DNA of 64,000 bases from contig JAHKAY010000029.1 of assembly GCA_018825785.1 (NCBI GenBank), forward strand, positions 4,143 to 68,142, in the 5' to 3' direction. Both the position numbers and the translations under genes were made by a program. Source of the DNA: Chloroflexota bacterium. GTDB lineage: Bacteria; Chloroflexota; Dehalococcoidia; JACVQG01; JAHKAY01. Each line of letters starts with the position of its first letter. Position 1 is the first letter of the stretch. The notes beneath the pieces were generated by a model. That model had not been told where the DNA came from and ran no database searches. It worked only from the letters and a program-made list of their open reading frames with translations. Below are positions 1-64,000 of the stretch, in pieces.

Positions 1-483
1 GGGGAGGAGCACCCGATGGTCCTCCGCCACCCGGTAGGCCAGGTATATCAGGTCAGCCGCTTCTTGATTGTTTTCCGCATAGAGCTGGATGGTCCCCGAA
101 TCCCTGAGGGAGAGGGAGTCCTGCTGGTCGTTCCAGATATTCAGGGGGGCCGACACGGCCCGGTTGACACAGGAAAGGACCACCGGCAGCCTCATCCCGG
201 CTATGTTGAAAAGCACCTCCCCCATGAGGAGAAGCCCCTGGGAGGAGGTGGAGGTGAAGGTCCGCACCCCCGTGGCCGAGGCCCCCAGGCAGACGGAAGC
301 CGCTGAGTGTTCGCTATCGGCGTTAACATACACCGATTTCAGCTCTCCGCTGGCCACCATATCGGCCAGCTCCGCAACGATATGGGTCTGGGGGGTGATG
401 GGGTAGGCGCAGATAACTGCCGGCCGGCAGAGGGCCACTGCCTGGGCCACCCCCTGGGAACCCTCTAGCATCCTTCGGGTCAT
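1..483 (-). CDS. porA: pyruvate:ferredoxin oxidoreductase alpha subunit (PorA), N-terminal part; gene runs off the window start
   Basis: Manual translation of the minus strand from the ATG at 483 gives [62 protein letters not shown]..., the classic PorA/VorA N-terminus. It lies directly downstream of porD and porG in canonical order. Confidence 0.8.
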
Positions 484-491
484 TTCCCCTC

Positions 492-818
492 CTATGCCGT
501 GGACATGTGCCGGAACTCATCTTCATCGTAGAAGACGAAGACCCCCTGGGGGAGGCCCCCTTTTTCCGGCTCCATCTCAATATCGTCCACCGGGCAGACG
601 TCGGCACAGTTGCCGCAGCCCTTGCAGTATTCGTAGTCGGAATAATAGGTGTTGCGGCCGTTCCCGTAGATACATCCCTCGGGACAGGCCAGGGCGCAGA
701 GGTCGCAGGCGGTGCAGCGGATGTGGAGAAAATGGGGCCTCTGGTTGATGCGCCAGCTCCCTGTCTTGTTCTGGCGGCTGGTCCCTGGCAGGCCCACGAG
801 GCCCTTGGTCAGCTTCAT
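492..818 (-). CDS. porD: pyruvate:ferredoxin oxidoreductase delta subunit (2x[4Fe-4S] ferredoxin, PorD)
   Basis: 108 aa with two CxxCxxCxxxCP motifs ([24 protein letters not shown]). Sits between porG and porA with a 4-nt overlap. Confidence 0.85.
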
Positions 819-1357
819 TTTACCATCCCCTTGGCAACGTTGTAGGCCATTCCCATAGCCCGGGCATTTTTCTGTCCCACCGCCCCGGGCCAGTGTGCCT
901 CCACCACCCGGATGAGGGCCTGCAGGGAGACCTCACCCGTGGCCGCGGCAAAGGCCCCCAGGAGGGCCGTATTGGCCCTGTCCGCCCGTCCCAGGACCTC
1001 CTCGGCTATCTTGCCCGCCGGCACCGTGATGACCCTGGCCTTGGTCTTCACCCCCAGCTCCTCGAGGCTGACGGGCGAGTTGATAATGCCCACCCCCTCC
1101 TCTTTGAGCCCGGCGAAGACATCAAAGCCCCGGATGAGTGTGGGGTCCAGGACGATGACATAGTCGGGCTCTTTTACCTGGCTCCTGTCCCTGATAGGCT
1201 CCCGGGCCAGGCGGACAAAGGCATTCATGGGGGCCCCCATCCTCTCTGCCCCGAAGGTGGGGAAGGCCAGGGACTCCATCCCCTCCTCAAAGGCCGCCGA
1301 GGCCAGGAGCATGGCGGTGGTGATGGCCCCCTGTCCTGCACGGGCATGGATGCGCAC
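815..1357 (-). CDS. porG: pyruvate:ferredoxin oxidoreductase gamma subunit (PorG)
   Basis: 180 aa beginning MRIHARAGQGAITTAMLLASAAFEEG, typical PorG/KorC. It is the first gene of the porGDA order. Confidence 0.85.
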   Translation of the reverse strand: MRIHARAGQGAITTAMLLASAAFEEGMESLAFPTFGAERMGAPMNAFVRLAREPIRDRSQVKEPDYVIVLDPTLIRGFDVFAGLKEEGVGIINSPVSLEELGVKTKARVITVPAGKIAEEVLGRADRANTALLGAFAAATGEVSLQALIRVVEAHWPGAVGQKNARAMGMAYNVAKGMVK

Positions 1358-1362
1358 CTCTT

Positions 1363-1839
1363 TCAGTTTGTCCCCCCCATCTGGGAGAGGAACTCGCTGA
1401 GCTGGAGCACATGTCCTCTCTCCTCGTCCATTATCCTGTCCACCACGGACCGGTCCTCACTCCTCACCAGGCCCCTCATCTCCCCGTAGAAAAGGATGGA
1501 GTCCTTCTCTATCCCGATGGCCGTGCGGACGGCCTCGCCCGGGGAGAGCTTCTGCGCCATCTCCCGGGCCTCCTGGGGGCTTTTGAAGACCCTTCCTGAA
1601 GCCAGAGTCTTGATATAGAGGGCCAGTTCCCCGTTGTAGCTTTCAGGGGCGGGGGCCTGGCCCAGGGAGTCCAGCATCCCCTGGAAAAGGCTCTCATGCC
1701 GCTTCTCCTGGCCCGCCAGATGTTCAAAGGTGGACCTGGCTTTCCCCGCCCGGGCCAGCTCCGAATAGAAGCTAAAACCGTTCCTTTCTATCTCTATGGC
1801 GGTCTCCAGCATCTCCCGGCCGGTGAAGAGAATGGACAT
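1363..1839 (-). CDS. rubrerythrin/ferritin-like diiron domain protein
   Basis: 158 aa with two ExxH-type motifs (EIERNGFSFY and DEERGHV) and repeated ferritin-like helices. Located in a redox gene cluster. Confidence 0.55.
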   Translation of the reverse strand: MSILFTGREMLETAIEIERNGFSFYSELARAGKARSTFEHLAGQEKRHESLFQGMLDSLGQAPAPESYNGELALYIKTLASGRVFKSPQEAREMAQKLSPGEAVRTAIGIEKDSILFYGEMRGLVRSEDRSVVDRIMDEERGHVLQLSEFLSQMGGTN

Positions 1840-1840
1840 C

Positions 1841-2755
1841 CTACACCCTTAACCTCTGGAGGTAGCGGTGGGCCTGGAGGGCCGCCTTGGCCCCCTCCCC
1901 GCAGGCCACAACAATCTGCTTCTCTGGCACATCCGTTACATCCCCGGCGGCAAAGAGGCCCGGGATGCCTGTTTCACAGCTCTTGTTCACTGGGACCTCC
2001 CCCTGGGCGTTGAGCTTCAACAGCCCGGCCACCGGGGCGGAGTTGGGCAGGAGGCCTACTTCCACCAGGACCCCCTTCACCTCCAGGCGCTTTTCCTCCC
2101 CGCTCTTGAGGTCCCGGACAAGGATGGCCTCTACCTGCTCCTTCCCCAGGACTTCCTCTGTGCGGTGCTCGGTGAGGATGGTGAGGTTTGGGGCCGCTGA
2201 GGCGTTTTCTATGAGGATGGGGTCGGCGGTTAAGGGGGTTAGGGAGACCAGATAGATCTGTGGGGAAAGCCGGAGCATATCCTGGACCGCCGCCAGGGCG
2301 GAGTTCCCCCCGCCGATGATGGCCACCTTCTCCCCGGAGAATACAGGCCCATCGCAGACAGAGCAGTAGGTCACCCCCCGCCCCCGCAGCCTCTCCTCGC
2401 CTTGGACACCCAGTTCCCGGGACCTTTTCCCCGTGGCGAACAGGACCGCCTTGGCCCTGTAGGTGAGGCCGCCGTCCGTTACTGCCTCCAGGCCCCCTTC
2501 TATCTGGCGGATGTCATTTACCTTTATCCCCAGCTTAACCTCAATGGGATATTGTTTAAGCTGAGTTTCAAACTTTTCCATCAGTTCTGGGCCTTCAACG
2601 AACTGGTAGCCCATGTAGTTCTCCACCCGCAGGTTCTCGTTTACCTGTCCCCCCAGCTCGGAGGCCACCAGGACGGTGGAGAGCTTCTTCCTGGCGGCAT
2701 ACACGGCGGCGGTCATCCCCGCTGGTCCCCCGCCGATGATGAGGAGCTCATACAT
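1841..2755 (-). CDS. trxB: thioredoxin-disulfide reductase-like FAD/NAD(P) oxidoreductase
   Basis: 304 aa with an N-terminal GGGPAG FAD motif, the redox-active CSVCDG motif and a second GGGNSA dinucleotide fold. Its stop abuts the rubrerythrin-like gene. Confidence 0.8.
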   Translation of the reverse strand: MYELLIIGGGPAGMTAAVYAARKKLSTVLVASELGGQVNENLRVENYMGYQFVEGPELMEKFETQLKQYPIEVKLGIKVNDIRQIEGGLEAVTDGGLTYRAKAVLFATGKRSRELGVQGEERLRGRGVTYCSVCDGPVFSGEKVAIIGGGNSALAAVQDMLRLSPQIYLVSLTPLTADPILIENASAAPNLTILTEHRTEEVLGKEQVEAILVRDLKSGEEKRLEVKGVLVEVGLLPNSAPVAGLLKLNAQGEVPVNKSCETGIPGLFAAGDVTDVPEKQIVVACGEGAKAALQAHRYLQRLRV

Positions 2756-2779
2756 CGCTTCTTCTCAAAGAGGAGATAG

Positions 2780-3022
2780 CTATTTCTGGGCCAGGAGCCT
2801 ATCCCTCAGGACGGGCTCATTGAACCCGATGACAACTTCCCCATCAATATCAATCACCGGTACGCCCATCTGCTGGGACTTGCGGATCATTTCGTGGCGG
2901 GCATCGTGGTCCGAGGCCACATCCTTTTCCTCATAGGCCAACTGGTTTTCCTGGAGGAATTTTTTGGCCCGGTGGCACCAGGGGCAGGTGGGGGTGGTAT
3001 AGATGGTCACTTTTGGGGCCAT
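2780..3022 (-). CDS. glutaredoxin-like protein (NrdH/YruB-type, CPWC active site)
   Basis: 80 aa with TCPWCHRAKKFL and the VPVIDIDGEVVIGF thioredoxin fold, adjacent to the trxB-like gene. Confidence 0.7.
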   Translation of the reverse strand: MAPKVTIYTTPTCPWCHRAKKFLQENQLAYEEKDVASDHDARHEMIRKSQQMGVPVIDIDGEVVIGFNEPVLRDRLLAQK

Positions 3023-3189
3023 GGTCCTCCTCCCGATGGGGCGGAGATACCACAGCTCCTGGTATCGGAAGCCTTCATCTTGGCCTTTATCTCCTCAATG
3101 AGTTTCAGGGCCCCTTCGGCATCCTTGTCCAGGGCGATGCGGGCCAGCTCCTGCAAGTCCTCCTCGTTGAAGGTAAAGGTCTTCTTCAT
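3007..3189 (-). CDS. small hypothetical protein (FNEEDLQELARI motif), paralog of the ORF at 12683
   Basis: 60-aa ORF overlapping the glutaredoxin start by 16 nt. Its N-terminal motif resembles the small ORF in the ars operon. Confidence 0.35.
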   Translation of the reverse strand: MKKTFTFNEEDLQELARIALDKDAEGALKLIEEIKAKMKASDTRSCGISAPSGGGPWPQK

Positions 3190-3214
3190 GTTGCCTCCTT
3201 AGATAGATGAATTA

Positions 3215-3901
3215 TTATACCCCATTCTGAGAGAGGAAAGAAGTGCAGATGTCCTTCACCGGGCAGGGGGGACAGCGGGGCTTCTTTCGACAGAGCTCCT
3301 TGCCGTGGCGCACCAGGAGGGCATGGTATTCATTGAACAGCCCTTCCTTGGGGGGCAGGTCTTCCATGAAGAACCCCTGCCAGCGCCGGTAGCTATCCCC
3401 CCCTGGCCCCAGGCCCAGCCGGGAGAAGATGCGCCGGGTATAGGCATCCACTACAAAGACGGGCCTGCGGCCGGCATAGAGCAGGATGGAGTCTGCTGTC
3501 TCCTCCCCGATGCCGTGGACCTCCAGGAGCTTCTCCCTGAGGCCGGGGGTGGCTTCTGAAAAGAGCCCTGCCAAGTCATCGCCGTAGCGCCCCACGAATT
3601 CAGCCAGGGCCTTGAGCTTGCTTGCTTTGGCCTGGTAGTAGCCCGAGGGCCGGATGAGGGCGGCCAGTTCCTGATGGGTAAGCTCCCTCAAGGCCCGGGG
3701 GGCGAGGGCCCCTGCCCCTTTCAGGTTGACCAGGGCCTTTTCCACATTGACCCAGGCGGCCGCCTGGGTGAGGATAGCCCCCGCCATCACCTCCCAGGGG
3801 GTCTCCGCCGGCCACCACTGCTGGGGCCCGTAGTGGCCGTACAGCCGGCGGTATATCTCCAGCAGGGCCTCCCTAGAGCCGGACGGGTATCTCCTGCTCA
3901 A
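3215..3901 (-). CDS. HhH-GPD family DNA glycosylase / endonuclease III-related protein
   Basis: 228 aa with the HGIGEETADSILLYA helix-hairpin-helix and GPD region, plus C-terminal cysteines (CPPCPVKDIC). Confidence 0.7.
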   Translation of the reverse strand: MSRRYPSGSREALLEIYRRLYGHYGPQQWWPAETPWEVMAGAILTQAAAWVNVEKALVNLKGAGALAPRALRELTHQELAALIRPSGYYQAKASKLKALAEFVGRYGDDLAGLFSEATPGLREKLLEVHGIGEETADSILLYAGRRPVFVVDAYTRRIFSRLGLGPGGDSYRRWQGFFMEDLPPKEGLFNEYHALLVRHGKELCRKKPRCPPCPVKDICTSFLSQNGV

Positions 3902-4013
3902 TGGCTGACTCCCCCATCATAGCCCTTCCGTTGACAGCTTCTATCTTTGGCCCGATATACATTGCCGGCTTTCGGGCCGGTGGGACGGGGTGTGGCGATG
4001 GACGGGCTGGAGG

Positions 4014-5276
4014 CTAGACGTCCTTGATGGTGGCCAGGAACTCGGCGTTGGAACCGGTGCGGGCCAGCCTCTCCAGGAGCCTCTCGGTGGCCTCGGAGGG
4101 GTTGTTGGAGTCAGAGGCCACGAGGGCCACCATCCGCCGGAGGAGCCAGACCTGCTTTACGGTCTGCTCGTCCAGGAGGAGTTCCTCCCGGCGGGTGCCG
4201 CTGCGCAGGATGTCTAGGGCGGGAAAGATGCGCTTTTCCGCCAGTCTCCTGTCCAGGTGGAGCTCCATGTTCCCCGTCCCCTTGAACTCCTCGTAGATAA
4301 GGTCATCCATCCGGCTCCCGGTGTCCACCAGGGTAGTGGCGATGATGGTGAGGCTCCCCCCCTCCTCGGTATTCCGGGCGGCACCGAAGAAGCGTTTGGG
4401 GGGATAGAGGGCGACTGAGTCAATGCCCCCGGAAAGCGTTCGGCCACTAGGGGGCATGGCCAGGTTATAGGAGCGGGTGAGGCGGGTAATGCCATCCAGG
4501 AGCATGACCACGTCCTTGCCCAGCTCCACCAGGCGCTTGGTGCGCTCCAGGGCCAGCTCTGCCACCCGGGTGTGGGTCTCCACCGGCTCATCAAAGGTAG
4601 CCGCCACAACCTCCCCCTTCACCGAGCGCCTCATGTCGGTGACCTCCTCCGGCCGCTCCCCGATGAGAAGGACCATAAGGTGGATATCGTTGTAGTTGGT
4701 GGTGACAGCATTGGCAATCTGTTTGAGGAGCACGGTCTTGCCCGCCTTTGGGGGGGAGACGATGAGGCCCCGCTGCCCCCTCCCGATGGGGGCGATAAGG
4801 TTCATGAGGCGGGTGGTCAGGTTCTGGGGGCTGGTCTCCAGGTTGAGGAGCTTGTTGGGGAAGATGGCGGTAAGGCCGCCAAAGTGGGGCCGGCTCTTGG
4901 CCTGCTCCGGGTCAATGCCGTTGACCGCTTCCACCCGTAGCAGGCTGTGGTATTTCTCCCCCTCCTTGGGAGGCCTTACCTGGCCTGTGACCTGGTGCCC
5001 CGTCCTCAGCCCAAAACGCCTTATCTGGGAAGGGGAGACATAGACATCGGTGATGGAGGGGATGTAGTTCTGCCCCCTCAGGAACCCATAGCCCTCGTCC
5101 ATTATCTCCAGAATGCCGCTGGAGAAGATAAGGCCCTGCTGCTCCGTCTGGGCCTGAAGGAGGCGGAGGATCAGGTCCTGCTTCCTGAGGGCGCCATAGC
5201 CGGTAATCCCCAGCTCCTTGGCGATTTCCAGTAGCTCTTCCCGGGTTTTGGTTTCCAGTCCGACCAAGTTCATCAT
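4014..5276 (-). CDS. rho: transcription termination factor Rho
   Basis: 420 aa with an N-terminal Rho domain, an RNA-binding OB fold and a RecA-like ATPase Walker A ([12 protein letters not shown]). The start ATG overlaps the pyrG stop (ATGA). Confidence 0.95.
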
Positions 5277-6910
5277 CTTCTGCTCTCCTTTTCTAGGGGA
5301 AGTTGGGCCCCTTCCACCAGCACCTCCTTGGCCACCCCGATAAACTCCCGAAAGAGGGGGTGGGGGCGGTTGGGGCGAGAACGGAACTCGGGGTGAAACT
5401 GGGTGCCCAGCATGAAAGGATGGTGGACCACCTCTGCTATCTCTACCAGCCGGCTATCGGGGGAGAGGCCGCCGGCCACCAGCCCTGCCCTCTCCATCTC
5501 CTCGCGGTAGCAGCTGTTGAACTCAAAGCGATGGCGATGGCGCTCGTAGACCAGGGGCTCCCCGTAGGCCCGATAGGCAATGGTCCCCGGCACCAGCTTG
5601 CAGGGATAGGAACCCAGGCGCATGGTGCCCCCTTTCTGCTCCACCCCCCGCTGTTCCGGCATCAGGTCAATAATGGGGCAGGCGGTGACAGCGTCAAACT
5701 CGGTGGAATTGGCCGTGGGATATCCCAGGACGTGGCGGGCAAATTCAATCACCAGCACCTGCATCCCCAGGCAGAGGCCCAGATAGGGCACAGAGTTCTC
5801 CCGGGCATACTGGGCGGCTCGGACCATCCCCTCAATCCCCCGGTAGCCAAAACCCCCCGGCACCACAACCCCCTGTACCTGCCTCAGCAATCCTGCCCCG
5901 TCCTTCTCCAGGTCTTCGGAGTGGACCCAGAGGATGGAGACATCGCGGTTGTGGTAGAGCCCGGCATGGGCCAGGGCCTCCCGCACCGAGAGATAGGCGT
6001 CCTTCAGCTCCACATACTTGCCCACCAGGGCAATGGTGACGGTCCCCTTGGGTGCCTTGCTCTTCTCTACCAGTTTCCGCCACTCGGAAAGGTCCCGGGT
6101 GGTGGGGGTAAGAGCCAGCCTTTCCGCTATCAGCTCCCCCAGCCCCGCATCTTCCAGGAGAAGGGGGACCTCATAGATGGTAGAAACCGTGGGCAGGGGG
6201 ATGACCGCCCCGGGTTCCACATCGCAGAAGAGGGAGACCTTGTCCCTCACCCCCGGTGGCACGGGGTGGTCACTGCGGCAGAGGATGACATCCGGCTGGA
6301 TGCCGATGCGGCGCAGCTCGTTGACGCTGTGCTGGGTGGGCTTGGTCTTGAGTTCCCCGGTGGCGGAAATGTAAGGCAGGAGGGTGATATGGATATAGAG
6401 GACGTTGTCGCGGCCCACCTCTTTCCGCATCTGCCGGATAGCTTCCAGGAAGGGCAGTCCCTCAATATCCCCCACCGTCCCCCCCACCTCCACGATGACC
6501 ACCTGTGCCTCCGTTTTTTCCCCTATTCCCTTTATCCGCCCCTTTATCTCATTGGTCACATGGGGGACCACCTGGATGGTTCCCCCCAGGAAGTCCCCCC
6601 GCCTCTCCCGGCCCAGGACGGCGCTGTATATCTGTCCTGTGGTCACATTGGAGGCGTTGGTGAGGTCCACATCAATGAAGCGCTCGTAGTGGCCCAGGTC
6701 CAGGTCTGTCTCCGCCCCATCCTGGGTGACAAAGACCTCTCCATGCTGGTAGGGGGACATGGTCCCCGGGTCCACATTGAGATAGGGGTCCAGTTTCTGG
6801 ACTGTCACGGAAACCCCCCGGCTTTTGAGGATGCGGCCTATTGAGGCGACGGTGACCCCCTTGCCCACCGAGCTCACCACCCCTCCGGTCACAAAGATAT
6901 ATCTAGTCAT
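5273..6910 (-). CDS. pyrG: CTP synthase
   Basis: Conserved [19 protein letters not shown]-terminus and a C-terminal glutamine amidotransferase domain (GLCLGMQ). The ORF is open back to 6964, but the conserved start is the ATG at 6910. Confidence 0.93.
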
Positions 6911-7149
6911 AAATAGCTGAGGGCCGCCTCCATAGTCAATACTGCTTCCCGTTTCCTTCGCCAAACTAAGAGAATTCCTTGATGATTCTAAAGGGGGACA
7001 ACCCGTTTATTCTAATTCTAGGGTCCCATCCCTCCCTTGTCAAGAGCAGAAGGCCGCCAGGGGGCTTCCGCCAGAGATGCGAGCCTGGCGGCCTGGCAGC
7101 TCTCCCTGTGAACATCGGGTGATGGGGGGGCGCACAAATTTCCTGAAAG

Positions 7150-7683
7150 ATGTGCTATAATCCCTGCGTGAAGGTTTTGGCCACAGCTATAATCGCGATT
7201 GCCCTGCTCCTGGGGGGGTGTGGCTCTCCCACCCCGACACCTATGGCCACTTCGACCCCTACACGCACTCCTACACCCACCTCCTCCCCTACACCCATGG
7301 CAACTTCGACATCTACACGCACCCCTACGCCCACCTCCTCTCCTACACCCACGCCAGGGCCTAGCCCCACGGCTACTCCCTCTACAGCTGCGGACACAAC
7401 ACCGCCCATCATCAGCGATATCAAAATCCTGGATATTTCTATGACCCACATAGACATTGGCTGGAAAACCAATGAGCCAGCCACCACCCAGGTGGAGTAT
7501 GGCCTGACTCTCGAATACGGTTCTATGACTCCACTCTACCCAGACCTGGTTATCAACCATGGTGTAACCCTGGAGAAGCTCTTGGACCTTACCAACTATC
7601 ACTTCAGGGTCAGGTCGAAAGACGCTGCAGGCAACGAAGCCATATCCGAAGACCATGTTCAAGCCACCTACTACCATATTTGA
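7150..7683 (+). CDS. lipoprotein with PT-rich linker and fibronectin type III-like domain
   Basis: Signal peptide with lipobox LLLGGCGS, a tandem [18 protein letters not shown] repeat, and a C-terminal beta-rich FN3-like domain. The likely true start is the GTG at 7168, giving MKVLATAII. Confidence 0.65.
7237..7344 (+). repeat. tandem 54-bp coding repeat (2 copies) encoding the PT-rich linker
   Basis: acacctatggccacttcgacccctacacgcactcctacacccacctcctcccct is repeated with about 85% identity immediately downstream. Confidence 0.7.
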
Positions 7684-7802
7684 CCCCGCATAAGCTCCGT
7701 CTCCTGAAATCCCCCTCTATTTCCCTGGCAAACTCCCCCTGAACAGCGCCTCAGCGGGTTGGAGGCTTTGTCTGTGCTCCTGTTTGTGATAGAATACAAG
7801 CC

Positions 7803-8768
7803 GTGGCCAAGGCGGCGAAGGTAGAAGCTCCGGAGGTCAAGCGTGAAGCTCGCCTGGAGATGGTGAGTGGGGAGGGGTGCACCTGGCTCAATGTGGAAAA
7901 GCCCACCCACAAGGAGCTGGACTACCTGGCCCAGTACTATCCCTTCCACCCCATGGACCTGGATGACTGCATCTCCCGCATCCAGCTTTCCAAGCTGGAC
8001 GAATACCCCGACTACCTCTTCGTCATCCTCCATTTCCCACTGTTTAACAAGCGGGCCCGGTTCACCACCGCCAGCCAGGTTTCCGTCTTTGTAGGGAGAG
8101 ACTTCCTGGTGACAGTACATTCCGGGGACCTGAAGCCCCTGGTCAACCTCTTTAAGGAGTGCCAGGAGAAGGAAGAATCCCGTCAGGAATACCTGGGGAA
8201 GGACCCGGGATTCCTTCTCTACCGGCTGGTGGATGCATTGGTGGACTTCAGTCTCCCCATGATGGACAAGATCCTGGCCAACCTGGAGCGGGTGGAGGAC
8301 GAGGTCTTTGACACAACGGTGGATGCGGCCCAGGAGGTGGCCGTTCTGAGGCGGGACATCGCTGCCCAGCGGCGCATCTTCTGGCCCATGAAGGCGGTGT
8401 TGGCCGAGCTGGAGCAGAAGGCCCAGCGCTTTACCAAGGTGGACCTGAAGGTATATTTCGGCGACATCAACGACCACCTCAGCCGTATCTGGGGCACACT
8501 GGAGGAGGCCAAGGAAACAGTAGAGATATACAAGGACACGGACTTTGTCCTCGGCCAGGACCGCCTGCAGAGGATCATGGCTATCTTGACCATGATCATT
8601 GCCATCACCCTTCCCTTCAGCGTTATCTCCTCCATATACGGTATGAATATACCCCTCCCCGGTTCCGGCTCCTCGGGGCACCCTTGGGTAGGGCTGGTCC
8701 TTATCTTGCTCATGACTGCCGCTGCCGTGGGCCTCATCTTCTTCTTCCGGCGCCGCCGCTGGATATAG
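7803..8768 (+). CDS. corA: magnesium/cobalt transporter CorA
   Basis: C-terminal YGMNIP (GMN) motif, two transmembrane helices and a basic tail (FFFRRRRW). Confidence 0.85.
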   Translation: MAKAAKVEAPEVKREARLEMVSGEGCTWLNVEKPTHKELDYLAQYYPFHPMDLDDCISRIQLSKLDEYPDYLFVILHFPLFNKRARFTTASQVSVFVGRDFLVTVHSGDLKPLVNLFKECQEKEESRQEYLGKDPGFLLYRLVDALVDFSLPMMDKILANLERVEDEVFDTTVDAAQEVAVLRRDIAAQRRIFWPMKAVLAELEQKAQRFTKVDLKVYFGDINDHLSRIWGTLEEAKETVEIYKDTDFVLGQDRLQRIMAILTMIIAITLPFSVISSIYGMNIPLPGSGSSGHPWVGLVLILLMTAAAVGLIFFFRRRRWI

Positions 8769-8774
8769 CCTAAT

Positions 8775-8867
8775 CCCCGTGAAAGATTCGCTTCGCCCTT
8801 TTTCATGGGGCCCCCTAAGACAAGAAAGCAGACCCGGGGTCCCCTGAAAAACGGAGTTTTTCAGGGG
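8775..8867 (+). repeat. two-hairpin intergenic element, copy 1 (hairpin 1 at 8775-8810, hairpin 2 at 8841-8867)
   Basis: Near-identical to 17521-17614. Hairpin 2 is cccctgaaaaac-gga-gtttttcagggg, and its 3' arm carries the Shine-Dalgarno of yhhQ (ATG at 8876). Confidence 0.6.
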
Positions 8868-8875
8868 GTTCGCGT

Positions 8876-9490
8876 ATGACGGCGGCCATCCTCCTCAGCG
8901 GCATATACATTGCCTGCGAGCTGATAGCCAATGTCACCGCCTCAAAGCCTGTAGCGGTGGGTGGTATTGTGGTGCCTGCCGCCGTCTTTATCTATGCCCT
9001 GACCTTCACCCTGGTGGACCTCATCAACGACCGGCTGGGCAAAGACGGGGCCAGGAAGGTGGTCTATACCGCTTTTGCCGCCAATATCCTCTTGGCGGGC
9101 TATATCCAGTTTTCCGTAAACCTACCCCCCGCCCCCTTTTACCAAGGGCAGGAGGCCTTCCGGGCGGTCCTGGGGTCCACCCCCCGGATTGTGGCGGCCA
9201 GCCTGACCGCCTATATCATCTCCAGCCTCATTGACATAGAGGTCTTTGCCTGGTGGCGGGAGAGGGTGGGGAGGTACCGCTGGGCCCGGGTCCTGGCCTC
9301 CAACGCCGTTTCCACCCTGGTGGACAGCATCGTTTTCATCACCGCTGCCTTCTGGGGGGTCTTCCCCGTCCTGCCCCTTATTCGGGGGCAGTATATCGTG
9401 AAGATGGCGGTGACGGGGGTGAGCCTGCCCCTTATCTACCTGGTGAGGGCGGCCCGCCCTGCCCCGGCCCGGGAGGCGGGATGGAAGTAG
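8876..9490 (+). CDS. yhhQ: queuosine precursor transporter (YhhQ/COG1738, VUT family)
   Basis: 204-aa polytopic membrane protein with the YhhQ-family pattern (VVYTAFAANILLAGY ... STLVDSIVFI). Confidence 0.75.
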   Translation: MTAAILLSGIYIACELIANVTASKPVAVGGIVVPAAVFIYALTFTLVDLINDRLGKDGARKVVYTAFAANILLAGYIQFSVNLPPAPFYQGQEAFRAVLGSTPRIVAASLTAYIISSLIDIEVFAWWRERVGRYRWARVLASNAVSTLVDSIVFITAAFWGVFPVLPLIRGQYIVKMAVTGVSLPLIYLVRAARPAPAREAGWK

Positions 9491-10245
9491 AGGTCCTGGG
9501 GGCCCACAACCTGACGGACGCCGGGAGGCGGCTGGTGGCCCTGAGGGTGGACGGGTGGCTGGGGGTGGATGCGGGAAGCCTTTCCTCCGGCCTCACCTTT
9601 GAGGAACAGCTTAAGATAAGGGCCGTCCTCCTCAGCCACCATCATTTTGACCACATCCGGGATATCTTCACCCTGGGGCTTTTCCGGGCCTACCAGGGCT
9701 ACATATCCCTTTATGCCACCGCTCCCACTCTCCAGGTGCTCACCTCCCTCCTGGATGGGCGGATATATCCCGACTTTCTCCACTGGCCCCCCGAGTCCCC
9801 GGTCTATCGCCCCTATACCCTGGAGCCCTACAAAACAATAGAGGTGGAGGACTATAAAGTCCTGCCCCTCCCCGTTCCCCACCCCGGCCCGGCGGTGGGC
9901 TTTGCCATTACCTCCCCCCAAGGGAGAAGCTTCTTCTACAGCGGAGACAGCGGGCCGGGGCTGGCTCAATGCTGGACCCACATCACCCCCGACCTTATGG
10001 TCCTAGAGATGACCGGCCCCAGCCGTCTTGAGGAGGTGATGCGCCGGTCGAGTCACCTCACCCCCGGGGTCCTGAAGGAAGAGCTGGTGGAGTTCCGCAA
10101 GCTCCACGGCTATCTGCCCCCGGTGGCCCTCCTCCATTACACCCCTTCCCTGGAGGAGGAGATACGGCGGGAGGTGGCGGAGCTGGCCAAGGAGCTGGGG
10201 GCCTCCATCTCCCTGGCCCAGGACGGGACCAGGCTCCAGGTCTAG
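9481..10245 (+). CDS. MBL-fold metallo-hydrolase
   Basis: HHHFDH motif (LLSHHHFDHIRD) with downstream His/Asp ligands. The ATG at 9481 overlaps the end of yhhQ. The ORF is open upstream in frame, but that part was rejected. Confidence 0.7.
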   Translation: MEVEVLGAHNLTDAGRRLVALRVDGWLGVDAGSLSSGLTFEEQLKIRAVLLSHHHFDHIRDIFTLGLFRAYQGYISLYATAPTLQVLTSLLDGRIYPDFLHWPPESPVYRPYTLEPYKTIEVEDYKVLPLPVPHPGPAVGFAITSPQGRSFFYSGDSGPGLAQCWTHITPDLMVLEMTGPSRLEEVMRRSSHLTPGVLKEELVEFRKLHGYLPPVALLHYTPSLEEEIRREVAELAKELGASISLAQDGTRLQV

Positions 10246-10264
10246 CCCCTTTCAGGCTGTCCCC

Positions 10265-10759
10265 ATGAAGTTCCTGGTGGATATGAACGTAGGGAAGCTG
10301 GCCCGCTTGCTTCGCATGATGGGCTATGATGCCTTCCTCTTCCAGGGGCACGATGATGGGGCCCTGGTAAAGCGGGCCCTGGCGGAAGGAAGGGTGGTGC
10401 TGACCAAGGACGGCCAGGTCTTTCAGCGCCGCCTGGTGAGGCTGGGGAGGCTGAAGGCCTTAAAGATTGAGGGGGAAGACCCGTTCCTCCAGCTCCGCCA
10501 GGTGGTGGAGGCCTTCCGCCTGAAATACGACTACGACCCCTTCTCTCTCTGTCTTGAGTGCAACGTGCCCCTGGAGCCCAGGGCGAAGGAGGAGGTAAAG
10601 GGCTTGGTCCCCCCTTTCGTCTACGAGAGCCAGGAGGAGTTCCGCCAGTGCCCGGCCTGCAAGCGCCTCTACTGGCGGGGGACCCACTGGCAGCACATGG
10701 GCCGGGTCCTCCGGGGGCTGGAAGGGAAACCCCAGTCCTCAGAGCGGGAAGCTCGGTAG
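10265..10759 (+). CDS. Mut7-C RNase domain protein (PF01927-like)
   Basis: N-terminal VDMNVGKLARLLRMMGYDA and a C-terminal Cys cluster (CLECNVPL ... CPACKRLYWRGTHW), typical of the Mut7-C fold. Confidence 0.65.
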   Translation: MKFLVDMNVGKLARLLRMMGYDAFLFQGHDDGALVKRALAEGRVVLTKDGQVFQRRLVRLGRLKALKIEGEDPFLQLRQVVEAFRLKYDYDPFSLCLECNVPLEPRAKEEVKGLVPPFVYESQEEFRQCPACKRLYWRGTHWQHMGRVLRGLEGKPQSSEREAR

Positions 10760-10829
10760 CATACCCTCCTTTCCTTAGATTATAATAGGGGCGCCCATCC
10801 GGCTCATCTTCTCTGGAGGTGGCGAGGCC

Positions 10830-12050
10830 TTGCCCGAGTCCTTTGCGTTGGATTTCGTCATAGTGGTAGCCGCTGCGCTGTTGGGCGGCATCGTTGCCCG
10901 CAGCGTAAGGCTGCCAGCAATGGTCGGCTTCCTTCTCGCCGGCATCGCTGTCGGCCCGTACACCCCAGGCCCTGTTACCAGTCTGGAGAGGGTCAATCTG
11001 GTGGCCACTTTGGGCGTCGCCTTTCTTATGTTCGCCCTGGGCGCTCAGTTCCACCTTTCCAAGCTGCGCCGTTACCTCGGGTTGACCGTGTTCGGGGCCA
11101 CAATACAGGTGGTCCTGACAGCCGGGCTTACCATCCTCATAGCTTGGCCGTTCCACCTCCCTATCTGGCAGGCTGCCCTGTTCGGCATCTTCATCTCCAT
11201 GTCCAGCACGGTAGTGCTGGCTAAGTTACTAGAGGACCGGGGCATGCTGGACTCTCTCTACGGCAAGATGGCCCTCTCTATTGCCCTGGGGCAGGACCTT
11301 CTCTCGGTGCCCATGATCGCTCTGCTGCCATTTCTAGGGCAGGAGCTGCAGGTTGCGGTCCCCTCCATTGCGTTGGTGCTGGGAAGGGCGGTAGCCATCA
11401 TAGCCGTGGCCTATCTGGTCGGGCTCTACCTTCTGCCGTGGCTACTGGACCGGGTGGCTGCTCAGGCGCGGGAGCTATTCCTGTTGAGCGTGGTGCTTAT
11501 CGCCGTGGGAGTGGCGATGCTTTTGGAGCAGCTGGGGGTGTCCTTTATTCTAGGAGCCTTCATCGCCGGCCTGGTGATCGCCGACTCCCGCTATAGTGGG
11601 CGGATACTAGCGGAAGCGGTCCCGCTGCGAGATATCTTTGCCCCGTTCTTTTTCGTCTCGGTGGGTATGCTTTTTGACTTGCGTTTCGTGGGGGCGAACC
11701 TGGGGCTTGTGGCACTGACCGTCATCCTTGTCATTCTGGGGAAGCTGCTGATAATAACTGCCGTCGCCTTGCTCTTCCGCTATCCCGCCAGGAGCGCTCT
11801 ACTGGCCGGCTTTGCCCTGGCCCAGGTCGGCGAGTTCTCTTTTGTATTGGCTCAGCTCGCCCTCACCCAAGGTGTTATCCAGCATAACCTCTTCTCGCTG
11901 GTCATCGCCTGTGCTCTAGTCTCTATCTTTGTGAGCCCGCTGCTGATGGCGATGGCAGGCCCAACGGCGGGCTTCCTGGAGCGTATACCTGTCCTGGGAA
12001 GGGCCTTCCGGGGGCTGGAGGGGGTGAACGAGGCCCCCCCCAAATCGTGA
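10830..12050 (+). CDS. monovalent cation:proton antiporter (CPA2/Kef-type)
   Basis: 406 aa with about 12 transmembrane segments and the CPA2 family pattern. TTG start with the SD ggaggtgg 8 nt upstream. Confidence 0.8.
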   Translation: MPESFALDFVIVVAAALLGGIVARSVRLPAMVGFLLAGIAVGPYTPGPVTSLERVNLVATLGVAFLMFALGAQFHLSKLRRYLGLTVFGATIQVVLTAGLTILIAWPFHLPIWQAALFGIFISMSSTVVLAKLLEDRGMLDSLYGKMALSIALGQDLLSVPMIALLPFLGQELQVAVPSIALVLGRAVAIIAVAYLVGLYLLPWLLDRVAAQARELFLLSVVLIAVGVAMLLEQLGVSFILGAFIAGLVIADSRYSGRILAEAVPLRDIFAPFFFVSVGMLFDLRFVGANLGLVALTVILVILGKLLIITAVALLFRYPARSALLAGFALAQVGEFSFVLAQLALTQGVIQHNLFSLVIACALVSIFVSPLLMAMAGPTAGFLERIPVLGRAFRGLEGVNEAPPKS

Positions 12051-12162
12051 GCGGCTCCACCTTCCTCCACGGGTCCGAATGCTCCCCAGACCAATGGAAT
12101 GGCCCCCCCTTCTTAACCTCCCAGTCTAACATCATAACTGGGCTGGATTTTGGGGGCAGGTC

Positions 12163-12567
12163 ATGGTACGCTATAAGCGTGGATGCGCTTATACGGAGCA
12201 AGCAGATATGCGTGAATTGGTGAAGACTTTCAAGGCCCTCTCGGACGAGACCAGGCTCAGGATACTGAACCTGCTCTTGGAGAGGGAATGCTGTGTCTGT
12301 GAGGTAATGCAGGCTTTGGACATCTCGCAGACGAGGGCTTCCAGGAACCTCAGTGCCTTGTATGACGCTGGTTTCTTGAAGCTCAGGAAGGATGGCCTGT
12401 GGTCGCTGTACTCGATAGACCCGGAGGGAATGAAAGCACATCGCTGCGACCTGGTCGGGGCTATGAGGAAGGCGCTAGAGGGCAACGAAGTGATGACCCT
12501 GGACAGGGAGCGCCTCAAGAGGGCTGAGCGCGTTGGGCCTGGTTGTGTCCGGCAGACGGCGAGGTAA
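12163..12567 (+). CDS. arsR: ArsR/SmtB family transcriptional repressor (As(III)-sensing CxC site)
   Basis: HTH ETRLRILNLLLERECCVCEVMQALDISQTRASRNLSALYDAGF with the ECCVCE metal site. An alternative start is the ATG at 12208. Confidence 0.8.
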   Translation: MVRYKRGCAYTEQADMRELVKTFKALSDETRLRILNLLLERECCVCEVMQALDISQTRASRNLSALYDAGFLKLRKDGLWSLYSIDPEGMKAHRCDLVGAMRKALEGNEVMTLDRERLKRAERVGPGCVRQTAR

Positions 12568-12682
12568 GGCCTCTCTTTTTTTGTGCAGGCGCATGCGTTA
12601 GTGAGCATATAGGGAAGGGGCTATCGCAGGGATGGTGGTGCCATGCTTGTTGATGAGACGGCTACGAAAAAGGAGGCACATA

Positions 12683-12847
12683 ATGCTCGAAATAGGGAAG
12701 AAGGCTGTTTCCCTGAACGAGAGCGACCTACTTGAATTAACAAGGATTGTGACCGACGCGGACGAGAGAGCCCCTCGGGTTCCTCAAGAAGGCTATCTAC
12801 GACCGCGTCGTCCGCAGTCAACGAGGCAGGCTGAAGTCACATCTTGA
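12683..12847 (+). CDS. small hypothetical protein (LNESDLLELTRI motif) inside the ars operon
   Basis: 54-aa ORF preceded by the strong SD aaaaaggagg. It shares the xNExDLxELxRIxxDxD motif with the ORF at 3007-3189. Confidence 0.4.
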   Translation: MLEIGKKAVSLNESDLLELTRIVTDADERAPRVPQEGYLRPRRPQSTRQAEVTS

Positions 12848-12931
12848 CGGCGCTAGTCCTGTCGAGGGGTTTATTCAGCGTAACAAACAGTAGCTGAAAG
12901 GCAATCAATTCATAGAAAGGGGGAGCGTGCT

Positions 12932-13705
12932 ATGAAGGGCGACAAAATCAAGAAAGCTGTAAAACATCACTACTCGCGAATAGCAGAGCAGAGCGGGCGG
13001 ACATCATGTTGCGCCACTGGCTGCTGTGGCGAAGTGTCCCCATTGGCTGAAGCCGTGGCTGCGGGTTACAGCAAAGAAGATTTGGAACACATTCCGCAAG
13101 AAGCAATCATGGGGCTGGGGTGCGGGAATCCTGCCGCCTGCGCTGAGTTGAAGCCTGGAGAAACCGTACTCGATTTGGGGTCGGGTGGTGGTATTGACGT
13201 CTTCCTGGCCGCCATCAAAGTGGGACCTCAGGGAAAGGCCATCGGTATTGATATGACGGAGCAGATGGTTGATAAAGCTAACCGTTTAGCCAGAGAAAAG
13301 GGCTACCAGAATGTCGAGTTCCGGCTGGGCGAGATTGAGAAACTTCCCATCTCTGATAGTTCGGTGGATACCATCATCAGCAACTGTGTCATAAACCTAT
13401 CCGCAGATAAGTCCAAGGTCTTTCGCGAGGCATACAGGGTGCTCAAGCCAGGCGGCAAGCTGGTTGTCTCAGATATTGTCTCTGAGCGGCCACTCCCTCG
13501 AAAGATGCAGGATGACCTTGTTTCCTGGTCGCAATGCGTTTCCGGAGCTCTGGAAAGGAACGAATACCTGAGCACAATAGTGAAGGCAGGTTTCAGTGAG
13601 CCGACAATTATCTCTCAGCGCGAGTTCTACGTAGAAACCGGCATGAAGAAATTAGGGAGACTATTCAGCATAATTGTAAGAGCCAACAAGAAGAGCAATG
13701 AATGA
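12932..13705 (+). CDS. arsM: arsenite S-adenosylmethionine methyltransferase
   Basis: SAM motif [11 protein letters not shown] plus the conserved Cys pairs ([16 protein letters not shown]) and a C-terminal Cys, characteristic of ArsM. Confidence 0.85.
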
Positions 13706-14777
13706 GGCTAGTTCTAAAGGCATTGTTGGCAGACTGCCCCTATTAGACCGATTTCTCACCCTCTGGATATTCCTGGCGATGGTCTTGGGGGTAGGACTGG
13801 GATACTTTGTCCCCAGGGTCGCCGACTTCATCAGCTATTTCCAGGTGGATACGACTTCTATCCCAATAGCCATAGGGCTCATCCTGATGATGTATCCCCC
13901 CCTGGCCAAGGTCAGGTATGAGGAATTGGGTAAAGTATTCCGCAACTGGCGTGTGCTGGGGCTGTCGCTGATTCAGAACTGGCTCATCGGCCCGGTGCTC
14001 ATGTTCTTTCTGGCTATCATCTTCCTACGGGCTTATCCCGACTACATGCAGGGACTCATCATGATCGGCTTGGCCCGCTGCATTGCCATGGTCATAGTGT
14101 GGAACGAGCTCGCCAAGGGAGATACAGACTATGCCGCCGGGCTGGTGGCCTTCAACTCTATCTTTCAGATAGTCTTCTACTCTGTGTACGCCTATGTCTT
14201 CATAACAGTGCTGCCGGAATGGTTCGGTCTGGAGGGCACAGCGGTGGACGTTACTATCGGGCAGATAGCTTCGAGTGTGTTCATCTATCTGGGAATCCCT
14301 TTCTTCGGGGGCATGATTACACGCTTTGCCCTTATCAAAAGGAAGGGGCGGCAGTGGTATGAGAGGAAGTTCATTCCCAAGATAAGCCCTGTTACTCTTC
14401 TTGCCCTCCTTTTCACCATCGTGGTCATGTTCTCGCTGAAGGGGGAATTCATCGTGGGTCTGCCCCTGGATGTGGTCCGTATTGCTCTCCCACTCCTCAT
14501 CTACTTCGTCGTCATGTTTCTTGTCTCTTTCTATATGGGCAAGAGGATCGGGGCTGGCTATCCCCGGACAGCAAGCATCGCCTTCACCGCTGCCAGCAAC
14601 AACTTTGAGCTGGCCATTGCCGTGGCGGTAGCAGTGTTCGGCATCGGCTCCGGTCAGGCCTTTGCTGCCGTAATCGGGCCCCTGGTGGAGGTGCCGGTGC
14701 TTGTCAGCCTTGTAAGCGTTGCCCTCGCCTTCCAGCGGAGGTATTTCCAGCCGGCTGCTCAGGGCAAGGAGCGGTAG
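13698..14777 (+). CDS. acr3: arsenite efflux transporter, ACR3 family
   Basis: 359 aa, 10 transmembrane segments, with the ACR3/ArsB (BART superfamily) sequence pattern. Overlaps arsM by 8 nt. Confidence 0.88.
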
Positions 14778-15586
14778 GTCTGCTGGAGGAGGAGGGCGTC
14801 CTCCTCCAGGTTGGGGCTCTCGCAGATGATGGTCCCGCTGGCTTTGGAGTCCTTCAGGGCCCGCAGGAGCTCTTCATAGCGCAGGTCAGCCTCCTTCAGG
14901 TTCAGGTGCTTCCTCTCCCCGGCCTGGCTGTATTCAATGCCGGAGAGATGGATATGCAGCTTCTCCAGGCCCCGCCTCCCCAGCCTGGACTCCACCTGCT
15001 TGAGGATGAGGAGGAACTCATCATAGGTGTTGTTCTTCCCGTGGCGGGCATGCCAGTGGGAGAAGTCCAGGGTGGGCAGGACCCCCTCGATTTCCGCCGA
15101 GAGGGAGAGGACCTCCTCCAGGTTGCCGAACTGGGTGTCCCTGCCCATCACCTCGGGGCGGATGAGGATTGGGTTTCCCTCCCGGCGCAGGGTGGCCACG
15201 ATTTTCTCCAGGCTCCCCTTCACCCGCTGGTAGACCGTCTGGGGGGGGTCGCCCAGATAGAAGGCGGTGTGGGCCACCACGCTCTCCGCCCCGCAGAGCG
15301 CCCCGATGCGGGCCGACTGCAGGATGCGGGCCTCGCTGGCGGAAAGCTTCTCCGGCTCGTGGGCGTTGAGGTTGATGAAATAGGGGGCATGGCAGGAGAG
15401 ACGCACCCCCAGACTCCGGGCCACCTCCGCCGCCTGGAGGGCGGTCCTCTCCCCCATCTTCACCCCCTGGACAAACTGGATCTCCATGCAGTCCAGGCCC
15501 AGCTCCCTTATCCTCTCAATCCCCGCCTGGGTCGTGGGGGAGTGGGACGAATGGGGGGTGCCCGCGGTGCCAAAGAGAAGGGCCAC
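14759..15586 (-). CDS. TIM-barrel endonuclease IV-like (Nfo/xylose-isomerase-like fold) protein
   Basis: 275 aa with His/Glu metal ligands ([16 protein letters not shown]). Convergent with acr3, with a 19-nt overlap. Confidence 0.6.
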
Positions 15587-15675
15587 GGGATAATTCTAGA
15601 CGATTCCCGATAGCCCCGGCAACCGTCTTCTTCTGCCAGGGAAGATTACATGGTGAAAGGTTGTGCCTGCCAATA

Positions 15676-15834
15676 TTAGGTAGGAGAACGAACGGAGCCC
15701 CGCGGGTCTAAGGCGTCCCGGAGGGCATCGCCCAACAGCGCAAAGCTCAAAACGGTGATGGCCAAGGCAAGGCCGGGCAAGACCGTCAGGGTGAGGCCTA
15801 TGCCGGCCAGCACAGCCCGCATGAGTGAGACCAT
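15676..15834 (-). pseudogene. remnant of an ABC peptide-permease (DppC/OppC-like) C-terminus
   Basis: Minus-strand translation gives MVSLMRAVLAGIGLTLTVLPGLALAITVLSFALLGDALRDALDPRGSVRSPT*, the signature C-terminus of DppC/OppC permeases. No upstream ORF is present. Confidence 0.45.
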
Positions 15835-15993
15835 CTTGCTCTTCAAGTGATACCCGCCGACACGAATCCTACTACGCTGATCTGCCGTCAGGCAAAGGCC
15901 TGCCGTATTTTTCCTTGACCCTTAGGGCTGAAGGTGATAGCATTGTCTGGTTAACCCCCCAGCCGGGCAAAAATAGCCAGGGGGTGAAAGTTG

Positions 15994-17514
15994 ATGCAGA
16001 TACTGTTAGTGGCAATAGCCTCCCTGGTGGCAGGGGGGCTACTCAGTTACCTCCTCCTCCAGTTCCTGGACCTCAGGAAGAAGAAGGCGGCGGAGAAGCA
16101 GGCCGAGGAGATCCTGGCCCGGGCCAGGGCCCGGGATAGGGAGTCCCTTCTAGAGGCCAAGGAGGAGGGTATCCGCCTGCGCACCCAGGCGGAGGCGGAA
16201 TACCGGGAGCGACGCGCGGAGCTAGGCCGAACGGAGCGGAGGGCCTCCCAGAAGGAGGAGACCCTGGAGCGCCGCCGGGAGGGCCTGGACCGCCGGGACC
16301 GCCAGCTTCAGGACCGGGAAAAGGAAATCCAGAGCCTCAAGAACCAGATAGAGGACGTCAAGAAGAAACACACACAGGAGCTTGAGGCCGTGGCGGGACT
16401 TACCGGCCAGGAGGCCAGGGCCATCCTTCTGAAGGAGCTGGAAGGAGAGGTCCGGGAGGAGGCCTCCCGAAAGGTGCGGCAGTGGGAGGTGGAGGCGAGG
16501 GCCGATGGCGAGGCCCGTGCCCGGGAGGTGCTGGCCCAGGCCCTTCAGCGGTGTGCCCAGGATGTGGTCGGCGAGACCACGGTCTCGGTGGTGGTCCTGC
16601 CCAGCGACGAGATGAAAGGCAGGCTCATTGGCCGGGAGGGGCGCAATATCCGGGCCCTGGAACAGGCCACTGGGGTAGAACTCATCATTGATGATACCCC
16701 CGAGGCCGTAGCCCTCTCCAGCTTTGACCCCGTAAGGCGGGAGGTAGCCCGAATTGCCCTGGAGAGGCTCATCCGGGACGGCCGCATCCACCCCGCCCGC
16801 ATTGAGGAAATAGTGGAAAAGGCCAGGGCCGAGGTGGAGCAGTCCATGGTGGCTGCCGGGGAAGAGGCGGTGGTCAAGGCAGGGGTCCCGGGTCTTCACC
16901 CCGAGCTGGTGAAGCTCCTGGGCAGGCTAAAATACCGCACCAGCTACGGCCAGAATGTCCTGGCCCATAGCCTGGAGGTAGCCAACCTGGCAGGGCTCAT
17001 AGCTGCAGAGATCGGGGCCGATGGGAGGCTGGCCAGGAAAGCCGGCCTCCTCCATGACATTGGCAAGGCAGTGGACCATGAGGTGGAGGGGACCCATGCG
17101 CTGATAGGGGCCCGGCTGGTAGAGCAGTGGGACCGCTCCCCTCAGGTTGTCCAGGGCATTGCCCAGCACCACGGCGAGTCCGACACCACCTCGGTGGAGG
17201 GCTTCATTGTGGCTGCCGCCGATGCCCTCTCCGGGGGCCGCCCCGGGGCCAGGGCAGAGTCGGTGGAGAGATACCTCCAGCGCATCAAGGCCCTGGAGGA
17301 CATCGCCAGGAGCCTCCCCGGTGTGGCCGAGGCCTTTGCCATCCAGGCCGGACGGGAGGTCAGGATTATGGTGAAGCCCGAGGCGGTGGACGACCTGGGG
17401 GCCATGAGGCTGGCCAGGGACATCGCCAAGAAGATTGAGGAGGGCCTGGAATACCCCGGCCAGATAAAGGTCACCGTCATCCGGGAGACCCGGGCTGTGG
17501 ACGTCGCCAAATAG
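15994..17514 (+). CDS. rny: ribonuclease Y
   Basis: N-terminal transmembrane helix, coiled-coil, KH domain and HD domain ([22 protein letters not shown]). SD aggggg upstream. Confidence 0.95.
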
Positions 17515-17520
17515 TAGATA

Positions 17521-17614
17521 CCCCATGAAGAATTCGCTTCGCTCTTTTGCATGGAGGCCCCGAAGATTGTGGCGGCCAAACTGGGGCCCCCTGAAAAACA
17601 GCGTTTTTCAGGGG
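17521..17614 (+). repeat. two-hairpin intergenic element, copy 2 (hairpin 1 at 17521-17555, hairpin 2 at 17587-17614)
   Basis: Same architecture as 8775-8867 with identical 12-bp stem arms cccctgaaaaac/gtttttcagggg. The 3' arm overlaps the Shine-Dalgarno of ymdB (ATG at 17624). Confidence 0.6.
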
Positions 17615-17623
17615 TAGGACTTC

Positions 17624-18400
17624 ATGCGCCTCTTGATGGTGGGGGATGTGGTGGGCCGCCCCGGCCGGAGGGCACTCGGGCTGGTCTTGCCCCGGCTCCG
17701 GCAGGAATACGGGCTGGACCTGGTTATCGTCAATGGGGAAAATGTGGCCGGGGGGCAGGGACTCACCCCGGAGACGGCAGAGGAGCTCTTCGCCCTGGGG
17801 GTGGATGTCATAACCTCCGGCAATCATATCTGGGAACACAAGGAGATATATCCCTACCTGGGCGGCCAGCGGCCTGTCCTCAGGCCCCTCAACTATCCCC
17901 CCCAGGCCCCCGGGAGGGGCTATGTCATCCTGGAAAAGGCTATGGTGGTCAACCTGGTGGGCAGGACCTTTATGGGCAACTTTGACTGCCCCTTCCGGGG
18001 AATGGACCAGCTCCTGGCCCAGGAGAGAGACCACCCGCCAGTGGTTATCGTGGACTTCCATGCTGAGGCCACCTCGGAGAAGAATGCCATGGGCTGGTAT
18101 CTGGACGGGAGGGTGAGCGCCGTCCTCGGCACCCACACCCATGTGGGCACCATTGACTGGAGGGTCCTGCCCCGGGGCACGGCCTATGTTACCGATATTG
18201 GCATGACCGGTCCGATGGACTCGGTCATCGGGGTTGAGGTGGAAGCGGTCCTCCAGCGCTTTCTTACCCTTCTCCCCCATCGCCTCCCCGTGGGCAAGGG
18301 CCGGGTGACATTCAATGCCGTTCTAGTGGATATAGATGAGGCCTCGGGCAGGGCCCGAAAGATAGACCGAATCATCCGGGAGGTGGGGGACGAGGGCTGA
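17624..18400 (+). CDS. ymdB: YmdB-like 2',3'-cyclic-nucleotide phosphodiesterase (calcineurin-like metallophosphoesterase, TIGR00282)
   Basis: MRLLMVGDVVGRPGRRAL, GENVAGGQG and GNHIWE motifs. Forms the conserved rny-ymdB pair. Confidence 0.9.
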   Translation: MRLLMVGDVVGRPGRRALGLVLPRLRQEYGLDLVIVNGENVAGGQGLTPETAEELFALGVDVITSGNHIWEHKEIYPYLGGQRPVLRPLNYPPQAPGRGYVILEKAMVVNLVGRTFMGNFDCPFRGMDQLLAQERDHPPVVIVDFHAEATSEKNAMGWYLDGRVSAVLGTHTHVGTIDWRVLPRGTAYVTDIGMTGPMDSVIGVEVEAVLQRFLTLLPHRLPVGKGRVTFNAVLVDIDEASGRARKIDRIIREVGDEG

Positions 18401-19235
18401 CCTCCACCTCCATTCCACAGCGTCGGACGGGCGGCTGAGCCCCCGGGAAATAGTCCAGCAGGCCGCCAGGCTGGGGCTGGAGGTCATCGCCCTCACCGAC
18501 CACGATTCGGTATCCGGCATCGCCCCCGCCCAGGCGGAGGCAAAAATCTTCCCCGGCCTTCTCTTCATCCCCGGGGTGGAGGTGGCGACCCTCATCCCCA
18601 ACGGGGAGGTGCATATCCTGGGCTACTTCTTTGACCCCTCCCATCCTACCCTGGTATCTACCCTGGAGCGTCTGCGGCTTTCCCGGGTGGAGAGGGCGGG
18701 GAAGATTGTGGAAAAGCTCAAGGGCCTGGGCCTGCCTTTAAGCTGGGAGAGGATACTGGAGCTGTCCGGGGGCGAGTCCCTGGGCCGCCCCCATATCGCC
18801 CAGGCCATGGCGGAGAAGGGCTATGTCCCCGACATCCGACAGGCCTTCCTGCTGTATATCGGGCGGGGAAGGCCGGCCTATGTGGACAGGGACCACCTGA
18901 GCCCCGAGGAGGGTGTGCGGCTCATCCGCATCGCCGGGGGCCTGCCCGTCCTGGCCCATCCCCTGGATATTGGCGCAGTGCCCCTGGAGCCCATTCTCCG
19001 CCGGCTCAAGAGGCTGGGGCTGGTGGGGATGGAAGCCTACTACGGCGACTATACCCCTGAGAAGGTGGAGCATCTCGCTGGCCTGGCCAGAAAGCTGGGG
19101 CTTATCCCCCTGGGGGGCAGCGACTATCACGGCCTGGAGAAGGGCATTGATACCCCCCTGGGATCCGTGGACCTCCCCCGGGAAGCGGTGGACAGGCTCC
19201 TGGCCCTGGCCCCCCGCCCTTTGACGGCCAGATAA
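18399..19235 (+). CDS. PHP (polymerase/histidinol phosphatase) domain phosphoesterase; canonical start codon missing
   Basis: The conserved N-terminus DLHLHSTASDGRLSPREIVQQAARLGLEVIALTDHDS is encoded from 18399. The first in-frame ATG/GTG/TTG is only at 18576. Confidence 0.55.
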   Translation, partial: DLHLHSTASDGRLSPREIVQQAARLGLEVIALTDHDSVSGIAPAQAEAKIFPGLLFIPGVEVATLIPNGEVHILGYFFDPSHPTLVSTLERLRLSRVERAGKIVEKLKGLGLPLSWERILELSGGESLGRPHIAQAMAEKGYVPDIRQAFLLYIGRGRPAYVDRDHLSPEEGVRLIRIAGGLPVLAHPLDIGAVPLEPILRRLKRLGLVGMEAYYGDYTPEKVEHLAGLARKLGLIPLGGSDYHGLEKGIDTPLGSVDLPREAVDRLLALAPRPLTAR

Positions 19236-19293
19236 CGGGGTGTGGTGGGCTGTGAGCGTTCAGCGCCTGTCTTCGCCGGCTATACGCTGAACC

Positions 19294-20070
19294 CTAGCCC
19301 AGGTAATAGAAGCGGTTGAAGAGGTGTGCCAGGGCCTCCTCCGCCAGGGAGGAGGCGAAACCCCCCAGCAACCTCTCCCGAAGGCTCCTGGGGGGCCTGG
19401 CGTAGGAATATCGGCGGGGGATTTTGGCCATCTCCGCCGCCAGGTCCAGGGCACGCTCCATATCCCCCAGCTCGTCCACCAGGCCCAGCTCCTTGCCCCT
19501 CCTGGCGGTGAACGCCTCCCCGGTCGCCAGCTCCCTCACCCTATCCGGGTCCAGCTTCCTCCCCCGGGCCACCGTCTGGATAAAGTCCTCGTAGTACTCC
19601 AGGACCAGCTCCTGGTCCTTCTGCGCCTCCTCTGCGGTGGGCTCCCGCCAGAAGGCCCCCGCGTCCTTGAGGCGGCCCCCTTTGGCCACGGTGAACTTTA
19701 CCCCCAGCTTCTGGAGGAGTTCGGGCACTACCGGGCGGACGGAGATGACCCCGATGGAGCCCACCAGGGCGGAGGGCAGGGCCACTATCTTGTGGCAGGC
19801 TGAGGCCAGCATATAGGCCCCGGAGGCCCCCATCCCCCGCACAAAGGCCACCAGTGGCTTCTGGGAGGCCAGCCGGGAGGCGGTGGTGAAAAGGTAGTCC
19901 GAGGCGGTAACCAGTCCCCCCGGGGAATCAATCTCCAGGACCACCCCCTTGACCCGCCGGCTTCTCCTCAGCCCCTCCAGCAGGCGGATATAGGTCATCA
20001 GCCGGGGCCCTCCCCCCAGGAGGCCGGTGAACTCCACTACCCCCAGCCGGGGCCTTGCCCAGAAAAACAT
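19294..20070 (-). CDS. sppA: signal peptide peptidase SppA (S49 family, 36K type)
   Basis: 258 aa with the S49 catalytic region (GMGASGAYMLASACHKIVALPSALVGSIGV). SD ggagggagg upstream. Confidence 0.85.
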   Translation of the reverse strand: MFFWARPRLGVVEFTGLLGGGPRLMTYIRLLEGLRRSRRVKGVVLEIDSPGGLVTASDYLFTTASRLASQKPLVAFVRGMGASGAYMLASACHKIVALPSALVGSIGVISVRPVVPELLQKLGVKFTVAKGGRLKDAGAFWREPTAEEAQKDQELVLEYYEDFIQTVARGRKLDPDRVRELATGEAFTARRGKELGLVDELGDMERALDLAAEMAKIPRRYSYARPPRSLRERLLGGFASSLAEEALAHLFNRFYYLG

Positions 20071-20204
20071 GTTCCCTCCCTCCGGGGCATTATAGCCGAA
20101 AATAGAAAAAGACCCCCGGGGCCTTCTTCACCAACTCCCTATCGTGCGTTCACATTCCGTTCACATGGCTCCTCCATAATATCAGGTGAAAGGAGGTAAG
20201 AGGA

Positions 20205-20771
20205 ATGAAAAAGAGATGGTTCATGGTCCTGATGGTGGTGGGGCTCCTGGCCCTGCTGGCCGTCCCGGCGGCGGTCCTGGCCCAAAGCGACGAGGCGACA
20301 GTGGGATACTATCCCGCCTACCGTGGCCTGTGGGACGTGAGCGCCCAGGAACGGGTTGCTCAGCTCCTGGGGATTACCCCCGCGGAGCTCCTGACTCAGC
20401 TGGAGGGTGGGGCCACCCTGAGCGAGCTGGCTGCGGCCAAGGGGGTGCCCACCGAGAGCCTGGTGGCGACCATACTGGCACCCCACAAAGAAATGCTGGA
20501 CATCAAGGTGAAGTATGGCCGCCTGACCCCTGAGCAGGCCCAGCAGGCGCTGGAGACCGTCACCGCGAGGGTGCAGGCGCTGGTGCAGACCAGATTCACC
20601 GCCACCTCCACCTGGGGTCCCGGTACTGGCCCCTACTGCCCCATGATGGGGGGCGGGTACCAGGGTGACCCTAATGCTACCCCCGGCCTCAACGCTCCCG
20701 GCCGTGGCAGGGGCTGGGGCAGGGGTGGTGGCATGATGGGCCGTGGCATGATGGGTGGCTGGGACTGGTAG
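20205..20771 (+). CDS. periplasmic Spy/CpxP/ZraP-family protein with a Gly/Met-rich C-terminal tail
   Basis: Signal peptide, an LTPEQAQQALE (LTxxQ) motif and a ZraP-like tail (GGGYQG ... GGGMMGRGMMGGWDW). SD aaaggagg upstream. Confidence 0.6.
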   Translation: MKKRWFMVLMVVGLLALLAVPAAVLAQSDEATVGYYPAYRGLWDVSAQERVAQLLGITPAELLTQLEGGATLSELAAAKGVPTESLVATILAPHKEMLDIKVKYGRLTPEQAQQALETVTARVQALVQTRFTATSTWGPGTGPYCPMMGGGYQGDPNATPGLNAPGRGRGWGRGGGMMGRGMMGGWDW

Positions 20772-20780
20772 GTTGGCCCG

Positions 20781-20817
20781 GAGGGGCGGGGCAGAACCCC
20801 GCCCCTCTTCTTTTTTG
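20781..20817 (+). terminator. intrinsic terminator after the ZraP-like gene
   Basis: gaggggcgggg-cagaa-ccccgcccctc stem-loop followed by ttcttttttg. Confidence 0.7.
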
Positions 20818-20845
20818 CCTCTCTTCCCTAGGCTATAATGGGGCT

Positions 20846-21541
20846 GTGGCCGGGAAGAGAATACTGGTGGTGGAGGATGAGAGGAAGATTATCGACATCC
20901 TCCGCCTCTATCTGGAAAGGGAGGGCTTTGAGGTCTTCCACGCCCTCACCGCCGGGGAGGCCCGGGAGGCATTTTCACGCCTCAGGCCCGACTTGGTGGT
21001 GCTGGACCTGATCCTCCCCGACGGCGACGGCCTGGAGGTCTGCCGGGCCTTCCGCAAGGATTCTTCAATCCCCATTCTCATGCTCACAGCGCGTGACGAG
21101 GAGGTGGACCGGGTGGTAGGGCTGGAGATAGGGGCCGATGACTATGTGACCAAGCCCTTCAGCCCCCGGGAGGTGGTGGCCCGGGTGAAGGCGGTGCTTA
21201 GAAGGAGCCAGCCCCCCGCTCCTCCCCAGGAAATAAAGGCGGGGGAGCTGGTCCTGGACCTGGACAAGTATGAGGTCCGTTGCCGGGGGCAGGTGGTGGA
21301 GCTTACCTCCACCGAGTTCAGGCTCCTCTCCGTCCTGGCCCAGCACCCGGGGAGGGTCTTCACCCGCATGCAGTTCCTGGACCAGGTCCAGGGGGAGGCC
21401 TTTGAGGGCTACGAACGGACCATTGATGCCCACATCAAGAACCTGCGCCAGAAGCTTTCCCCCCTCGGCTGCCATTGTATTGCCACAGTGAGGGGGGTAG
21501 GCTACAAGCTGGAGGTGGGGGATGCCGCGGCTGGCCCTTAA
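20846..21541 (+). CDS. OmpR-family response regulator
   Basis: REC domain (VVEDE ... DLVVLDLILPDGDG) plus a winged-helix domain. GTG start 6 nt downstream of a TATAAT box. Confidence 0.9.
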   Translation: MAGKRILVVEDERKIIDILRLYLEREGFEVFHALTAGEAREAFSRLRPDLVVLDLILPDGDGLEVCRAFRKDSSIPILMLTARDEEVDRVVGLEIGADDYVTKPFSPREVVARVKAVLRRSQPPAPPQEIKAGELVLDLDKYEVRCRGQVVELTSTEFRLLSVLAQHPGRVFTRMQFLDQVQGEAFEGYERTIDAHIKNLRQKLSPLGCHCIATVRGVGYKLEVGDAAAGP

Positions 21542-22628
21542 GCTGGCAGGGGCCTTTGTCCTGGTGGCGGTGGTGGCGGTGGCCCTGGCCGCCTACCTGG
21601 TGAGCCGTTCCACCCAGGGGGAGTTCGGTCTCTACCTGGAGGATATCGGCCGGATGGGGGAGGGAATGGGGCGGGGGATGATGTGGGGGAGGGGCCCCAT
21701 GATGGGGCTGGGCCAGGAGGAGCAGGCCTTCCTCCAGGGAGTAAACCGCTCCCTGTGGGCGGCGGGGATCCTGGCGGCAGGGGTGGCAGCTTTGCTGGCC
21801 CTCTTCTTCTCCCGATACCTGGCCCAGCCCCTGCGCCGGATGGCAGGGGCGGCGAAGAAAATGGCTGGCGGGGACTTCAGCCAGAGGGTAGAAACAGGCT
21901 CTCGGGACGAGATGGGGGAGCTGGCCCGGGCTATGAATGCCATGGCCGAGGCCCTGGGGAAACAGGAGGAGCTGAGGCGACAGTTTGTGGCCGAGGTGGC
22001 CCACGAGCTCCGCACCCCTCTCACGGTAATCCAGGGAAATATGGAGGCCATGGTGGACGGGGTCCTGCCCCCCACCCCGGAGCACCTCTCCTCCCTCAAC
22101 AGCCAAGTGGTGGTCCTCTCCCGCCTGGTCACCGACCTGCGCACCCTGTCCCTGGCCGATGCCGGCAGGCTGGAGGTCAAGCCCGTCCCCCTGGATATCG
22201 GTGAGGTAGCCGGGCAGGCCCTGGTAGTGGTAGGGCCCCAGGCGGGGGAGAAGGCCATTCGCCTGGAAAGGGACCTCCCCCCGGCCCTGCCCCGGGTGCT
22301 GGCGGACCCTCAGAGGGTGCTCCAGGTCCTGCACAATCTCCTCGCCAACGCTCTGCGCTACACCCCGGCGGGGGGGCGCATACTCTTTGAGGCCAGGCCC
22401 GCCCCCGGCGAGCTGGTCCTCTCCCTTTCCGATACTGGCCCTGGCATCCCGCCGGAGGACATGCCCTACCTCTTCCAGCGCTTTCACGGACACCGTTCCG
22501 GAGGCTCGGGCATTGGCCTGGCGGTGGTGAAGGCCTTGGTGGAGGCCCAGGGGGGGAGGGTCTGGGCGGAGAGCCGGGTGGGACAGGGCAGCACCTTCTA
22601 TTTCACCCTCCCCCTGGCGGCAAAATGA
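21522..22628 (+). CDS. sensor histidine kinase (HAMP-HisKA-HATPase) with a Gly/Met-rich periplasmic loop
   Basis: Two transmembrane helices, HAMP, H-box (EVAHELRTPLT), and N, G1 and G2 boxes. The periplasmic segment is MGEGMGRGMMWGRGPMMGLG. Confidence 0.9.
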   Translation: MPRLALKLAGAFVLVAVVAVALAAYLVSRSTQGEFGLYLEDIGRMGEGMGRGMMWGRGPMMGLGQEEQAFLQGVNRSLWAAGILAAGVAALLALFFSRYLAQPLRRMAGAAKKMAGGDFSQRVETGSRDEMGELARAMNAMAEALGKQEELRRQFVAEVAHELRTPLTVIQGNMEAMVDGVLPPTPEHLSSLNSQVVVLSRLVTDLRTLSLADAGRLEVKPVPLDIGEVAGQALVVVGPQAGEKAIRLERDLPPALPRVLADPQRVLQVLHNLLANALRYTPAGGRILFEARPAPGELVLSLSDTGPGIPPEDMPYLFQRFHGHRSGGSGIGLAVVKALVEAQGGRVWAESRVGQGSTFYFTLPLAAK

Positions 22629-23272
22629 TAAGTCCGGTCTTCATCGCCGCCCTCCCCTATTTTGCAGGGCTAAGGGCCGAGGAGATAGAAGACATCCGCC
22701 GGGCGGTCTTTGAGAGGACCTGTGACCGCAATGAGGTCATCGCCATGGAAGGGGAGCCCTGCCTGGCGGTGTATTTTGTGGCCAGGGGCTCGGTGAAGAT
22801 AGTCAAGACCTCGGTGGACGGGAGGGAACAGGTGCTGAGGGTGATGCGGCACGGCGATTCCTTCAACGATGTCCCCCTCTTTGATGATGGCCCCAACCCC
22901 GCCACCGCCGTGTCCCTGGAGCCCACCATTATATGGGGCATTCCCAAGGAGAAGATGCTGGAGTTCCTGCGCCGTTACCCCAGGGTAGCCGAGAATGTCC
23001 TCCGGGTCTTTTCCCAGCGGCTGAGGCACCTGGTGGCACTGGTGGAGGACCTCTCCTTCCGCCATGTTACCTCCCGCCTTGCCAAGATGCTCCTGGAATA
23101 TGAGGGGGAAGGGGAGCACCGGCTCACCCAGCAGGAGATGGCCGCCCTGGTGGGCACCGCCCGGGAGATGGTGGGGCGGAGCCTGAAAGGCCTGGAGGCC
23201 ATGGGGGCCATAAAGGCAGAAAGAAAGCACATCACAATCCTGAACCGCGGGGTCCTCCAGGAGCTGGTATAG
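22625..23272 (+). CDS. Crp/Fnr family transcriptional regulator
   Basis: cNMP-binding domain plus a C-terminal HTH (QQEMAALVGTAREMVGRSLKGLE). ATGA overlap with the HK gene. Confidence 0.85.
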   Translation: MISPVFIAALPYFAGLRAEEIEDIRRAVFERTCDRNEVIAMEGEPCLAVYFVARGSVKIVKTSVDGREQVLRVMRHGDSFNDVPLFDDGPNPATAVSLEPTIIWGIPKEKMLEFLRRYPRVAENVLRVFSQRLRHLVALVEDLSFRHVTSRLAKMLLEYEGEGEHRLTQQEMAALVGTAREMVGRSLKGLEAMGAIKAERKHITILNRGVLQELV

Positions 23273-23334
23273 GGCGAGACAAAAGTCGCAGACATCTTTA
23301 CTATCCAGACTAGAATAGAAGAGGAGGGAGAGAA

Positions 23335-23568
23335 ATGAGAAGAAATCTCCTCTTGGATGTTTCGCAACGCCCGCCCCGGGAGAGCCAGAGACGTCTCCTG
23401 GACGTCTTTGACCGGGCTATGACGGGGGATAGCATAAAGCTCGTAAGCGACTCTGCTGTCGCACCTATCTGCCAGGTCCTCTATGAGGAAAGGGAAGGCC
23501 AGTTCCTCTGCCATATGCATAAAGAAGCCCCCGGGGAATGGGTCGCCCGGATCATAAAGACCCGCTAG
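23335..23568 (+). CDS. DUF2249-like small protein
   Basis: 77 aa with the pattern LDV..RPP.E....L.VFD....GDSI.LV.D.AVAP.CQ ... EGQF ... EAPGEWVARI, matching the DUF2249 fold typically associated with Crp/Fnr regulators. Confidence 0.5.
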   Translation: MRRNLLLDVSQRPPRESQRRLLDVFDRAMTGDSIKLVSDSAVAPICQVLYEEREGQFLCHMHKEAPGEWVARIIKTR

Positions 23569-23603
23569 CCCCTCCCATCCCCGGCGAGCCAGGGCCCTGG
23601 GCC

Positions 23604-24332
23604 ATGAGCCTCACCGCCATGGTGGTGGGGATAGGGGTTGCAGGAGTTTCATGGGCCGCTCTTTTCTTTGTCCTCTCGGCCCTGTCTCTGTTCCTGCTCC
23701 GGGAGCCCCTGGAGACCCTGGGCAGGGGGAATTTCGGCCGCCGGCAGGGCCTCTGGGGCTTGATATACCTGGGCCTGGCGCTTCTCTTTGCGGTGCCCCT
23801 TCTCCTCTGGGGGCGATGGTTTATCCTGCCGCTGGGGGCTGTCGCCGGCCTTGCCCTCCTGGGGCACATCCTCCTGGTGAGGCACAGGAAGGAGAGGGCC
23901 TGGTGGGGGGAGCTGGTGGGGATTGGGGGGCTGTCCCTGGGGGCCTGGGGTGCCTATTATGCCTCCCTGGGGGTCCTGAATGAGATAGGGGCCTTCCTGG
24001 GGCTGCTGGTCTTCCTTTACCTGGGCTCCAGCGTCTTCTTTGTCAAGATGATGGTGCGCCGCAAGGGGGAGTGCCCCTTAAGGAAGCGCCTGGGGCTGGG
24101 GCGGGATGTCCTCCTCTATCAAGCCCTACTCTGGCCTCTCCTCCTGGGCCTGGGCCTGGGGGGGCTGGTTCCCCTCTGGACCCTGCTGGCCTTCGTCCCC
24201 CTCGCTTTCAAGGTATTCCTGGCCGTCTTTCTCGGGGCGAGGCCTGCGTCTATCCGGGCCCTGGGGAGGCAGGAGGTGGCCTACAGCACCATTTTCGCCG
24301 TTATCCTTGTCCTGGCCTTCCGCCTCTCCTAG
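23604..24332 (+). CDS. YwiC-like family membrane protein
   Basis: About 240 aa, polytopic and very hydrophobic, with a conserved RHRKER-type loop. Chosen start is the ATG at 23604 (MSLTAMVVG). Confidence 0.5.
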   Translation: MSLTAMVVGIGVAGVSWAALFFVLSALSLFLLREPLETLGRGNFGRRQGLWGLIYLGLALLFAVPLLLWGRWFILPLGAVAGLALLGHILLVRHRKERAWWGELVGIGGLSLGAWGAYYASLGVLNEIGAFLGLLVFLYLGSSVFFVKMMVRRKGECPLRKRLGLGRDVLLYQALLWPLLLGLGLGGLVPLWTLLAFVPLAFKVFLAVFLGARPASIRALGRQEVAYSTIFAVILVLAFRLS

Positions 24333-24416
24333 CGGCTTTACAAATTGCCCTATCTGGGCTAAAATTCCCCTTTCAAGAGGGATGCTAGACGGCGGTTTCT
24401 GGATAGGGAGGCAGTG

Positions 24417-25655
24417 ATGAAAAGGGTGGTTATCACCGGTATGGGGTCGGTTACCCCCCTGGGAATAGGCGTGGAGCCTTCCTGGCAGGCCCTGCGGGAG
24501 GGCCGGTCGGGTATCGGGCCGGTAACCTTTTTTGACCCCTCCCCCTTCAAATGTCAGGTTGCTGGGGAGGTCAAAGGCTTCAACCCCCTGGACTTCATGG
24601 ATGAAAAGACATCCCGGCGCATGGACCGCTTTATCCAATTTGCGGTCGCCGCCGCCCGGATGGCGGTGGGGGATTCAGGGCTAAAGATAGATTCCGGCAA
24701 TGAGGACCGGGTGGGGACGGTCATCGGGACCGGTATGGGCACATACCACAGCTTTGAGCAGGCCCATGCCCTGGTGATGCAGGGGGCCCACAGCCAGGTC
24801 TCCCCCTTCTTCATGGTGACCACCTGTCCCAACATGGCGGCAGCGGTAGTGTCCATCCTTTTCCGGGCCCGGGGGCCCCAGCACTGCCCCGTGGAGGCCT
24901 GTTCCACCGGCACCAACGCCCTGGGCCTGGCCTTCCGTCTCATCCAGATAGGGGAGGCCGACGCCTTCATCGCCGGCGGGACCGATGCGGGCATTATGGA
25001 GACTTTCTTCGCCGGGCTGGACGCCACCGGGGCCACTACCAGGAATAATAGAGACCCCCAGCGGGCCAGCCGCCCCTTTGATGCCACCCGGGACGGATTT
25101 GTCAGCTCCGAGGGGGCCGGCATTTTGCTTCTTGAGGAGCTGGGCCATGCCCTAGGAAGGGGGGCAAAAATCTATGCCGAGGTGGTGGGGTGGGGCCACA
25201 ACTGCGATGCCTACCACTACACCTCCCCCTCCCCCGACGGGACGGGGCCCGCCCACTGTATGACGATGGCCCTCAGGGATGCGGGGCTAGGGCCGGAGGA
25301 GGTGGACTACATCAATGCCCACGGCACCTCCACCAAGGCCAACGATGTCTCGGAGACCCGGGCCATAAAAAGGGCCTTTGGAGAACACGCCAAGAAGCTG
25401 GCGGTGAGCTCCAACAAGTCCATGCTGGGCCACATGTGGGGGGCGGCGGGGGCGGTGGAGGCCATCTTCTCTGTCCTCACCATAAGGGAAGGCATCATCC
25501 CCCCCACCATCAACTACCAGCACCCCGACCCCCAGTGCGACCTGGACTATGTCCCCAATATAGCCCGGAAGGCCCCGGTGAGGGTCGCCCTCTCCAACTC
25601 TTTCGGCTTCGGCGGCATCAACGGCTCCATCATCCTCAGGGCCTTTGAGGGATAG
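24417..25655 (+). CDS. fabF: 3-oxoacyl-ACP synthase II
   Basis: KAS II motifs, including the active-site Cys region and the HGTSTKANDV and GHMWGAAGA boxes. SD gggagg upstream. Confidence 0.9.
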   Translation: MKRVVITGMGSVTPLGIGVEPSWQALREGRSGIGPVTFFDPSPFKCQVAGEVKGFNPLDFMDEKTSRRMDRFIQFAVAAARMAVGDSGLKIDSGNEDRVGTVIGTGMGTYHSFEQAHALVMQGAHSQVSPFFMVTTCPNMAAAVVSILFRARGPQHCPVEACSTGTNALGLAFRLIQIGEADAFIAGGTDAGIMETFFAGLDATGATTRNNRDPQRASRPFDATRDGFVSSEGAGILLLEELGHALGRGAKIYAEVVGWGHNCDAYHYTSPSPDGTGPAHCMTMALRDAGLGPEEVDYINAHGTSTKANDVSETRAIKRAFGEHAKKLAVSSNKSMLGHMWGAAGAVEAIFSVLTIREGIIPPTINYQHPDPQCDLDYVPNIARKAPVRVALSNSFGFGGINGSIILRAFEG

Positions 25656-25658
25656 AGA

Positions 25659-26531
25659 CTAGCCCCCCCTTTCCCTCTTGAGGAATTCCTCCACATCTTT
25701 CAGGACATCCTCGGGGTGGAGGGGGGAGGGGGTCTTTTCCCGGCCGTATTCCTTTTCCAGGGTCTCCACGTGGCCCTTCAGCTGCGGGTTCTGGGCCATG
25801 AGTTGGTCCAGGACCCGGCCCAGCTCCTGGGCGGGCCTTTCCAGGTCGGAGAGGTCCAGTTCCAGGTCCAGCATCCCCACCAGCTTGTTCACCAGCGTGA
25901 GGCAGACCTGGGGGTTGGCCACCGATATGTAGTGGGGGACATGGCCCCAGATACTCAGGGCGTCCATGCGCCGGCGGGTGCAGGCCATAAGGAGGGTGGA
26001 ATGGAAGCTGGAGGGGCCCCGGTAGTCCGTGAGCTCAATCCCCAAGCGCCCCAGCCCCTCTTTCAGCCGGGCCCGGTTGACAATCCCTGTTACCCGGGGC
26101 TCTATGGTATGGGGCAGACGGTCAAAGACCGCGCCCAGGGCGATAACCCGGACCACCCGAAAAGCCCGGGCCACTTCCAGAAGGGCCTGGCAGAAGTGGA
26201 GCCAGCGGAGATGGGGCTCGTTCCCCAGGAGGAGGATGAGGTCATGGCCCTTCTTCTTGCCCTTGCAGTGGAAAAACTCATTGGCTGGGAAGCTGAGGGC
26301 TTTGAGCGAGCCTCCCTCCACCACCACCGCGGGGCGCTGGGAGGTGAAGTCGTAGTATTCCTCGGGGCTTATCTCGGCGAAGCGGGTGGCCCGGAGCTTG
26401 TCCTTGAGATAGCCCACTGCCCCCGTGGCCACCTCCCCGGCGTTGGGCCAGCCGGAGAAGCCCGCCACCAGATAAGGTTCCCGGAGCTTGGGGGCCTCGT
26501 AGAGGATGAGGCCCTCTATCTTTTTCCGCAC
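25659..26531 (-). CDS. PAC2 (proteasome assembly chaperone 2-like) family protein
   Basis: 290 aa with an N-terminal LVAGFSGWPNAGEVATGAV motif characteristic of PF09754. Confidence 0.55.
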   Translation of the reverse strand: MRKKIEGLILYEAPKLREPYLVAGFSGWPNAGEVATGAVGYLKDKLRATRFAEISPEEYYDFTSQRPAVVVEGGSLKALSFPANEFFHCKGKKKGHDLILLLGNEPHLRWLHFCQALLEVARAFRVVRVIALGAVFDRLPHTIEPRVTGIVNRARLKEGLGRLGIELTDYRGPSSFHSTLLMACTRRRMDALSIWGHVPHYISVANPQVCLTLVNKLVGMLDLELDLSDLERPAQELGRVLDQLMAQNPQLKGHVETLEKEYGREKTPSPLHPEDVLKDVEEFLKRERGG

Positions 26532-26554
26532 AATATCCCCTCAAGGGCATTATA

Positions 26555-27859
26555 TCACTTTGGCCCTTTCCCTATTCGTCTCTCCCCCAGGGCGGACCCG
26601 GCGGCGGCCAGGGTGGCCTGAATATCCCGGTGGGTGTGGGCCAGGGAAAGGAACCAGGCCTCAAAGGGGGAAGGCGGGAGATATACCCCCTCTCCCAGCA
26701 TCTTCCAGAAGAACCGCCGGTAGGCCTCCCGGTCCGAGGCCAGGGCGGAGGCGTAATCGGTTACCGGCCCTGGGGCGAAGAAAAGCGTGAGGAGGGAGCC
26801 CACCCGGTTCACGCTGCCGGGTATCCCTGCCCTTTTTGCGGCCCCCCCCAGCCCCCTTTCCAGGAGGGAGGCCTTTTTCTCCAGGGCCTCATATACTCCG
26901 GGGCGGGACAGGGCCTTCAGGGTCTCCAGCCCTGCCGCCATGGCCAGGGGGTTCCCGGAGAGGGTCCCCGCCTGGTAAACAGGGCCGGAGGGGGCCAGGA
27001 GCTCCATGATTTCCCCATTCCCCCCGAAGGCCGCTGCGGGGAGCCCGCCCCCGATGACCTTCCCCAGGGTGGTGAGGTCAGGGGCAACGCCGAAGAGGCC
27101 CTGGGCCCCTCCCCACCCCACCCGGAAGCCGGTGATGACCTCATCAAAAATCAGAAGGGCGCCGTAGCGGCGGGTTATCTCCCGGAGGCCCTCCAGGAAG
27201 CCGGGGTGGGGGGGGACCACCCCCATGTTGGCGGCCGCTGGCTCCACAATGACCGCCGCCACCTCCTCCCCCTGCCGGCCGAAGGCGGTGGCGACCGCCT
27301 CCAGGTCATTGTAGGGCAAGACGATGGTGTCCCGGGCCAGGGAGGAGGGGACCCCCGGGCTATCGGGGAGGCCCAGGGTGGCCACCCCTGAACCCGCCCG
27401 GGCAAGAAAGCTATCGCCGTGGCCGTGGTAGCACCCGGCGAACTTGATGACCTTCTCCCTTTTGGTATAGGCCCGCGCCAGCCGCAGGGCAGAAAGGCAG
27501 GCCTCGGTGCCCGAGCTGACAAAGCGGAGCTTCTCAACGGAGGGCAGGGCCGAGCAGATAAGCCGGGCCAGCTCCGTCTCCAGGACGGTGGGAGCGCCGA
27601 AGCTGGTGCCCAGGGAGGCCTGTTTCTTTATTGCCCTTATCACCCCGGGGTGGGCGTGGCCCAGGATAAGGGGGCCCCAGGAGAGGACATAGTCGATATA
27701 CTCGTTGCCGTCCTCGTCCCAGATATGGGAGCCCTTCCCCCTCCTGATGAACAGGGGCTCGCCCCCCACCCCCTTAAAGGCCCTCACCGGGCTGTTCACC
27801 CCCCCCACCAGGTATTCCTGGGCCTGGGCGAAAAGCTGCTGCGACTTTTCGGTCTTCAT
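26555..27859 (-). CDS. hemL: glutamate-1-semialdehyde 2,1-aminomutase
   Basis: 434-aa class-III aminotransferase with N-terminal [19 protein letters not shown]. Its start overlaps the stop of the ArsC-like gene. Confidence 0.95.
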
Positions 27860-28314
27860 CCTTTGGCCAGCTTCTCTACCAGCTTGAGGACCTTTTCCTT
27901 AATGATATCCCGGGCCTCCCGGTAAAGGGGCAGATATTTATCATCGTTGGGGCTGAAGGGGTCGGGGATGCCCCAGTGCTCTATCTTCTTCCCAGGCACC
28001 ACCGGACACGCCTCGGCCTCAGTGCACACTGCTACTATGAGGGAAGCCTTGACCAGCATGTCCCCGGTCAGGGGCTTGGGCCGGCCCTGGTGTTCAATCC
28101 CTATCTCCTTCAGGGCTTTCAGGGCCAGGGGGTGGACTTCCTTCCCTGGCTGGGTCCCCGCGGAGACAGCCCTCCAGCCCGGCGGGGCGTAGTGGTTGAA
28201 CAGGGCCTCGGCCATCTGGCTGCGGCAGGTGTTGCCCACACAGATAAAGAGGACTAGTGCTTGCTTGCGGAAATCAGCGAAACGAGATTCTTCGCTATGC
28301 TCAGAATGACACAT
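27856..28314 (-). CDS. low-molecular-weight phosphotyrosine phosphatase family protein (ArsC-like, CX5R motif CVGNTCRS)
   Basis: [20 protein letters not shown]-loop and a downstream Cys pair ([11 protein letters not shown]), as in thioredoxin-coupled ArsC. The N-terminal extension is unusually long. Confidence 0.7.
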
Positions 28315-28385
28315 CTATGTTGTCACCCTGAGCGAAGCGAAGGGTCTCTGCTCACTTTTGTGACGGGAATTATTGTAACTAAGCA

Positions 28386-29366
28386 CTAGCCCTCTTTCAG
28401 CCACCGGGCGGCCTCCTTGGCGTGGTAGGTGATGATGAAGTCCGTCCCCGCCCTCTTGATGGCGGTGAGGACCTCCAGGGCGGCCCTCCTCTCCTCCAGC
28501 CAGCCATTTTGGGCGGCGGCCTTCACCATGGCGTATTCCCCGCTGACATTGTAGGCGGCCAGGGGATACGGGAAGTTGTCCCTGGCCTGGGCGATGACAT
28601 CCAGGTAGGCGAGAGCGGGCTTGACCAGGATGATATCGGCCCCCTCCATCACATCCTGCTCAATCTCCCTCATGGCCTCCCGGACATTGGCGGGGTCCAT
28701 CTGGTAGCCCCGGCGGTGGCCGAACTTGGGGGCGGACTCCACCGCCTCGCGGAAGGGCTCAAAGAAGGCGGAGGCGTATTTGGCGGAATAGGCCATGATG
28801 GGGATATGGGAGAAGCCCTGCTCATCCAGCCTCTCCCGGATAGAGGCCACCTGCCCGTCCATCATGGCGGAGGGGGCCACGATATCAGCCCTGGCCTCGG
28901 CCTGGGAGAGGGCAGCGCGGGCCAGGAGCTCCAGAGTGCGATCGTTGTCCACCTCCCCCCCTGTCACCACCCCGCAGTGGCCGTGGGTAGTATATTCACA
29001 GAGGCAGACATCGGTGATGACCACAAGTTCCGGCACAGTCCCCTTTATCTCCCGTATGGCCTCCTGGACGATGCCCCGGGGGTCACAGGCCTCTGAGCCC
29101 TCCTCGTCCTTCCGCGAAGGGATGCCGAAGAGTAGGACAGCCGGGATGCCCAGCTTGTGGGCCTCCTCCGCCTCCTTAGCGGCCATATCAGGGGAGAGGC
29201 GGCAGATACCGGGCATGGAGGTAATTTCCTGGCGCTGGGCCCGGCCGGGGACCACAAAGAGGGGATAGACCAGGTCCTGGACGGAGAGCCTGGTCTCCCG
29301 GACCAGACCCCGCAGGCCCTGAGTGCGGCGCAGCCTCCGCAGCCTCAGCTGAGGAAAAGTGCTCAT
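28386..29366 (-). CDS. hemB: porphobilinogen synthase (delta-aminolevulinate dehydratase)
   Basis: 326 aa with the HemB active-site lysines and metal region (DVCLCEYTTHGHCG). Confidence 0.95.
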   Translation of the reverse strand: MSTFPQLRLRRLRRTQGLRGLVRETRLSVQDLVYPLFVVPGRAQRQEITSMPGICRLSPDMAAKEAEEAHKLGIPAVLLFGIPSRKDEEGSEACDPRGIVQEAIREIKGTVPELVVITDVCLCEYTTHGHCGVVTGGEVDNDRTLELLARAALSQAEARADIVAPSAMMDGQVASIRERLDEQGFSHIPIMAYSAKYASAFFEPFREAVESAPKFGHRRGYQMDPANVREAMREIEQDVMEGADIILVKPALAYLDVIAQARDNFPYPLAAYNVSGEYAMVKAAAQNGWLEERRAALEVLTAIKRAGTDFIITYHAKEAARWLKEG

Positions 29367-30865
29367 CCCGCTCCTTTCTGGCAGTATTCCACCATGGCCC
29401 TCACCAGGCCGGGGATGGTGTGTTCCGGGGCTTCTATATCTACCTTCAGGCCCAGCCCCTTGGCGGTGTCGGCGGTCTGGGGGCCGATGCAGGCCACCCG
29501 GGCACCGGCCAGGGCCTCCCAGCTCCCCCTCAGGGCCCGGAAGAGGCCCTGGACGGTGGAGGAGCTGGTGAAGGCGACCATGTCTATCCCCTTTATTTTC
29601 TTCTTGATGTCCCTTTCTTTTGTGAGGCGGGTCCGGTAGGCCACCGCCTGGTCCACCCTGGCCCCCAGGGCCCGGAGCCCTTCCCCCAGCCCCTCCCCCG
29701 CAAGGTTGGTGCGGGGGAGGAGGACGCGGGTACCCTTCAGGTCCTGGGAGGCCATCTCCCTGGCGATGCCCTCGGTGGAATACTCCCGGGGGACCAGGTC
29801 CGCGCGGAGGCCATAGGGTTTCAGGGACTCTCCCGTGGCGGGGCCGATGGCCAGGAGGCGGGCCTGGCCCAGGGCCCGGGCGTCCTTTCCCCGGGCGAAG
29901 AGTCTCTCAAAGAAGGCCTCTATCCCCTTCGGGCTGGTAAAGACCACCCAGTCGTATTCCCCCAGCCTGTCCAGGGCCCTGTCCAGGCGCGGGCTGGGGG
30001 CAGAATAGGTCTCTATGGTGGGGACCTCCACTGGCTGGGCACCCTCCCGGGCCAGGAGGGCGGAGAGGCGGCTAGCCTCAGTGGTGGGCCGTGTGACCAG
30101 CACCCTTTTCCCCAGGAGGGGCTTCTTTTCAAACCAGGAAAGGAGGGGGCGCAGGCTCACCACCTCTCCAACCACCAGCACCGCCGGGGGGGCCAGCTTT
30201 TCCTCCTTGGTCCTGGCGGCGATGTCCTGTAATGTGGCCGTAATAGTTCTCTGCTGAGGGCGGGTCCCCCACTGGATGAGGGCGGCGGGGGTGGTGGGGG
30301 GTCGGCCGTGGCGGATGAGCTCCCGGGCAATCCTGGACAGGTTCTCCACCCCCATGAGGAAGACCAGGGTATCCGCCCCCCCAGCCAGCCGGGCCCAGTC
30401 CAGGCGTTCCTTTTCCTCCCCGGGTTGCCCGGTGATGACGGCGAAGGAGGAGGCAAACTGGCGGTGGGTTACCGGGATGCCGGCATAGGCAGGGGCGGCT
30501 ACGGCAGAGGAGACGCCGGGGACCACCTCAAAGGGGACCCCGGCCCGGGCCAGGGCCTCCGCCTCCTCCCCACCCCTCCCCAGGACAAAGGGGTCTCCCC
30601 CTTTAAGCCGGACCACGAGTTTCCCCTCCCGGGCCTTCTCTATGAGGGTCCGGTTTATCTCCTCTTGGTCAAAGGCCCTTACCCCGCGGGCCTTTCCCGC
30701 ATAGATAAGCTCCGCCCCTTTAGGGGGGCACTTCAGCAGGTCCTTTGCCACCAGGCGATCATAGACCACCACCTGGGCATGATGGAGGAGCTGGAGGCCC
30801 TTGAAAGTGATAAGCCCCGGGTCCCCCGGCCCCGCCCCTACAAGATACACCTTCCCTGTTTCCAT
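29363..30865 (-). CDS. cobA-hemD: fused uroporphyrinogen-III C-methyltransferase / uroporphyrinogen-III synthase
   Basis: N-terminal METGKVYLVGAGPGDPGLITFKG (SUMT) and a C-terminal HemD domain. The ATG at 30865 overlaps the hemC stop (ATGA). The 5' PG-rich extension to 31213 was rejected. Confidence 0.88.
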   Translation of the reverse strand: METGKVYLVGAGPGDPGLITFKGLQLLHHAQVVVYDRLVAKDLLKCPPKGAELIYAGKARGVRAFDQEEINRTLIEKAREGKLVVRLKGGDPFVLGRGGEEAEALARAGVPFEVVPGVSSAVAAPAYAGIPVTHRQFASSFAVITGQPGEEKERLDWARLAGGADTLVFLMGVENLSRIARELIRHGRPPTTPAALIQWGTRPQQRTITATLQDIAARTKEEKLAPPAVLVVGEVVSLRPLLSWFEKKPLLGKRVLVTRPTTEASRLSALLAREGAQPVEVPTIETYSAPSPRLDRALDRLGEYDWVVFTSPKGIEAFFERLFARGKDARALGQARLLAIGPATGESLKPYGLRADLVPREYSTEGIAREMASQDLKGTRVLLPRTNLAGEGLGEGLRALGARVDQAVAYRTRLTKERDIKKKIKGIDMVAFTSSSTVQGLFRALRGSWEALAGARVACIGPQTADTAKGLGLKVDIEAPEHTIPGLVRAMVEYCQKGAG

Positions 30866-31812
30866 CAGAGGGCCACCTCCTTCAAGATTTCCCCTGCCCC
30901 CTGCTCCAGGAGCTTCTGGGCCAATGCCCGGCCGGTGGCCTCGGGGTTTTCCCCCTCGGCCTTGTCCCGGAGCACCCTTTCCCCGGTGGGGGAGGCCACC
31001 AGCCCCTGGAGGAGGAGGCGTTGGCCAGCCATCTCCCCCAGGGCGGCGATGGGGTAATGACAACCGCCCCCCAGGGCCTCCAGGAAGGCCCTTTCTGCTG
31101 TGATGGCCAGGCGGGTGGGGGGGTGGTCCAGGGCGGCCAGCATCTCCGCCAGTTCCGCATCCCCCTCCCTCATCTCCACTGCCAGGGCCCCCTGCCCCAC
31201 CGAGGGCAGGCAAATCTCCGGCGGGATAAACTGGCTAATCCTATCCCCCCAGCCCAGGCGGAGGAGCCCCGCCGCCGCCACCACCGCCGTCTCCACCATG
31301 CCGGAGGCCACCTTCCTCAGCCGGGTGTCCATGTTGCCCCTCATTTCCACCAGGGCCAGGTCGGGGCGGAAGGCTTTTAGCTGGGCGGAGCGGCGGGGGC
31401 TGGAGGTCCCCACCCTGGCCCCGGGGGGCAGCCCGTCCAGGGACAGGCCCTCCCGGGATACCAGGGCATCCCTGGGGTCCAGACGGCGGGTGATGCAGGC
31501 CACGGTGATGCCGGGATTGGGCTCGGTGGGCAGGTCCTTGAAGCTGTGGACGGCCATATCCACCTCCCCCCGCCGGAGGGCCTCCTGGACCTCCTTGACA
31601 AAGACCCCTTTCCCCCCTATCCGGGACAGGGGCACATCCCGCAGTATGTCCCCCCGGGTCTCTATCTTTCTGATGCTGAACTCCCGGCGAGGATAGAGGG
31701 CCTGAAGGCCTTCCAGCACCTCCTGGGTCTGGGTCAGGGCCAGCAGGCTTCCCCGGGAGCCCAGGACGAGGGGCCTATTCAGGGGGCTTTTCCTCCAGGC
31801 CGAAGAGCTCAA
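30865..31812 (-). CDS. hemC: hydroxymethylbilane synthase (porphobilinogen deaminase)
   Basis: 315 aa with LVLGSRGSLLALTQ and the dipyrromethane cofactor Cys region. TTG start at 31812 overlapping the hemA end; start uncertain. Confidence 0.88.
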   Translation of the reverse strand: MSSSAWRKSPLNRPLVLGSRGSLLALTQTQEVLEGLQALYPRREFSIRKIETRGDILRDVPLSRIGGKGVFVKEVQEALRRGEVDMAVHSFKDLPTEPNPGITVACITRRLDPRDALVSREGLSLDGLPPGARVGTSSPRRSAQLKAFRPDLALVEMRGNMDTRLRKVASGMVETAVVAAAGLLRLGWGDRISQFIPPEICLPSVGQGALAVEMREGDAELAEMLAALDHPPTRLAITAERAFLEALGGGCHYPIAALGEMAGQRLLLQGLVASPTGERVLRDKAEGENPEATGRALAQKLLEQGAGEILKEVAL

Positions 31813-33025
31813 GGGCGGCCTGGCGGAGGCCCGGGTCCCGCTTGAGCCTGGTGATGGTGGGGTGGAGGAGCTTGTTCAGGATGGCCTTGGTGAGCCGGTC
31901 CACCCTCTCCCGGCCATGGGGCGGGAGGCCCAGGGCCTTGAGGCTCTTCTCAACTTCCCTCTGCCGGATGGCCTCGGCCTTCTCCCTCAGGGCGACGATG
32001 GCGGGGACGGCCTCCTGGGCCCGCCACCAGCGTTTGGCCCTCCCTATCTCCTCCTCCACGATGGCCTCCACCCTCTTGACCTCCCTCTGCCGCTCCTCCA
32101 GGCCTACCTGGGAGATGGCCTGGAGGTCGTCTATGTTATATAGGGAGACCCCGGGTATGCCTTTCACGCCGGGGTCAATGTCCCTGGGCACGGCGATATC
32201 AATGAGCAGGAGGGGCCGCTGGGGCCTTCCCGCCATGGACTCCGCTACCTGGGAGGGGCCCAGGATGAAGCCGGGGGCCCCGGTGCTGCTGATAACAATA
32301 TCCGATGCGGCCATGACCCGGGGGAGCTGGGAGAAGGGAACGGCCTGGCCACCCAGAGTGCGGGCCAGGGCCTGGGCCCGAGAATAGGTCCGGTTGGTGA
32401 CCATCACCTGGCCCGCTCCGCATCCCTTCACTATCTTGCCGGTGAGCTTCCCCGTCTCCCCGGCGCTGATGATGATGATGTTACAGGGGGCCAGGTCCCC
32501 CAGGAGCTTGCGGGCCAGGAGGACAGCCACATGGCTCACCGAGACTGGGTAGTGGGAGATGAGGGTCTCACGCCTTGCCCTCTTGCCCACCATGAGGGCA
32601 TGGCGGAAGAGGCGGGAGAGGGGCCGGGGGCAGGAGCGGGCCGCCAGGGCCAGGTCCAGGGCCTGGCGCACCTGCCCCTGAATCTGGTCTTCCCCCAGGA
32701 CCATGGAGTCCACCCCCGCCGTCACCCGGAAAAGGTGGCGCATGGCCTCCTCCTGGGTGTAGCTATATGTATACGGGGAGAAGTTTCCCAGCTCCCGCCC
32801 ACGCTGGGAGCTGAGGAAGTCCTCCAGTTCCTGCGGGGAGAGGGATGAATCGGTCCCCAGGGCGTAGACCTCACTGCGGTTGCAGGTGGAGAGGATTACC
32901 CCCCCCAGGATATGCCGGGGCAGGGAGCGGAGGGCGGACTTCACCGCCTCGGGGGTGAGGGCTGCCCTCTCCCGCACCTCCAGGGGGGCTGTCTTGTGGC
33001 TGAGGCCAACGGCAAGCAGGAACAA
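31775..33025 (-). CDS. hemA: glutamyl-tRNA reductase
   Basis: HemA N-terminus (F)LLAVGLSHKTAPLEVRE, an NADPH-binding domain and a dimerisation domain. Likely TTG start at 33025, 2 nt after the sirC stop. The ORF is open to 33313, but the PG-rich extension was rejected. Confidence 0.85.
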   Translation of the reverse strand: MFLLAVGLSHKTAPLEVRERAALTPEAVKSALRSLPRHILGGVILSTCNRSEVYALGTDSSLSPQELEDFLSSQRGRELGNFSPYTYSYTQEEAMRHLFRVTAGVDSMVLGEDQIQGQVRQALDLALAARSCPRPLSRLFRHALMVGKRARRETLISHYPVSVSHVAVLLARKLLGDLAPCNIIIISAGETGKLTGKIVKGCGAGQVMVTNRTYSRAQALARTLGGQAVPFSQLPRVMAASDIVISSTGAPGFILGPSQVAESMAGRPQRPLLLIDIAVPRDIDPGVKGIPGVSLYNIDDLQAISQVGLEERQREVKRVEAIVEEEIGRAKRWWRAQEAVPAIVALREKAEAIRQREVEKSLKALGLPPHGRERVDRLTKAILNKLLHPTITRLKRDPGLRQAALELFGLEEKPPE

Positions 33026-33027
33026 GC

Positions 33028-33636
33028 CTATATCCTCATGGCCCGGGAAAGGGTGTCTCGGGCCTCCTCCCTTTTCCCCTGGCGCAGGAGCTCCAGGGCA
33101 GGCCCGAGGGACTGGCGCAGGGCCTCCAGGGTGCGCCCCTGGGCCTTTGGCCGTAGCTCCGCCAGGAGCTCCAGGAGGGGGCCATACTCCTCCCCGAACT
33201 CCTCCTCCAGCTCCTCCCGCAGGTAGCGGGCCAGGGCAGGGCTCAGGCCACTGGTGGAGATGGCCAGGATAAGGCCCCCCCGGCGGACCACCGAGGGTAC
33301 GATGAAACTGCACTCTTTGGGGCTGTCCACCACATTCACCAGCAGGCCCCTTTCCCCGGCCTCCCGGGCGACCCGGGCGTTCACCTCCCGCCGTGAGGCG
33401 GCGGAGATAACCAGGGCCACCCCATCCAGGTCCTGGCCCTGGTATTCCCTGGGGACCAGCTCCACCACCCCTTCTTTCCCCAGGGCTTCAAGCCTGGGGG
33501 TGAAGCGGGGGGCTACCACCCTCACCCGGGCCCCCGCCTCCAGGAGGGAGACGGCCTTCCTTTCGGCCACCACCCCACCCCCCACCACCAGGCAAGGCCG
33601 GCCCTCCAGCTTGAGCACAATCGGATAGTAAGACAT
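33028..33636 (-). CDS. sirC: precorrin-2 dehydrogenase / sirohydrochlorin ferrochelatase (SirC/Met8-like)
   Basis: MSYYPIVLKLEGRPCLVVGGGVVAERKA Rossmann N-terminus typical of CysG-N/SirC. The ATG at 33636 is 3 nt after the ahbAB stop. Confidence 0.75.
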   Translation of the reverse strand: MSYYPIVLKLEGRPCLVVGGGVVAERKAVSLLEAGARVRVVAPRFTPRLEALGKEGVVELVPREYQGQDLDGVALVISAASRREVNARVAREAGERGLLVNVVDSPKECSFIVPSVVRRGGLILAISTSGLSPALARYLREELEEEFGEEYGPLLELLAELRPKAQGRTLEALRQSLGPALELLRQGKREEARDTLSRAMRI

Positions 33637-33638
33637 GG

Positions 33639-34583
33639 CTACCAGAAATATCTCGCGTTCTCTTTCTTGAACTCCCTGGTGCTGAACAGGACAAGATAAT
33701 CGTCCGTTCCGCTCTCCCTGGAGAGGTGCCGGGCCAGGGCCAGGCACTCCTCCCGGGAGGGGGCATGGGTCATGGTATAGAGGCTGTATTGCCAGTGGGG
33801 ATATGCCGGGCGCTGGTAGCAGTGGCTCACCTGGGGGAGGACGGCAAAGTGCCTCCCCACCGTCCCCAGCTTTGCCTCTGGCACGGCCCAGCAGCCGAGG
33901 GCATTGGCGGAAAAGCCCATCTTGCGGTGCCAGAGGAGGGCGGCATAGCGGCGCATGGCCCCCTTCTCCTTGAGCCTCCGGGCCTGGGCCAGGAGGACTC
34001 TTTCCTCCAGGCCCGCCCTTTCGGCCAGGGCTGCGAAGGGCTCCTCTTCCAGCGGCAGGTCCTGCTGGAGTGCCCGCACTGCAAGTTTCACTTGCTCAGA
34101 AAGGCGAAGGGGCCGGGCCGAGTCCCCAGCCTCCACGGGCAGGGTCTGGCCGGAGGGGGAGAAGAGGACGCCTATCTTGAAGACCTGTAATGTTGGCAGG
34201 AAGAGAGTGTCCTCCGCCCCGGCGGCCTCTCCCAGGCGGAGGGCCTCGGCCCGGAGGTCCTGCTCCCCGGGGAGGGCGAGGGTGAACCAGAGGTCATAGT
34301 CATGTTCCCGGGCGTAGTTGTGGCTCACCCCGGGGTGGGGGTTGATAGCCCGGGCCGCCTCCTCCAGCCCCTGCGGCCGGACCTTCAGGGCCACCAGGGC
34401 GGTCTTGTATCCCAGGGCCCGGGCCTGAAAGATGCCGGCAATTTCTCGGACCAGCCCCTCCTCCTTGAGCCGGCGTACCCGTTCCAGGACATCATTCATA
34501 CCAAGCTCCCGGCCCAGGGCCTGGAAGGGCCTCCTCACCAGGGGGACACCCCGCTGGAGGCGCTCCAGAAGCTTCTCGTCCAT
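33639..34583 (-). CDS. ahbAB: siroheme decarboxylase, fused AhbA/AhbB (two Lrp/AsnC-like domains; NirDL-like)
   Basis: Two tandem AsnC-type HTH plus ligand-binding halves (MDEKLLERLQRGVPL ... and a second repeat). Located between the radical-SAM NirJ-like genes and sirC. Confidence 0.65.
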   Translation of the reverse strand: MDEKLLERLQRGVPLVRRPFQALGRELGMNDVLERVRRLKEEGLVREIAGIFQARALGYKTALVALKVRPQGLEEAARAINPHPGVSHNYAREHDYDLWFTLALPGEQDLRAEALRLGEAAGAEDTLFLPTLQVFKIGVLFSPSGQTLPVEAGDSARPLRLSEQVKLAVRALQQDLPLEEEPFAALAERAGLEERVLLAQARRLKEKGAMRRYAALLWHRKMGFSANALGCWAVPEAKLGTVGRHFAVLPQVSHCYQRPAYPHWQYSLYTMTHAPSREECLALARHLSRESGTDDYLVLFSTREFKKENARYFW

Positions 34584-34594
34584 GCCGTCCCGCC

Positions 34595-35602
34595 TCATCC
34601 TCCATCCGGCTGATAGATACAGCTTGGGTCGGCTTCCAGGTAGTCGCCGGTCAGGGCATAGGCCCGGGCCCGGGAGCCGCCGCAGGTGGTGCGGTACTTG
34701 CAGACACCGCACTTCCCCTTGAGCCGCTCCGGGTCCCTCAGGTCCCGGAAGATGGGCGAATCCCGGTAGAGCTGGGCCAGGGGCGTCACCCTCACATTCC
34801 CCGCGCAGAGGGGGAGGAAGCCGGAGGGGTTGACCTCCCCGATGTGGGAGACGAAGAGACAGCCCCGGCCATCGTTTACCCAGGCGCGGTTATTCCCTCC
34901 CTGCTGAAGCACCACCCGGCGGTAGGCCTCGGCGGCGGTAGTCTTTATCTCAAAGGGGGCCTCCCGGGAGAGGCGGTAGAGCCAGCGATAGACCTCCTCG
35001 TGCTCCTGAGGCAAAATCCCGTCCTCTTTCTGGGCCCGGCCCGTGGGCACCAGGAAGAAGAGGTCCCACAGCATTGCCCCGGAGGCCGCCACAAATGTGG
35101 CCAGGGCAGGGAGGTCATGGAGGTTATGGCGGGTCAGGGTGGTGCTGACCTGGAAGGGAAGGCCTGCCTCCTTCACCCTGTCCATGGCTTTCAGGGTCTG
35201 CTGGAAGGAGCCGGCCATCCCCCGGAAGCCGTCGTGGACCTGGTGGGTGGAGCCATCCAGGCTGATGGAGAGGCGCCCCGCCCCCAGGGCCCTGGCCCTT
35301 TCCAGGAAGTCCTTGCTCAGGCGGGAGGTGGCGCTGGGGGCCAGGGAGACCCGCAGGCCCCGCCCCACCCCGTAGGCGATGAGCTCCAGGAGGTCGGGGC
35401 GGGCCATGGCGTCCCCACCGGTCAGGATGAGAAGGGGGGTGCCCATGGCTTTTACCTGGTCTATGAGGTCCCTGCCCTCCTGGGTGGTGAGCTCCAGGGG
35501 GTGGCGCTGGGGCTGGGCCACCGCCCGGCAGTGGCGGCAGGCCAGGGGACAGGCCTTCGTCAACTCCCAGAAGACCAGGACGGGGGAGTCCCTCTCAGGC
35601 AA
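34595..35602 (-). CDS. NirJ-like radical SAM/SPASM protein (AhbC or AhbD heme-biosynthesis enzyme)
   Basis: CPLACRHC radical-SAM cluster motif and a C-terminal SPASM-like Cys cluster (CGVCKYRTTCGGSRARAY). Confidence 0.72.
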   Translation of the reverse strand: MPERDSPVLVFWELTKACPLACRHCRAVAQPQRHPLELTTQEGRDLIDQVKAMGTPLLILTGGDAMARPDLLELIAYGVGRGLRVSLAPSATSRLSKDFLERARALGAGRLSISLDGSTHQVHDGFRGMAGSFQQTLKAMDRVKEAGLPFQVSTTLTRHNLHDLPALATFVAASGAMLWDLFFLVPTGRAQKEDGILPQEHEEVYRWLYRLSREAPFEIKTTAAEAYRRVVLQQGGNNRAWVNDGRGCLFVSHIGEVNPSGFLPLCAGNVRVTPLAQLYRDSPIFRDLRDPERLKGKCGVCKYRTTCGGSRARAYALTGDYLEADPSCIYQPDGG

Positions 35603-36737
35603 GGCCTATCTCCTCGTCGCTGAGGTAGCAGGCGGGGTCGGGGGCCCATATATCGCCATGGACCGCCTCCGCCCGGACCCGGAAGTTGCCCCCGCAGAGC
35701 TCCTGGTAGCGGCAGAGGCCACAGCGCCCGGTGAGGTGTTTCCTCCGCTCCCTGAGGGACTGGAGGAGGGGCTGGGAGGGGTCTTCCCATATCCGGGAAA
35801 AGGGCCTCTCCTTCAAATTACCCAGGGAATAATGCCTCCAGAACTGGTCGGGGTGGACCCCTCCCCTCTCATCTATGGCCCCGATGCCCACCCCTGAGCT
35901 GTTCCCCCCGTTCTTTAAGAGTTCCCGGTAGATATCTTCCGCCCTGCCCGGCTCACCCTCCCGGAGCCTGAGGTAGAGATAGACGCTGTCGGCGTGGTTG
36001 TCCACCGTCATGACCTCCCGCATCCCGTTCCTGTTCAGCTCCCGGGTGCGCTGGAAGATGAGGTCCATGAGGTCCCGGGTCTCCTGTGGCCCCAGGTCCC
36101 AGTCCTTTAGCTTTGAGCCCCGCCCGGAATACACCAGGTGATAGAAACACAGGCGGTCAATCCCTTCATCCCTGACAAGGTCGAAGATGGCGGGGACCTG
36201 GGGGGCATTGTGGCGGGTGAGGGTGAAGCGCACCCCCGTCCTTATCCCCGCCTCTCGTATATGCCCCAGCCCCTGGAGGGCCTCCCGGAAGGCCCCCTTT
36301 TTCCCGCGGAAGCGGTCATGGGCCTCCTCCAGCCCGTCCAGGCTCACCCCCACGTAGGAAACCCCGGCTTTCTTCAGGGCCGAGGCCATCTCCCCGGTGA
36401 TGAGGGTGCCATTGGTGGAGATTACCGCCTTCATTCCCCTTTGAGTGGCATGGGCCACCAGCTCCAGGAGGTCCTCCCTGATAGTGGGTTCCCCCCCCGA
36501 GAAGAGGACGACCGGGACGCCGTAGCTGGCCAGGTCTTCCAGCAGGGCCTTGCCCTCGGCCGTACTCAGTTCTCCCTCTGTCCTCTCCCTGGCCTCGGCA
36601 TAGCAGTGGAGGCAGTGGAGGTTACAGCGCTGGGTGAGGTTCCACACCACCACCGGGCGGCGGTGCCGGGCCGGGCCGTAGCGCAGGGAGTCGCCTGGCA
36701 TGGGAAGCCCCAGCAGGAGACGGGTTACAGATAGCAT
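35595..36737 (-). CDS. NirJ-like radical SAM/SPASM protein (AhbC or AhbD heme-biosynthesis enzyme)
   Basis: CNLHCLHCY radical-SAM motif, SGGEP, and a C-terminal CGLCRYQELCGG auxiliary cluster. Confidence 0.72.
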   Translation of the reverse strand: MLSVTRLLLGLPMPGDSLRYGPARHRRPVVVWNLTQRCNLHCLHCYAEARERTEGELSTAEGKALLEDLASYGVPVVLFSGGEPTIREDLLELVAHATQRGMKAVISTNGTLITGEMASALKKAGVSYVGVSLDGLEEAHDRFRGKKGAFREALQGLGHIREAGIRTGVRFTLTRHNAPQVPAIFDLVRDEGIDRLCFYHLVYSGRGSKLKDWDLGPQETRDLMDLIFQRTRELNRNGMREVMTVDNHADSVYLYLRLREGEPGRAEDIYRELLKNGGNSSGVGIGAIDERGGVHPDQFWRHYSLGNLKERPFSRIWEDPSQPLLQSLRERRKHLTGRCGLCRYQELCGGNFRVRAEAVHGDIWAPDPACYLSDEEIGLA

Positions 36738-37354
36738 CAGGGGACCTCCTTTTGATAGGCCTCGACCAGGGAAAGAAGGACCCGGTCCATCAGCCCGATT
36801 ACCCGAGGAAAGGCCTCAAGGGCCCTCCTGTTGACCGGCTGGCGGTCCCGAAGCACCTCCAGGGCGCTATCCACAATGCCGCTGCGGTAAAGGGTGAAGA
36901 CCTCCAGGGCCTCCGGGAGGGGCAGGCCCAGCCCCCCAAGGTGCCGGCCGTATTCCTCCCCCAGGGCCCGGGCCTCTTCCAGCAAGGCCTCCCGGCGGGA
37001 GGGGTGGGTAATATGGAGGACAAGGAGCTCAACCAGCCTTCTCCCCCTCTCCCTGAACTGGAGGCGTTGCTCTTCTCCCAGGGCCCCATACCAGGGCCTG
37101 GCCAAGAAGTATTGGCGGGCCATCCCCTGCTGGAGGGCGCGTTCTTCTATCCGGGCCACCAGGCCTTTCACTCCCTGGGCCTTGTGATGGCTCCGCAGAA
37201 AGGCTTCCAGGTCCGCCTCCTCATACCGGCGGTGGCCACCCGGGGTGACAAAGGCCTTTACCATGCCCTCATCGGTCCAATGACGGAGGGTGGTCTGGCT
37301 TACCCCCAGGAACAGACTCGCCTGGCCCAGGGTCAGCCTCTTTCCCCCCTTCAT
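36737..37354 (-). CDS. MerR-family transcriptional regulator (first gene of the hem/ahb operon)
   Basis: N-terminal HTH LTLGQASLFLGVSQTTLRHWTDEGMV. A promoter-like TTGCAC-N17/18-TACAAT lies upstream at 37418-37447. Confidence 0.65.
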   Translation of the reverse strand: MKGGKRLTLGQASLFLGVSQTTLRHWTDEGMVKAFVTPGGHRRYEEADLEAFLRSHHKAQGVKGLVARIEERALQQGMARQYFLARPWYGALGEEQRLQFRERGRRLVELLVLHITHPSRREALLEEARALGEEYGRHLGGLGLPLPEALEVFTLYRSGIVDSALEVLRDRQPVNRRALEAFPRVIGLMDRVLLSLVEAYQKEVP

Positions 37355-37417
37355 TCTATACCCAGACCGCAGCTCTCAAATACCATAGGAATCTATTAAA
37401 ATCCGCACAATGTAAAC

Positions 37418-37447
37418 GATTGTAACAGAAAAGGGCGGAGGGTGCAA
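37418..37447 (-). promoter_or_regulatory. sigma70-like promoter upstream of the MerR-hem operon
   Basis: Minus-strand TTGCAC (37447-37442), a 17-18 nt spacer, then TACAAT (37423-37418). Confidence 0.4.
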
Positions 37448-37464
37448 GGGCCTTTTTGAGGGTT

Positions 37465-37881
37465 TTAGCGGATGGTCAGCTCTTCCTCCGTGACCCGGCC
37501 CTGCCGGATAAAGAAGGCCCGGACCTGGGGGGCCTTGGGGTCCTGGAGGGAGATGATGAAGTACAGGGCGTCGGGCCAGAAGCCCAGCTCGACATCGGTG
37601 GCCGAGGGGTGGGCCTGGGTATGGGTATGGGAATGGTAGATGCCCAGAAGCTCCCACCCTTGCTTTTCTATCTCCTGGAGTAGCTGATAGAGCTCTTTGG
37701 GGTCCAGGCTGTAGCGTATGGGGCTCTTCAGTGCGTTGCGGGCGGTATAGACCCTCAGGACCTTGTGGTCCTTCCCCGCCAGGAGGCCGCAGCATTCGTC
37801 CGGGGCCTCCCGGCGAGCATGGTCTATCATTTCCTGGGCGAAGCCCTTCTCCAAAAGGAACAAGTTAGTTACCCCGCTCAA
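37465..37881 (-). CDS. mec: JAMM/MPN+ metalloprotease (Mec+/CysO-processing type)
   Basis: EAPDECCGLL plus the JAMM motif HSHTHTQAHPSATD (HxHx7Sx2D). Confidence 0.8.
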   Translation of the reverse strand: MSGVTNLFLLEKGFAQEMIDHARREAPDECCGLLAGKDHKVLRVYTARNALKSPIRYSLDPKELYQLLQEIEKQGWELLGIYHSHTHTQAHPSATDVELGFWPDALYFIISLQDPKAPQVRAFFIRQGRVTEEELTIR

Positions 37882-38379
37882 TTATAGCGCGGAAGCAGTT
37901 GCCCTGGGACCTCCATCCGGAGGGAATATGGTGGCCACCCGCCTGGCGACCTTGAGCATGGCATTGCCGGTGACGATAGCCTTGGCCGTGAACTTGGGCC
38001 TCTGGTAGACCCTGCGCATGGGCTCCACCTTGAACTGACGGTCAATAAAGGCAGTAGCTGGGTTCGCTTCTCCGCAGAATATTTGCCTTGCCAGGCTGTA
38101 GCTGCTGGAGACCATGAAATCATGCTTGTCCCCGGGGACCTCTGTGCCCAGCCACAAGCGCCTCACGGTCCCCTTCTCCAGATGGACAAGGACAACCAGT
38201 TGGGGGCCGCCATGTATCTCCCTGAGGCTTTGGGGAAGCTCCGTGACCACATATATCAAAATCAGGCTGAAACTCTGCGCCAGTTTCCCAAAGCTCTTGT
38301 CGGTGCCTCTGGCGGCCTGGATCGCTCTAACTGCCTCGTGCACCCATTCCGGCGACAGAAAAAGATACTCCTCCTTCAT
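37882..38379 (-). CDS. SCP2 sterol-carrier-like domain protein
   Basis: C-terminal DFMVSSSYSLARQIFCGEANPATAFIDRQFKVEPM matches the SCP2 fold pattern. Confidence 0.45.
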   Translation of the reverse strand: MKEEYLFLSPEWVHEAVRAIQAARGTDKSFGKLAQSFSLILIYVVTELPQSLREIHGGPQLVVLVHLEKGTVRRLWLGTEVPGDKHDFMVSSSYSLARQIFCGEANPATAFIDRQFKVEPMRRVYQRPKFTAKAIVTGNAMLKVARRVATIFPPDGGPRATASAL

Positions 38380-38396
38380 AGCTGTTTTCCCTCCCC

Positions 38397-38813
38397 TTAC
38401 ACATAGATGACAGAGCTGTCAGCCATGTCTTCTGAGACAAACCTGACCACACTGCGGACCTCGTCCACTTCCTCCACCAACTCACCAAAAACGATGTTGT
38501 GCAGGTCCATAGCTGCGGGGCAGGCATAGACCCTGCCTCCCAGCTTCTTGAGGTCATCCAGCAGTTCCGAGACCGGGGAAACGCTGCCCTTCTCAATCCC
38601 CGCCTTGACCCGCTCTCTTATCCAGCCTCCGGTTTCATCGCCCAATTCGTCGGTAAGGCCTCTCTTCAGCCGGATAACCGCCCCGTGGCCGAAAAGGACG
38701 CGGACGTCCTTACCCATGGCGGCTGCTGCGGCTGCCACGCCCAGGGCGAAGGCAACGCGTTCATATGAGGCGCTGTTGATTATGAAGGCCAGTTTATCCC
38801 CGGGTTTCGTCAT
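38397..38813 (-). CDS. DsrE/DsrF/TusD-like sulfur-relay protein
   Basis: 138 aa with the KLAFIINSASYERVAFAL Rossmann-like start and the conserved Cys in VYACPAAMD. Confidence 0.6.
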   Translation of the reverse strand: MTKPGDKLAFIINSASYERVAFALGVAAAAAAMGKDVRVLFGHGAVIRLKRGLTDELGDETGGWIRERVKAGIEKGSVSPVSELLDDLKKLGGRVYACPAAMDLHNIVFGELVEEVDEVRSVVRFVSEDMADSSVIYV

Positions 38814-38834
38814 GAGGCCCGTCTCGGTTGGGTA

Positions 38835-39329
38835 CTATGCCTTCCTGGTCCTGACATTCTGTGCCCATTCCAGCAAAGGCAGCCCCACCTTTCGGACGGC
38901 CTCAAAGTGCTTGCCCATCGCCTCAACTTCCGTGCTGGTAAGCCTTTCCGAGAACAGGGTTAGCCCCTCGCATTCAATGGGGTGAGGCAGAATCTCGCTC
39001 CGGACCAGAGCCACGACCTTTTTGGCCTCAGCTTCTGTTATCTCACCCTTGCCCAGGATTTGCGCCAGCTGCCTGGCGGCCCGGACGATTCGGTCGTGAA
39101 CGCCGAAGAGATATTCCTTGTATTCCGGCCCGTAGAACCTCTCCAGGGTGGGGTAGAAACTCTCCTCCTCCCACTGGAAGTGGGGTCCGCCAAGCTTGTC
39201 AAGGCGTAGCAGCAACTCCAGGGCTTTGGCGGCGTCACGACGGCTTGCGGCCACAATGATGTCCAGGAGGATGTCTCTCACCTTGGTGTGGTCAGCCTTT
39301 AGCTCCGCGATTGCATCCAGTCTTGCCAT
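38835..39329 (-). CDS. hemerythrin-like (HHE cation-binding) domain protein
   Basis: Spaced His/Glu ligands (ADHTKV, PHFQWEEE, VHDRIV, HPIECE, KHFEAV). Confidence 0.45.
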   Translation of the reverse strand: MARLDAIAELKADHTKVRDILLDIIVAASRRDAAKALELLLRLDKLGGPHFQWEEESFYPTLERFYGPEYKEYLFGVHDRIVRAARQLAQILGKGEITEAEAKKVVALVRSEILPHPIECEGLTLFSERLTSTEVEAMGKHFEAVRKVGLPLLEWAQNVRTRKA

Positions 39330-39404
39330 TGTCCTCTACCTCCCTCTTTCCGTTGTTGACGGAATAGCATGCTCTGAGCGTGTCTTCCGCTTGGCCTCAC
39401 CTCC

Positions 39405-39632
39405 TCAGGAATCGCCTCCCCGCTTGATCAAGACGCGGAAAAAGCTGTCCTGGGGGACCACCCGGACAATCCGGTGGCCTTCGCCGGCGGCGGAGCGGGG
39501 TACATTGCGGATGGGCTCCCCATCATCCAGCCAGACCTCAATCACATCCCCCGGCTCCAGCTCCTCTAGGGCCAGTTTGGTCTTGACCCAGTTCATGGGG
39601 CAGATGCAACCCCTCAGGTCCAGCGTCTTCAA
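39405..39632 (-). CDS. tusA: TusA-like sulfurtransferase (CPxP motif)
   Basis: 75 aa with LDLRGCICPMNWVKTKLALEEL, the TusA/SirA signature. Confidence 0.75.
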   Translation of the reverse strand: MKTLDLRGCICPMNWVKTKLALEELEPGDVIEVWLDDGEPIRNVPRSAAGEGHRIVRVVPQDSFFRVLIKRGGDS

Positions 39633-40591
39633 GCTTCCGCCTCCGGGTCCCAGGTGTGGAGCACCCGGTACTCTATCCCTTTTGGCCGGGAGCCGGCGCG
39701 GTCCCAGTCTTGGACGGTAGTGAACTCGGGGAGGGCTTCCTTCTTGAGCCTCTCCAGGCCCAGCCGGTCTATGGCGGTGCCGAAGCGCTCCCCCTTCTTG
39801 GCGTTCCGCTGGTACCAGGCCACACAGCGCTCTATGACCTTGAAGGTGTCATCATCACTGACGAAGTCGGCCACCCGGTTGGACCAGCGGGGGAAGCGGC
39901 CGTGCTTGCCCCCCACATAGACGGCATGGCCCACCCTCCCCACCACCCAGGCCAGGGTGGGACAGCAGTAGACGCACTCCCCGCAGTGGGTACAGCGCTC
40001 CTCAATCCACCTGGGCAAGTTGGTCTCCTCATTCATAACCAGGGCTTCCCCCGCCCGGGAGCGGCAGAGCTGGACGCAGAGGGTGCAACCATTGCACAGC
40101 TCCGGGATGAGCTTGGGCTCCACCATGCCGTGGAAGCCCAGGTCGTTCTCCTGGGGGTTGGCACAGCCGATGTTGCAGCCAGAATAGGAGACCTTGAACT
40201 TGGCGGGGCAATGGATGCCAAAGTATTTCTCGTCAGCCTGGGCCGCCAGGGCAGGGGCATCCACCCTGCCGTAGGGATTAACCCGGCAGCCCTGGCAGGC
40301 GGTTACGGCCCTCACCCGGGGGCCGCAGTTGGCCAGCCTCAGGCCCGAGGCCTCTATCTCCTCCTTTATCCGGTCCAGGTCCTCCCCCTTCACATAGGGG
40401 ACCTCCACGGACTGCTGGAAGGTGAAATGGCAGTAGCCCCGGCCGTATTTCTTGGCCAGCTCCGCCGCCCGGATTAGCTTGTCTGCCTCCAGGTTTCCCC
40501 CCGGAACCCTGAGCCGGACCACGAAGTATTCCCGCTCGGTCTGGCGGATAATCCCTGTGGCCTTCAGGCCACGGACATCCAGCGCCTTCAA
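39629..40591 (-). CDS. small assimilatory-type sulfite reductase (siroheme/[4Fe-4S] nitrite-sulfite reductase fold fused to ferredoxin domain)
   Basis: Cys clusters CQGC, CPAKF ... CNIGCANP and ferredoxin-type CNGCTLCVQLC and CTHCGECVYCCP. Sits next to cysH and tusA. Confidence 0.55.
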   Translation of the reverse strand: MKALDVRGLKATGIIRQTEREYFVVRLRVPGGNLEADKLIRAAELAKKYGRGYCHFTFQQSVEVPYVKGEDLDRIKEEIEASGLRLANCGPRVRAVTACQGCRVNPYGRVDAPALAAQADEKYFGIHCPAKFKVSYSGCNIGCANPQENDLGFHGMVEPKLIPELCNGCTLCVQLCRSRAGEALVMNEETNLPRWIEERCTHCGECVYCCPTLAWVVGRVGHAVYVGGKHGRFPRWSNRVADFVSDDDTFKVIERCVAWYQRNAKKGERFGTAIDRLGLERLKKEALPEFTTVQDWDRAGSRPKGIEYRVLHTWDPEAEA

Positions 40592-40610
40592 GCCTTCCTC
40601 CTTCTCCTTT

Positions 40611-41351
40611 TCATTTGCCCTTTGCTGACGACTGGGCAGAGGAGGAGACCTTCAGGGGTCGGGTATGGATGCCGCACTCGCCGCCGCACTTGCTGGTGCC
40701 CGCCCAGCGGCCGGCCCGCTCGCTGGCACCGGCGGTAATCCGGGTGCACACCACGCAGCCCAGGGAACGGTAGCCAAGGGCATATAGCGGGTTAACGGGG
40801 ACCTGGTTGAGGGCGAGATACTGCCATACCTCTCGCTCGTGCCACAGGAGGATGGGATTGAGCTTGATAAGGCCCTTGTCCCGCTCCTCAATTTCCCGGT
40901 AGTCGGTGCGGGTGCGTCCTTCCGTGCAGCGCAGCCCGGTTACCCAGCAGGCCACATTCATCTCTTCCAGGGCCCACCGCGTCGGCGTTACCTTGAGGAT
41001 GTCACAGCAACGGTCCGGGTCAAAGCGATAGAGCTCATCAGGGAGGGGCTCGTCGTTGCGGAAGACCCGGAGTTCGGGGAACCGGGCCACTTCCTCCTCC
41101 ATGAACCTGACGGTCTCTGGTGGCTTGAAACGGGTGGTAATAATGAACCCGCGGATGTCCGGCGAAACACGCTTGGCCAGGTGCCACACGGCAATGGAGT
41201 CCTTGCCCAGGCTATTGGCTACCACCAGGCGGTCGCCAAACTCCTGGTAGGCCTCTCTGATAAGTCCCAGGGAGCGGTCCACCTTCTGGGCGAAGTTGAG
41301 ATTTTCCACGAGGTACCATAGCTCTTCCGAGCTCAGGTTCTGCATCTTCAT
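40611..41351 (-). CDS. cysH: adenylyl-sulfate/phosphoadenylyl-sulfate reductase (CysH family; Fe-S type with CC...CxxC)
   Basis: PAPS-reductase fold (SLGKDSIAVWHLA P-loop), RCCD and CVVC cysteines, and C-terminal ECGIH. Confidence 0.75.
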   Translation of the reverse strand: MKMQNLSSEELWYLVENLNFAQKVDRSLGLIREAYQEFGDRLVVANSLGKDSIAVWHLAKRVSPDIRGFIITTRFKPPETVRFMEEEVARFPELRVFRNDEPLPDELYRFDPDRCCDILKVTPTRWALEEMNVACWVTGLRCTEGRTRTDYREIEERDKGLIKLNPILLWHEREVWQYLALNQVPVNPLYALGYRSLGCVVCTRITAGASERAGRWAGTSKCGGECGIHTRPLKVSSSAQSSAKGK

Positions 41352-41387
41352 TCTTTCTTTCCTCCCCCCGTTGCCAGATAGTTTCTT

Positions 41388-42215
41388 TCAGGCCAAGAGC
41401 CAGCCCACTACTCTCACATTCAAGGCTATGAGGAGCGAGCCCACCAGAAAGGCGAGAGCTTTGGGTGAAATGCCGCGGCAGATATAGGCGGCCAGGGGTG
41501 CCACCATGATGCCCCCGGCAGCCAGGGCCAGCACCAGGCCGATGGGGAACTGGTCCAGCCCTATCCTTAGAAGGATGGTGACCGCCACCGTAACAGCCAC
41601 GAAGAACTCGGCGAGGTTCACTGTGCCTATGGCATGGCGGGGCTGCCCTTTCTCCAGGAGCAGGACGCCTGATGTGGCTATGGGGCCATAGGCGCCACTG
41701 AAGCCGTTGACCAGGGCAGCCAGGAACCCTAAGGCGCCCAGCTTGGCCTTGGAATTATTCCTGGCGTTTTCCGCAAGCAACTGCCATTTCCCTCTGGGGC
41801 ACTGTTTGCATTTTTCACCTTGCGCCTCAGCGCAGGGAACCTGCCAGCGCAGGGCGCGCCAGACAATGAGGAGCCCCATGACCAGCAACAGGACGCTCAC
41901 CACGGGCTTGGCTGTTTGCGACGATATGGAGGTCAGCAGATAGCCCCCCAGAAAACCGCCTAACACCCCGCTCAATGCCAGGGGCAGAAGCCAGTCCCGG
42001 CGCACGTTGCCCAGGCCCCAGTGGGACAGTCCCGAGGCCAGCCCGGTAATAATCTTTGCAGCGTTGACTGTTGCCACTGCCACGGCAGGAGCAAAGCCTG
42101 TGGCCACCATCAGGGAAGCGGAGAAGACCCCAAACCCCATGCCCAGGCTACCATCCACCAGCTGGGCCACCGCCCCGATACCAGCCACTCCAAGAAAGAC
42201 AAGCAGTCCTGTCAT
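41388..42215 (-). CDS. TauE/SafE (TSUP) family anion permease
   Basis: 275 aa, two 4-TM repeats with Gly-rich helices, and a central Cys-rich loop. Confidence 0.65.
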   Translation of the reverse strand: MTGLLVFLGVAGIGAVAQLVDGSLGMGFGVFSASLMVATGFAPAVAVATVNAAKIITGLASGLSHWGLGNVRRDWLLPLALSGVLGGFLGGYLLTSISSQTAKPVVSVLLLVMGLLIVWRALRWQVPCAEAQGEKCKQCPRGKWQLLAENARNNSKAKLGALGFLAALVNGFSGAYGPIATSGVLLLEKGQPRHAIGTVNLAEFFVAVTVAVTILLRIGLDQFPIGLVLALAAGGIMVAPLAAYICRGISPKALAFLVGSLLIALNVRVVGWLLA

Positions 42216-42330
42216 CGGCCTGAACCTAGACTCCTGTCTATAACCGAGCCCAGCCCAAGGGTGGCCGCCCTACCCTGCGATGACCCTAGAGCCACCAGCC
42301 TGCTCACCGACTTCAGTCCCCCCTCGCTTT

Positions 42331-42382
42331 GTTTAGTTGATTACTAAACAATCATTGTAGCGGTTTCTGTGGATTTGTCAAG
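42331..42382 (-). promoter_or_regulatory. sigma70-like promoter with 19-bp palindromic operator GTTTAGT-N5-ACTAAAC (putative Rrf2/CymR site) for the tauE-cysH-sir-tusA... operon
   Basis: Minus-strand TTGACA (42382-42377), a 17-nt spacer, TACAAT (42359-42354), then 4 nt and the operator at 42349-42331. It nearly matches the site at 45961-45979. Confidence 0.55.
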
Positions 42383-42526
42383 GGGGTATTGTAACGCTTA
42401 TTAACCGCAGGCCGTGCCTGGAGGCGGGGCTCCGGTTCCTCCAGGGGCTCTGCCGGGGGCTGTCCTGGTGAGCCCCTCTGCCTTCGGGTTTGCGGCCGGG
42501 GGGGCTCTATAGTTTATTCGTAAAGG

Positions 42527-42808
42527 TTAGCTTCCGCTACCACCCGATACGGCGGGCAAGATGGAGACTACATCCCCGTCCTTTAGCTGGGTCTCCAGGC
42601 CCTTCAAGAAGCCCGCGTCCTCGTCATTGACGAAGATATTGACGAAGGGCCTCATGCTGCCATCAGGCTCCAGGACCCTCTCCTTGAACCCGGGGTAGTC
42701 GGCTTCCAGATTGCTCACGAGTTCCCGCAGGTCCTTTCCTTCCGCATTCACAACCCTGGCCCCTCGCATCAACGGTCTCAGGGGGGTAGCCAGATGAACT
42801 TCTATCAT
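42527..42808 (-). CDS. cysO: ThiS/MoaD-like sulfur carrier protein (CysO-like) with C-terminal GG followed by an SGS extension
   Basis: 93 aa with a beta-grasp pattern, ending ...DGDVVSILPAVSGGSGS. Adjacent to the E1-like gene. Confidence 0.7.
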   Translation of the reverse strand: MIEVHLATPLRPLMRGARVVNAEGKDLRELVSNLEADYPGFKERVLEPDGSMRPFVNIFVNDEDAGFLKGLETQLKDGDVVSILPAVSGGSGS

Positions 42809-42810
42809 TT

Positions 42811-43560
42811 TCAGCTCCTTTCTGGATTCCCGCAGACGGGACAGTCTGGGTTTCTGCGCACTTTCAAGCGCCGAAATCTCATAAATTGGCCATCAGTGAG
42901 CACTAGATTGCCATTGGTTGGTTCGCCTATGCCTGTAATCAGCTTCAATGCCTCCATCGTCTGCAGGCTGGCCACGCTGGCGGGTGTAGCGCCCAGGACA
43001 GGGAAGGGCTTGACCTCAGGAGGGAGCGAGGGCAGGAGGCACTGCAGACAGGCTGTCTTGCCGGGCATTACGGTCATCAACCTCGCCTCCAGCCCGTAGA
43101 TAGCGGCGTGGACAAAGGGAATATTCAGCTCAAAGCAGGCCCGGTTCAGGGCAAATCTCGTCTTGAAATTGTCCATACCGTCCATGACCACATCCGAGCC
43201 GCTTATCAGCTCCTTAACGTTAGCCTCCGTTATCTCCACTGTCAGACCCTTGATTTGGATTGTCGGGTTTAGCTGACGCAGTTTTTCCACTGCTGAATCA
43301 ACCTTATGTCTGCCAATGTCCTTATCCCAGTGGAGGACCTGCCTGTTGAGATTGCTCAGTTCCACCTTGTCCTTGTCAATGAGGATAAGCCTACCTACCC
43401 CGGCTGCCGCCAGGTAAATAGATAGGGGGCACCCCAATCCTCCCACACCGGCTACCACTATCGTAGCCGATTTCACCTTCTTCTGCCCCTCTTCCCCCCA
43501 ACCCGGAATCCTCATCTGCCTATCATAGCGTTGAAGCTCTTCGGGTGTCAGTTGGACCAT
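42811..43560 (-). CDS. moeB: MoeB/ThiF-family E1-like adenylyltransferase
   Basis: MVQLTPEELQRYDRQ ... GVGGLGCP nucleotide motif and a C-terminal CxxC (CPVCGN). SD aaaggggag sits 6 nt upstream of the ATG at 43560. Confidence 0.85.
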   Translation of the reverse strand: MVQLTPEELQRYDRQMRIPGWGEEGQKKVKSATIVVAGVGGLGCPLSIYLAAAGVGRLILIDKDKVELSNLNRQVLHWDKDIGRHKVDSAVEKLRQLNPTIQIKGLTVEITEANVKELISGSDVVMDGMDNFKTRFALNRACFELNIPFVHAAIYGLEARLMTVMPGKTACLQCLLPSLPPEVKPFPVLGATPASVASLQTMEALKLITGIGEPTNGNLVLTDGQFMRFRRLKVRRNPDCPVCGNPERS

Positions 43561-43633
43561 TACTACTCCCCTTTCTTCTTGCCTGTTGCGCTCCGCGGTC
43601 ACGTTGGACCTCTTCCCCTTGAAGCCTGAGGTT

Positions 43634-44566
43634 TTACCACCAGGGCTGGGTCTGGACCCGGGGCTCTATCTCCTCCAGGGGGCGGGTCCAGAGCTGGGTG
43701 GAGAGGTATTTCCAGCCCCCGTCGGCCAGGAGGGCCACGATGTTGCCCTTCTCTAGTTGCTGGGCCACCTTGAGGGCGCAGGAGATGACGGCTCCGGAGG
43801 AGATGCCGGCGAAGATGCCTTCCCTCTCTGTCAGCTCCCGGGTGGCCCGGATGGACTCCCGGGAGTCCACTATTGTCCTCCTGTCCAGGAGGCTTATGTC
43901 CAGGATGGGTGGGATGAAGCCCTCCTCCAGGCTCCTCAGGCCCTCGATGGTGTCCCCGGGGTTGGGGGCCACGGCTATCACCCTGGCCCTGGGGTCATGC
44001 TCCTTGAGCCTCCTCCCCACCCCCATGAGGGTGCCGCCGGTGCCCAGCCCGGCCACAAAGACATCCACCTGGGGCAGCTCTTCCAGTATCTCTTCAGCGG
44101 TGGTCTCGTAGTGCGCCCGGGGGTTGGCGGGGTTGCCGAACTGGTAGGGCATGAAATACCTGGGGTCCCGTGCCATCTCTTCGGCTATCGCTACGGCCCC
44201 GTTGGTCCCCTTGTCGGCCGGGGAGAAGACGATCTCCGTCCCGTAGAGCCGGAGTAGCTCTATCCTCTCCTGGCTCACGTTCTCCGGCAGCACCACCGTG
44301 AGCTTATAGCCTTTGCGCCGGGCCAGGAAGGCCAGGGAGATGCCGGTATTGCCGCTGGTGGCCTCCAGGATAGCTCCCCCGGGGGCGAGCTTCCCCTGCT
44401 GTTCTGCCTCCTCAAGCATATATCTGGCAATCCGGTCCTTGACGCTTCCGGTGGGATTATTCCCCTCCAGCTTGGCAAAGAGCCTCACCCCCTTCTTCAA
44501 GGGGAAGCGGGTGAGCTCCACTAGGGGGGTGTGGCCGATTGCGTCCACGATGTCGCGGTAGGGCAT
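43634..44566 (-). CDS. cysM: cysteine synthase (CysM-like, PLP-dependent)
   Basis: MPYRDIVDAIGHTPLVEL ... NPTGSVKDR PLP lysine and the GTGGT loop. Start ATG at 44566 with the SD gaaggaaa. Confidence 0.85.
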   Translation of the reverse strand: MPYRDIVDAIGHTPLVELTRFPLKKGVRLFAKLEGNNPTGSVKDRIARYMLEEAEQQGKLAPGGAILEATSGNTGISLAFLARRKGYKLTVVLPENVSQERIELLRLYGTEIVFSPADKGTNGAVAIAEEMARDPRYFMPYQFGNPANPRAHYETTAEEILEELPQVDVFVAGLGTGGTLMGVGRRLKEHDPRARVIAVAPNPGDTIEGLRSLEEGFIPPILDISLLDRRTIVDSRESIRATRELTEREGIFAGISSGAVISCALKVAQQLEKGNIVALLADGGWKYLSTQLWTRPLEEIEPRVQTQPWW

Positions 44567-44568
44567 GG

Positions 44569-45492
44569 CTATTTCCTTCTCCGCTCGGCCGTCTCCCCCA
44601 GGGAGACATATTTCTCTCCGCTGTCGGGGAGGATGGTGGCCACCCATTTCCCCGGGCCCAGCCTCTTGGCCACCTGGAGGGCGGCGAAGACATTGGCCCC
44701 GGAGGAGGGGCCCACGAGCAGGCCCTCCTTTCTGGCCAGGGAGGAGGCCATCTCCTGGGCCTCCTGGTCGCCCACGGCGATGACCTCGTCCAGGATATTC
44801 CGGTCCAGGATAGGGGGGACAAAGCTGGCCCCCAGGCCGGGGATGCCGTGGGGGCCGGCCTTCCCCTGAGAGAGGAGGGGAGAGCGGGCGGGCTCCACCC
44901 CGATTATCCGCACCCCCTTCAGCTCCTTCTTCAGCACCTGGCCCACCCCGGTGATGGTGCCGCCCGTGCCGATGCCAGCCACAAAGGCGTCTATTCTTCC
45001 CCGGGTGGCTCGCAGCAACTCCCGGGCGGTGGAGTGGTGGGCCTGGGGGTTGAGGGGGTTTTCAAAGGCCTTTATCCCGAGGTAGCTGGGATTGTCACCC
45101 AGGAGCTCCCCGGCCACCCGCCCCGCACCTGCCATCCCCTCGGCAGCGGGGGTGAGGACCACCTCGGCCCCCAGATAGAGGAGGAGGCGGCGAAGGGAGG
45201 GGTTGGCCCCCTCGGGCATGACGATGATGATGCGCAGGCCCTTGGCCCCCCCCACCAGGGCCAGGGAGAGTCCCAGGTTCCCCGCTGTGGCCTCCACAGC
45301 GGTATCGCCGGGCCGTAGCCGGCCCCGGGCAAAGGCCTCCTCCAGGATGAACTTGGCGACCCGGTCCTTGATGCTGCCGCTGGGGTTCCGGGACTCCAGC
45401 TTGGCCAGGACAATGGCGGGGGGGGCCAGACGGGAGAGGCGGAGGAGGGGGGTCGAGCCGATGAGGTCCAGGAGGCCAGTCTGTGCTCTCAT
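44569..45492 (-). CDS. cysK: cysteine synthase A (O-acetylserine sulfhydrylase)
   Basis: LIGSTPLLRL ... NPSGSIKDR and GIGTGGT motifs. Chosen start is the ATG at 45492. Confidence 0.85.
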   Translation of the reverse strand: MRAQTGLLDLIGSTPLLRLSRLAPPAIVLAKLESRNPSGSIKDRVAKFILEEAFARGRLRPGDTAVEATAGNLGLSLALVGGAKGLRIIIVMPEGANPSLRRLLLYLGAEVVLTPAAEGMAGAGRVAGELLGDNPSYLGIKAFENPLNPQAHHSTARELLRATRGRIDAFVAGIGTGGTITGVGQVLKKELKGVRIIGVEPARSPLLSQGKAGPHGIPGLGASFVPPILDRNILDEVIAVGDQEAQEMASSLARKEGLLVGPSSGANVFAALQVAKRLGPGKWVATILPDSGEKYVSLGETAERRRK

Positions 45493-45514
45493 CGAGCGAA
45501 TTTGTTCATGTGGA

Positions 45515-45943
45515 CTAGATATAGTACATTCCGCCCTCATGGCGGCGCTCCTGCTGGTGGGCCATCTCCCCGATGGAGATTGCGGCCAGGAGCTTCTGGG
45601 TGGCCTCATCTATTTGACGCCACACGTCCCTCTGGACACAGAGGGTTGCCTGGACGCAGTCGGAGGGCTGCTCCAGGCAGCGGAGGGACGGGGGGTTGCC
45701 CAGGGCCGCCATGACCTCGGCCACGGAGACCTGGGAGGGGTCCCGGGCCAGGACATGGCCCCCCTGCGGCCCCCTCTTGGAGGCGATAAACCCCGCCTTT
45801 CGGAGGACGGTCAATATCTGGTCCAGGTAGGGCTCGGGTATGCCCTGGCGCTGGGCAATATCACTGGTCTGGGCCACCCCTTCCGCCTGGGCCAGGTCCA
45901 CCAGCACCCTTATCCCGTAGTCCACCCGCATGCTTACCTTCAT
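45515..45943 (-). CDS. Rrf2-family transcriptional regulator (CymR/IscR-like)
   Basis: 142 aa with the Rrf2 HTH (MRVDYGIRVLVDLA ... SDIAQRQGIPEPYLDQILTVLRKAGFI). SD aaagggg upstream. Confidence 0.85.
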   Translation of the reverse strand: MKVSMRVDYGIRVLVDLAQAEGVAQTSDIAQRQGIPEPYLDQILTVLRKAGFIASKRGPQGGHVLARDPSQVSVAEVMAALGNPPSLRCLEQPSDCVQATLCVQRDVWRQIDEATQKLLAAISIGEMAHQQERRHEGGMYYI

Positions 45944-45960
45944 GCCCCACCCCTTTGATT

Positions 45961-46018
45961 GTTTAGTTTACTACTAAACTTTCTGGTGAATTATAGGCCC
46001 TGGGGGGAAATCCGTCAA
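45961..46018 (-). promoter_or_regulatory. rrf2 promoter (TTGACG-17-TATAAT) with 19-bp operator GTTTAGT-N5-ACTAAAC
   Basis: Minus-strand -35 at 46018-46013, -10 at 45995-45990 and the operator at 45979-45961. The operator is nearly identical to the one at 42331-42349. Confidence 0.55.
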
Positions 46019-46073
46019 TGGGGTCCCGGGGGAAGGTTTACGGGGCCTGGGGAAAAGGGTATAATTCAGGGCA

Positions 46074-47480
46074 GTGGAACCGCTGCATGAAGCCTGCGGT
46101 GTCTTCGGCATCTTTGCCCCCGGGGAAGATGTAGCGCGGCTTACATATTTTGCCCTCTTTGCCCTCCAGCACCGGGGCCAGGAATCGGCGGGGGTCGCCA
46201 CCACCGACGGACAGGAGATAAGGGTGGCCACCGGGATGGGGCTGGTCTCCCAGGTCTTTAGGGAGGAGTCCCTGGCCCCCCTCAAGGGCCATATGGCTAT
46301 AGGCCACACCCGTTATTCCACCATGGGCTCCTGCCGCCCCGATAATGCCCAGCCCCTCCTGGTAGAGGGGCCTCTGGGCCCCCTGGCCCTGGGGCACAAC
46401 GGCAATCTGGTCAATGCGGAATACCTGCGCCGGGAGCTGGAGGCGGCGGGCCGCACCTTTCGCACCTCCACCGATTCCGAGGTCATCGCCCATCTTGTCC
46501 AGTCGGCCCCGGACGGGAACTGGCCCGAGAAGGTCCGCTATGCCATGCGGCGGCTGGAGGGGGCCTATTCCCTGGTCCTCCTCACCCGGGACTGTCTGAT
46601 GGCGGCAAGGGACCCGATGGGGGTGAGGCCCCTCTGCCTGGGGAGGGTGAACGGGGGCTGGGCGGTGGCCTCCGAGTCCTGCGCCCTGGACCATATCGGG
46701 GGCCGTTTCGTCCGGGAGGTGGAGCCGGGAGAAATCGTACTCATCCGTGGGGGGGAATTGGAGAGCTATAGGGAGCCCTCCCCTCGCCGTGCCCTGTGCA
46801 TCTTTGAATTTATCTACTTCGCCCGCCCCGACAGCCTCATCCAGGGGCGGCTTTTGCATCTGGCCCGCCAGCGGATGGGGGTGGGGCTGGCCCGGGAGCA
46901 CCCCGTGGAGGCGGACCTGGTGATGGGGGTGCCTGACTCATCGATTGCCGCAGCCATCGGCTATGCCCGGGAGTCGGGGATACCCTTCACCGAAGGCCTC
47001 CTCAAAAACCGCTATGTAGGCCGCACTTTCATTGAGCCCGACCAGCGGCTGAGGGAGTTGGGGGTGAAGCTGAAGTTCAACCCCCTCCCCGAGGTCCTGG
47101 AGGGAAAGCGGCTGGTGGTGGTGGACGACAGCATTGTCCGGGGGACCACCACCCCCCGGGTGGTGGCTTTGCTCCGGCGGGCGGGGGTAAAGGAGGTGCA
47201 TCTGCGCATCTGCGCTCCACCCATCCGCTACCCCTGTTTCTTCGGCGTGGACATGGCCCGCCGCTTTGAGCTCATCGCCGCCCAGAAGACCATCCCCCAG
47301 ATATGCCAGCAGTTAGGGGCGGACTCCCTGGGATACCTCTCCATTGAGGGACTCCTCCGGGCGGTGGACCTGCCCCGGGAGATGTTCTGCCTGGCCTGTT
47401 TCACCGGGGAATATCCTATCCCGGTCCAGATGGAGATGGACAAGCTGGCCCTGGAGACTCTGGAGACAGGAAGGCGTTGA
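46074..47480 (+). CDS. purF: amidophosphoribosyltransferase
   Basis: Propeptide MEPLHEA followed by CGVFGIF (N-terminal nucleophile Cys), a PRTase domain and a C-terminal Fe-S Cys. GTG start immediately after a TATAAT box. Confidence 0.93.
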   Translation: MEPLHEACGVFGIFAPGEDVARLTYFALFALQHRGQESAGVATTDGQEIRVATGMGLVSQVFREESLAPLKGHMAIGHTRYSTMGSCRPDNAQPLLVEGPLGPLALGHNGNLVNAEYLRRELEAAGRTFRTSTDSEVIAHLVQSAPDGNWPEKVRYAMRRLEGAYSLVLLTRDCLMAARDPMGVRPLCLGRVNGGWAVASESCALDHIGGRFVREVEPGEIVLIRGGELESYREPSPRRALCIFEFIYFARPDSLIQGRLLHLARQRMGVGLAREHPVEADLVMGVPDSSIAAAIGYARESGIPFTEGLLKNRYVGRTFIEPDQRLRELGVKLKFNPLPEVLEGKRLVVVDDSIVRGTTTPRVVALLRRAGVKEVHLRICAPPIRYPCFFGVDMARRFELIAAQKTIPQICQQLGADSLGYLSIEGLLRAVDLPREMFCLACFTGEYPIPVQMEMDKLALETLETGRR

Positions 47481-48481
47481 GCGAGAGTTACGCCTCGGCC
47501 GGGGTGGACATCCCGGCGGCCGGCAGGCTCAAGAAGTTCATGGCCCGGCTGGCCCCCACTACCTTTGGCCCCCAGGTGCTTGCTGGGCCAGGCCCTTTCG
47601 CCGGACTCTTTGCCCTCCGCGGCTTCAGGGAACCGGTCCTGGTGGCCAGCTGTGACGGGGTGGGGACCAAGGTGAAGGTAGCTTCCCTTCTGGACCGCTA
47701 CGATACCCTGGGCTACGACCTGGTCCACCACTCGGTGAACGATATCCTCACCCTGGGGGCGGAGCCCCTCTTTCTCCTGGACTACATCGCCATGGGGAAG
47801 CTGGAGCCGGCCAGGATTGAGAGGCTCTTCCAGGGCCTAGTGGCGGCCTGCAAAGGGGTGGGGGTGGCCCTCCTGGGCGGGGAGACCGCGGAGATGCCGG
47901 GGGTCTATCAGGAGGGGGAGATGGACCTGGTGGGCTTTATCCTGGGGGTGGTGGAAAGGGACAGGGTTATCTCCGGCCGGGATATCCGGGCCGGAGACTG
48001 GCTCCTGGGCCTGGCCTCCTCGGGCCTCCATACCAACGGCTACTCTCTGGCCCGGAAGGTCTTCCGGCTGGAGGAGGAGCCAGCGGTGCTGAGAAAGGCC
48101 TTTCCCCCGCTGGAGCGGACCCTGGGGGAGGCCCTCCTGGAGCCCCACCGCTGCTATTATGACAGCCTGAAATCTTTGCTCCCCCGCGTGAAGGCCCTGG
48201 CCCACATTACGGGGGGTGGTTTTGAGGGAAACATCCCCCGGGTATTGCCTCGGGGGCTGGGGGCCAGGATAATAGGGGGGAGCTGGGAGGTGCCGGCCAT
48301 CTTCGGCCTTATCCAGAGACAGGGCGCGGTGCCGGAGGCGGAGATGTACCGGGTCTTCAATATGGGGGTGGGGATGGTGGTGGTGGCCTCCCCGGAGGAA
48401 GGTCCCTCTCTCCTCCAGTCCATCCCCGGGGCCAGGCACATTGGGGAGATTATTGCCGGGAAGGGAGTTGAGATAGTTTGA
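47477..48481 (+). CDS. purM: phosphoribosylformylglycinamidine cyclo-ligase
   Basis: AIR synthetase motifs (VASCDGVGTK, DYIAMGKLE). ATGA overlap with purF. Confidence 0.95.
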   Translation: MSESYASAGVDIPAAGRLKKFMARLAPTTFGPQVLAGPGPFAGLFALRGFREPVLVASCDGVGTKVKVASLLDRYDTLGYDLVHHSVNDILTLGAEPLFLLDYIAMGKLEPARIERLFQGLVAACKGVGVALLGGETAEMPGVYQEGEMDLVGFILGVVERDRVISGRDIRAGDWLLGLASSGLHTNGYSLARKVFRLEEEPAVLRKAFPPLERTLGEALLEPHRCYYDSLKSLLPRVKALAHITGGGFEGNIPRVLPRGLGARIIGGSWEVPAIFGLIQRQGAVPEAEMYRVFNMGVGMVVVASPEEGPSLLQSIPGARHIGEIIAGKGVEIV

Positions 48482-49995
48482 GAGCCATTGTCTCGGTCCA
48501 CAACAAGGAAGGCGTCGGCCCCTTCGCTCAGGCCCTTCAGGGGCTGGGCTGGGAGGTCTTCAGCACGGGGGGGACGAAGAAGGCCCTGGAGGAGGCCGGG
48601 GTGAAGGTGAAGTCCATCTCAGACATCACCGGCTTCCCTGAGATCCTGGACGGGCGGGTGAAGACATTACACCCTAATGTTCACGGGGGCATCCTGGCCC
48701 GCCGTGACCTTTCCCGCCACCGGGAAGAACTCAAGAAGCAGGCCATTGAGCCCATTGACCTGGTGGCGGTCAACCTCTACCCCTTCCGGGAGACCGTGGC
48801 CCGGGGGGCAGGGCTTGAGGAGGCCCTGGAGAACATTGACATCGGGGGCCCCACCATGCTCCGGGCGGCGGCCAAGAACTTCCCCCATGTCCTGGTGGTG
48901 GTGGACCCGCGGGACTACGAGGAGGTCCTGGGGCTGTTGAGGCAGGGGGAGGTCCCCCTGGAAGTAAGGCGGCGCCTGGCCCAGAAGGCGTTTCAGCACG
49001 TGGCCGCCTATGATGCCGCCATCGCCGGCTATCTCAGGGTGGAGGGGGGCTTTCCCCAGGAGCTGGTCCTCTCCTTCCGTAAGCTTGCCGACCTGCGCTA
49101 CGGGGAGAACCCCCACCAGAGGGCGGCCTTCTACGCAGATGAGAGGCCCCTTCCCCCATCCCTGGCCCTGGCCAGAAAGCTGGGGGGAAAGGAGCTTTCC
49201 TATAACAACATCCTGGACCTGGACTCGGCCCTGGCGGTGGTGAGGGAGTTTGCCGAGCCGGCCTGCGCAGTTATCAAGCATAATAACCCCTGCGGGCTGG
49301 CTGTCCACCCGGACCTGGCCGAGGCCTACAGGAGGGCCCTGGCCGGGGACCCGGTGGCAGCCTTCGGGGGGGTCGTGGCCCTGAACCGCCCCCTGGACCT
49401 GGCCACTGCCCAGGAGATGGACAAGACCCACTATGACGGCGTCCTGGCCCCGGACCTCGACCCCCAGGCCCTCGCCCTGCTGGGGCGGAAGAAGGACCTC
49501 ATCATCCTGGCGGTGGGACCCATTTCCCCGGACGGCGCGGGCTGGGAGCTGAAGAAGGTGTCGGGGGGCCTTCTCGTCCAGGGCCAGGACGGTTTCCTGC
49601 CGGAGGAGTTCCGGCCCCGGACGGTGAGCCGCCGCCCCCCAACCCCCCAGGAAATGGAGGACCTCTTCTTTGCCTGGAGGGCCGTAAAGCATATCAAGTC
49701 AAATGCCATCGTCCTGGCCCGGGGCCGGGCCCTGGTGGGAATGGGGGCGGGCCAACCCAGCCGGGTGGTGAGCGTGAAGATAGCCCTGGAAAAGGCGGGG
49801 GAGAGGGCCAGGGGGAGCGTCCTGGGCTCCGACGCCTTTTTCCCCTTCCCCGATGGGGTGGAGCTGGCGGGGAAGGCGGGGGTGACCGCCGTCATGCAGC
49901 CGGGGGGGTCCGTCAGGGATACAGAAGCCATAGAGATGGCCGATGCCTACAATATGGCAATGGTCTTCACCGGCGTCCGCCACTTCCGCCACTGA
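48478..49995 (+). CDS. purH: bifunctional AICAR transformylase / IMP cyclohydrolase
   Basis: N-terminal MGS-like domain (ALVSVHNKEG-type) and a C-terminal AICARFT domain. ATGA overlap with purM. Confidence 0.95.
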   Translation: MRAIVSVHNKEGVGPFAQALQGLGWEVFSTGGTKKALEEAGVKVKSISDITGFPEILDGRVKTLHPNVHGGILARRDLSRHREELKKQAIEPIDLVAVNLYPFRETVARGAGLEEALENIDIGGPTMLRAAAKNFPHVLVVVDPRDYEEVLGLLRQGEVPLEVRRRLAQKAFQHVAAYDAAIAGYLRVEGGFPQELVLSFRKLADLRYGENPHQRAAFYADERPLPPSLALARKLGGKELSYNNILDLDSALAVVREFAEPACAVIKHNNPCGLAVHPDLAEAYRRALAGDPVAAFGGVVALNRPLDLATAQEMDKTHYDGVLAPDLDPQALALLGRKKDLIILAVGPISPDGAGWELKKVSGGLLVQGQDGFLPEEFRPRTVSRRPPTPQEMEDLFFAWRAVKHIKSNAIVLARGRALVGMGAGQPSRVVSVKIALEKAGERARGSVLGSDAFFPFPDGVELAGKAGVTAVMQPGGSVRDTEAIEMADAYNMAMVFTGVRHFRH

Positions 49996-50004
49996 AGGCG
50001 GGGG

Positions 50005-51114
50005 GTGGTCCAGGTGAAAGTCCAGCCCCGCATCACCGATGTGGACCTGGTCCTCACCTGCTCCCCCGGGGAGGAGCAGGAGGTCTTCAGCCGTATCTTT
50101 CGGATAAGCAAGGCCACCGGCTGCCTGGACCATCCCAAGGAGATGCACCCCTGGCTGGAGAAACAGTTCGGCTCCCTGGAGGCCATCACCTGCCAGGAGA
50201 TAGTGAAGATAGCCAACCTAGTCACCTTTGAAGCGACCCTCTTCAACCGCCTCAGGGCCTCCCGCCCCATCGACCTCAAGACGCGGATGAATGTGGAGAG
50301 CCTAATCATAGATACGGGCAAGGATGACCCCTTGGACAACCCTACGAAGCACACGCCGGAGGACCTCTTCGGAAGGGTTAAGGGGAAATTCTCCATCACC
50401 GCCAGCAATGTGGCCAAATACGATGCCCTCCATGCCATCGTCATTTTCAATAACCACAACCCCCTGGCCTTCACCCGGGAGGCCCTCCGTGATTACATTG
50501 ATACCGCCTGGGCCTGGGCCCAGAAGGCCCACCGGTATGACCCTCAGGCCAGGTATTTCTTCTTCATGTGGAACTGCCTGTGGAAGGCCGGGGCCACCCT
50601 GGCCCATGGCCATGCCCAGGTGATGCTGGGCCGGGACTGCCACTACGGGAAGATTGAGGGCCTGAGGCGGGCCGCCCTGGCCTATAAGGCCCAGTACGGC
50701 TCCAGCTACTTTGATGACCTCTACCGGGCCCACTGCGCCGTGGGCTGTGGCATAGAAAGGGGCGGGGTGAGGGTCTTCTCCTACCTCGCCCCCATCAAGG
50801 ACAAGGAGGTGATGCTCCTGGGGGCAGACCTGGGCCCCGCCTTCAAGGATGCCCTCTACGATGTCCTGGCCTGCCTGCGGGACAGGATGAATGTCACCGC
50901 CTTCAACCTGGGGGTGGCCACCCCGCCCCTGGAGAAGGAGGGGGGGTGGGAGGACTTCCCCGTCCTGGCCCGGGTGGTGGACCGGGGGGACCCCCGCACC
51001 ACCACCTCCGATATCGGCGCCATGGAACTATATGCCTCCAGCGTCGTCTCCTCCGACCCCCTGGAGGTGGCCCGCCTGCTGCGGGAACATCTCTCCCCCG
51101 GGAAGGAGTCCTAG
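50005..51114 (+). CDS. GalT-like HIT-superfamily nucleotidyltransferase family protein (HxHxQ motif), function unknown
   Basis: 369 aa with AHGHAQVM (H-x-H-x-Q), as in branch-III HIT/GalT enzymes. No other family motif was recognised. Confidence 0.4.
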   Translation: MVQVKVQPRITDVDLVLTCSPGEEQEVFSRIFRISKATGCLDHPKEMHPWLEKQFGSLEAITCQEIVKIANLVTFEATLFNRLRASRPIDLKTRMNVESLIIDTGKDDPLDNPTKHTPEDLFGRVKGKFSITASNVAKYDALHAIVIFNNHNPLAFTREALRDYIDTAWAWAQKAHRYDPQARYFFFMWNCLWKAGATLAHGHAQVMLGRDCHYGKIEGLRRAALAYKAQYGSSYFDDLYRAHCAVGCGIERGGVRVFSYLAPIKDKEVMLLGADLGPAFKDALYDVLACLRDRMNVTAFNLGVATPPLEKEGGWEDFPVLARVVDRGDPRTTTSDIGAMELYASSVVSSDPLEVARLLREHLSPGKES

Positions 51115-51116
51115 CC

Positions 51117-51638
51117 GTGCCCAATGTGGTCATAGTGGTGGATATGCTGCGGGGCTTCATAGAGGAGGGCTATCCCCTCTGCTGCGGGAAGGATGCCCGG
51201 CGGGTCATCCCCTGCATCCAGCGCCTCCTGGAAAGGGAGCTGAAGCAGGGCTCCAGGGTCATTTTCCTGGCCGACAACCACGACCCCCATGACCTGGAGT
51301 TCAAGATGTTCCCCCGGCACTGCGTGGCCGGGACAGAGGAGGCGGAGATAATCACGGAGCTGGCCCGCTACCCGGGGGAGGTGATGCCCAAGAAGCGCTT
51401 TTCCGGCTTCTACGGCACCCCCCTGGAACAGAGGCTCAAGGAGCTGAAGCCGGAGAAAATCATTGTGGTCGGTGTCTGCACTGATATCTGTGTGATGCAC
51501 ACGGTGGCCGATGCCCGCAACCGGGACTACCCGGTGGAGGTCCCGGTGGACTGCGTGGCCAGCTTTGATGAGGAAAACCACCGCTTTGCCCTGGACCACA
51601 TGGAGAAGGTCCTGGGGGCAAATCTGACAAGGGGGTGA
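51117..51638 (+). CDS. pncA: isochorismatase-family hydrolase (nicotinamidase-like)
   Basis: VVIVVDMLRGF ... catalytic Cys in VVGVCTDICVMHT. GTG start at 51117 right after the upstream stop. The ORF is open to 50946 (rejected). Confidence 0.72.
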   Translation: MPNVVIVVDMLRGFIEEGYPLCCGKDARRVIPCIQRLLERELKQGSRVIFLADNHDPHDLEFKMFPRHCVAGTEEAEIITELARYPGEVMPKKRFSGFYGTPLEQRLKELKPEKIIVVGVCTDICVMHTVADARNRDYPVEVPVDCVASFDEENHRFALDHMEKVLGANLTRG

Positions 51639-52630
51639 GCATGCCTGAGTTTGAAATCCACCCCAGCGTCCTTTCCGGCGAGACGGCGGATATCTATTTT
51701 GTCCGCACCCTGGAGGTGCTGAAGAAGGCGGGCCTGAACCCGGTGGCCACCATGGAGGTCTTCCCATCCCGGGGGGGCACGCTCTGCGGCATGGATGAGG
51801 TGAAGGCCCTGCTCCAGAAGGTCCTCCCCCCCAAGGCGGAGGTGTGGGGGCTGGGGGAGGGGGAGAGGATGGAAAGAAAAGAGGTGGTCCTGCGCATCAA
51901 GGCCCCCTACCAGAGCTACGCCGTCTATGAGACGGCCTATCTGGGCATCCTGGCCCACTGCTCCGCCTGGGCCACCGCTGCCCGGGAGGTGGTGGAGGCA
52001 GCCCAGGGCATCCCGGTCATCGGCTTTGGTGCCCGCCATGTCCACCCCCTGGTGGCCGGGCAGCTGGACTACGCCTCCCAGGTGGGGGGCTGTGCCGGTG
52101 GCTCCTCGGTCCTAGGGGGCAAGCTCATGGGCCGGCCAGCTATGGGCACCATGCCCCATGCCCTCATCATCTGCTTCGGCGATACGGTGGAGGCCACCCT
52201 GGCCTTTGACCGGTATATGCCCCCCGAGGTGCCCCGCATCTCCCTGGTTGACACCTTCAAGGATGAGCCCGAGGAGAGCCTGAGGGTGGCCCAGGCCCTG
52301 GGCAAGCGCCTTCAGGGGGTGAGGCTGGATACCCCCACGGAGAGGGGGCGGGTGACCCCGGACCTGGTGAAGGAGACCCGGGCCCGCCTGGACCAGGCGG
52401 GCTTCCCCCAAGTGGGGATAGTGGTGAGCGGGGGCCTGGACCCCGAGCGCATCCGCCAGTTCATCGCCCAGGGGGCCCCGGTAACCGCCTTCGGGGTGGG
52501 GAGCCATATCTCTTCGGCCCCCCCCATTGACTTCACCGCCGACCTCCACGAGGTGGATGGCCGGCCCATCGCCAAGAGGGGGCGCATCCCCGGCATCACC
52601 CCCAACCCCAGGCTGAAAAGGATTATCTAG
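51635..52630 (+). CDS. pncB: nicotinate phosphoribosyltransferase (NAPRTase family)
   Basis: 331 aa with the NAPRTase family pattern (FGARHVHPLVAG ... GGLDPERI). ATGA overlap with pncA. Confidence 0.78.
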   Translation: MSMPEFEIHPSVLSGETADIYFVRTLEVLKKAGLNPVATMEVFPSRGGTLCGMDEVKALLQKVLPPKAEVWGLGEGERMERKEVVLRIKAPYQSYAVYETAYLGILAHCSAWATAAREVVEAAQGIPVIGFGARHVHPLVAGQLDYASQVGGCAGGSSVLGGKLMGRPAMGTMPHALIICFGDTVEATLAFDRYMPPEVPRISLVDTFKDEPEESLRVAQALGKRLQGVRLDTPTERGRVTPDLVKETRARLDQAGFPQVGIVVSGGLDPERIRQFIAQGAPVTAFGVGSHISSAPPIDFTADLHEVDGRPIAKRGRIPGITPNPRLKRII

Positions 52631-52692
52631 GCGAAACTCATTTCAGGAAATGTCTGAGAACTATTTGGTTCGTTGCATATTGTGGTAGAGGA

Positions 52693-53595
52693 ATGGAAAG
52701 TCTGAAGCTAGGCATCCTGGAGGACCGCGAGGACCCGTTTATTCGGGACCTGATAGCCCATATGGGGGTGGAGGCGGAGTTCCTCAGCTTTGGGGAGGAG
52801 GTGGTGGTCCCCTCTCCCCCCTACCGGGTGGTCATAGACCGGGCCAGCTACAGCAATCCCTACCTGAAGGAGATGATGAAGGGGTTGGCCCTGGATGGCT
52901 GCTATGTCATCAACAACCCCTTCACCGCCTCGGCCACCAACAAGCTGATGGACATCCGCCTTTCGGCCCATCTGGGAATCCCCGTCCCCCGCACCCTGGT
53001 CCTGCCCGACCTGAAGGTGAAGGAGCAATTCCCGGCGATGGTCCGGGAGCCTGTCTGGGAGAGGGTCGCCCGGGAGGTGGGCTTCCCCTGCGTCCTCAAG
53101 CCCTTTGACGGCTACGGATGGACAGATGTCTTCGTGGTCAACAGCCCGGAAGAGATGAGGGACCTCTATGGTTCCCAGAACCACATCTTCATTGCCCAGC
53201 AGCTCATCTCCTATAGTGTCTATTACCGGGTCTTCTGCATTGACCAGAAGGAGGTGCTTTTCATGCAGTGGGTCCCCCGGCCCCTTGGGGCAGGCGAATA
53301 CCTCCTCACCGACCCCACGCCCATAGAGGGCCTCAGGGACAAGCTGACTCTCCTGACCACGGAGCTGAACCGGGCCCTGGACCTGGATATCAATGTGCTG
53401 GAATGGTGCCTGGACAGGGAGGGCCAGCCCTGGCTTATTGACGCTTTCAACGAGGTGCCGGAGATAAAGAGGGAAAATCTCCCCGAAGAATATTACCGCT
53501 GGATTCTGGAGAAACTGGCCGCCTGCGTCCAAGACAAGCTCCAGCACCCGGAGAAGAGGAACCGGGCCGCCCTCGGGCTACCCCTGAACCCCTGA
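52693..53595 (+). CDS. ATP-grasp domain protein (RimK/glutathione-synthetase-like)
   Basis: 300 aa with the ATP-grasp central region (FPCVLKPFDGYGWTDVFVV) and a C-terminal Mg site (EWCLDREGQPWLIDAFNE). Confidence 0.5.
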   Translation: MESLKLGILEDREDPFIRDLIAHMGVEAEFLSFGEEVVVPSPPYRVVIDRASYSNPYLKEMMKGLALDGCYVINNPFTASATNKLMDIRLSAHLGIPVPRTLVLPDLKVKEQFPAMVREPVWERVAREVGFPCVLKPFDGYGWTDVFVVNSPEEMRDLYGSQNHIFIAQQLISYSVYYRVFCIDQKEVLFMQWVPRPLGAGEYLLTDPTPIEGLRDKLTLLTTELNRALDLDINVLEWCLDREGQPWLIDAFNEVPEIKRENLPEEYYRWILEKLAACVQDKLQHPEKRNRAALGLPLNP

Positions 53596-53607
53596 GACTC
53601 CGGGGAG

Positions 53608-54174
53608 CTAGCCTTTTAGCTCCTTCTCCAGCTCCTCTATAAGATGGGTATATTCGTGGTGCTTGTCCTCCCCCAGGCGCTTTTCCACCCCTTCATAGGC
53701 CTCCAGGAGCCCCTTCTTGACCCCTTCCGGGAGGATGTTCTCCCCCATGGGGTAGAGAATGTTGTCCTCCTTGGGGATGTGGCTGGCGAGGAGAGCAGCA
53801 TAGCCCCGAGCGTTCTTGGCCAGTTCACCAGCCGCCACCCAGTCTCCCTTTCCCCAAGCATCCAGGGCCTTGGTCATGCGCCGGACATACTCCCTCCCTT
53901 GCTCATGCTCAGAGAGCATCACCGCTACAGGCCCCGCGTGGCGCGGGAGGCCGTGGGCCTCCAGGGCGTGGAAGAGGCAGTCCTCCTCCTTGCCGTGGTG
54001 GCAGCGGTCGGCGAAGTTGCGGATGAAGTCCAGGGCCCGGGCAAAGAGGGCAGGGGAGACCTCCTCACTCCTCTCCAACTTCCCTGCGGCCGATTCCAGC
54101 ACCCGCAACAGGCGTTCAATAAGCCGGTGCTCCTCCATGAGAGTACTGGTAACCTCAATTTTTGTCATTTCCAT
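53608..54174 (-). CDS. hemerythrin-like (HHE) domain protein
   Basis: Spaced H/E ligands (EEHRLIERLL, HHGKEEDCLFHALE, SEHEQGRE, HIPKEDNILYP). Confidence 0.6.
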   Translation of the reverse strand: MEMTKIEVTSTLMEEHRLIERLLRVLESAAGKLERSEEVSPALFARALDFIRNFADRCHHGKEEDCLFHALEAHGLPRHAGPVAVMLSEHEQGREYVRRMTKALDAWGKGDWVAAGELAKNARGYAALLASHIPKEDNILYPMGENILPEGVKKGLLEAYEGVEKRLGEDKHHEYTHLIEELEKELKG

Positions 54175-54258
54175 CGTCTTGCACCTCCACGGGCAATTTT
54201 AGGTCCGAGGGGGGGCCTTTTCTGCGACCAAGGTCACAGAGGCGGGCCTTTTCGGGGG

Positions 54259-55632
54259 CTAGTCCAGGCGAAACCTGAGGTGGAGGACCTGGCGGGTGGT
54301 GGGGGTGAGCCGTGCCCTCTGGTCCACTCGGTAGCCCATCACCCAGAGGATGTGGCCGTGGGAGACCACCAGGGGCACCCGCTCCCGCCAGGCCCGTGGC
54401 ACCTTCTCGTCCACGAAGAAGTCCTGCAGGCTCTTTTCCATATCCATCCCCAGGGGCATAAACCGGTCCCCCGGCTCTCTTGCCCGGACTATTAGCTTTT
54501 GCCCGGCGACAGCGGCGTCCAGGAAGGCGCTGAAGGGCTCCTCCCCCGGGACAGGGGGTGCGGGGAGGAGCTCGGCCTCTACCCGCCAGCGGGAGATGCG
54601 GGTTGTCCCGGGGATAGCCAGGGGGTGCTCCCCCTCCAGGGGGGGAAGAGGGCAGGGGGCGGGGCCGGGGCCCAACCTCGCCTCCCCGTAGCCCACGGAA
54701 AAGGTGAGGCCCCGGGGCAGGTGGAGGACCTTCCCTGGCCGGGGGAGGGTGGAGAGCATCCCTTCCAGATGGACGGCCTGGGCCCCCTGGCCCAGGAGCG
54801 CCTCCAGGGCCCGCAGCAGCACCCGGTGCTGGAGGGCGGGGGGAAGGCCCCGGAAGGCCTCCAGGTCCAGATAGAAGCCGTCCCTCTCCCGCACCGCCCG
54901 CGCCCAGGCCCTGGAGGTCTCCTCCTCCAGATAGGCCAGGTCCAGGGCCACGGCCCGGGAGAGGCGGAGGAGGGTCTGGCGAAAACTGGGATTGAAGCCC
55001 TCAAAGACCGGGAGGAGCCCCCTCAGCCGGCTGCGGGAAAGCTCCGGGGAGATGTTGGAGGGGTCGGCCACGGGTTTCAGGCCTAAAGAGACGCAGTAGG
55101 CCTCCGTCTCCTTGCGGGGGACATCCAGGAGGGGTCTGACCACCTTGAGCCCCTTCCAGGAACTGGTGGGGACCATGCCCCGCAGGCCCCGCAGGCCCGC
55201 CCCCCGCAGGATATGGAGCAGGACCGTTTCCACCTGGTCGTCGGAGGTATGCCCCACCGCCACCGCCCCTGCCCCCGCCCTCCGGGCGGTGCGGAGGAAG
55301 AAATCGTATCGGACCTCCCGGGCGGCCTCCTCCAGGGAGAGGCGTTTTCTTTGCCGGTAGGCCCGCACATCCCGACGGCCCACGGTGAGGGGGATGTCCA
55401 GGCCCCGGCAGTGCTCTTCCACCAGGCAGGCCTCCTGGCGGCCCTGGGGGCGAAGGCCGTGGTCCAGATGGGCGGCATGGAGGCGGAGGCCCAGCTCTTC
55501 TCTCAGCCCGGCCAGAAGATAGAGAAGGCAGAGGGAATCGGGCCCACCGGAGACCCCCACCAGGACCTGCTCCCCCGGGGAGAAGAGGCCGTGCCTTTTT
55601 GTAAAGGCCAGGACCCTGTCTTGCAGGTCCAT
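54259..55632 (-). CDS. tilS: tRNA(Ile)-lysidine synthetase
   Basis: N-terminal PP-loop (VLVGVSGGPDSLCLL) and a C-terminal TilS domain. Confidence 0.9.
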   Translation of the reverse strand: MDLQDRVLAFTKRHGLFSPGEQVLVGVSGGPDSLCLLYLLAGLREELGLRLHAAHLDHGLRPQGRQEACLVEEHCRGLDIPLTVGRRDVRAYRQRKRLSLEEAAREVRYDFFLRTARRAGAGAVAVGHTSDDQVETVLLHILRGAGLRGLRGMVPTSSWKGLKVVRPLLDVPRKETEAYCVSLGLKPVADPSNISPELSRSRLRGLLPVFEGFNPSFRQTLLRLSRAVALDLAYLEEETSRAWARAVRERDGFYLDLEAFRGLPPALQHRVLLRALEALLGQGAQAVHLEGMLSTLPRPGKVLHLPRGLTFSVGYGEARLGPGPAPCPLPPLEGEHPLAIPGTTRISRWRVEAELLPAPPVPGEEPFSAFLDAAVAGQKLIVRAREPGDRFMPLGMDMEKSLQDFFVDEKVPRAWRERVPLVVSHGHILWVMGYRVDQRARLTPTTRQVLHLRFRLD

Positions 55633-55634
55633 AG

Positions 55635-56615
55635 CTACCCCCAGGGGAGGGAGGGGGCGATATCCAGGTCCCTGGGGGCCCGTTCCCCGCGGCCCAGCCG
55701 GAAGTAGCCGCAGGCGGCCACCATGGCGGCATTATCGGTGCAGAGACTGAGCGGGGGGATGAGGACGGGGAGGGGGGAGCGGGCCAGGAAGATCTCTCGC
55801 AGGAGAGTGTTGGCCGCCACCCCCCCTGCTACCAGGACCGCTTTCACCGGCAGGGAGCGGGCGGTTTCCAGGGTCTTCACCACCAGCATGTCCACCACCG
55901 CCTGCTGGAAGCTGGCGGCCAGGTCGGGGACGGGGAGGGGGCCGTCCATCCCCTCCAACATTCGCCTTAAGGCAGCTTTGAGGCCGGAGAAGCTGAAGTC
56001 ATAGCTCCCCTTAATCCAGGCCCGGGGAAGAGGGAAACGGGCCTCCCCTTGCCGGGCCGCCTTTTCTATGGCCGGGCCTCCCGGGTAGCCCAGGCCCAGG
56101 AGCCTGGCCGCCTTGTCCAGGGCCTCTCCGGCGGCATCGTCCCGGGTCCTGCCCAGGGGCTGGATGTCTCCATGGTCCCTCATCAGGACCAGCTCGGTAT
56201 GGCCCCCGGAGACCAGGAGGGCCAGGGCAGGGAGGGGTGGTGGGTTCCCGGCAAGCCAGAGGGAGTAGAGATGGGCCTCCAGGTGGTTCACCCCCACCAG
56301 GGGGAGCTTTCTGGCCAGGGCCAGGGCCTTGGCCAGGCTCATCCCCACCAGAAGGGAGCCGGGCAGGCCCGGCCCGCTGGTGACGGCGATGGCCTCCACC
56401 CCCTCAAGCCCCACCCCCGCCTCCCCCAGTGCCCTCTCCAGCACGGGCAGGATGGTGAGGATATGCTGGCGGGAGGCCACCTCGGGGACAATGCCGCCAT
56501 AGCGGGCGTGGAGATCTACCTGGGAGGCCACGATGCTGGAAAGGATATGCTTTCCGCCTTCCACCGCCGCCGCCGCCGTTTCATCGCAGGAGGTCTCTAT
56601 ACCTAAGACCTTCAC
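55635..56615 (-). CDS. tsaD: tRNA N6-adenosine threonylcarbamoyltransferase
   Basis: [18 protein letters not shown] and the conserved His and Asp metal sites of the Kae1/TsaD family. Confidence 0.95.
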
Positions 56616-56665
56616 AATGTCATTCTATCACCTTCCTTTGACAGTGGGAAACGGCCAATGCTATT

Positions 56666-57907
56666 ATGACCTGGATGTGGAATAACTTCTTCTTGTTTCT
56701 CTTGGTTGTGTGCATCGGGCTATCGGCCTTTTTCTCCCTGGTGGAAGCCGCCTTCCTTTCCCTGCCGAGGAGCCGCGTCAGCTACCGGGCCCAGCAGGGC
56801 TCCCTGCGGGCGGCCCAGGTGGAGGAGGTGATGCGGCACCCGGAGCGATTCCTGGCCACGGTCCTCTTCGGCAACGACCTGGCCAATACCGCAGCCGGGG
56901 TCCTGGGGGCGGCCCTGGCGATGTCCCTTTTGGGGCCCAGCTGGGGGGTGGTGGTGGCCACGGTGGTGATGGCCATCGCCGTCCTCCTCCTGGCTGATGC
57001 CATCCCCAAGACCTTCGCCGTGCGCCATGCCGAGGGGGTGGCCCTCTTTACGGTGGGGCTGGTGAGGCTCCTGGAGGGCTGGCTCTCCCCGCTGGTCACC
57101 GCCATCAGCTGGGTTGGGGCCCAGGTTACTGGCGGCAAGCCCCTGAAATACCTGACCAGCGAGGAGGAGATACGCTCCATCATCTCGTTGGGGGAGAGGG
57201 AGGGGACGGTGGAGAAGGCCGAGGCCCAGATGCTCCACAAGGTCTTTGAGTTCGGGGACCGGCCGGTTAGAGAAGTGATGACCCCCCGCCCCGATATTAT
57301 CGCCTTGGAGAAGGGAAGCCCGCTGGATAAGCTGTTTGAGACCTATGCCCAGTATCCATACTCCCGCTTCCTGGTGTATGAGGGCTCCCTGGACAATATC
57401 GTGGGCCTGGTTACCATTAAAGATGTCCTCATGGGCCAGGCCCAGGGGAACCTGCCCCAGACCATAGATAGCCTTGTCCGGCCCATCCCCTTTGTCCCCT
57501 TGACCAAGCCCCTGGGGAGGCTCTTCACGGAGATGCAGGCCTCGGGGGTTCCTATGGTGGCGGTGGTGGATGAATACGGGGGCATTGCCGGCATTGCCAC
57601 CCTGGGCCGTCTGGTGGAGGAGATTGTGGGGGAGATGAAGGACGAGCTGGCCCTGGAGGAAAAAGAGGTTGAGACCATTGGCGAGAACGCCTTTGAGGTG
57701 GATGCCAGCCTGCGGATTGAGGAGGTCAACCAGCAGCTGGGCCTGAGCATCCCCCCGGGGGACTATGAGACCCTGGCGGGGTTTGCCCTTAGCCGGCTGG
57801 GCCATGTCCCCCGGGAGGGGGAGCAGTTCAAGTACAACGGCTGGAAGGTACTGGTTGTCCAGGTAAAGGGGCTCAGGATAGAGAAGCTCCTTATCACTAA
57901 GGAATAG
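56666..57907 (+). CDS. CNNM/HlyC-family (DUF21-CBS-CorC_HlyC) transporter-associated protein
   Basis: N-terminal 4-TM DUF21, two CBS domains and a C-terminal CorC_HlyC domain. Confidence 0.85.
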   Translation: MTWMWNNFFLFLLVVCIGLSAFFSLVEAAFLSLPRSRVSYRAQQGSLRAAQVEEVMRHPERFLATVLFGNDLANTAAGVLGAALAMSLLGPSWGVVVATVVMAIAVLLLADAIPKTFAVRHAEGVALFTVGLVRLLEGWLSPLVTAISWVGAQVTGGKPLKYLTSEEEIRSIISLGEREGTVEKAEAQMLHKVFEFGDRPVREVMTPRPDIIALEKGSPLDKLFETYAQYPYSRFLVYEGSLDNIVGLVTIKDVLMGQAQGNLPQTIDSLVRPIPFVPLTKPLGRLFTEMQASGVPMVAVVDEYGGIAGIATLGRLVEEIVGEMKDELALEEKEVETIGENAFEVDASLRIEEVNQQLGLSIPPGDYETLAGFALSRLGHVPREGEQFKYNGWKVLVVQVKGLRIEKLLITKE

Positions 57908-58540
57908 ATGCTGCGCTGGAGGATAAGGTTCTCCCGGGGGGAGGAGCTGAAATACCTTTCCCACCTGGACCTGGTGCGCCTGTGGGAGCGGGGCCTGAGA
58001 CGGGCAGGGGTGGCCCTGGCCTATTCCCAGGGCTTCAGCCCCCACCCCCATCTCTCTATGGTAGCCCCCCTCCCCCTGGGGTTCACCAGCCGGGGGGAGG
58101 TCCTGGAGGTCTATCTCAAGAGGCCTCAGAAGCTCCTGGCTCCCGCCCTGGAACGGGCCCTGCCCCCGGGGATAAAGGTCCTGGGGATGGAGCCGGTGCC
58201 CTTGAGTGCCCCCTCCCTCCCCTCCCAGGTCCGCTCTGCCCAATACCGGGTGGAGGTAGCGGGGGACAGGGGGCAGGGGGAGGTAGAAGAGGCCATCCGG
58301 GCTTTCCTGCAGAAGGAGAGCCTCCCCTGGCAGCACCGCAGGGACAAAGAGATAAGGCACTATGACCTCCGGGCCCTGGTGCTGGTGCTTGAGGCGGGGG
58401 GCTGGGACCCCCAGGGCTATTTCCTTGAGATGAAGCTGGTCTGTTCCCCCCAGGCCAGCGGCCGTCCGGAGCAGGTGGCCCTGGCCCTGGGCCTGAAGCC
58501 CCTGGCCGTGGAGCGCCTGGGCCTGGAGCTCGGGCTGTAA
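57908..58540 (+). CDS. DUF2344/TIGR03936 (radical SAM-linked) family protein
   Basis: 210 aa beginning MLRWRIRFSRGEELKYLSHLDLVRLWERGLRRAG, typical of TIGR03936. Confidence 0.5.
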   Translation: MLRWRIRFSRGEELKYLSHLDLVRLWERGLRRAGVALAYSQGFSPHPHLSMVAPLPLGFTSRGEVLEVYLKRPQKLLAPALERALPPGIKVLGMEPVPLSAPSLPSQVRSAQYRVEVAGDRGQGEVEEAIRAFLQKESLPWQHRRDKEIRHYDLRALVLVLEAGGWDPQGYFLEMKLVCSPQASGRPEQVALALGLKPLAVERLGLELGL

Positions 58541-58541
58541 T

Positions 58542-59171
58542 ATGAGGCTCATCCTGGTCCGGCATGGGGAGACCCCCTGGAACGAGGCGCGCCGGGTCCA
58601 GGGGGGAAGGAGCGATATCGGGCTTGGGGAAAGGGGCCTGGCCCAGGTGGAAAGGCTGGCCGTGGCCCTGGCCGGGGAGAATATCCAGGCGGTCTATTCC
58701 AGCCCCCTGAAGCGGGCCCTGGCTACCGCCCGGGCCATCGCCCGTCCCCATGGGCTTGAGGTGCGTCCCCTCTCCTCCCTCCGGGAGATAGATGCGGGCC
58801 AGGCGGAAGGGCTCCCCGTTGACAGGCTCAAGGAGGACTTTGCCCCTTTCTGGAAGGAGTGGCGGGAGGGCGACGGCCCCATCACCTGGCCGGGGGGGGA
58901 ATCGGTGGAGCAGGTTGCCCGGCGGGCCTGGGGGGCAATAGCCAGGCTCCGGCGCCGCCACCCTGGTGAGACGGTGGTGGTGGTGGGCCACGCCTTTGTC
59001 ATCACCTCCATCCTGGTGAGGGCCCTGGGCCTGCCCCCGGGCCACTTCCGCCGCCTACGGGTAGAGGCGGGGAGCGTGTCCGTCCTGGAGCTGAACCAGA
59101 AAGGGCCGCTCCATAACCGGCTTCTCCTGCTGAACCATACCTGTCCCATAAGGGAGGATGGACATAGATAG
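58542..59171 (+). CDS. histidine phosphatase (phosphoglycerate mutase) family protein
   Basis: RHGETPWN catalytic motif and a C-terminal His (VVVGHAFVI). Confidence 0.75.
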   Translation: MRLILVRHGETPWNEARRVQGGRSDIGLGERGLAQVERLAVALAGENIQAVYSSPLKRALATARAIARPHGLEVRPLSSLREIDAGQAEGLPVDRLKEDFAPFWKEWREGDGPITWPGGESVEQVARRAWGAIARLRRRHPGETVVVVGHAFVITSILVRALGLPPGHFRRLRVEAGSVSVLELNQKGPLHNRLLLLNHTCPIREDGHR

Positions 59172-59180
59172 GGAGGGAAA

Positions 59181-60101
59181 ATGATAGCTATCGGTGAAAG
59201 CATCCATGTCATCTCGCCCAGGGTGCGGGTGGCCATTGAGGGGAGGGAGGAGACCTTTCTCCAGGAGCTGGCCCTGAAACAGGTGGCGGGCGGGGCCCAG
59301 ATACTGGACCTGAACATCGGCCCCCAGAAGAAGGCCGGCCCCGAGGTCATGGCCTGGATGGTGGAGATTATCCAGGAGGTGACCGATGTCCGGCTGTCTC
59401 TGGATACCACCAATGCCGCCGCCATCGAGGCGGGGCTGAAGGGGGTGAAGAGGAAGGCCCTCATCAACAGCACCGATGCCACCCCTCAGAGGATAGAGGC
59501 CCTGATGCCCCTGGCCGCCAAATACAATGCCGGCATTATCGCCCTCACCCTGGCCGCCACCGGCCTGCCCACCACCGCCGATGCCCGGATTCAGCTGGCC
59601 TCGGAGTGCATCTTCCCTGCCTGCGAGAGATACGGCCTTCCTATGGAGGACCTCTACCTGGACCCTCTGGTCCTCGCCGTGAACGGGAACCAGGACCAGG
59701 CCCAGGCCACCATTGAGGCGGTGCGCTTTTTCAAGCAGATGGCCGACCCTCCCCCCAAGACCGTCTGCGGTCTCTCCAATATTTCCAACGGCGCCCCCAA
59801 CGAGCTGCGCCCCCTCATCAACCGGGTCTTCCTCCTGATGATGATGGGGGCCGGGCTGGACTCCGCCATCATGGACACCCTGGATGCCGAGACCATGGAG
59901 GCCATCAGGGTGGTGGAGGCCAGGGACACCAGCACCCTCAGAGGCCGGCTTCATCTTGCCATCTACGATGCCTACTGCCGGGGGGAGAGCTTTGACCCCT
60001 CGGGCTTTGACCCCAAGGACCCCCAGACCCGGGATATTCTCCGCACCGTCCAGATGCTGGAGAACCGGTTCCTCTACGCCCACGGCTACCTCAAGGTCTA
60101 G
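59181..60101 (+). CDS. pterin-binding (DHPS-like) methyltransferase, MtrH/AcsE family
   Basis: 306-aa TIM barrel with LDLNIGPQ and CGLSNISNG motifs resembling methyl-H4folate:corrinoid methyltransferases. Confidence 0.55.
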   Translation: MIAIGESIHVISPRVRVAIEGREETFLQELALKQVAGGAQILDLNIGPQKKAGPEVMAWMVEIIQEVTDVRLSLDTTNAAAIEAGLKGVKRKALINSTDATPQRIEALMPLAAKYNAGIIALTLAATGLPTTADARIQLASECIFPACERYGLPMEDLYLDPLVLAVNGNQDQAQATIEAVRFFKQMADPPPKTVCGLSNISNGAPNELRPLINRVFLLMMMGAGLDSAIMDTLDAETMEAIRVVEARDTSTLRGRLHLAIYDAYCRGESFDPSGFDPKDPQTRDILRTVQMLENRFLYAHGYLKV

Positions 60102-60140
60102 GGCCTTGAAATCTTAAACGGTTCCGTGTAAAATAGGGCC

Positions 60141-60362
60141 ATGAAAAGGCCCTGGACGGCGAAGAAGGTCCGGGAGCTGAGGCAGCACCTGGGGCTCACC
60201 CAGGGGGCGATGGCCCAGGAGATGGGGACCCGCCAGCAGACCATCTCGGAGTGGGAAAGAGGGGTATACGTGCCCCGGGGCACCTCCTGCACCCTCCTGA
60301 ACATCATTGCCGAGAGGGCGGGCTTCAAGTATGAGGCCGCCGGACCCCTAGACCATGACTGA
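60141..60362 (+). CDS. XRE-family HTH protein
   Basis: VRELRQHLGLTQGAMAQEMGTRQQTISEWERG helix-turn-helix. Confidence 0.6.
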   Translation: MKRPWTAKKVRELRQHLGLTQGAMAQEMGTRQQTISEWERGVYVPRGTSCTLLNIIAERAGFKYEAAGPLDHD

Positions 60363-60993
60363 GAAGGAGCTGGCCAGGCGCTGGAGGGGGCTGAGGGGGA
60401 GGGAGGTGCTCACCAGCCGGGGGAAGGTGAGGGTGCTCTACCCGGGGAGGGCCAACGGAGGCGGGGGGCCGGACTTCATCGGGGCCGCCCTCCTGGGGGA
60501 GAAGGGCATGGTGCGGGGAGATGTGGAGGTGCACCTCTCCTCCCGGGACTGGCGGGCCCACGGCCACCACCGGGACCCCCACTATGATAATGTGGTCCTC
60601 CACGTGGTTATGGTGGATGATGCCCCCGGCCCTATCCCTTCCCTGGTCCTGCGCCCCCCGGCGGGGGAGGACCCCCTCCCCTGCCCCCGGAATGCCCCCC
60701 CTCCTGTCCTGGTGCGCATGGGGGAAGAGCGCTTTCGGGCCAAGGGGCAGAGGTTGCTGGGGATGGCCGAAGCCCGAGGCCCCGGCCAGGCCCTCTATGA
60801 GGGGGTGATGGAGGCCCTGGGCTACTCCCGAAACCAGGGGCCCATGGTGGAACTGGCCCGCCTTCTGCCCCTGGCGGTCCTGGAGGAGGAAGGCCCTTCA
60901 GCCCTGGAAGGGAGGCTCCGAGAGGGGGCCGGGAAAATCCCGGGCTGGGAGCTATCAGGGGCAAGGCCCACAAATCACCCCTTGCGATGCTGA
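60355..60993 (+). CDS. DUF2851-family protein, apparently C-terminally truncated at the mobile-element junction
   Basis: N-terminal DUF2851 pattern (LTSRGKVRVLYPGRANGGGGPDFIGAAL ... GDVEVHLSSRDWRAHGH), but only 212 aa versus about 400 for the family. Confidence 0.45.
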   Translation: MTEKELARRWRGLRGREVLTSRGKVRVLYPGRANGGGGPDFIGAALLGEKGMVRGDVEVHLSSRDWRAHGHHRDPHYDNVVLHVVMVDDAPGPIPSLVLRPPAGEDPLPCPRNAPPPVLVRMGEERFRAKGQRLLGMAEARGPGQALYEGVMEALGYSRNQGPMVELARLLPLAVLEEEGPSALEGRLREGAGKIPGWELSGARPTNHPLRC

Positions 60994-61062
60994 ACACAAT
61001 CACGTCTTCCCCCTCAGATTTGCGGTAGCCCTCGCTAACCCCCGCCTGGAGGGCATGCCCCG

Positions 61063-61797
61063 GTGAATGTTGGGGATCCCATCCCACAGCCCAAGGCTTA
61101 TCTGGACCCGGAAGAGGTTGAGAAGCTGACAGCCGCTGCCTGCAATCTGAGGGACCGGCTCCTCATCCGCCTCCTGTTCCGCCTGGGATGCCGGGTGTCG
61201 GAGGCCCTCGCCCTCAAGGTGCAGGATGTGGACTTCGTCCGGGGCACTGTCACCATAGAGCACCTCAAAGCTCGGATGCGGCTCTCTTGCCCGAGATGTG
61301 GAGCCAGGCTGGGCAGAACCCATATTTTCTGCCCGAAGTGCGCTACTGGCGTGCAGGAAGCCCAGCATAGCCAGCACGAGCAACGCCGCATGAGGGCCCT
61401 GCCCGTCGATATGGAAACCCTTGAAATGCTCCGGGACTACGTCAGGCGGGACGGCCCCGTCATAAAGGGCGGAAGGCTGCTCATCTTCGGCATCGGGCGT
61501 GGACAGGCCTGGCGGGTGGTGAGGGAGGCTGCCCATAGGGCAGGGCTGCCTCCTCTGGCCAACCCGGGGACGGGCCGGGTTGTTGGCGTGAGCCCCCACC
61601 GCCTCAGGGACGCCTTTGCAGTTCATGCGGTGAAGCTTGATGATTCCGGCGACGGGCTCAGGCTTCTTCAGGAGCATCTAGGACATGCCAACTTCAACAC
61701 TACCGCCAGGTATCGGAAGGTGAGCGGTCAGGAGCACCGACGGTGGTATGAGCGTCTATGGAGCGAAAATGACGCAGGTGAACAACTTTCTAGTTGA
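61063..61797 (+). CDS. tyrosine recombinase/integrase, catalytic-domain-only with inserted Cys4 zinc ribbon
   Basis: R (GCRVSEAL), H-x-x-R (PHRLRDAFAVH), and HLGHANFNTTARY with the catalytic Tyr. CPRCGARLGRTHIFCPKC is inserted between boxes. No N-terminal SAM-like domain. Confidence 0.75.
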   Translation: MNVGDPIPQPKAYLDPEEVEKLTAAACNLRDRLLIRLLFRLGCRVSEALALKVQDVDFVRGTVTIEHLKARMRLSCPRCGARLGRTHIFCPKCATGVQEAQHSQHEQRRMRALPVDMETLEMLRDYVRRDGPVIKGGRLLIFGIGRGQAWRVVREAAHRAGLPPLANPGTGRVVGVSPHRLRDAFAVHAVKLDDSGDGLRLLQEHLGHANFNTTARYRKVSGQEHRRWYERLWSENDAGEQLSS

Positions 61798-61966
61798 TTA
61801 TTTTGGCGAATCTAACGCCGCCACCATACTACCCGAATTACTCGACCGCCTGATTGCCCTTGGCGAGAGGGCAAGACAAATTAGCCATACCCTTGACAAC
61901 AGGGGGCACCGACCGGAGGTAGCGGCAGCGCTAGTAGGATATTTGAAGCGCCAAGCCCATAGATAG
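61748..61966 (+). CDS. hypothetical small protein
   Basis: 72-aa ORF in the low-GC element, overlapping the integrase end. No recognisable motif. Confidence 0.3.
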   Translation: MSVYGAKMTQVNNFLVDYFGESNAATILPELLDRLIALGERARQISHTLDNRGHRPEVAAALVGYLKRQAHR

Positions 61967-62099
61967 GCTGGTGCCTTCTCTTTCTTAACAAGGAGGGCTG
62001 GATGAATAAGGAGTGAGGATAATAACGAAATAGCCGGAGGCCAAGGCTAGTCTCCGGTTAAAGAAAAGAAGTAAGAAATACGATGAGGAGGAGATTGAA

Positions 62100-62903
62100 A
62101 TGGTTACGTGCGGACTTTGTGGCAAACAAGTCAGGACTGCGCAGGGACTGAGAGGTCATAGAACCTTCGTTCATGGAACTGCCGGTAGTACTCAGCAGCC
62201 AGTTGCTCGACTAGCTACTGAGCAGCAAGTGAGTTTACTGGAGGACAGACTCCAGCAGCTCGAACGAGTTACTGGACTACGTGAGGCAGACTCAGGTTTC
62301 TCACTGAGTGATACTGAGCCACTCACTGACAGACTAACTAATATTGCTGAGCAGGTGACTAAGCTCGGGGATGCCGTCGGTAAGCTCAGTGACATAGTCA
62401 GCAAACTGAGTGGAGACGTAGAACTGGCGAAGGCCGATAGGCTGACGGTAGGCGAATTGAGTCACAAGTTGAAGGAAGCTCAAAACAGCCTTGCTGGTGT
62501 TGTTGATAACCGTTGTGATGCCTTCAACAAGAACTTCGAGGTTCACCAGTCTAAGATTGACGGAGTTCAAGGGCTGATTGAAGATCTTGCTGAAGGTCTG
62601 AATGAGATCAAGACAAAGCTAACCACACATGGGCACGGCGGTCTGAGTCTAATACCACAGTTGAGCAGTAGACTGCAACAGGTTGGTGAAGAGATAGCGG
62701 GGCTGCATCCGGGGGTTGCTAAAGCTCAAGCCCTTGCTGTTCGTAGGCCAACCGATGACTTTGAGAAACTAGAACTGGCTAATGGGTCTAAGCATACTTT
62801 TCGGGTATATAAGGGCAAAAGGGGATTGTCTAACCCGCATCGAGTCAGCATAGACCCGTTCTTTGGTGATAAGTATGTGGACTTGGCCGAGCCTGAAGAT
62901 TAG
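62100..62903 (+). CDS. C2H2 zinc-finger plus coiled-coil protein (element cargo)
   Basis: N-terminal CGLCGKQVRTAQGLRGHRTFVH (C-x2-C-x12-H-x4-H), followed by about 180 aa of heptad-like repeats. Low-GC codon usage. Confidence 0.6.
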   Translation: MVTCGLCGKQVRTAQGLRGHRTFVHGTAGSTQQPVARLATEQQVSLLEDRLQQLERVTGLREADSGFSLSDTEPLTDRLTNIAEQVTKLGDAVGKLSDIVSKLSGDVELAKADRLTVGELSHKLKEAQNSLAGVVDNRCDAFNKNFEVHQSKIDGVQGLIEDLAEGLNEIKTKLTTHGHGGLSLIPQLSSRLQQVGEEIAGLHPGVAKAQALAVRRPTDDFEKLELANGSKHTFRVYKGKRGLSNPHRVSIDPFFGDKYVDLAEPED

Positions 62904-63159
62904 ACAATGGCTGTCGTCTGTATCACTAGACCAGCCCGCGGATTTGGAAAGGGCACAACAATGTCTGTATCAGCGGCCACCATTGAACCAAATGTCCAAT
63001 CGTTGCGCGCGCGGGTTTCCAACAGAACCCGCTCTAAACTACCTGTCCAGATTTCGGGGACCCTCTCACTGTGCCGACCGCCGGGGAAACGCCGCCCAAT
63101 AACTCCAGCAGAGTCCGCAGTATCCGGCAACTATTCTTGCTGGACCCCTTGTCCGCCCC

Positions 63160-64000
63160 TCATCGACCGGAAAGCAAGATCCCCTTCAGGTACTCTACAA
63201 AGTTCACTCGTCGAAAGGCGAGAAGTTCGCGTTGCGTATTTGCCACAGCCCATTCCTTTTCAGGTATCTGCCTTCTCATTTCGCCTATCTGGCGCTCAAG
63301 TGGCCGGCGTTTCTTTGCCAACTGCTCTCTGGCGCACTGTAACCGCCTAACCAGAGCGGCGCGCTCTTGGCTGGACTTCTGCCGAACGCTGTCCTTCTTT
63401 TGCTCCTCACCCTCCCTGACAACGACCTCTTCCTGATCCAGTGCAACACGGTCACGTTCATACCGTGACTCAATTGCAGACTGCTGTGCGTGAGGCAAAG
63501 AGTTGGGGATACTGCTTCGCAGTTGAGAGTCTATATGCCTACGCCACGCCAACAGAAGTGCCGCCTTCTTTGGGCCAATGCCCTCCACGTGCACGTTCCC
63601 TCGCCCTGGCACTTCGATGTAGGCAACCTGCTGCCAATACCGGCCCCACCCCGTCTGAGTAACGCGAACATTCGCGATGTCTGCGGCGCTTCTGACTCCT
63701 GCGGAAGAAAGGCGCTTCTTCATTGTCGCTCCGATGCCAGTGATCGCCGCACTGGAAAGGTAATACTGGGCAAGACGGCTGCTGACGTGCTGGTTCTGAA
63801 GACTGCGCAGCGTCCGGGCTAGCTCAGTCGTCTGGGACCGCACGAGAGCGTGTCGGCGCTGGTTCACACTGGCGAGAGCCTGCTGCAGGTTCAGGTCAAC
63901 AGCTTCAAGCTCCTCCCTTTCACTCTTCGCCGACTCAGCCTGTCTAGCTTTGGAGGTGGTCACCTCCTTGCCTTCGTCTAGGGTCAGTTCTTGGAGTTCC
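63160..64000 (-). CDS. coiled-coil protein with tandem helix-hairpin-helix motifs (partial; N-terminus beyond the window)
   Basis: ITGIGATMKKRLSSAGVRSAADIA and VEGIGPKKAALLLAW HhH motifs flanked by coiled-coil. The frame stays open to the window end. Confidence 0.5.
   Translation of the reverse strand, partial: ELQELTLDEGKEVTTSKARQAESAKSEREELEAVDLNLQQALASVNQRRHALVRSQTTELARTLRSLQNQHVSSRLAQYYLSSAAITGIGATMKKRLSSAGVRSAADIANVRVTQTGWGRYWQQVAYIEVPGRGNVHVEGIGPKKAALLLAWRRHIDSQLRSSIPNSLPHAQQSAIESRYERDRVALDQEEVVVREGEEQKKDSVRQKSSQERAALVRRLQCAREQLAKKRRPLERQIGEMRRQIPEKEWAVANTQRELLAFRRVNFVEYLKGILLSGR

What the first reader, a model, noticed from the sequence alone, without database searches (positions are those of the whole stretch)
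42331..42382. Two near-identical 19-bp palindromic operators (GTTTAGT-N5-ACTAAAC) embedded in sigma70-like promoters of the sulfur cluster
The first site (42331-42349, gtttagtTGATTactaaac) sits 4 nt downstream of TTGACA-N17-TACAAT and precedes the tauE-cysH-sir-tusA... operon. The second site (45961-45979, gtttagtTTACTactaaac) sits 10 nt downstream of TTGACG-N17-TATAAT of the Rrf2 gene itself. Both have perfect 7-bp half-sites, 5-bp spacers, and conserved flanking TT and AA. Their position over the TSS implies repression. The Rrf2-family protein encoded at 45515-45943 is the obvious candidate, giving CymR-like autoregulation plus control of the sulfite-reduction operon.
Basis: seen in the sequence. 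Interest (0 to 1): 0.6.

Follow-up and report, generated by a model that had tools for sequence, protein, structure and literature searches.

The report
Rrf2 repressor operators for cysteine synthesis
The two palindromes are real and are almost certainly the DNA sites where the neighbouring Rrf2-family regulator shuts off its own cysteine-synthesis operon and the adjacent sulfite-reduction operon; this is a normal kind of bacterial switch, but in a little-studied phylum (Chloroflexota) and a previously undescribed subfamily.

Summary
GTTTAGT-N5-ACTAAAC occurs exactly twice in 64 kb, at 42331-42349 and 45961-45979. Each copy lies just downstream of the -10 of a strong minus-strand sigma70-type promoter. 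The 19-mers are the cores of 25-bp sites (AWWGTYKAS-N7-STMRACWWT).

A matrix trained only on regions upstream of distant orthologues of the adjacent Rrf2 gene (regulator identity 61% or less, 80 Chloroflexota genomes) scores the two window sites at 25.6 and 24.8 bits. The next best hit in the window scores 10.2 bits. In those other genomes the same site also precedes sir-cysH-cysC-sat operons and thiF.

The regulator gene is almost always followed by a thiF-type (MoeZ-like) gene and cysM, with or without a cysK-like gene.

The protein is not CymR or IscR by NCBIfam cut-offs:
- It keeps a Cys triad and Asp8, the NsrR-type Fe-S ligand set.
- Its family operator matches the IscR type-1 consensus at 22 of 25 positions.
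- It ends in MYYI, resembling the CymR tail (YMFYI) that docks into CysK.

The sensing mechanism (Fe-S cluster, CysK docking, or both) is inferred, not shown. I rate this a new member of a known kind, of moderate interest.

The parts
42328..42352 (.). Operator O1: 25-bp palindrome TTTGTTTAGT-TGATT-ACTAAACAAT.
   Evidence: Exact core match. Scores 28.0 bits with the family matrix and 25.6 bits with the matrix trained only on L001-L080. Half-sites are unchanged in relatives L081, L102 and L192 while the central 5 nt and the promoter spacer vary.
42354..42381 (-). Promoter of the tauE operon: -35 TTGACA (42381-42376), 16-nt spacer, -10 TACAAT (42359-42354).
   Evidence: Promoter scan, 11 of 12 matches. 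Conserved in L102, L192 and L081.
45958..45982 (.). Operator O2: 25-bp palindrome ATTGTTTAGT-TTACT-ACTAAACTTT. The core is 45961-45979. It lies between the predicted transcription start and the ribosome-binding site of the Rrf2 gene.
   Evidence: Exact core match. Scores 27.5 and 24.8 bits. Conserved in L081, L102 and L142, and in drifted form in L084.
45990..46018 (-). Promoter of the Rrf2 operon: -35 TTGACG (46018-46013), 17-nt spacer, -10 TATAAT (45995-45990).
   Evidence: Promoter scan, 11 of 12 matches.
45515..45943 (-). Rrf2-family regulator, 142 aa. Features: Cys89-x6-Cys96-x5-Cys102, Asp8, C-terminal MYYI.
   Evidence: Pfam PF02082 at 119 bits and TIGR00738 at 113 bits, both above cut-off. 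Conservation of the Cys triad and Asp8. Best solved relative is 4CIC at E = 3e-26.
44569..45492 (-). CysK-like PLP enzyme (PALP_A), starting 22 nt after the regulator's stop codon.
   Evidence: PF00291. cysK model 345 bits against a cut-off of 351. Best PDB match is 8SRT cysteine synthase. Active-site loops are altered.
43634..44566 (-). CysM-type sulfhydrylase (PALP_B). The start at Met28 of the long ORF is inferred from the 310-aa gene in L081.
   Evidence: cysKM subfamily 352 bits, above the 344 cut-off. Best PDB matches are M. tuberculosis CysM / O-phosphoserine sulfhydrylase 3DKI and 3DWG, 300 bits.
42811..43602 (-). ThiF/MoeB-type E1 adenylyltransferase (MoeZ-like, no rhodanese domain). 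Start codon uncertain.
   Evidence: PF00899 at 246 bits; NCBIfam MoeB/ThiF/UbaA models.
42527..42808 (-). ThiS/MoaD-type sulfur carrier (CysO-like).
   Evidence: PF02597; TIGR01687 at 53.7 bits, above the 49.5 cut-off.
41388..42215 (-). TauE/SafE family membrane protein, first gene downstream of O1.
   Evidence: PF01925.
40611..41351 (-). CysH, (P)APS reductase.
   Evidence: PF01507; NF002537 at 163 bits, above the 154 cut-off.
39629..40591 (-). Small sulfite/nitrite reductase with a ferredoxin insert.
   Evidence: PF01077, PF03460 and Fer4 domains.
39405..39632 (-). TusA sulfurtransferase.
   Evidence: PF01206.
38835..39329 (-). Hemerythrin-domain protein. Operon membership is inferred from strand and spacing only.
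   Evidence: PF01814.
38397..38813 (-). DsrE-family protein. Operon membership is inferred.
   Evidence: PF02635.
37465..37881 (-). JAB-type desampylase (Mec-like; would release cysteine from the CysO-Cys adduct). Operon membership is inferred.
   Evidence: NF041370 at 94 bits, below the 130 cut-off. The orthologue in L081 carries Prok-JAB.

Best explanation
The two palindromes are the cores of 25-bp operators for the Rrf2-family repressor encoded at 45515-45943.

A dimer bound at O2 covers about +1 to +25 of its own promoter. This autoregulates the operon rrf2 - cysK-like - cysM - thiF/moeZ-like - cysO. A dimer bound at O1 covers about -5 to +20 of the next promoter. This represses tauE - cysH - sulfite reductase - tusA and probably the genes after them: hemerythrin, dsrE and the JAB desampylase. 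Together these operons supply sulfide and run thiocarboxylate (CysO/CysM) cysteine synthesis, so the circuit is feedback control of cysteine supply.

What is shown in silico: the sites, their promoter positions, their family-wide association with this regulator, and the regulon content.

What is inferred: the signal.
- All orthologues keep Cys-x6-Cys-x5-Cys, and 83 of 86 keep Asp8. This is the ligand set of [4Fe-4S] NsrR.
- The family operator is an IscR type-1-like site, the class that only cluster-bound IscR binds in E. coli.
- I therefore propose that the Fe-S-loaded form binds and represses. Loss of the cluster, through shortage of cysteine, sulfide or iron or through oxidants, would derepress cysteine synthesis.
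- In the window's lineage a second input is likely. The C-terminal MYYI tail would dock into the CysK-like enzyme encoded next door, as CymR does, making repression sensitive to the enzyme's substrate.

The confidence of 0.8 refers to the operator-regulator-regulon assignment. Any single sensing mechanism is well below 0.5.
For: Sites and chance. Promoters and spacing. Gene content.

Family-wide operator:
- 25-mers upstream of orthologues score 17-32 bits, against a control maximum of 14.6 bits.
- Two-fold cross-validation: 23 of 40 and 20 of 40 test upstream regions score above the control maximum.
- A matrix trained only on L001-L080 gives the window sites 25.6 and 24.8 bits, with the next best hit at 10.2.

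Specificity and regulon:
- 57 hits of at least 15 bits occur in 1.11 Mb of loci, and about 48 of them are upstream of the regulator gene.
- The others include sites in front of sir-cysH-cysC-sat-transporter operons in L018, L025 and L036, and in front of thiF in L081 and L086.

Synteny: Rrf2-ThiF-CysM or Rrf2-CysK-ThiF-ThiS-CysM in nearly all 86 loci.

Phylogenetic footprint: half-sites are invariant in 94-97% identical relatives while the -35/-10 spacer and the central 5 nt differ.

Fe-S signature:
- C-x6-C-x5-C in 85 of 86 orthologues, and C-x6-C-x4-C in the remaining one.
- The motif DYG (Asp8) in 83 of 86.
- Cys96 and Cys102 align with the mutated cluster Cys positions of IscR 4HF0, and all three Cys align with Ser in 4CIC.
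- NsrR ligands are 3 Cys plus Asp8 (PMC5411485).

Operator class: the family consensus matches the IscR type-1 consensus at 22 of 25 positions, and the window sites at 16 and 17 of 25. No random 25-mer out of 200,000 reached 22. The consensus itself, and the statement that holo-IscR binds type 1, come from PMC3899308.

CysK docking:
- The S. aureus CymR pentapeptide YMFYI inserts into the CysK active site with nanomolar affinity, and the terminal Ile is conserved (bioRxiv 10.1101/2024.09.19.614015).
- The window protein ends in GMYYI.
- A Y/F-x-I end is present in 25 of 25 loci with a cysK-like gene downstream, against 30 of 61 without. Fisher p = 1e-6, not corrected for phylogeny.
Against: There is no binding, expression or cofactor experiment; every step is comparative inference.

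About 40% of orthologue upstream regions have no strong site.

In 16 of 41 distinct family sites the operator abuts a weak -35 from upstream. That position is also compatible with activation in those lineages.

IscR's fourth ligand, His107, is Arg here, so the cluster type is unknown.

In the window's lineage the CysK-like enzyme has TAGNLG and IKAF where S. aureus CysK has TSGNTG and QQF. This removes the Gln side chain that hydrogen-bonds the tail's carboxylate.

Thirty-one tail-less orthologues still carry the operator, so CysK docking cannot be required for DNA binding in general.

Confidence: 0.8

Rival explanations
1. The palindromes are operators, but for a different transcription factor encoded elsewhere. 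Candidates would be the MerR-type protein at 36737-37354 or an unlinked sulfur regulator. On this reading the Rrf2 gene is only a target.
For: No binding data exist. A MerR-family gene is conserved near the cluster in the window and in L081.
Against: The site tracks the Rrf2 gene across 80 distant genomes with different neighbours. Its 25-bp length and sequence match the Rrf2 (IscR type-1) site class at 22 of 25 positions. MerR operators sit inside long -35/-10 spacers (general knowledge of the family), not downstream of the -10 as here.
Confidence: 0.07
2. The palindromes act in RNA, as 5'-terminal stem-loops that stabilise or gate translation of the two mRNAs. On this reading they are not protein-binding DNA sites.
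For: Both would be transcribed, and they fold into hairpins of -7.7 and -6.3 kcal/mol (z about -4.5), as any palindrome would.
Against: Across the family the two arms are complementary at only 5.6 of 9 positions on average, while each arm keeps the same consensus sequence. In 16 of 41 distinct sites the element lies upstream of the -35 and so would not be transcribed. There is no Rfam match. The rest of the tauE leader has no unusual structure (z = -0.48).
Confidence: 0.03
3. The Rrf2 protein binds these sites but works as a plain CymR. On this reading the only signal is CysK docking released by O-acetylserine, and the Cys triad is structural or vestigial with no Fe-S sensing.
For: The tail resembles the CymR pentapeptide (MYYI against MFYI). 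A cysK-like gene follows the regulator after 22 nt, the arrangement also reported for C. acetobutylicum CAC2236-CAC2235 (PMC3828012). Tail and cysK-like gene co-occur. The CymR model is the best-scoring specific NCBIfam model at 86 bits.
Against: The Cys triad is invariant in 86 of 86 orthologues and Asp8 is kept in 83 of 86, including the 31 that lack the tail. B. subtilis CymR binds no cluster (PMC9338935). The operator belongs to the class that only holo-IscR binds. The CymR score is far below the cut-off of 195. The CysK-like active site is altered in this lineage.
Confidence: 0.15
4. The regulator activates these promoters rather than repressing them.
For: In other lineages the site abuts a weak -35 at a fixed distance. 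IscR can activate from some sites (general knowledge of the family).
Against: In the window both promoters are near-consensus (11 of 12), and the sites lie downstream of the -10, across the predicted start. That is a position from which activation is not expected.
Confidence: 0.05

Closest known systems
CymR of Bacillus subtilis and Staphylococcus aureus (Rrf2-family master repressor of cysteine metabolism, active as a CymR-CysK complex)
   Same: Both are Rrf2-fold repressors of cysteine and sulfur-assimilation genes. A cysK-type gene lies beside the regulator, as in C. acetobutylicum. The C-terminal tail M-Y-Y-I resembles the CysK-docking Y-M-F-Y-I. CymR is the best-scoring specific NCBIfam model.
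   Different: The score is 86 bits against a cut-off of 195. All orthologues keep a Cys triad plus Asp8, whereas B. subtilis CymR binds no Fe-S cluster. The targets include the CysO/CysM thiocarboxylate pathway. The neighbouring CysK-like enzyme has altered substrate-binding loops in this lineage. I could not retrieve the CymR box sequence, so the operators were not compared.
IscR of E. coli with its type-1 sites (holo-[2Fe-2S]-IscR autorepression of iscRSUA)
   Same: The operator is a 25-bp palindrome. The family consensus ATTGTTGACT-N5-AGTCAACAAT matches ATASYYGACTRWWWYAGTCRRSTAT at 22 of 25 positions. The regulator is autoregulated. Cys96 and Cys102 align exactly with two IscR cluster Cys positions, and Cys89 lies one residue off the third.
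   Different: TIGR02010 scores 78 bits against a cut-off of 207. His107 is replaced by Arg105. No isc or suf genes were seen next to the regulator or behind the operators in the window or the labelled parts of the loci; the targets are cysteine synthesis and sulfate reduction. The window's variant of the site (GTTTAGT) changes the GAC core.
Thermincola potens IscR (PDB 4CIC), a Gram-positive IscR
   Same: It is the closest solved structure, E = 3e-26 over the full length. The Cys positions align, as Ser in the crystallised chain. It has the same C-terminal ...MYYI.
   Different: From memory, that protein is described as a regulator of Fe-S cluster biogenesis. Here the genomic context is CysK/CysM/ThiF/CysO. 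I did not compare its operators.
NsrR ([4Fe-4S] NO-sensing Rrf2 repressor)
   Same: It has the same predicted ligand set: three Cys plus Asp8 from the other subunit (PMC5411485). The N-terminal D-Y-G-x-R motif is kept in 83 of 86 orthologues.
   Different: The NsrR model scores only 31 bits against a cut-off of 182. The regulon (hmp and NO detoxification) and the operator (23 bp) are different.
AosR (Rv1332) control of mec-cysO-cysM in Mycobacterium tuberculosis
   Same: It is the one regulator of the CysO/CysM thiocarboxylate cysteine pathway that my literature searches turned up (PMC8280819).
   Different: Its paper describes it as an actinomycete-specific transcription factor. The relationship is a functional analogy only.

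Membership tests
Rrf2 family (PF02082 / TIGR00738) | Family HMM score above the curated cut-off over the whole protein | tested here: met
   PF02082 scores 119.3 bits (cut-off 30). TIGR00738 scores 113.5 bits (cut-off 73.3).
Rrf2 family | Binds a roughly 23-29-bp (pseudo)palindromic operator at target promoters, often including its own | tested here: met
   The evidence is in silico only. A 25-bp palindrome lies at its own promoter and at a second promoter, and it is conserved upstream of orthologues. Binding itself was not tested.
CymR (NCBIfam NF047409 equivalog) | Equivalog HMM score above the cut-off | tested here: not met
   86.4 bits against a cut-off of 195.
CymR | No Fe-S cluster; the IscR-type Cys triad is absent | tested here: not met
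   All 86 orthologues carry a Cys triad: C-x6-C-x5-C in 85 and C-x6-C-x4-C in one. B. subtilis CymR binds no cluster (PMC9338935).
CymR | C-terminal peptide ending in Ile that inserts into the CysK active site | tested here: inconclusive
   The sequence feature is present: GMYYI against S. aureus YMFYI. It co-occurs with a cysK-like neighbour in 25 of 25 loci. However, the partner's Asn loop and Gln are altered in this lineage, and no interaction was tested.
CymR | Represses cysteine and sulfur-assimilation genes | tested here: met
   Operators lie in front of cysK-like/cysM/thiF/cysO and of tauE-cysH-sir. In other genomes they lie in front of sir-cysH-cysC-sat. This is an in-silico regulon only.
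CymR | Operator matches the CymR box | not tested
   I could not retrieve the CymR box sequence from the held papers. One paper notes that the IscR and CymR motifs are similar (PMC3828012).
IscR (TIGR02010 / NF008110) | Equivalog HMM score above the cut-off | tested here: not met
   78.3 bits against 207.6, and 73.9 bits against 275.
IscR | Cluster ligands Cys92, Cys98, Cys104 and His107 | tested here: not met
   Three Cys are present. Two align exactly and the first is offset by one residue. The position of His107 is Arg105, which is nearly invariant.
IscR | Type-1 operator ATASYYGACTRWWWYAGTCRRSTAT | tested here: met
   The family consensus matches at 22 of 25 positions and the window sites at 16 and 17 of 25. 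For random 25-mers, P(16 or more) is about 0.003-0.007, and none of 200,000 reached 22.
IscR | Controls Fe-S biogenesis genes (isc or suf) | tested here: not met
   No isc or suf genes were identified next to the regulator or downstream of the operators, in the window or in the labelled parts of the 86 loci. Many flanking ORFs in the loci were left unlabelled. Sites elsewhere in the genomes could not be examined.
NsrR | Equivalog HMM score above the cut-off; three Cys plus Asp8 ligands | tested here: inconclusive
   The HMM scores 31 bits against 182, so that criterion is not met. The ligand set of three Cys plus Asp8 is present in 83 of 86 orthologues (PMC5411485).

The most novel reading that the evidence does not exclude
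This Chloroflexota-wide Rrf2 subfamily is a two-input sensor of cysteine supply. The first input would be an NsrR-type Fe-S cluster (three Cys plus Asp8) whose occupancy reports sulfur, iron or redox status. The second would be a CymR-type C-terminal tail that docks into a dedicated CysK paralogue. In the window's lineage that paralogue has remodelled its substrate site and may act mainly as a co-repressor or ligand sensor rather than as an enzyme. Such a protein would link the IscR, NsrR and CymR branches of the family mechanistically. It would also be the first described regulator of the CysO/CysM pathway outside actinomycetes.
Probability: 0.25. Interest if true: 0.55.

Novelty: new member of a known kind. 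Interest (0 to 1): 0.35.

Why it matters
The finding gives a concrete, testable regulatory model for sulfur assimilation and thiocarboxylate-dependent cysteine synthesis in Chloroflexota, a large and mostly uncultured phylum for which my literature searches found no described regulator of this pathway.

It supplies three usable things:
- a 25-bp operator model that transfers across the phylum;
- a conserved regulator-pathway linkage, useful for annotating MAGs;
- a natural intermediate between Fe-S-sensing Rrf2 proteins (IscR, NsrR) and the cluster-free, CysK-dependent CymR.

It is not a new principle. It is an Rrf2 repressor acting on palindromic operators at its own and one neighbouring promoter.

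Tried and rejected
1. I searched the 80 orthologous loci for the exact 19-mer with up to 3 mismatches. Essentially nothing turned up apart from L035. The window's sequence is a lineage-specific variant, and the conserved element only appeared once the flanks were included in a 25-mer.

2. I scanned the metagenome collection for WWGTTTAGTN5ACTAAACWW to define the regulon.
   - Most hits are AT-rich contigs (median GC 0.39) with no related genes and look like chance matches.
   - Only L102, L116, L142 and L192 are relatives, and they repeat the known two sites.
   - GC-rich hits L090, L152, L154, L169 and L191 showed no sulfur genes.
   - The regulon beyond this locus therefore remains undefined.

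3. Rfam at gathering threshold on the whole window gave no hits. Folding the 130-nt tauE leader gave z = -0.48, so there is no sign of a riboswitch or attenuator.

4. I considered an RNA hairpin and rejected it.

5. I considered the MerR-type neighbour as the binder and rejected it on geometry and co-occurrence.

6. I considered whether the two sites arose by duplication of one promoter cassette and rejected it. The two window promoters share only the hexamers and the operator, and the offsets differ (4 nt against 10 nt).

7. I tried to retrieve the B. subtilis CymR box for a direct operator comparison. The paper is not held, and the other papers give only figures.

8. I did not run a structure prediction. 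The phmmer match to solved Rrf2 structures already covers the full length, and a monomer model cannot test cross-subunit Asp8 ligation or CysK docking.

Full report
**Observation.**
The sequence GTTTAGT-N5-ACTAAAC is present exactly at 42331-42349 and 45961-45979. Even with two mismatches allowed, these are the only matches in the 64-kb window. The shuffle expectation is 0.03, and none of 100 shuffles reached two.

Both sites sit in minus-strand promoters that match the sigma70 consensus at 11 of 12 positions:
- TTGACA-16-TACAAT at 42381..42354.
- TTGACG-17-TATAAT at 46018..45990.

Outside the hexamers and the palindrome the two promoters are unrelated. The repeat is therefore not a duplicated cassette.

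**Genes.**
All relevant genes are on the minus strand.

Behind O2:
- an Rrf2 regulator (45515-45943);
- a CysK-like PLP enzyme (44569-45492);
- a CysM whose best solved relatives are the M. tuberculosis O-phosphoserine sulfhydrylase and its CysM-CysO complex entry, 3DKI and 3DWG (43634-44566);
- a ThiF/MoeB-type E1 (42811-43602);
- a ThiS/MoaD-type carrier (42527-42808).

Behind O1:
- TauE, CysH, a small sulfite reductase and TusA;
- then a hemerythrin-domain protein, DsrE and an unknown protein;
- then a JAB desampylase (37465-37881).

Together these encode sulfite production and reduction plus the CysO-thiocarboxylate route to cysteine.

**The site is a 25-mer and belongs to this regulator.**
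I fetched 80 loci that encode relatives of the regulator from species-representative genomes. All are Chloroflexota, and the best is 61% identical. The exact 19-mer is absent from them. Their upstream regions do contain a longer palindrome with the same geometry, ATTGTTGAC-N7-GTCAACAAT. With flanks, the window sites read WTTGTTTAGT-N5-ACTAAACWWT.

Scoring results:
- An iteratively refined, symmetric 25-column matrix scores about 50 of 87 upstream regions above 14.6 bits, the maximum seen in 219 random control segments.
- In two-fold cross-validation, 23 of 40 and 20 of 40 held-out upstream regions exceed the control maximum.
- A matrix trained only on L001-L080, with no seed from the window lineage, scores the two window sites at 25.6 and 24.8 bits. 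The third-best position in 64 kb scores 10.2 bits.

Across 1.11 Mb of locus DNA there are 57 hits of at least 15 bits, and about 48 lie directly upstream of the regulator gene. The remaining hits include sites in front of sir-cysH-cysC-sat-transporter operons in L018, L025 and L036. They also include a site in front of thiF in L081 and one between the regulator and a divergent thiF-tusA-dsrE-dsrE-dsrH-tusA operon in L086. These were not used for training.

Synteny is very strong. Nearly every locus reads Rrf2-ThiF-CysM or Rrf2-CysK-ThiF-ThiS-CysM.

In relatives that are 94-97% identical, the half-sites are invariant while the promoter spacer and the central five bases differ. A 79% identical relative carries a drifted but recognisable site.

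**Rival readings.**
- *RNA hairpin.* The hairpins are modest, -6 to -8 kcal/mol. Across the family the arms are complementary at only 5.6 of 9 positions, while each arm keeps the consensus sequence. In 16 of 41 distinct sites the element lies upstream of the -35 and so would not be transcribed. There is no Rfam family match, and the tauE leader has no unusual fold.
- *Another transcription factor.* This cannot be excluded without a binding experiment. However, the site travels with the Rrf2 gene across the phylum, and it belongs to the Rrf2 site class.

**What kind of Rrf2 protein is this?**
Only the superfamily model passes its cut-off. CymR scores 86 bits against 195, IscR 78 against 207, and NsrR 31 against 182. 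The closest solved structure is Thermincola potens IscR, 4CIC (E = 3e-26).

Three features stand out.

1. *Fe-S ligand signature.* All 86 orthologues have a Cys triad, C-x6-C-x5-C in 85 and C-x6-C-x4-C in one, and 83 have Asp8 in a DYGxR motif. Cys96 and Cys102 align with the mutated cluster cysteines of IscR 4HF0, and all three align with Ser in 4CIC. IscR's His107 is Arg here. Three Cys plus Asp8 from the partner subunit is the ligand set of [4Fe-4S] NsrR (PMC5411485). B. subtilis CymR, by contrast, binds no cluster (PMC9338935).

2. *Operator class.* The family operator consensus matches the E. coli IscR type-1 consensus at 22 of 25 positions, and the window sites match at 16 and 17 of 25. 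In E. coli that site class is bound only by the cluster-loaded form (PMC3899308).

3. *C-terminal tail.* The protein ends in GMYYI. The S. aureus CymR pentapeptide YMFYI inserts into the CysK active site with nanomolar affinity (bioRxiv 10.1101/2024.09.19.614015). A Y/F-x-I end is present in all 25 loci with a CysK-like gene downstream, but in only 30 of 61 without one. Fisher p is about 1e-6, uncorrected for shared ancestry. The regulator-then-cysK arrangement is also reported for the C. acetobutylicum CymR candidate (PMC3828012).

There are two caveats on the docking idea. In the window's lineage the CysK-like enzyme has TAGNLG and IKAF where S. aureus CysK and most orthologues have TSGNTG and QQF, which removes the Gln that hydrogen-bonds the tail carboxylate. 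Tail-less orthologues also keep the operator.

**Mechanism proposed.**
Shown in silico: two operators over the predicted starts of two strong promoters, assigned to the adjacent Rrf2 regulator, controlling its own cysteine-synthesis operon and the sulfite-reduction operon.

Inferred:
- The protein acts as a repressor, judged from the site positions.
- The Fe-S-loaded form is the DNA-binding form, judged from the ligand set and the type-1-like site.
- Loss of the cluster would derepress cysteine synthesis. This could happen when cysteine, sulfide or iron is short, or under oxidants.
- In lineages with the tail, docking to the CysK-like enzyme adds a metabolite-sensitive input, as in CymR.

I put about 0.8 on the operator-regulator-regulon assignment. 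I put well under 0.5 on any specific sensing mechanism.

**Novelty.**
Full-text searches for an Rrf2 regulator linked to CysO, CysM, MoeZ or Chloroflexota found nothing. The only regulator of the CysO/CysM pathway that surfaced is the unrelated actinomycete factor AosR. The library is incomplete, so this is weak evidence of absence.

The system is a new member of a known kind (Rrf2 repressor with palindromic operators). Its mix of NsrR-, IscR- and CymR-like features is mildly interesting. T. potens IscR shares the Cys triad and the MYYI tail, so that mix is not unique to this subfamily.

Noticed in passing
window 44569-45492 (minus): The CysK-like enzyme next to the regulator has Asn-loop TAGNLG and IKAF. 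S. aureus CysK (8SRT) and most orthologues have TSGNTG and QQF. The catalytic Lys (SIKDR) is kept. Only the window lineage (window, L081, L082) shows this variant. It may indicate changed substrate specificity or a mainly regulatory role.
   Followed up: partly
window 42328-42381 compared with L081 2578-2630: The promoter-plus-operator cassette in front of tauE is homologous to the cassette in front of thiF in a relative whose regulator is 94% identical. That relative lacks tauE-cysH-sir-tusA-hemerythrin-dsrE entirely. The roughly 4-kb sulfate-reduction block is therefore variable, and the cassette has been re-used.
   Followed up: partly
window 42811-43602, 39405-39632 and 38397-38813; L086 46-2410: The ThiF/MoeZ-like E1 has no rhodanese domain. 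TusA and DsrE lie in the regulated operon. In L086 a thiF-tusA-dsrE-dsrE-dsrH-tusA operon diverges from the regulator gene with the operator between them. This suggests a TusA/DsrE sulfur relay feeding CysO thiocarboxylation.
   Followed up: no
L011, L013, L017, L020, L021, L031, L047, L057, L071, L074, L076, L079 and others, about 85-90 nt upstream of the regulator's start codon: In many lineages the 25-bp site ends 1-2 bp upstream of a weak -35 (TGGAAA, TTGAAG) at a fixed distance, rather than overlapping the transcription start as in the window. Whether this position means repression or activation is open.
   Followed up: partly
PDB 4CIC chain: Thermincola potens IscR ends in ...GYMYYI, the same CymR-type tail with a terminal Ile. 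CysK docking may therefore be more widespread among Gram-positive-type IscR proteins than their name suggests.
   Followed up: no
window 12163-14777 (plus): A cluster of an ArsR-family regulator, a SAM-dependent methyltransferase and an SBF/ACR3-type transporter sits in a GC dip (0.54 against about 0.63). It looks like an arsenic-resistance islet.
   Followed up: no
window 61063-64000: A phage-integrase-family ORF with a zinc ribbon (61063-61797) is followed by low-GC DNA (0.53) encoding proteins with no Pfam match at threshold. This is probably the edge of an integrated mobile element.
   Followed up: no
window 31775-37354 (minus): A gene run of MerR-type HTH regulator, two radical SAM proteins, a fused NirD/L-like (siroheme decarboxylase type) protein and HemA lies directly downstream of the sulfur cluster. 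It is conserved in L081. It looks like the siroheme-dependent haem pathway, next to a siroheme-requiring sulfite reductase.
   Followed up: no
window 46037-46065 (plus): A divergent promoter-like site, TTTACG-17-TATAAT, for the purF-purM genes lies about 55 nt beyond operator O2. It is probably too far away to be controlled by O2.
   Followed up: no

What the first reader, a model, noticed from the sequence alone, without database searches (positions are those of the whole stretch)
60355..64000. Lower-GC mobile element with a zinc-ribbon-bearing minimal integrase and C2H2 zinc-finger/coiled-coil and tandem-HhH/coiled-coil cargo; apparently truncates a DUF2851 gene
Domain breakdown: the DUF2851 ORF ends at 212 aa where the family is about 400 aa. 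The integrase, 70 nt downstream, lacks any N-terminal arm or SAM-like domain and carries a CPRCGARLGRTHIFCPKC ribbon (nt 61291-61344) between catalytic boxes. The cargo includes a canonical eukaryote-style C2H2 finger (CGLCGKQVRTAQGLRGHRTFVH, nt 62109-62174) fused to about 180 aa of heptad repeats. A convergent gene encodes a long coiled-coil with two HhH DNA-binding motifs and runs off the window. No tRNA is present at the junction. The combination does not match standard prophage, ICE or IS layouts.
Basis: partly seen in the sequence, partly recalled or inferred. Interest (0 to 1): 0.58.

Follow-up and report, generated by a model that had tools for sequence, protein, structure and literature searches.

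The report
Orphan zinc-ribbon recombinase bordering defence island
The region is the left edge of a foreign island of about 15 kb, carrying anti-phage genes, that cuts a Chloroflexota gene in half; it is an ordinary kind of genomic island, but it is bordered by an unusually small zinc-ribbon tyrosine recombinase from a very large family that I did not find described.

Summary
The DUF2851 ORF (60355-60993) matches its 329-335 aa orthologues (91-92% identity) only up to residue 210. The DNA breakpoint is at 60984/60985.

A 244-aa tyrosine recombinase follows (61063-61797). It has a catalytic domain only, with a CxxC...CxxC ribbon inserted after the catalytic Lys. GC then drops from 0.63 to 0.50.

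A near-identical contig extends the window. The low-GC block is about 15 kb of proteins seen nowhere else. It includes a complete TerY-P triad, an SbcCD-like pair and a PD-lambda-3_B-like protein. The "HhH/coiled-coil" gene is the C-terminal 40% of the 703-aa TerY-P kinase. The C2H2/coiled-coil protein belongs to a real, uncharacterised family.

In more than 80 related loci this recombinase is a second recombinase. It sits 1.3-4.5 kb inside tRNA-integrated elements that carry another integrase, and it is usually followed by a conserved ~170-aa partner. The window copy lacks the tRNA, the primary integrase and the partner. No DUF2851 3' half and no direct repeat was found.

This is therefore an orphan recombinase at a rearranged, probably immobile defence island. 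The island is an ordinary kind; the recombinase family is the more interesting part.

The parts
60141..60362 (+). Host HTH_3 (Xre-type) regulator gene. It overlaps the DUF2851 start by 8 nt and is the conserved operon partner of DUF2851.
   Evidence: Pfam HTH_3 E 4.8e-10. The HTH-DUF2851 pair is conserved in relatives L004-L010.
60355..60993 (+). Truncated DUF2851 gene. Host sequence runs to 60984 (codon 210). The last 9 nt (Arg, Cys, stop) come from the foreign DNA.
60983..60987 (.). Left junction between host DNA and the recombinase module.
   Evidence: Homology to the empty sites L004 and L005 ends at ~60984. Homology to the paralogous recombinase locus L011 starts at 60987.
60985..61062 (+). 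Conserved leader upstream of the recombinase gene. It contains the in-frame stop at 61036-61038.
   Evidence: 77% identical to L011 from 60987. 93.5% identical to L021 from 61011. Sequence read.
61063..61797 (+). Compact tyrosine recombinase with a catalytic domain only. R44, K69, H179, R182, H208 and Y217 are invariant in the family.
61288..61341 (+). Zinc ribbon (CPRC...CPKC) inserted directly after the catalytic-Lys strand.
   Evidence: Pfam Zn_Ribbon_1 E 4.9e-4. The CxxC..CxxC motif is present in 120 of 120 best homologues.
61748..61966 (+). 72-aa ORF, doubtful as a gene.
   Evidence: No family hit. The homologous stretch in L104 is interrupted by a frame shift and a stop.
62100..62903 (+). 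C2H2 zinc finger (62109-62174), then a coiled coil, then a conserved C-terminal beta domain. Function unknown.
   Evidence: 157 family clusters. Alignment A5. 13 of 19 members hit zf-C2H2_6. AF2 model with pLDDT 77.9 shows a beta-beta-alpha finger. A GAGGAGGAG Shine-Dalgarno sequence lies before the ATG.
63160..64000 (-). C-terminal 279 codons (coiled coil, two HhH motifs, coiled coil) of the 703-aa TerY-P-type Ser/Thr kinase. The gene starts beyond the window.
61798..64000 (.). Start of the low-GC cargo, which continues for about 12 kb beyond the window to the equivalent of about 76.0-76.4 kb.

Best explanation
Window 60985-64000 is the left 3 kb of a horizontally acquired defence island of about 15 kb. 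The host is an uncultivated Chloroflexota bacterium.

The island is fused to codon 210 of the host DUF2851 gene. Its left border is the leader and gene of a compact tyrosine recombinase that has a catalytic domain only and a zinc ribbon inserted next to the catalytic lysine.

In its usual setting this recombinase is the second recombinase of elements that integrate at tRNA genes, and it works beside a conserved ~170-aa partner (called c1 here). It probably acts as a resolvase-type or accessory recombinase on a site near its own gene.

Here it is an orphan. The junction with DUF2851 was most likely made by a single recombination event at or next to its leader: either an illegitimate site-specific exchange, or a deletion or inversion. 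That event also removed or relocated the DUF2851 3' half and left the island fixed in place.

The cargo is as follows:
- a C2H2/coiled-coil DNA-binding protein of unknown role;
- a complete TerY-P triad, in which the kinase carries a transmembrane/coiled-coil/HhH tail instead of an OB fold;
- an SbcCD-like ATPase/nuclease pair;
- a PD-lambda-3_B-like TIGR02391 protein;
- a MUG/UDG-like glycosylase;
- several unknown proteins.

Shown: the breakpoint, the composition jump, the gene content, the family contexts, and the absence of the island at this site in relatives. Inferred: who made the junction, the role of the recombinase, and that the island is immobile.
For: Breakpoint and empty sites. 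Orthologous DUF2851 genes are intact (329-335 aa) in L004, L005 and L006, and host homology stops at 60984.

The recombinase module starts at the breakpoint. The paralogue locus L011, from the same MAG, aligns from 60987 to 61749. L021 aligns from 61011 to 61764 at 93.5% identity with unrelated flanks on both sides.

Foreign composition.

Island extent. L001 and L013 are identical to the window over 60355-64000. Every protein from the zinc-finger gene to the 221-aa gene is a singleton cluster, whereas the SDR and PHA genes beyond it have close relatives elsewhere. Homology to the relative L016 ends 14 nt upstream of the SDR start.

Defence content. PADLOC gives TerY 4e-108, PP2C 3.9e-29, STK 1.4e-83 and PD-Lambda-3_B 4.7e-87. 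The description of TerY-P comes from PMC10542128.

Canonical family layout:
- 20 of 20 tRNAs lie 1.3-4.5 kb upstream of the zinc-ribbon recombinase.
- A second recombinase is present in 30 of 36 loci that have enough upstream sequence.
- c1 is present in 43 of 52 loci that have enough downstream sequence.

None of these features is present in the window, L001, L013 or L011. The same junction was assembled independently in two NCBI MAGs and two Logan per-run assemblies.
Against: - No recombination site has been identified.
- No direct repeat of 9 nt or more links the two island borders.
- The right border is inferred only from cluster sizes and from one related contig.
- The flank beyond the right border (the PHA genes) is also lower in GC than the left flank (0.55), so the foreign block could be larger.
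- 7.2 kb of the extending contig, and the rest of the genome, could not be read. A DUF2851 3' half may exist there.
- The recombinase has a host-like GC (0.62) and the cargo does not, so they may have separate histories.
- A contig from another sample (L104) keeps the recombinase 3' end and the zinc-finger gene together at 77% identity. This argues that at least these two travel together, and that the recombinase may after all serve this module.
Confidence: 0.6

Rival explanations
1. This is a classical integrative island. The zinc-ribbon recombinase is its own integrase. It inserted a circular element of about 15 kb (or larger) into an attB inside DUF2851, and the other end simply lies beyond the DNA I could read, or has since decayed.
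For: The recombinase sits 78 nt from the junction and reads inward. All catalytic residues are intact. The site is empty in relatives. The recombinase and zinc-finger gene are linked in a second sample. There is loose similarity between host ATCATCCCTTTG and the sequence preceding the leader in L011, ATCGTCCCAGG.
Against: In 30 of 36 family loci another integrase next to a tRNA does the integrating. The usual partner c1 is absent. There is no DUF2851 3' half within 21 kb and no direct repeat. The right flank is not the one seen in relatives.
Confidence: 0.22
2. The recombinase gene and the low-GC cargo arrived separately. A small recombinase module (about 0.8 kb) is resident in this lineage, and cargo was later captured or swapped at a hot spot at its 3' end, in a cassette-like or integron-like way.
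For: There is a GC and GC3 step between the recombinase (0.62 / 0.70) and the cargo (0.50-0.56 / 0.46-0.65). Homology to L021 and L011 ends at 61749-61764, inside the last 50 nt of the gene, and different DNA follows in each locus. The cargo is absent from more than 80 other family loci.
Against: L104 continues from the recombinase 3' end into the zinc-finger gene. No repeated cassette sites were found. The variable C-terminal tail may simply be unconstrained sequence.
Confidence: 0.12
3. The junction is an assembly chimera, or the region is a prophage remnant.
For: The source genomes are MAGs. Two family members lie on contigs called viral in IMG/VR.
Against: The same junction is present in four assemblies, including per-run Logan contigs. 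In the island, PHROGs hits are limited to the recombinase and one protein of unknown function. There are no capsid, tail or terminase genes. The recombinase has no match in 50,697 phage or 72,556 plasmid records.
Confidence: 0.04

Closest known systems
Xer-type 'simple' tyrosine recombinases (archaeal XerA, PDB 4a8e and 5hxy; XerD; XerH)
   Same: These are the best sequence and fold matches to the catalytic domain, and the RKHRH-Y catalytic set is shared.
   Different: There is no core-binding domain: profile position 6 aligns to XerA residue 105. A zinc ribbon is inserted after the catalytic-Lys strand. The NCBIfam XerA score is 95.6, against a cut-off of 220. There are several paralogues per genome, and they sit in mobile-element contexts. 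The 2021 classification of tyrosine recombinases defines even 'simple' members as core-binding plus catalytic domain, and it never mentions zinc (PMC8138268).
Small tyrosine DNA invertases (FimB/FimE type, about 200 aa)
   Same: They are similarly small. There is a weak NCBIfam hit (NF007371, E 1.5e-13).
   Different: The score is far below the cut-off (50.7 against 222). No invertible segment or flanking inverted repeats were found. FimB/FimE have no zinc ribbon (from my own knowledge).
Accessory or second recombinases of mobile elements (Cre/loxP of P1, and TnpS-TnpT of Tn4651-type transposons; from my own knowledge)
   Same: A tyrosine recombinase that is not the integrase, encoded inside the element. 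In the TnpS/TnpT case it is paired with a separate accessory protein, as this recombinase is with c1.
   Different: There is no sequence relationship to TnpT or Cre accessory functions. c1 has no Pfam or PDB match. The role is inferred from gene order only.
TerY-P triad (vWA TerY, PP2C phosphatase, Ser/Thr kinase)
   Same: All three genes are present, adjacent and co-directional, with strong PADLOC matches. The triad is described as a phosphorylation switch linked to DNA-processing systems, and as a stand-alone anti-phage system (PMC10542128).
   Different: The kinase tail is a transmembrane segment, a coiled coil and two HhH motifs, rather than an OB fold or a zinc ribbon. This tail variant is itself widespread, with hundreds of full-length homologues.
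Defence islands and integrase-bordered genomic islands inserted in protein-coding genes (for example SXT in prfC, cited in PMC8138268)
   Same: Foreign composition, a recombinase at one border, stacked defence systems, and an empty site in relatives.
   Different: There is no detectable att repeat, no restored or recoverable 3' half of the target gene, and the bordering recombinase is not of an integrase type with DNA-binding arms.

Membership tests
Tyrosine recombinase superfamily (PF00589) | Catalytic domain with the R-K-H-R-H/W pentad and the Tyr nucleophile | tested here: met
   PF00589 E 6.6e-21. R44, K69, H179, R182, H208 and Y217 are invariant in 34 aligned members. PDB matches are XerA and XerD.
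Simple tyrosine recombinases / Xer (core-binding + catalytic domain) | N-terminal core-binding (SAM-like) domain | tested here: not met
   The catalytic domain starts at residue ~13. An in-frame TAA lies 27 nt upstream of the start. Profile position 6 equals XerA residue 105. All 120 best homologues are 226-269 aa.
Simple tyrosine recombinases / Xer (core-binding + catalytic domain) | Score above the curated family threshold | tested here: not met
   NCBIfam XerA scores 95.6 bits against a cut-off of 220. XerC and XerD score about 70 against about 330.
Integrase of an integrative element (functional sense) | Element flanked by att sites (a direct repeat of the core) with the target sequence split between the two ends | tested here: not met
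   No shared word of 9 nt or more between the left junction and the right border. No DUF2851 3' half in the window, L001 or L013. 7.2 kb of the contig and the rest of the genome were not readable.
Integrase of an integrative element (functional sense) | Occupied site here versus empty site in close relatives | tested here: met
   L004, L005 and L006 carry an intact DUF2851 gene followed by other genes.
Integrase of an integrative element (functional sense) | The recombinase is the element's only or border recombinase in related elements | tested here: not met
   30 of 36 related loci have another Tyr or Ser recombinase between a tRNA and this recombinase.
TerY-P defence system | Adjacent TerY (vWA), PP2C phosphatase and Ser/Thr kinase genes | tested here: met
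   PADLOC gives TerY 4e-108, PP2C 3.9e-29 and STK_OB 1.4e-83. The genes are at L001 11364-15170, all on one strand. Only the kinase tail lies inside the window.
TerY-P defence system | Kinase C-terminal OB fold, as in the experimentally tested systems | tested here: not met
   The PADLOC match covers profile positions 1-291 of 562 only. The tail has a transmembrane segment, a coiled coil and HHH_5.
TerY-P defence system | Protects against phage | not testable with these tools
   This needs an infection assay.
Classical C2H2 zinc finger | C-x2-4-C-x12-H-x3-5-H with a hydrophobic core, and a beta-beta-alpha fold | tested here: met
   The motif is at 62109-62174. C4, C7 and H20 are at least 90% conserved. 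13 of 19 members hit PF13912. The AF2 model shows strands at 2-3 and 10-11 and a helix at 14-24, with pLDDT 93. The window protein alone is below Pfam reporting level.
DUF2851 (PF11013) | Full-length match to the family | tested here: not met
   Only residues 1-210 of 329-335 are present.
Prophage | Virion or packaging genes | tested here: not met
   None found by Pfam or PHROGs in the 15 kb.
ICE / conjugative element | Relaxase, coupling protein or type IV secretion genes | tested here: not met
   None among the called genes of L001 and L013.
IS / transposon | Terminal inverted repeats and target-site duplication | tested here: not met
   Searches found none at the borders.

The most novel reading that the evidence does not exclude
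The zinc-ribbon recombinase, which has a catalytic domain only, may form a previously undescribed two-protein tyrosine recombination system with its separately encoded ~170-aa partner c1. In that system DNA recognition would be supplied by the inserted ribbon and by c1, instead of by a core-binding domain. The system would serve a very abundant family of tRNA-integrating, self-replicating elements in uncultivated sediment bacteria. Orphan copies such as this one could still catalyse chromosomal rearrangements or cargo exchange at sites in their leader and 3' end.
Probability: 0.25. Interest if true: 0.6.

Novelty: new variant of a known kind. Interest (0 to 1): 0.4.

Why it matters
The locus as a whole is an ordinary case: a defence island that disrupts a gene of unknown function.

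Two by-products are worth more attention.

First, there is a very large and strongly conserved family of tyrosine recombinases that lack any core-binding domain, carry a zinc ribbon beside the catalytic lysine, and are coupled to a conserved partner gene. The best 120 homologues share 62-90% identity. The family is absent from 50,697 phage and 72,556 plasmid records, and its architecture is not covered by the 2021 classification of tyrosine recombinases. If it is active, it would be the smallest known architecture for this enzyme class, and it would be a marker for an abundant, unstudied group of integrative elements.

Second, there is a conserved bacterial family with a classical C2H2 finger fused to a coiled coil and a novel beta domain. 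One member has the finger replaced by a ribbon-helix-helix domain. This family has no known function.

Tried and rejected
- SSV-type split integrase (attP inside the int gene, with the N-terminal half at the far end). Rejected because the frame is closed by TAA at 61036-61038, 50 nt inside the junction, and because all homologues are equally short.
- Search for the DUF2851 3' half. tblastn against the window and all fetched loci found nothing. The single genome-contig scan found only 37-39% relatives.
- Direct or inverted repeats between the two island borders. None of 9 nt or more.
- The zinc-finger protein as a fixed partner of the recombinase. It is absent from more than 80 family loci and is found elsewhere without the recombinase. 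It is, however, linked once more in L104.
- The zinc-finger protein in viral contigs. None found.
- Foldseek of the zinc-finger model against the PDB. Nothing below E 0.4.
- afdb50 was unavailable.
- Profile of c1 against Pfam and the PDB. Nothing significant; the best match is a PadR-like helix at E 0.42.
- Rfam on 59500-64000. Only chance-level hits.
- Promoter and terminator scan. Nothing above the shuffled expectation.
- The AF2 model of the recombinase was only moderate (pLDDT 63.8, with a poor C-terminal third), so the architecture rests on sequence evidence.
- The 72-aa ORF is not conserved as an ORF in L104.
- A look-up of the exact NCBI protein P0073 failed.

Full report
**What is in the window.** ORF listing and Pfam give the following genes on the + strand:
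- an Xre-type HTH gene (60141-60362);
- a DUF2851 ORF of 212 aa (60355-60993);
- a 244-aa PF00589 protein (61063-61797);
- a 72-aa ORF (61748-61966);
- a 267-aa ORF (62100-62903).

A convergent ORF runs on the - strand from 63160 and is open to the window end. The C2H2 motif is exactly at 62109-62174. The window has no tRNA, and Rfam finds nothing credible in 59500-64000.

GC is 0.633 ± 0.037 over 1-60985. It is 0.62 in the recombinase, 0.50 in 61798-62903 and 0.57 in the convergent gene. GC3 is 0.82-0.86 in host genes, 0.70 in the recombinase and 0.46 in the zinc-finger gene.

**DUF2851 really is cut.** The closest homologues (91-92% identity) are 329-335 aa. The window protein aligns to their residues 1-210 and then ends in Arg-Cys-stop. 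The shorter hits are contig-end fragments that read through residue 210 normally. Three contigs from related organisms (L004, L005, L006) carry the same upstream genes (TilS, TsaD, CNNM, DUF2344, His_Phos, Pterin_bind, HTH), followed by an intact DUF2851 and then CooC/RACo/CdhD genes. The DNA alignment places the loss of homology at 60984/60985.

**Extending beyond the window.** An exact-protein look-up found a near-identical contig, GCA_043814405.1 JBDRKB010000017.1. It has 21 mismatches in 12.2 kb and none in 60355-64000. A second look-up extended it further. The window itself comes from a 104,463-bp contig of an NCBI 'Chloroflexi bacterium' MAG with locus tags KJ624_.

The convergent gene is 703 aa. 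It has an N-terminal protein-kinase domain, a hydrophobic segment, a coiled coil, HhH motifs and a second coiled coil. Behind it on the same strand lie:
- a PP2C phosphatase;
- a vWA protein;
- an 844-aa AAA_23 (SbcC/Rad50-like) ATPase;
- a Metallophos (SbcD/Mre11-like) protein;
- a TIGR02391 protein;
- a 305-aa unknown protein;
- a MUG/UDG-like glycosylase;
- three further unknown proteins (78, 425 and 221 aa).

PADLOC assigns TerY (4e-108), PP2C (3.9e-29) and the kinase (STK_OB, 1.4e-83, kinase part only). It assigns the TIGR02391 protein to PD-Lambda-3_B (4.7e-87). The literature describes TerY-P as a vWA/PP2C/kinase triad linked to DNA-processing systems. It has been shown to act as an anti-phage system when the kinase carries an OB fold (PMC10542128). 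PD-lambda-3 is used as an abortive-infection control in PMC13190303. The kinase architecture found here (about 700 aa with an HhH tail) has hundreds of full-length homologues in many phyla.

**Extent of the island.** All proteins from the zinc-finger gene to the 221-aa gene are singleton clusters at 90% identity and are known only from these MAGs and their source runs. The next genes (two SDRs, PhaC, PhaE, PadR, thiolase) have close relatives in other samples. Homology to a related JGI contig (L016) ends 14 nt upstream of the first SDR gene. This puts the right border at the equivalent of window positions 76.0-76.4 kb, which makes the island about 15 kb.

The border is provisional, for three reasons:
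- The right flank also has lower GC (0.55).
- Its gene order differs from L016 and includes an inverted duplicate SDR.
- It is not what follows DUF2851 in relatives.

No DUF2851 3' half occurs in the window or in the 21 kb to the right. No word of 9 nt or more is shared between the two borders. The last 7.2 kb of the contig could not be fetched.

**The recombinase.** It has the full catalytic set: R44, K69, H179, R182, H208 and Y217 are invariant in 34 aligned members. It has no core-binding domain. Three observations support this:
- The catalytic domain begins at residue ~13.
- A TAA at 61036-61038 closes the frame upstream.
- A family profile aligns from its position 6 to residue 105 of Pyrococcus XerA.

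The closest structures are XerA, XerD, XerH and IntI. The AF2 model was only moderate. NCBIfam Xer models score far below their cut-offs. The four ribbon cysteines are invariant and sit directly after the strand that carries the catalytic Lys.

The family is very large. All of the best 120 hits are 226-269 aa, share 62-90% identity and have the CxxC...CxxC motif. In the metagenome scan, 473 of 600 candidate stretches encode a relative. By contrast there is no hit at E ≤ 1e-10 in 50,697 phage or 72,556 plasmid records. The 2021 classification of tyrosine recombinases defines its simplest class as core-binding plus catalytic domain and never mentions zinc (PMC8138268). A full-text search for 'tyrosine recombinase' together with 'zinc ribbon' found nothing relevant.

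**What the family normally does.** This changes the interpretation. I clustered the neighbours in 85 loci. The canonical order is:
1. a tRNA gene;
2. a primary recombinase, either a full-length tyrosine integrase or a large serine recombinase whose ORF overlaps the tRNA 3' end;
3. small HTH or unknown genes;
4. the zinc-ribbon recombinase;
5. a ~170-aa protein, c1 (RGGFLRPFGCGWFIREYLLG...; no Pfam or PDB match);
6. a sigma-r4/HTH-like protein;
7. a DnaN-like clamp.

The counts are as follows:
- All 20 tRNAs found lie 1.3-4.5 kb upstream of the zinc-ribbon recombinase.
- 30 of 36 loci with enough upstream sequence have the second recombinase.
- 43 of 52 loci with enough downstream sequence have c1.

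In its usual home, therefore, the zinc-ribbon enzyme is most likely not the chromosomal integrase. It is more likely an accessory or resolvase-type recombinase that works with c1. This is an inference from gene order.

The window copy has no tRNA, no primary recombinase and no c1 anywhere in the 64 kb or in the extension. A 75%-identical paralogue in the same MAG (L011) keeps the upstream serine recombinase and the 305-aa gene, but it also lacks c1.

**The junction.** Homology between the window and L011 runs from 60987 to 61749. It therefore starts within 2-3 nt of the DUF2851 breakpoint and ends about 50 nt before the stop codon. The closest relative, L021 (93.5% DNA identity), shares only 61011-61764, and its flanks on both sides are unrelated: an aroQ gene lies upstream. 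The recombinase gene with 50-76 nt of leader therefore behaves as a module whose two edges are recombination break points.

A fourth contig from another sample (L104) is 77% identical to 61639-62953. It links the recombinase 3' end to the zinc-finger gene. The simplest reading is that one recombination event at or next to the leader fused this module and the cargo to its right onto codon 210 of DUF2851. The event could have been an illegitimate site-specific exchange, or a deletion or inversion. The missing 3' half, the non-syntenic right flank and the lack of repeats all favour a rearrangement over a clean, reversible insertion, but I cannot exclude the latter.

Because the recombinase gene lies 70 nt downstream of the truncated ORF on the same strand, it may now be read through from the HTH-DUF2851 operon. 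This is also an inference.

**The zinc-finger protein.** An exhaustive HMMER search found 157 clusters (at 50% identity) with E ≤ 1e-3. Many are full-length from residue 1. The alignment shows three parts:
- a conserved N-terminal CxxC-x12-H-x4-H motif;
- a variable coiled coil;
- a conserved C-terminal block (PTG..DGR.H.F.EYKS..GL..PHR..D..LG.RWVDLAEPED).

Thirteen of 19 members hit PF13912 zf-C2H2_6. One member has a ribbon-helix-helix domain in place of the finger, which argues for a DNA-binding head. AF2 (pLDDT 77.9) gives a beta-beta-alpha finger, a helix of about 140 residues and a four-stranded beta domain. Foldseek against the PDB finds nothing.

The ATG at 62100 is preceded by GAGGAGGAG, and homologues start at the same residue. 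The 182-aa version in the NCBI annotation therefore loses the finger.

Contexts vary. The gene is stand-alone between comEC and a DUF6504/dnaE2 pair in one case. In another it lies beside a full-length integrase and an AAA_23 ATPase. It is absent from IMG/VR by the pattern used. Its function remains unknown. A coiled-coil DNA-binding regulator or sensor is the most I can infer.

**Verdict.** The locus is a defence island bordered by an orphan, unusually compact recombinase and fused to a truncated host gene. As an island it is a known kind. The recombinase architecture and its partner gene are a variant that I could not find described, and they are the part worth following up.

Noticed in passing
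window 12163-14777: A low-GC patch (0.51-0.57, against a window mean of 0.63) holds an ArsR-type regulator, an ArsM-like methyltransferase and an ACR3-type arsenite efflux gene. It is probably a separately acquired arsenic-resistance operon.
   Followed up: partly
L004 6949-10008: In a relative with an intact DUF2851, a DDE transposase fragment, a DarT/Macro (DarTG-like) pair and an extra Macro gene sit between Pterin_bind and HTH-DUF2851. This neighbourhood appears to be a recurrent insertion hot spot.
   Followed up: no
L007-L010 and window 60141-60993: The small HTH_3 gene and DUF2851 are adjacent, with overlapping ends, across distant Dehalococcoidia/Chloroflexi genomes. This suggests a conserved two-gene operon of unknown function.
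   Followed up: partly
L013 3625-4419 (+) and 4594-5388 (-): Two SDR genes in inverted orientation are both homologous to a single SDR gene of the relative L016 (83% and 88% DNA identity). They lie directly at the inferred right border of the island and may be a sign of rearrangement there.
   Followed up: partly
L019 6642-9858: tRNA-Lys is followed by three tandem tyrosine recombinases (335 aa, the 229-aa zinc-ribbon type, and 210 aa) and c1, reminiscent of recombinase-in-trio elements. The cargo includes Prok_Ub, Prok-E2 and ThiF genes.
   Followed up: no
L066 51-1658, L079 12-1655, L095 1083-2709, L101 1-1677: In canonical elements the large serine recombinase ORF overlaps the 3' end of the adjacent tRNA gene. 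The attachment site presumably lies inside both.
   Followed up: no
window 61011-61029 and 61135-61153: A 19-nt inverted repeat (79% complementary) pairs the conserved leader with codons 25-30 of the recombinase. It is predicted to pair in the window and in L021, but not in the minimum-energy fold of L011. It could be regulatory or chance.
   Followed up: partly
window 62100-62903: The public annotation (KJ624_04690, 182 aa) starts about 255 nt too late and omits the C2H2 finger.
   Followed up: yes
L017 8662-8913 and L018: On an 836-kb chromosomal contig the zinc-ribbon recombinase is also an orphan, with only an 83-aa remnant of c1. The gene downstream differs between two assemblies (an ABC2 membrane gene in one, a 141-aa ORF in the other). 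This is another hint that DNA next to this gene is unstable.
   Followed up: no
window 63160-64000 (-): The ORF lister reports this ORF as 63160-63963 with a GTG start, although the frame stays open to the window end. The real start is 1.3 kb beyond the window.
   Followed up: yes
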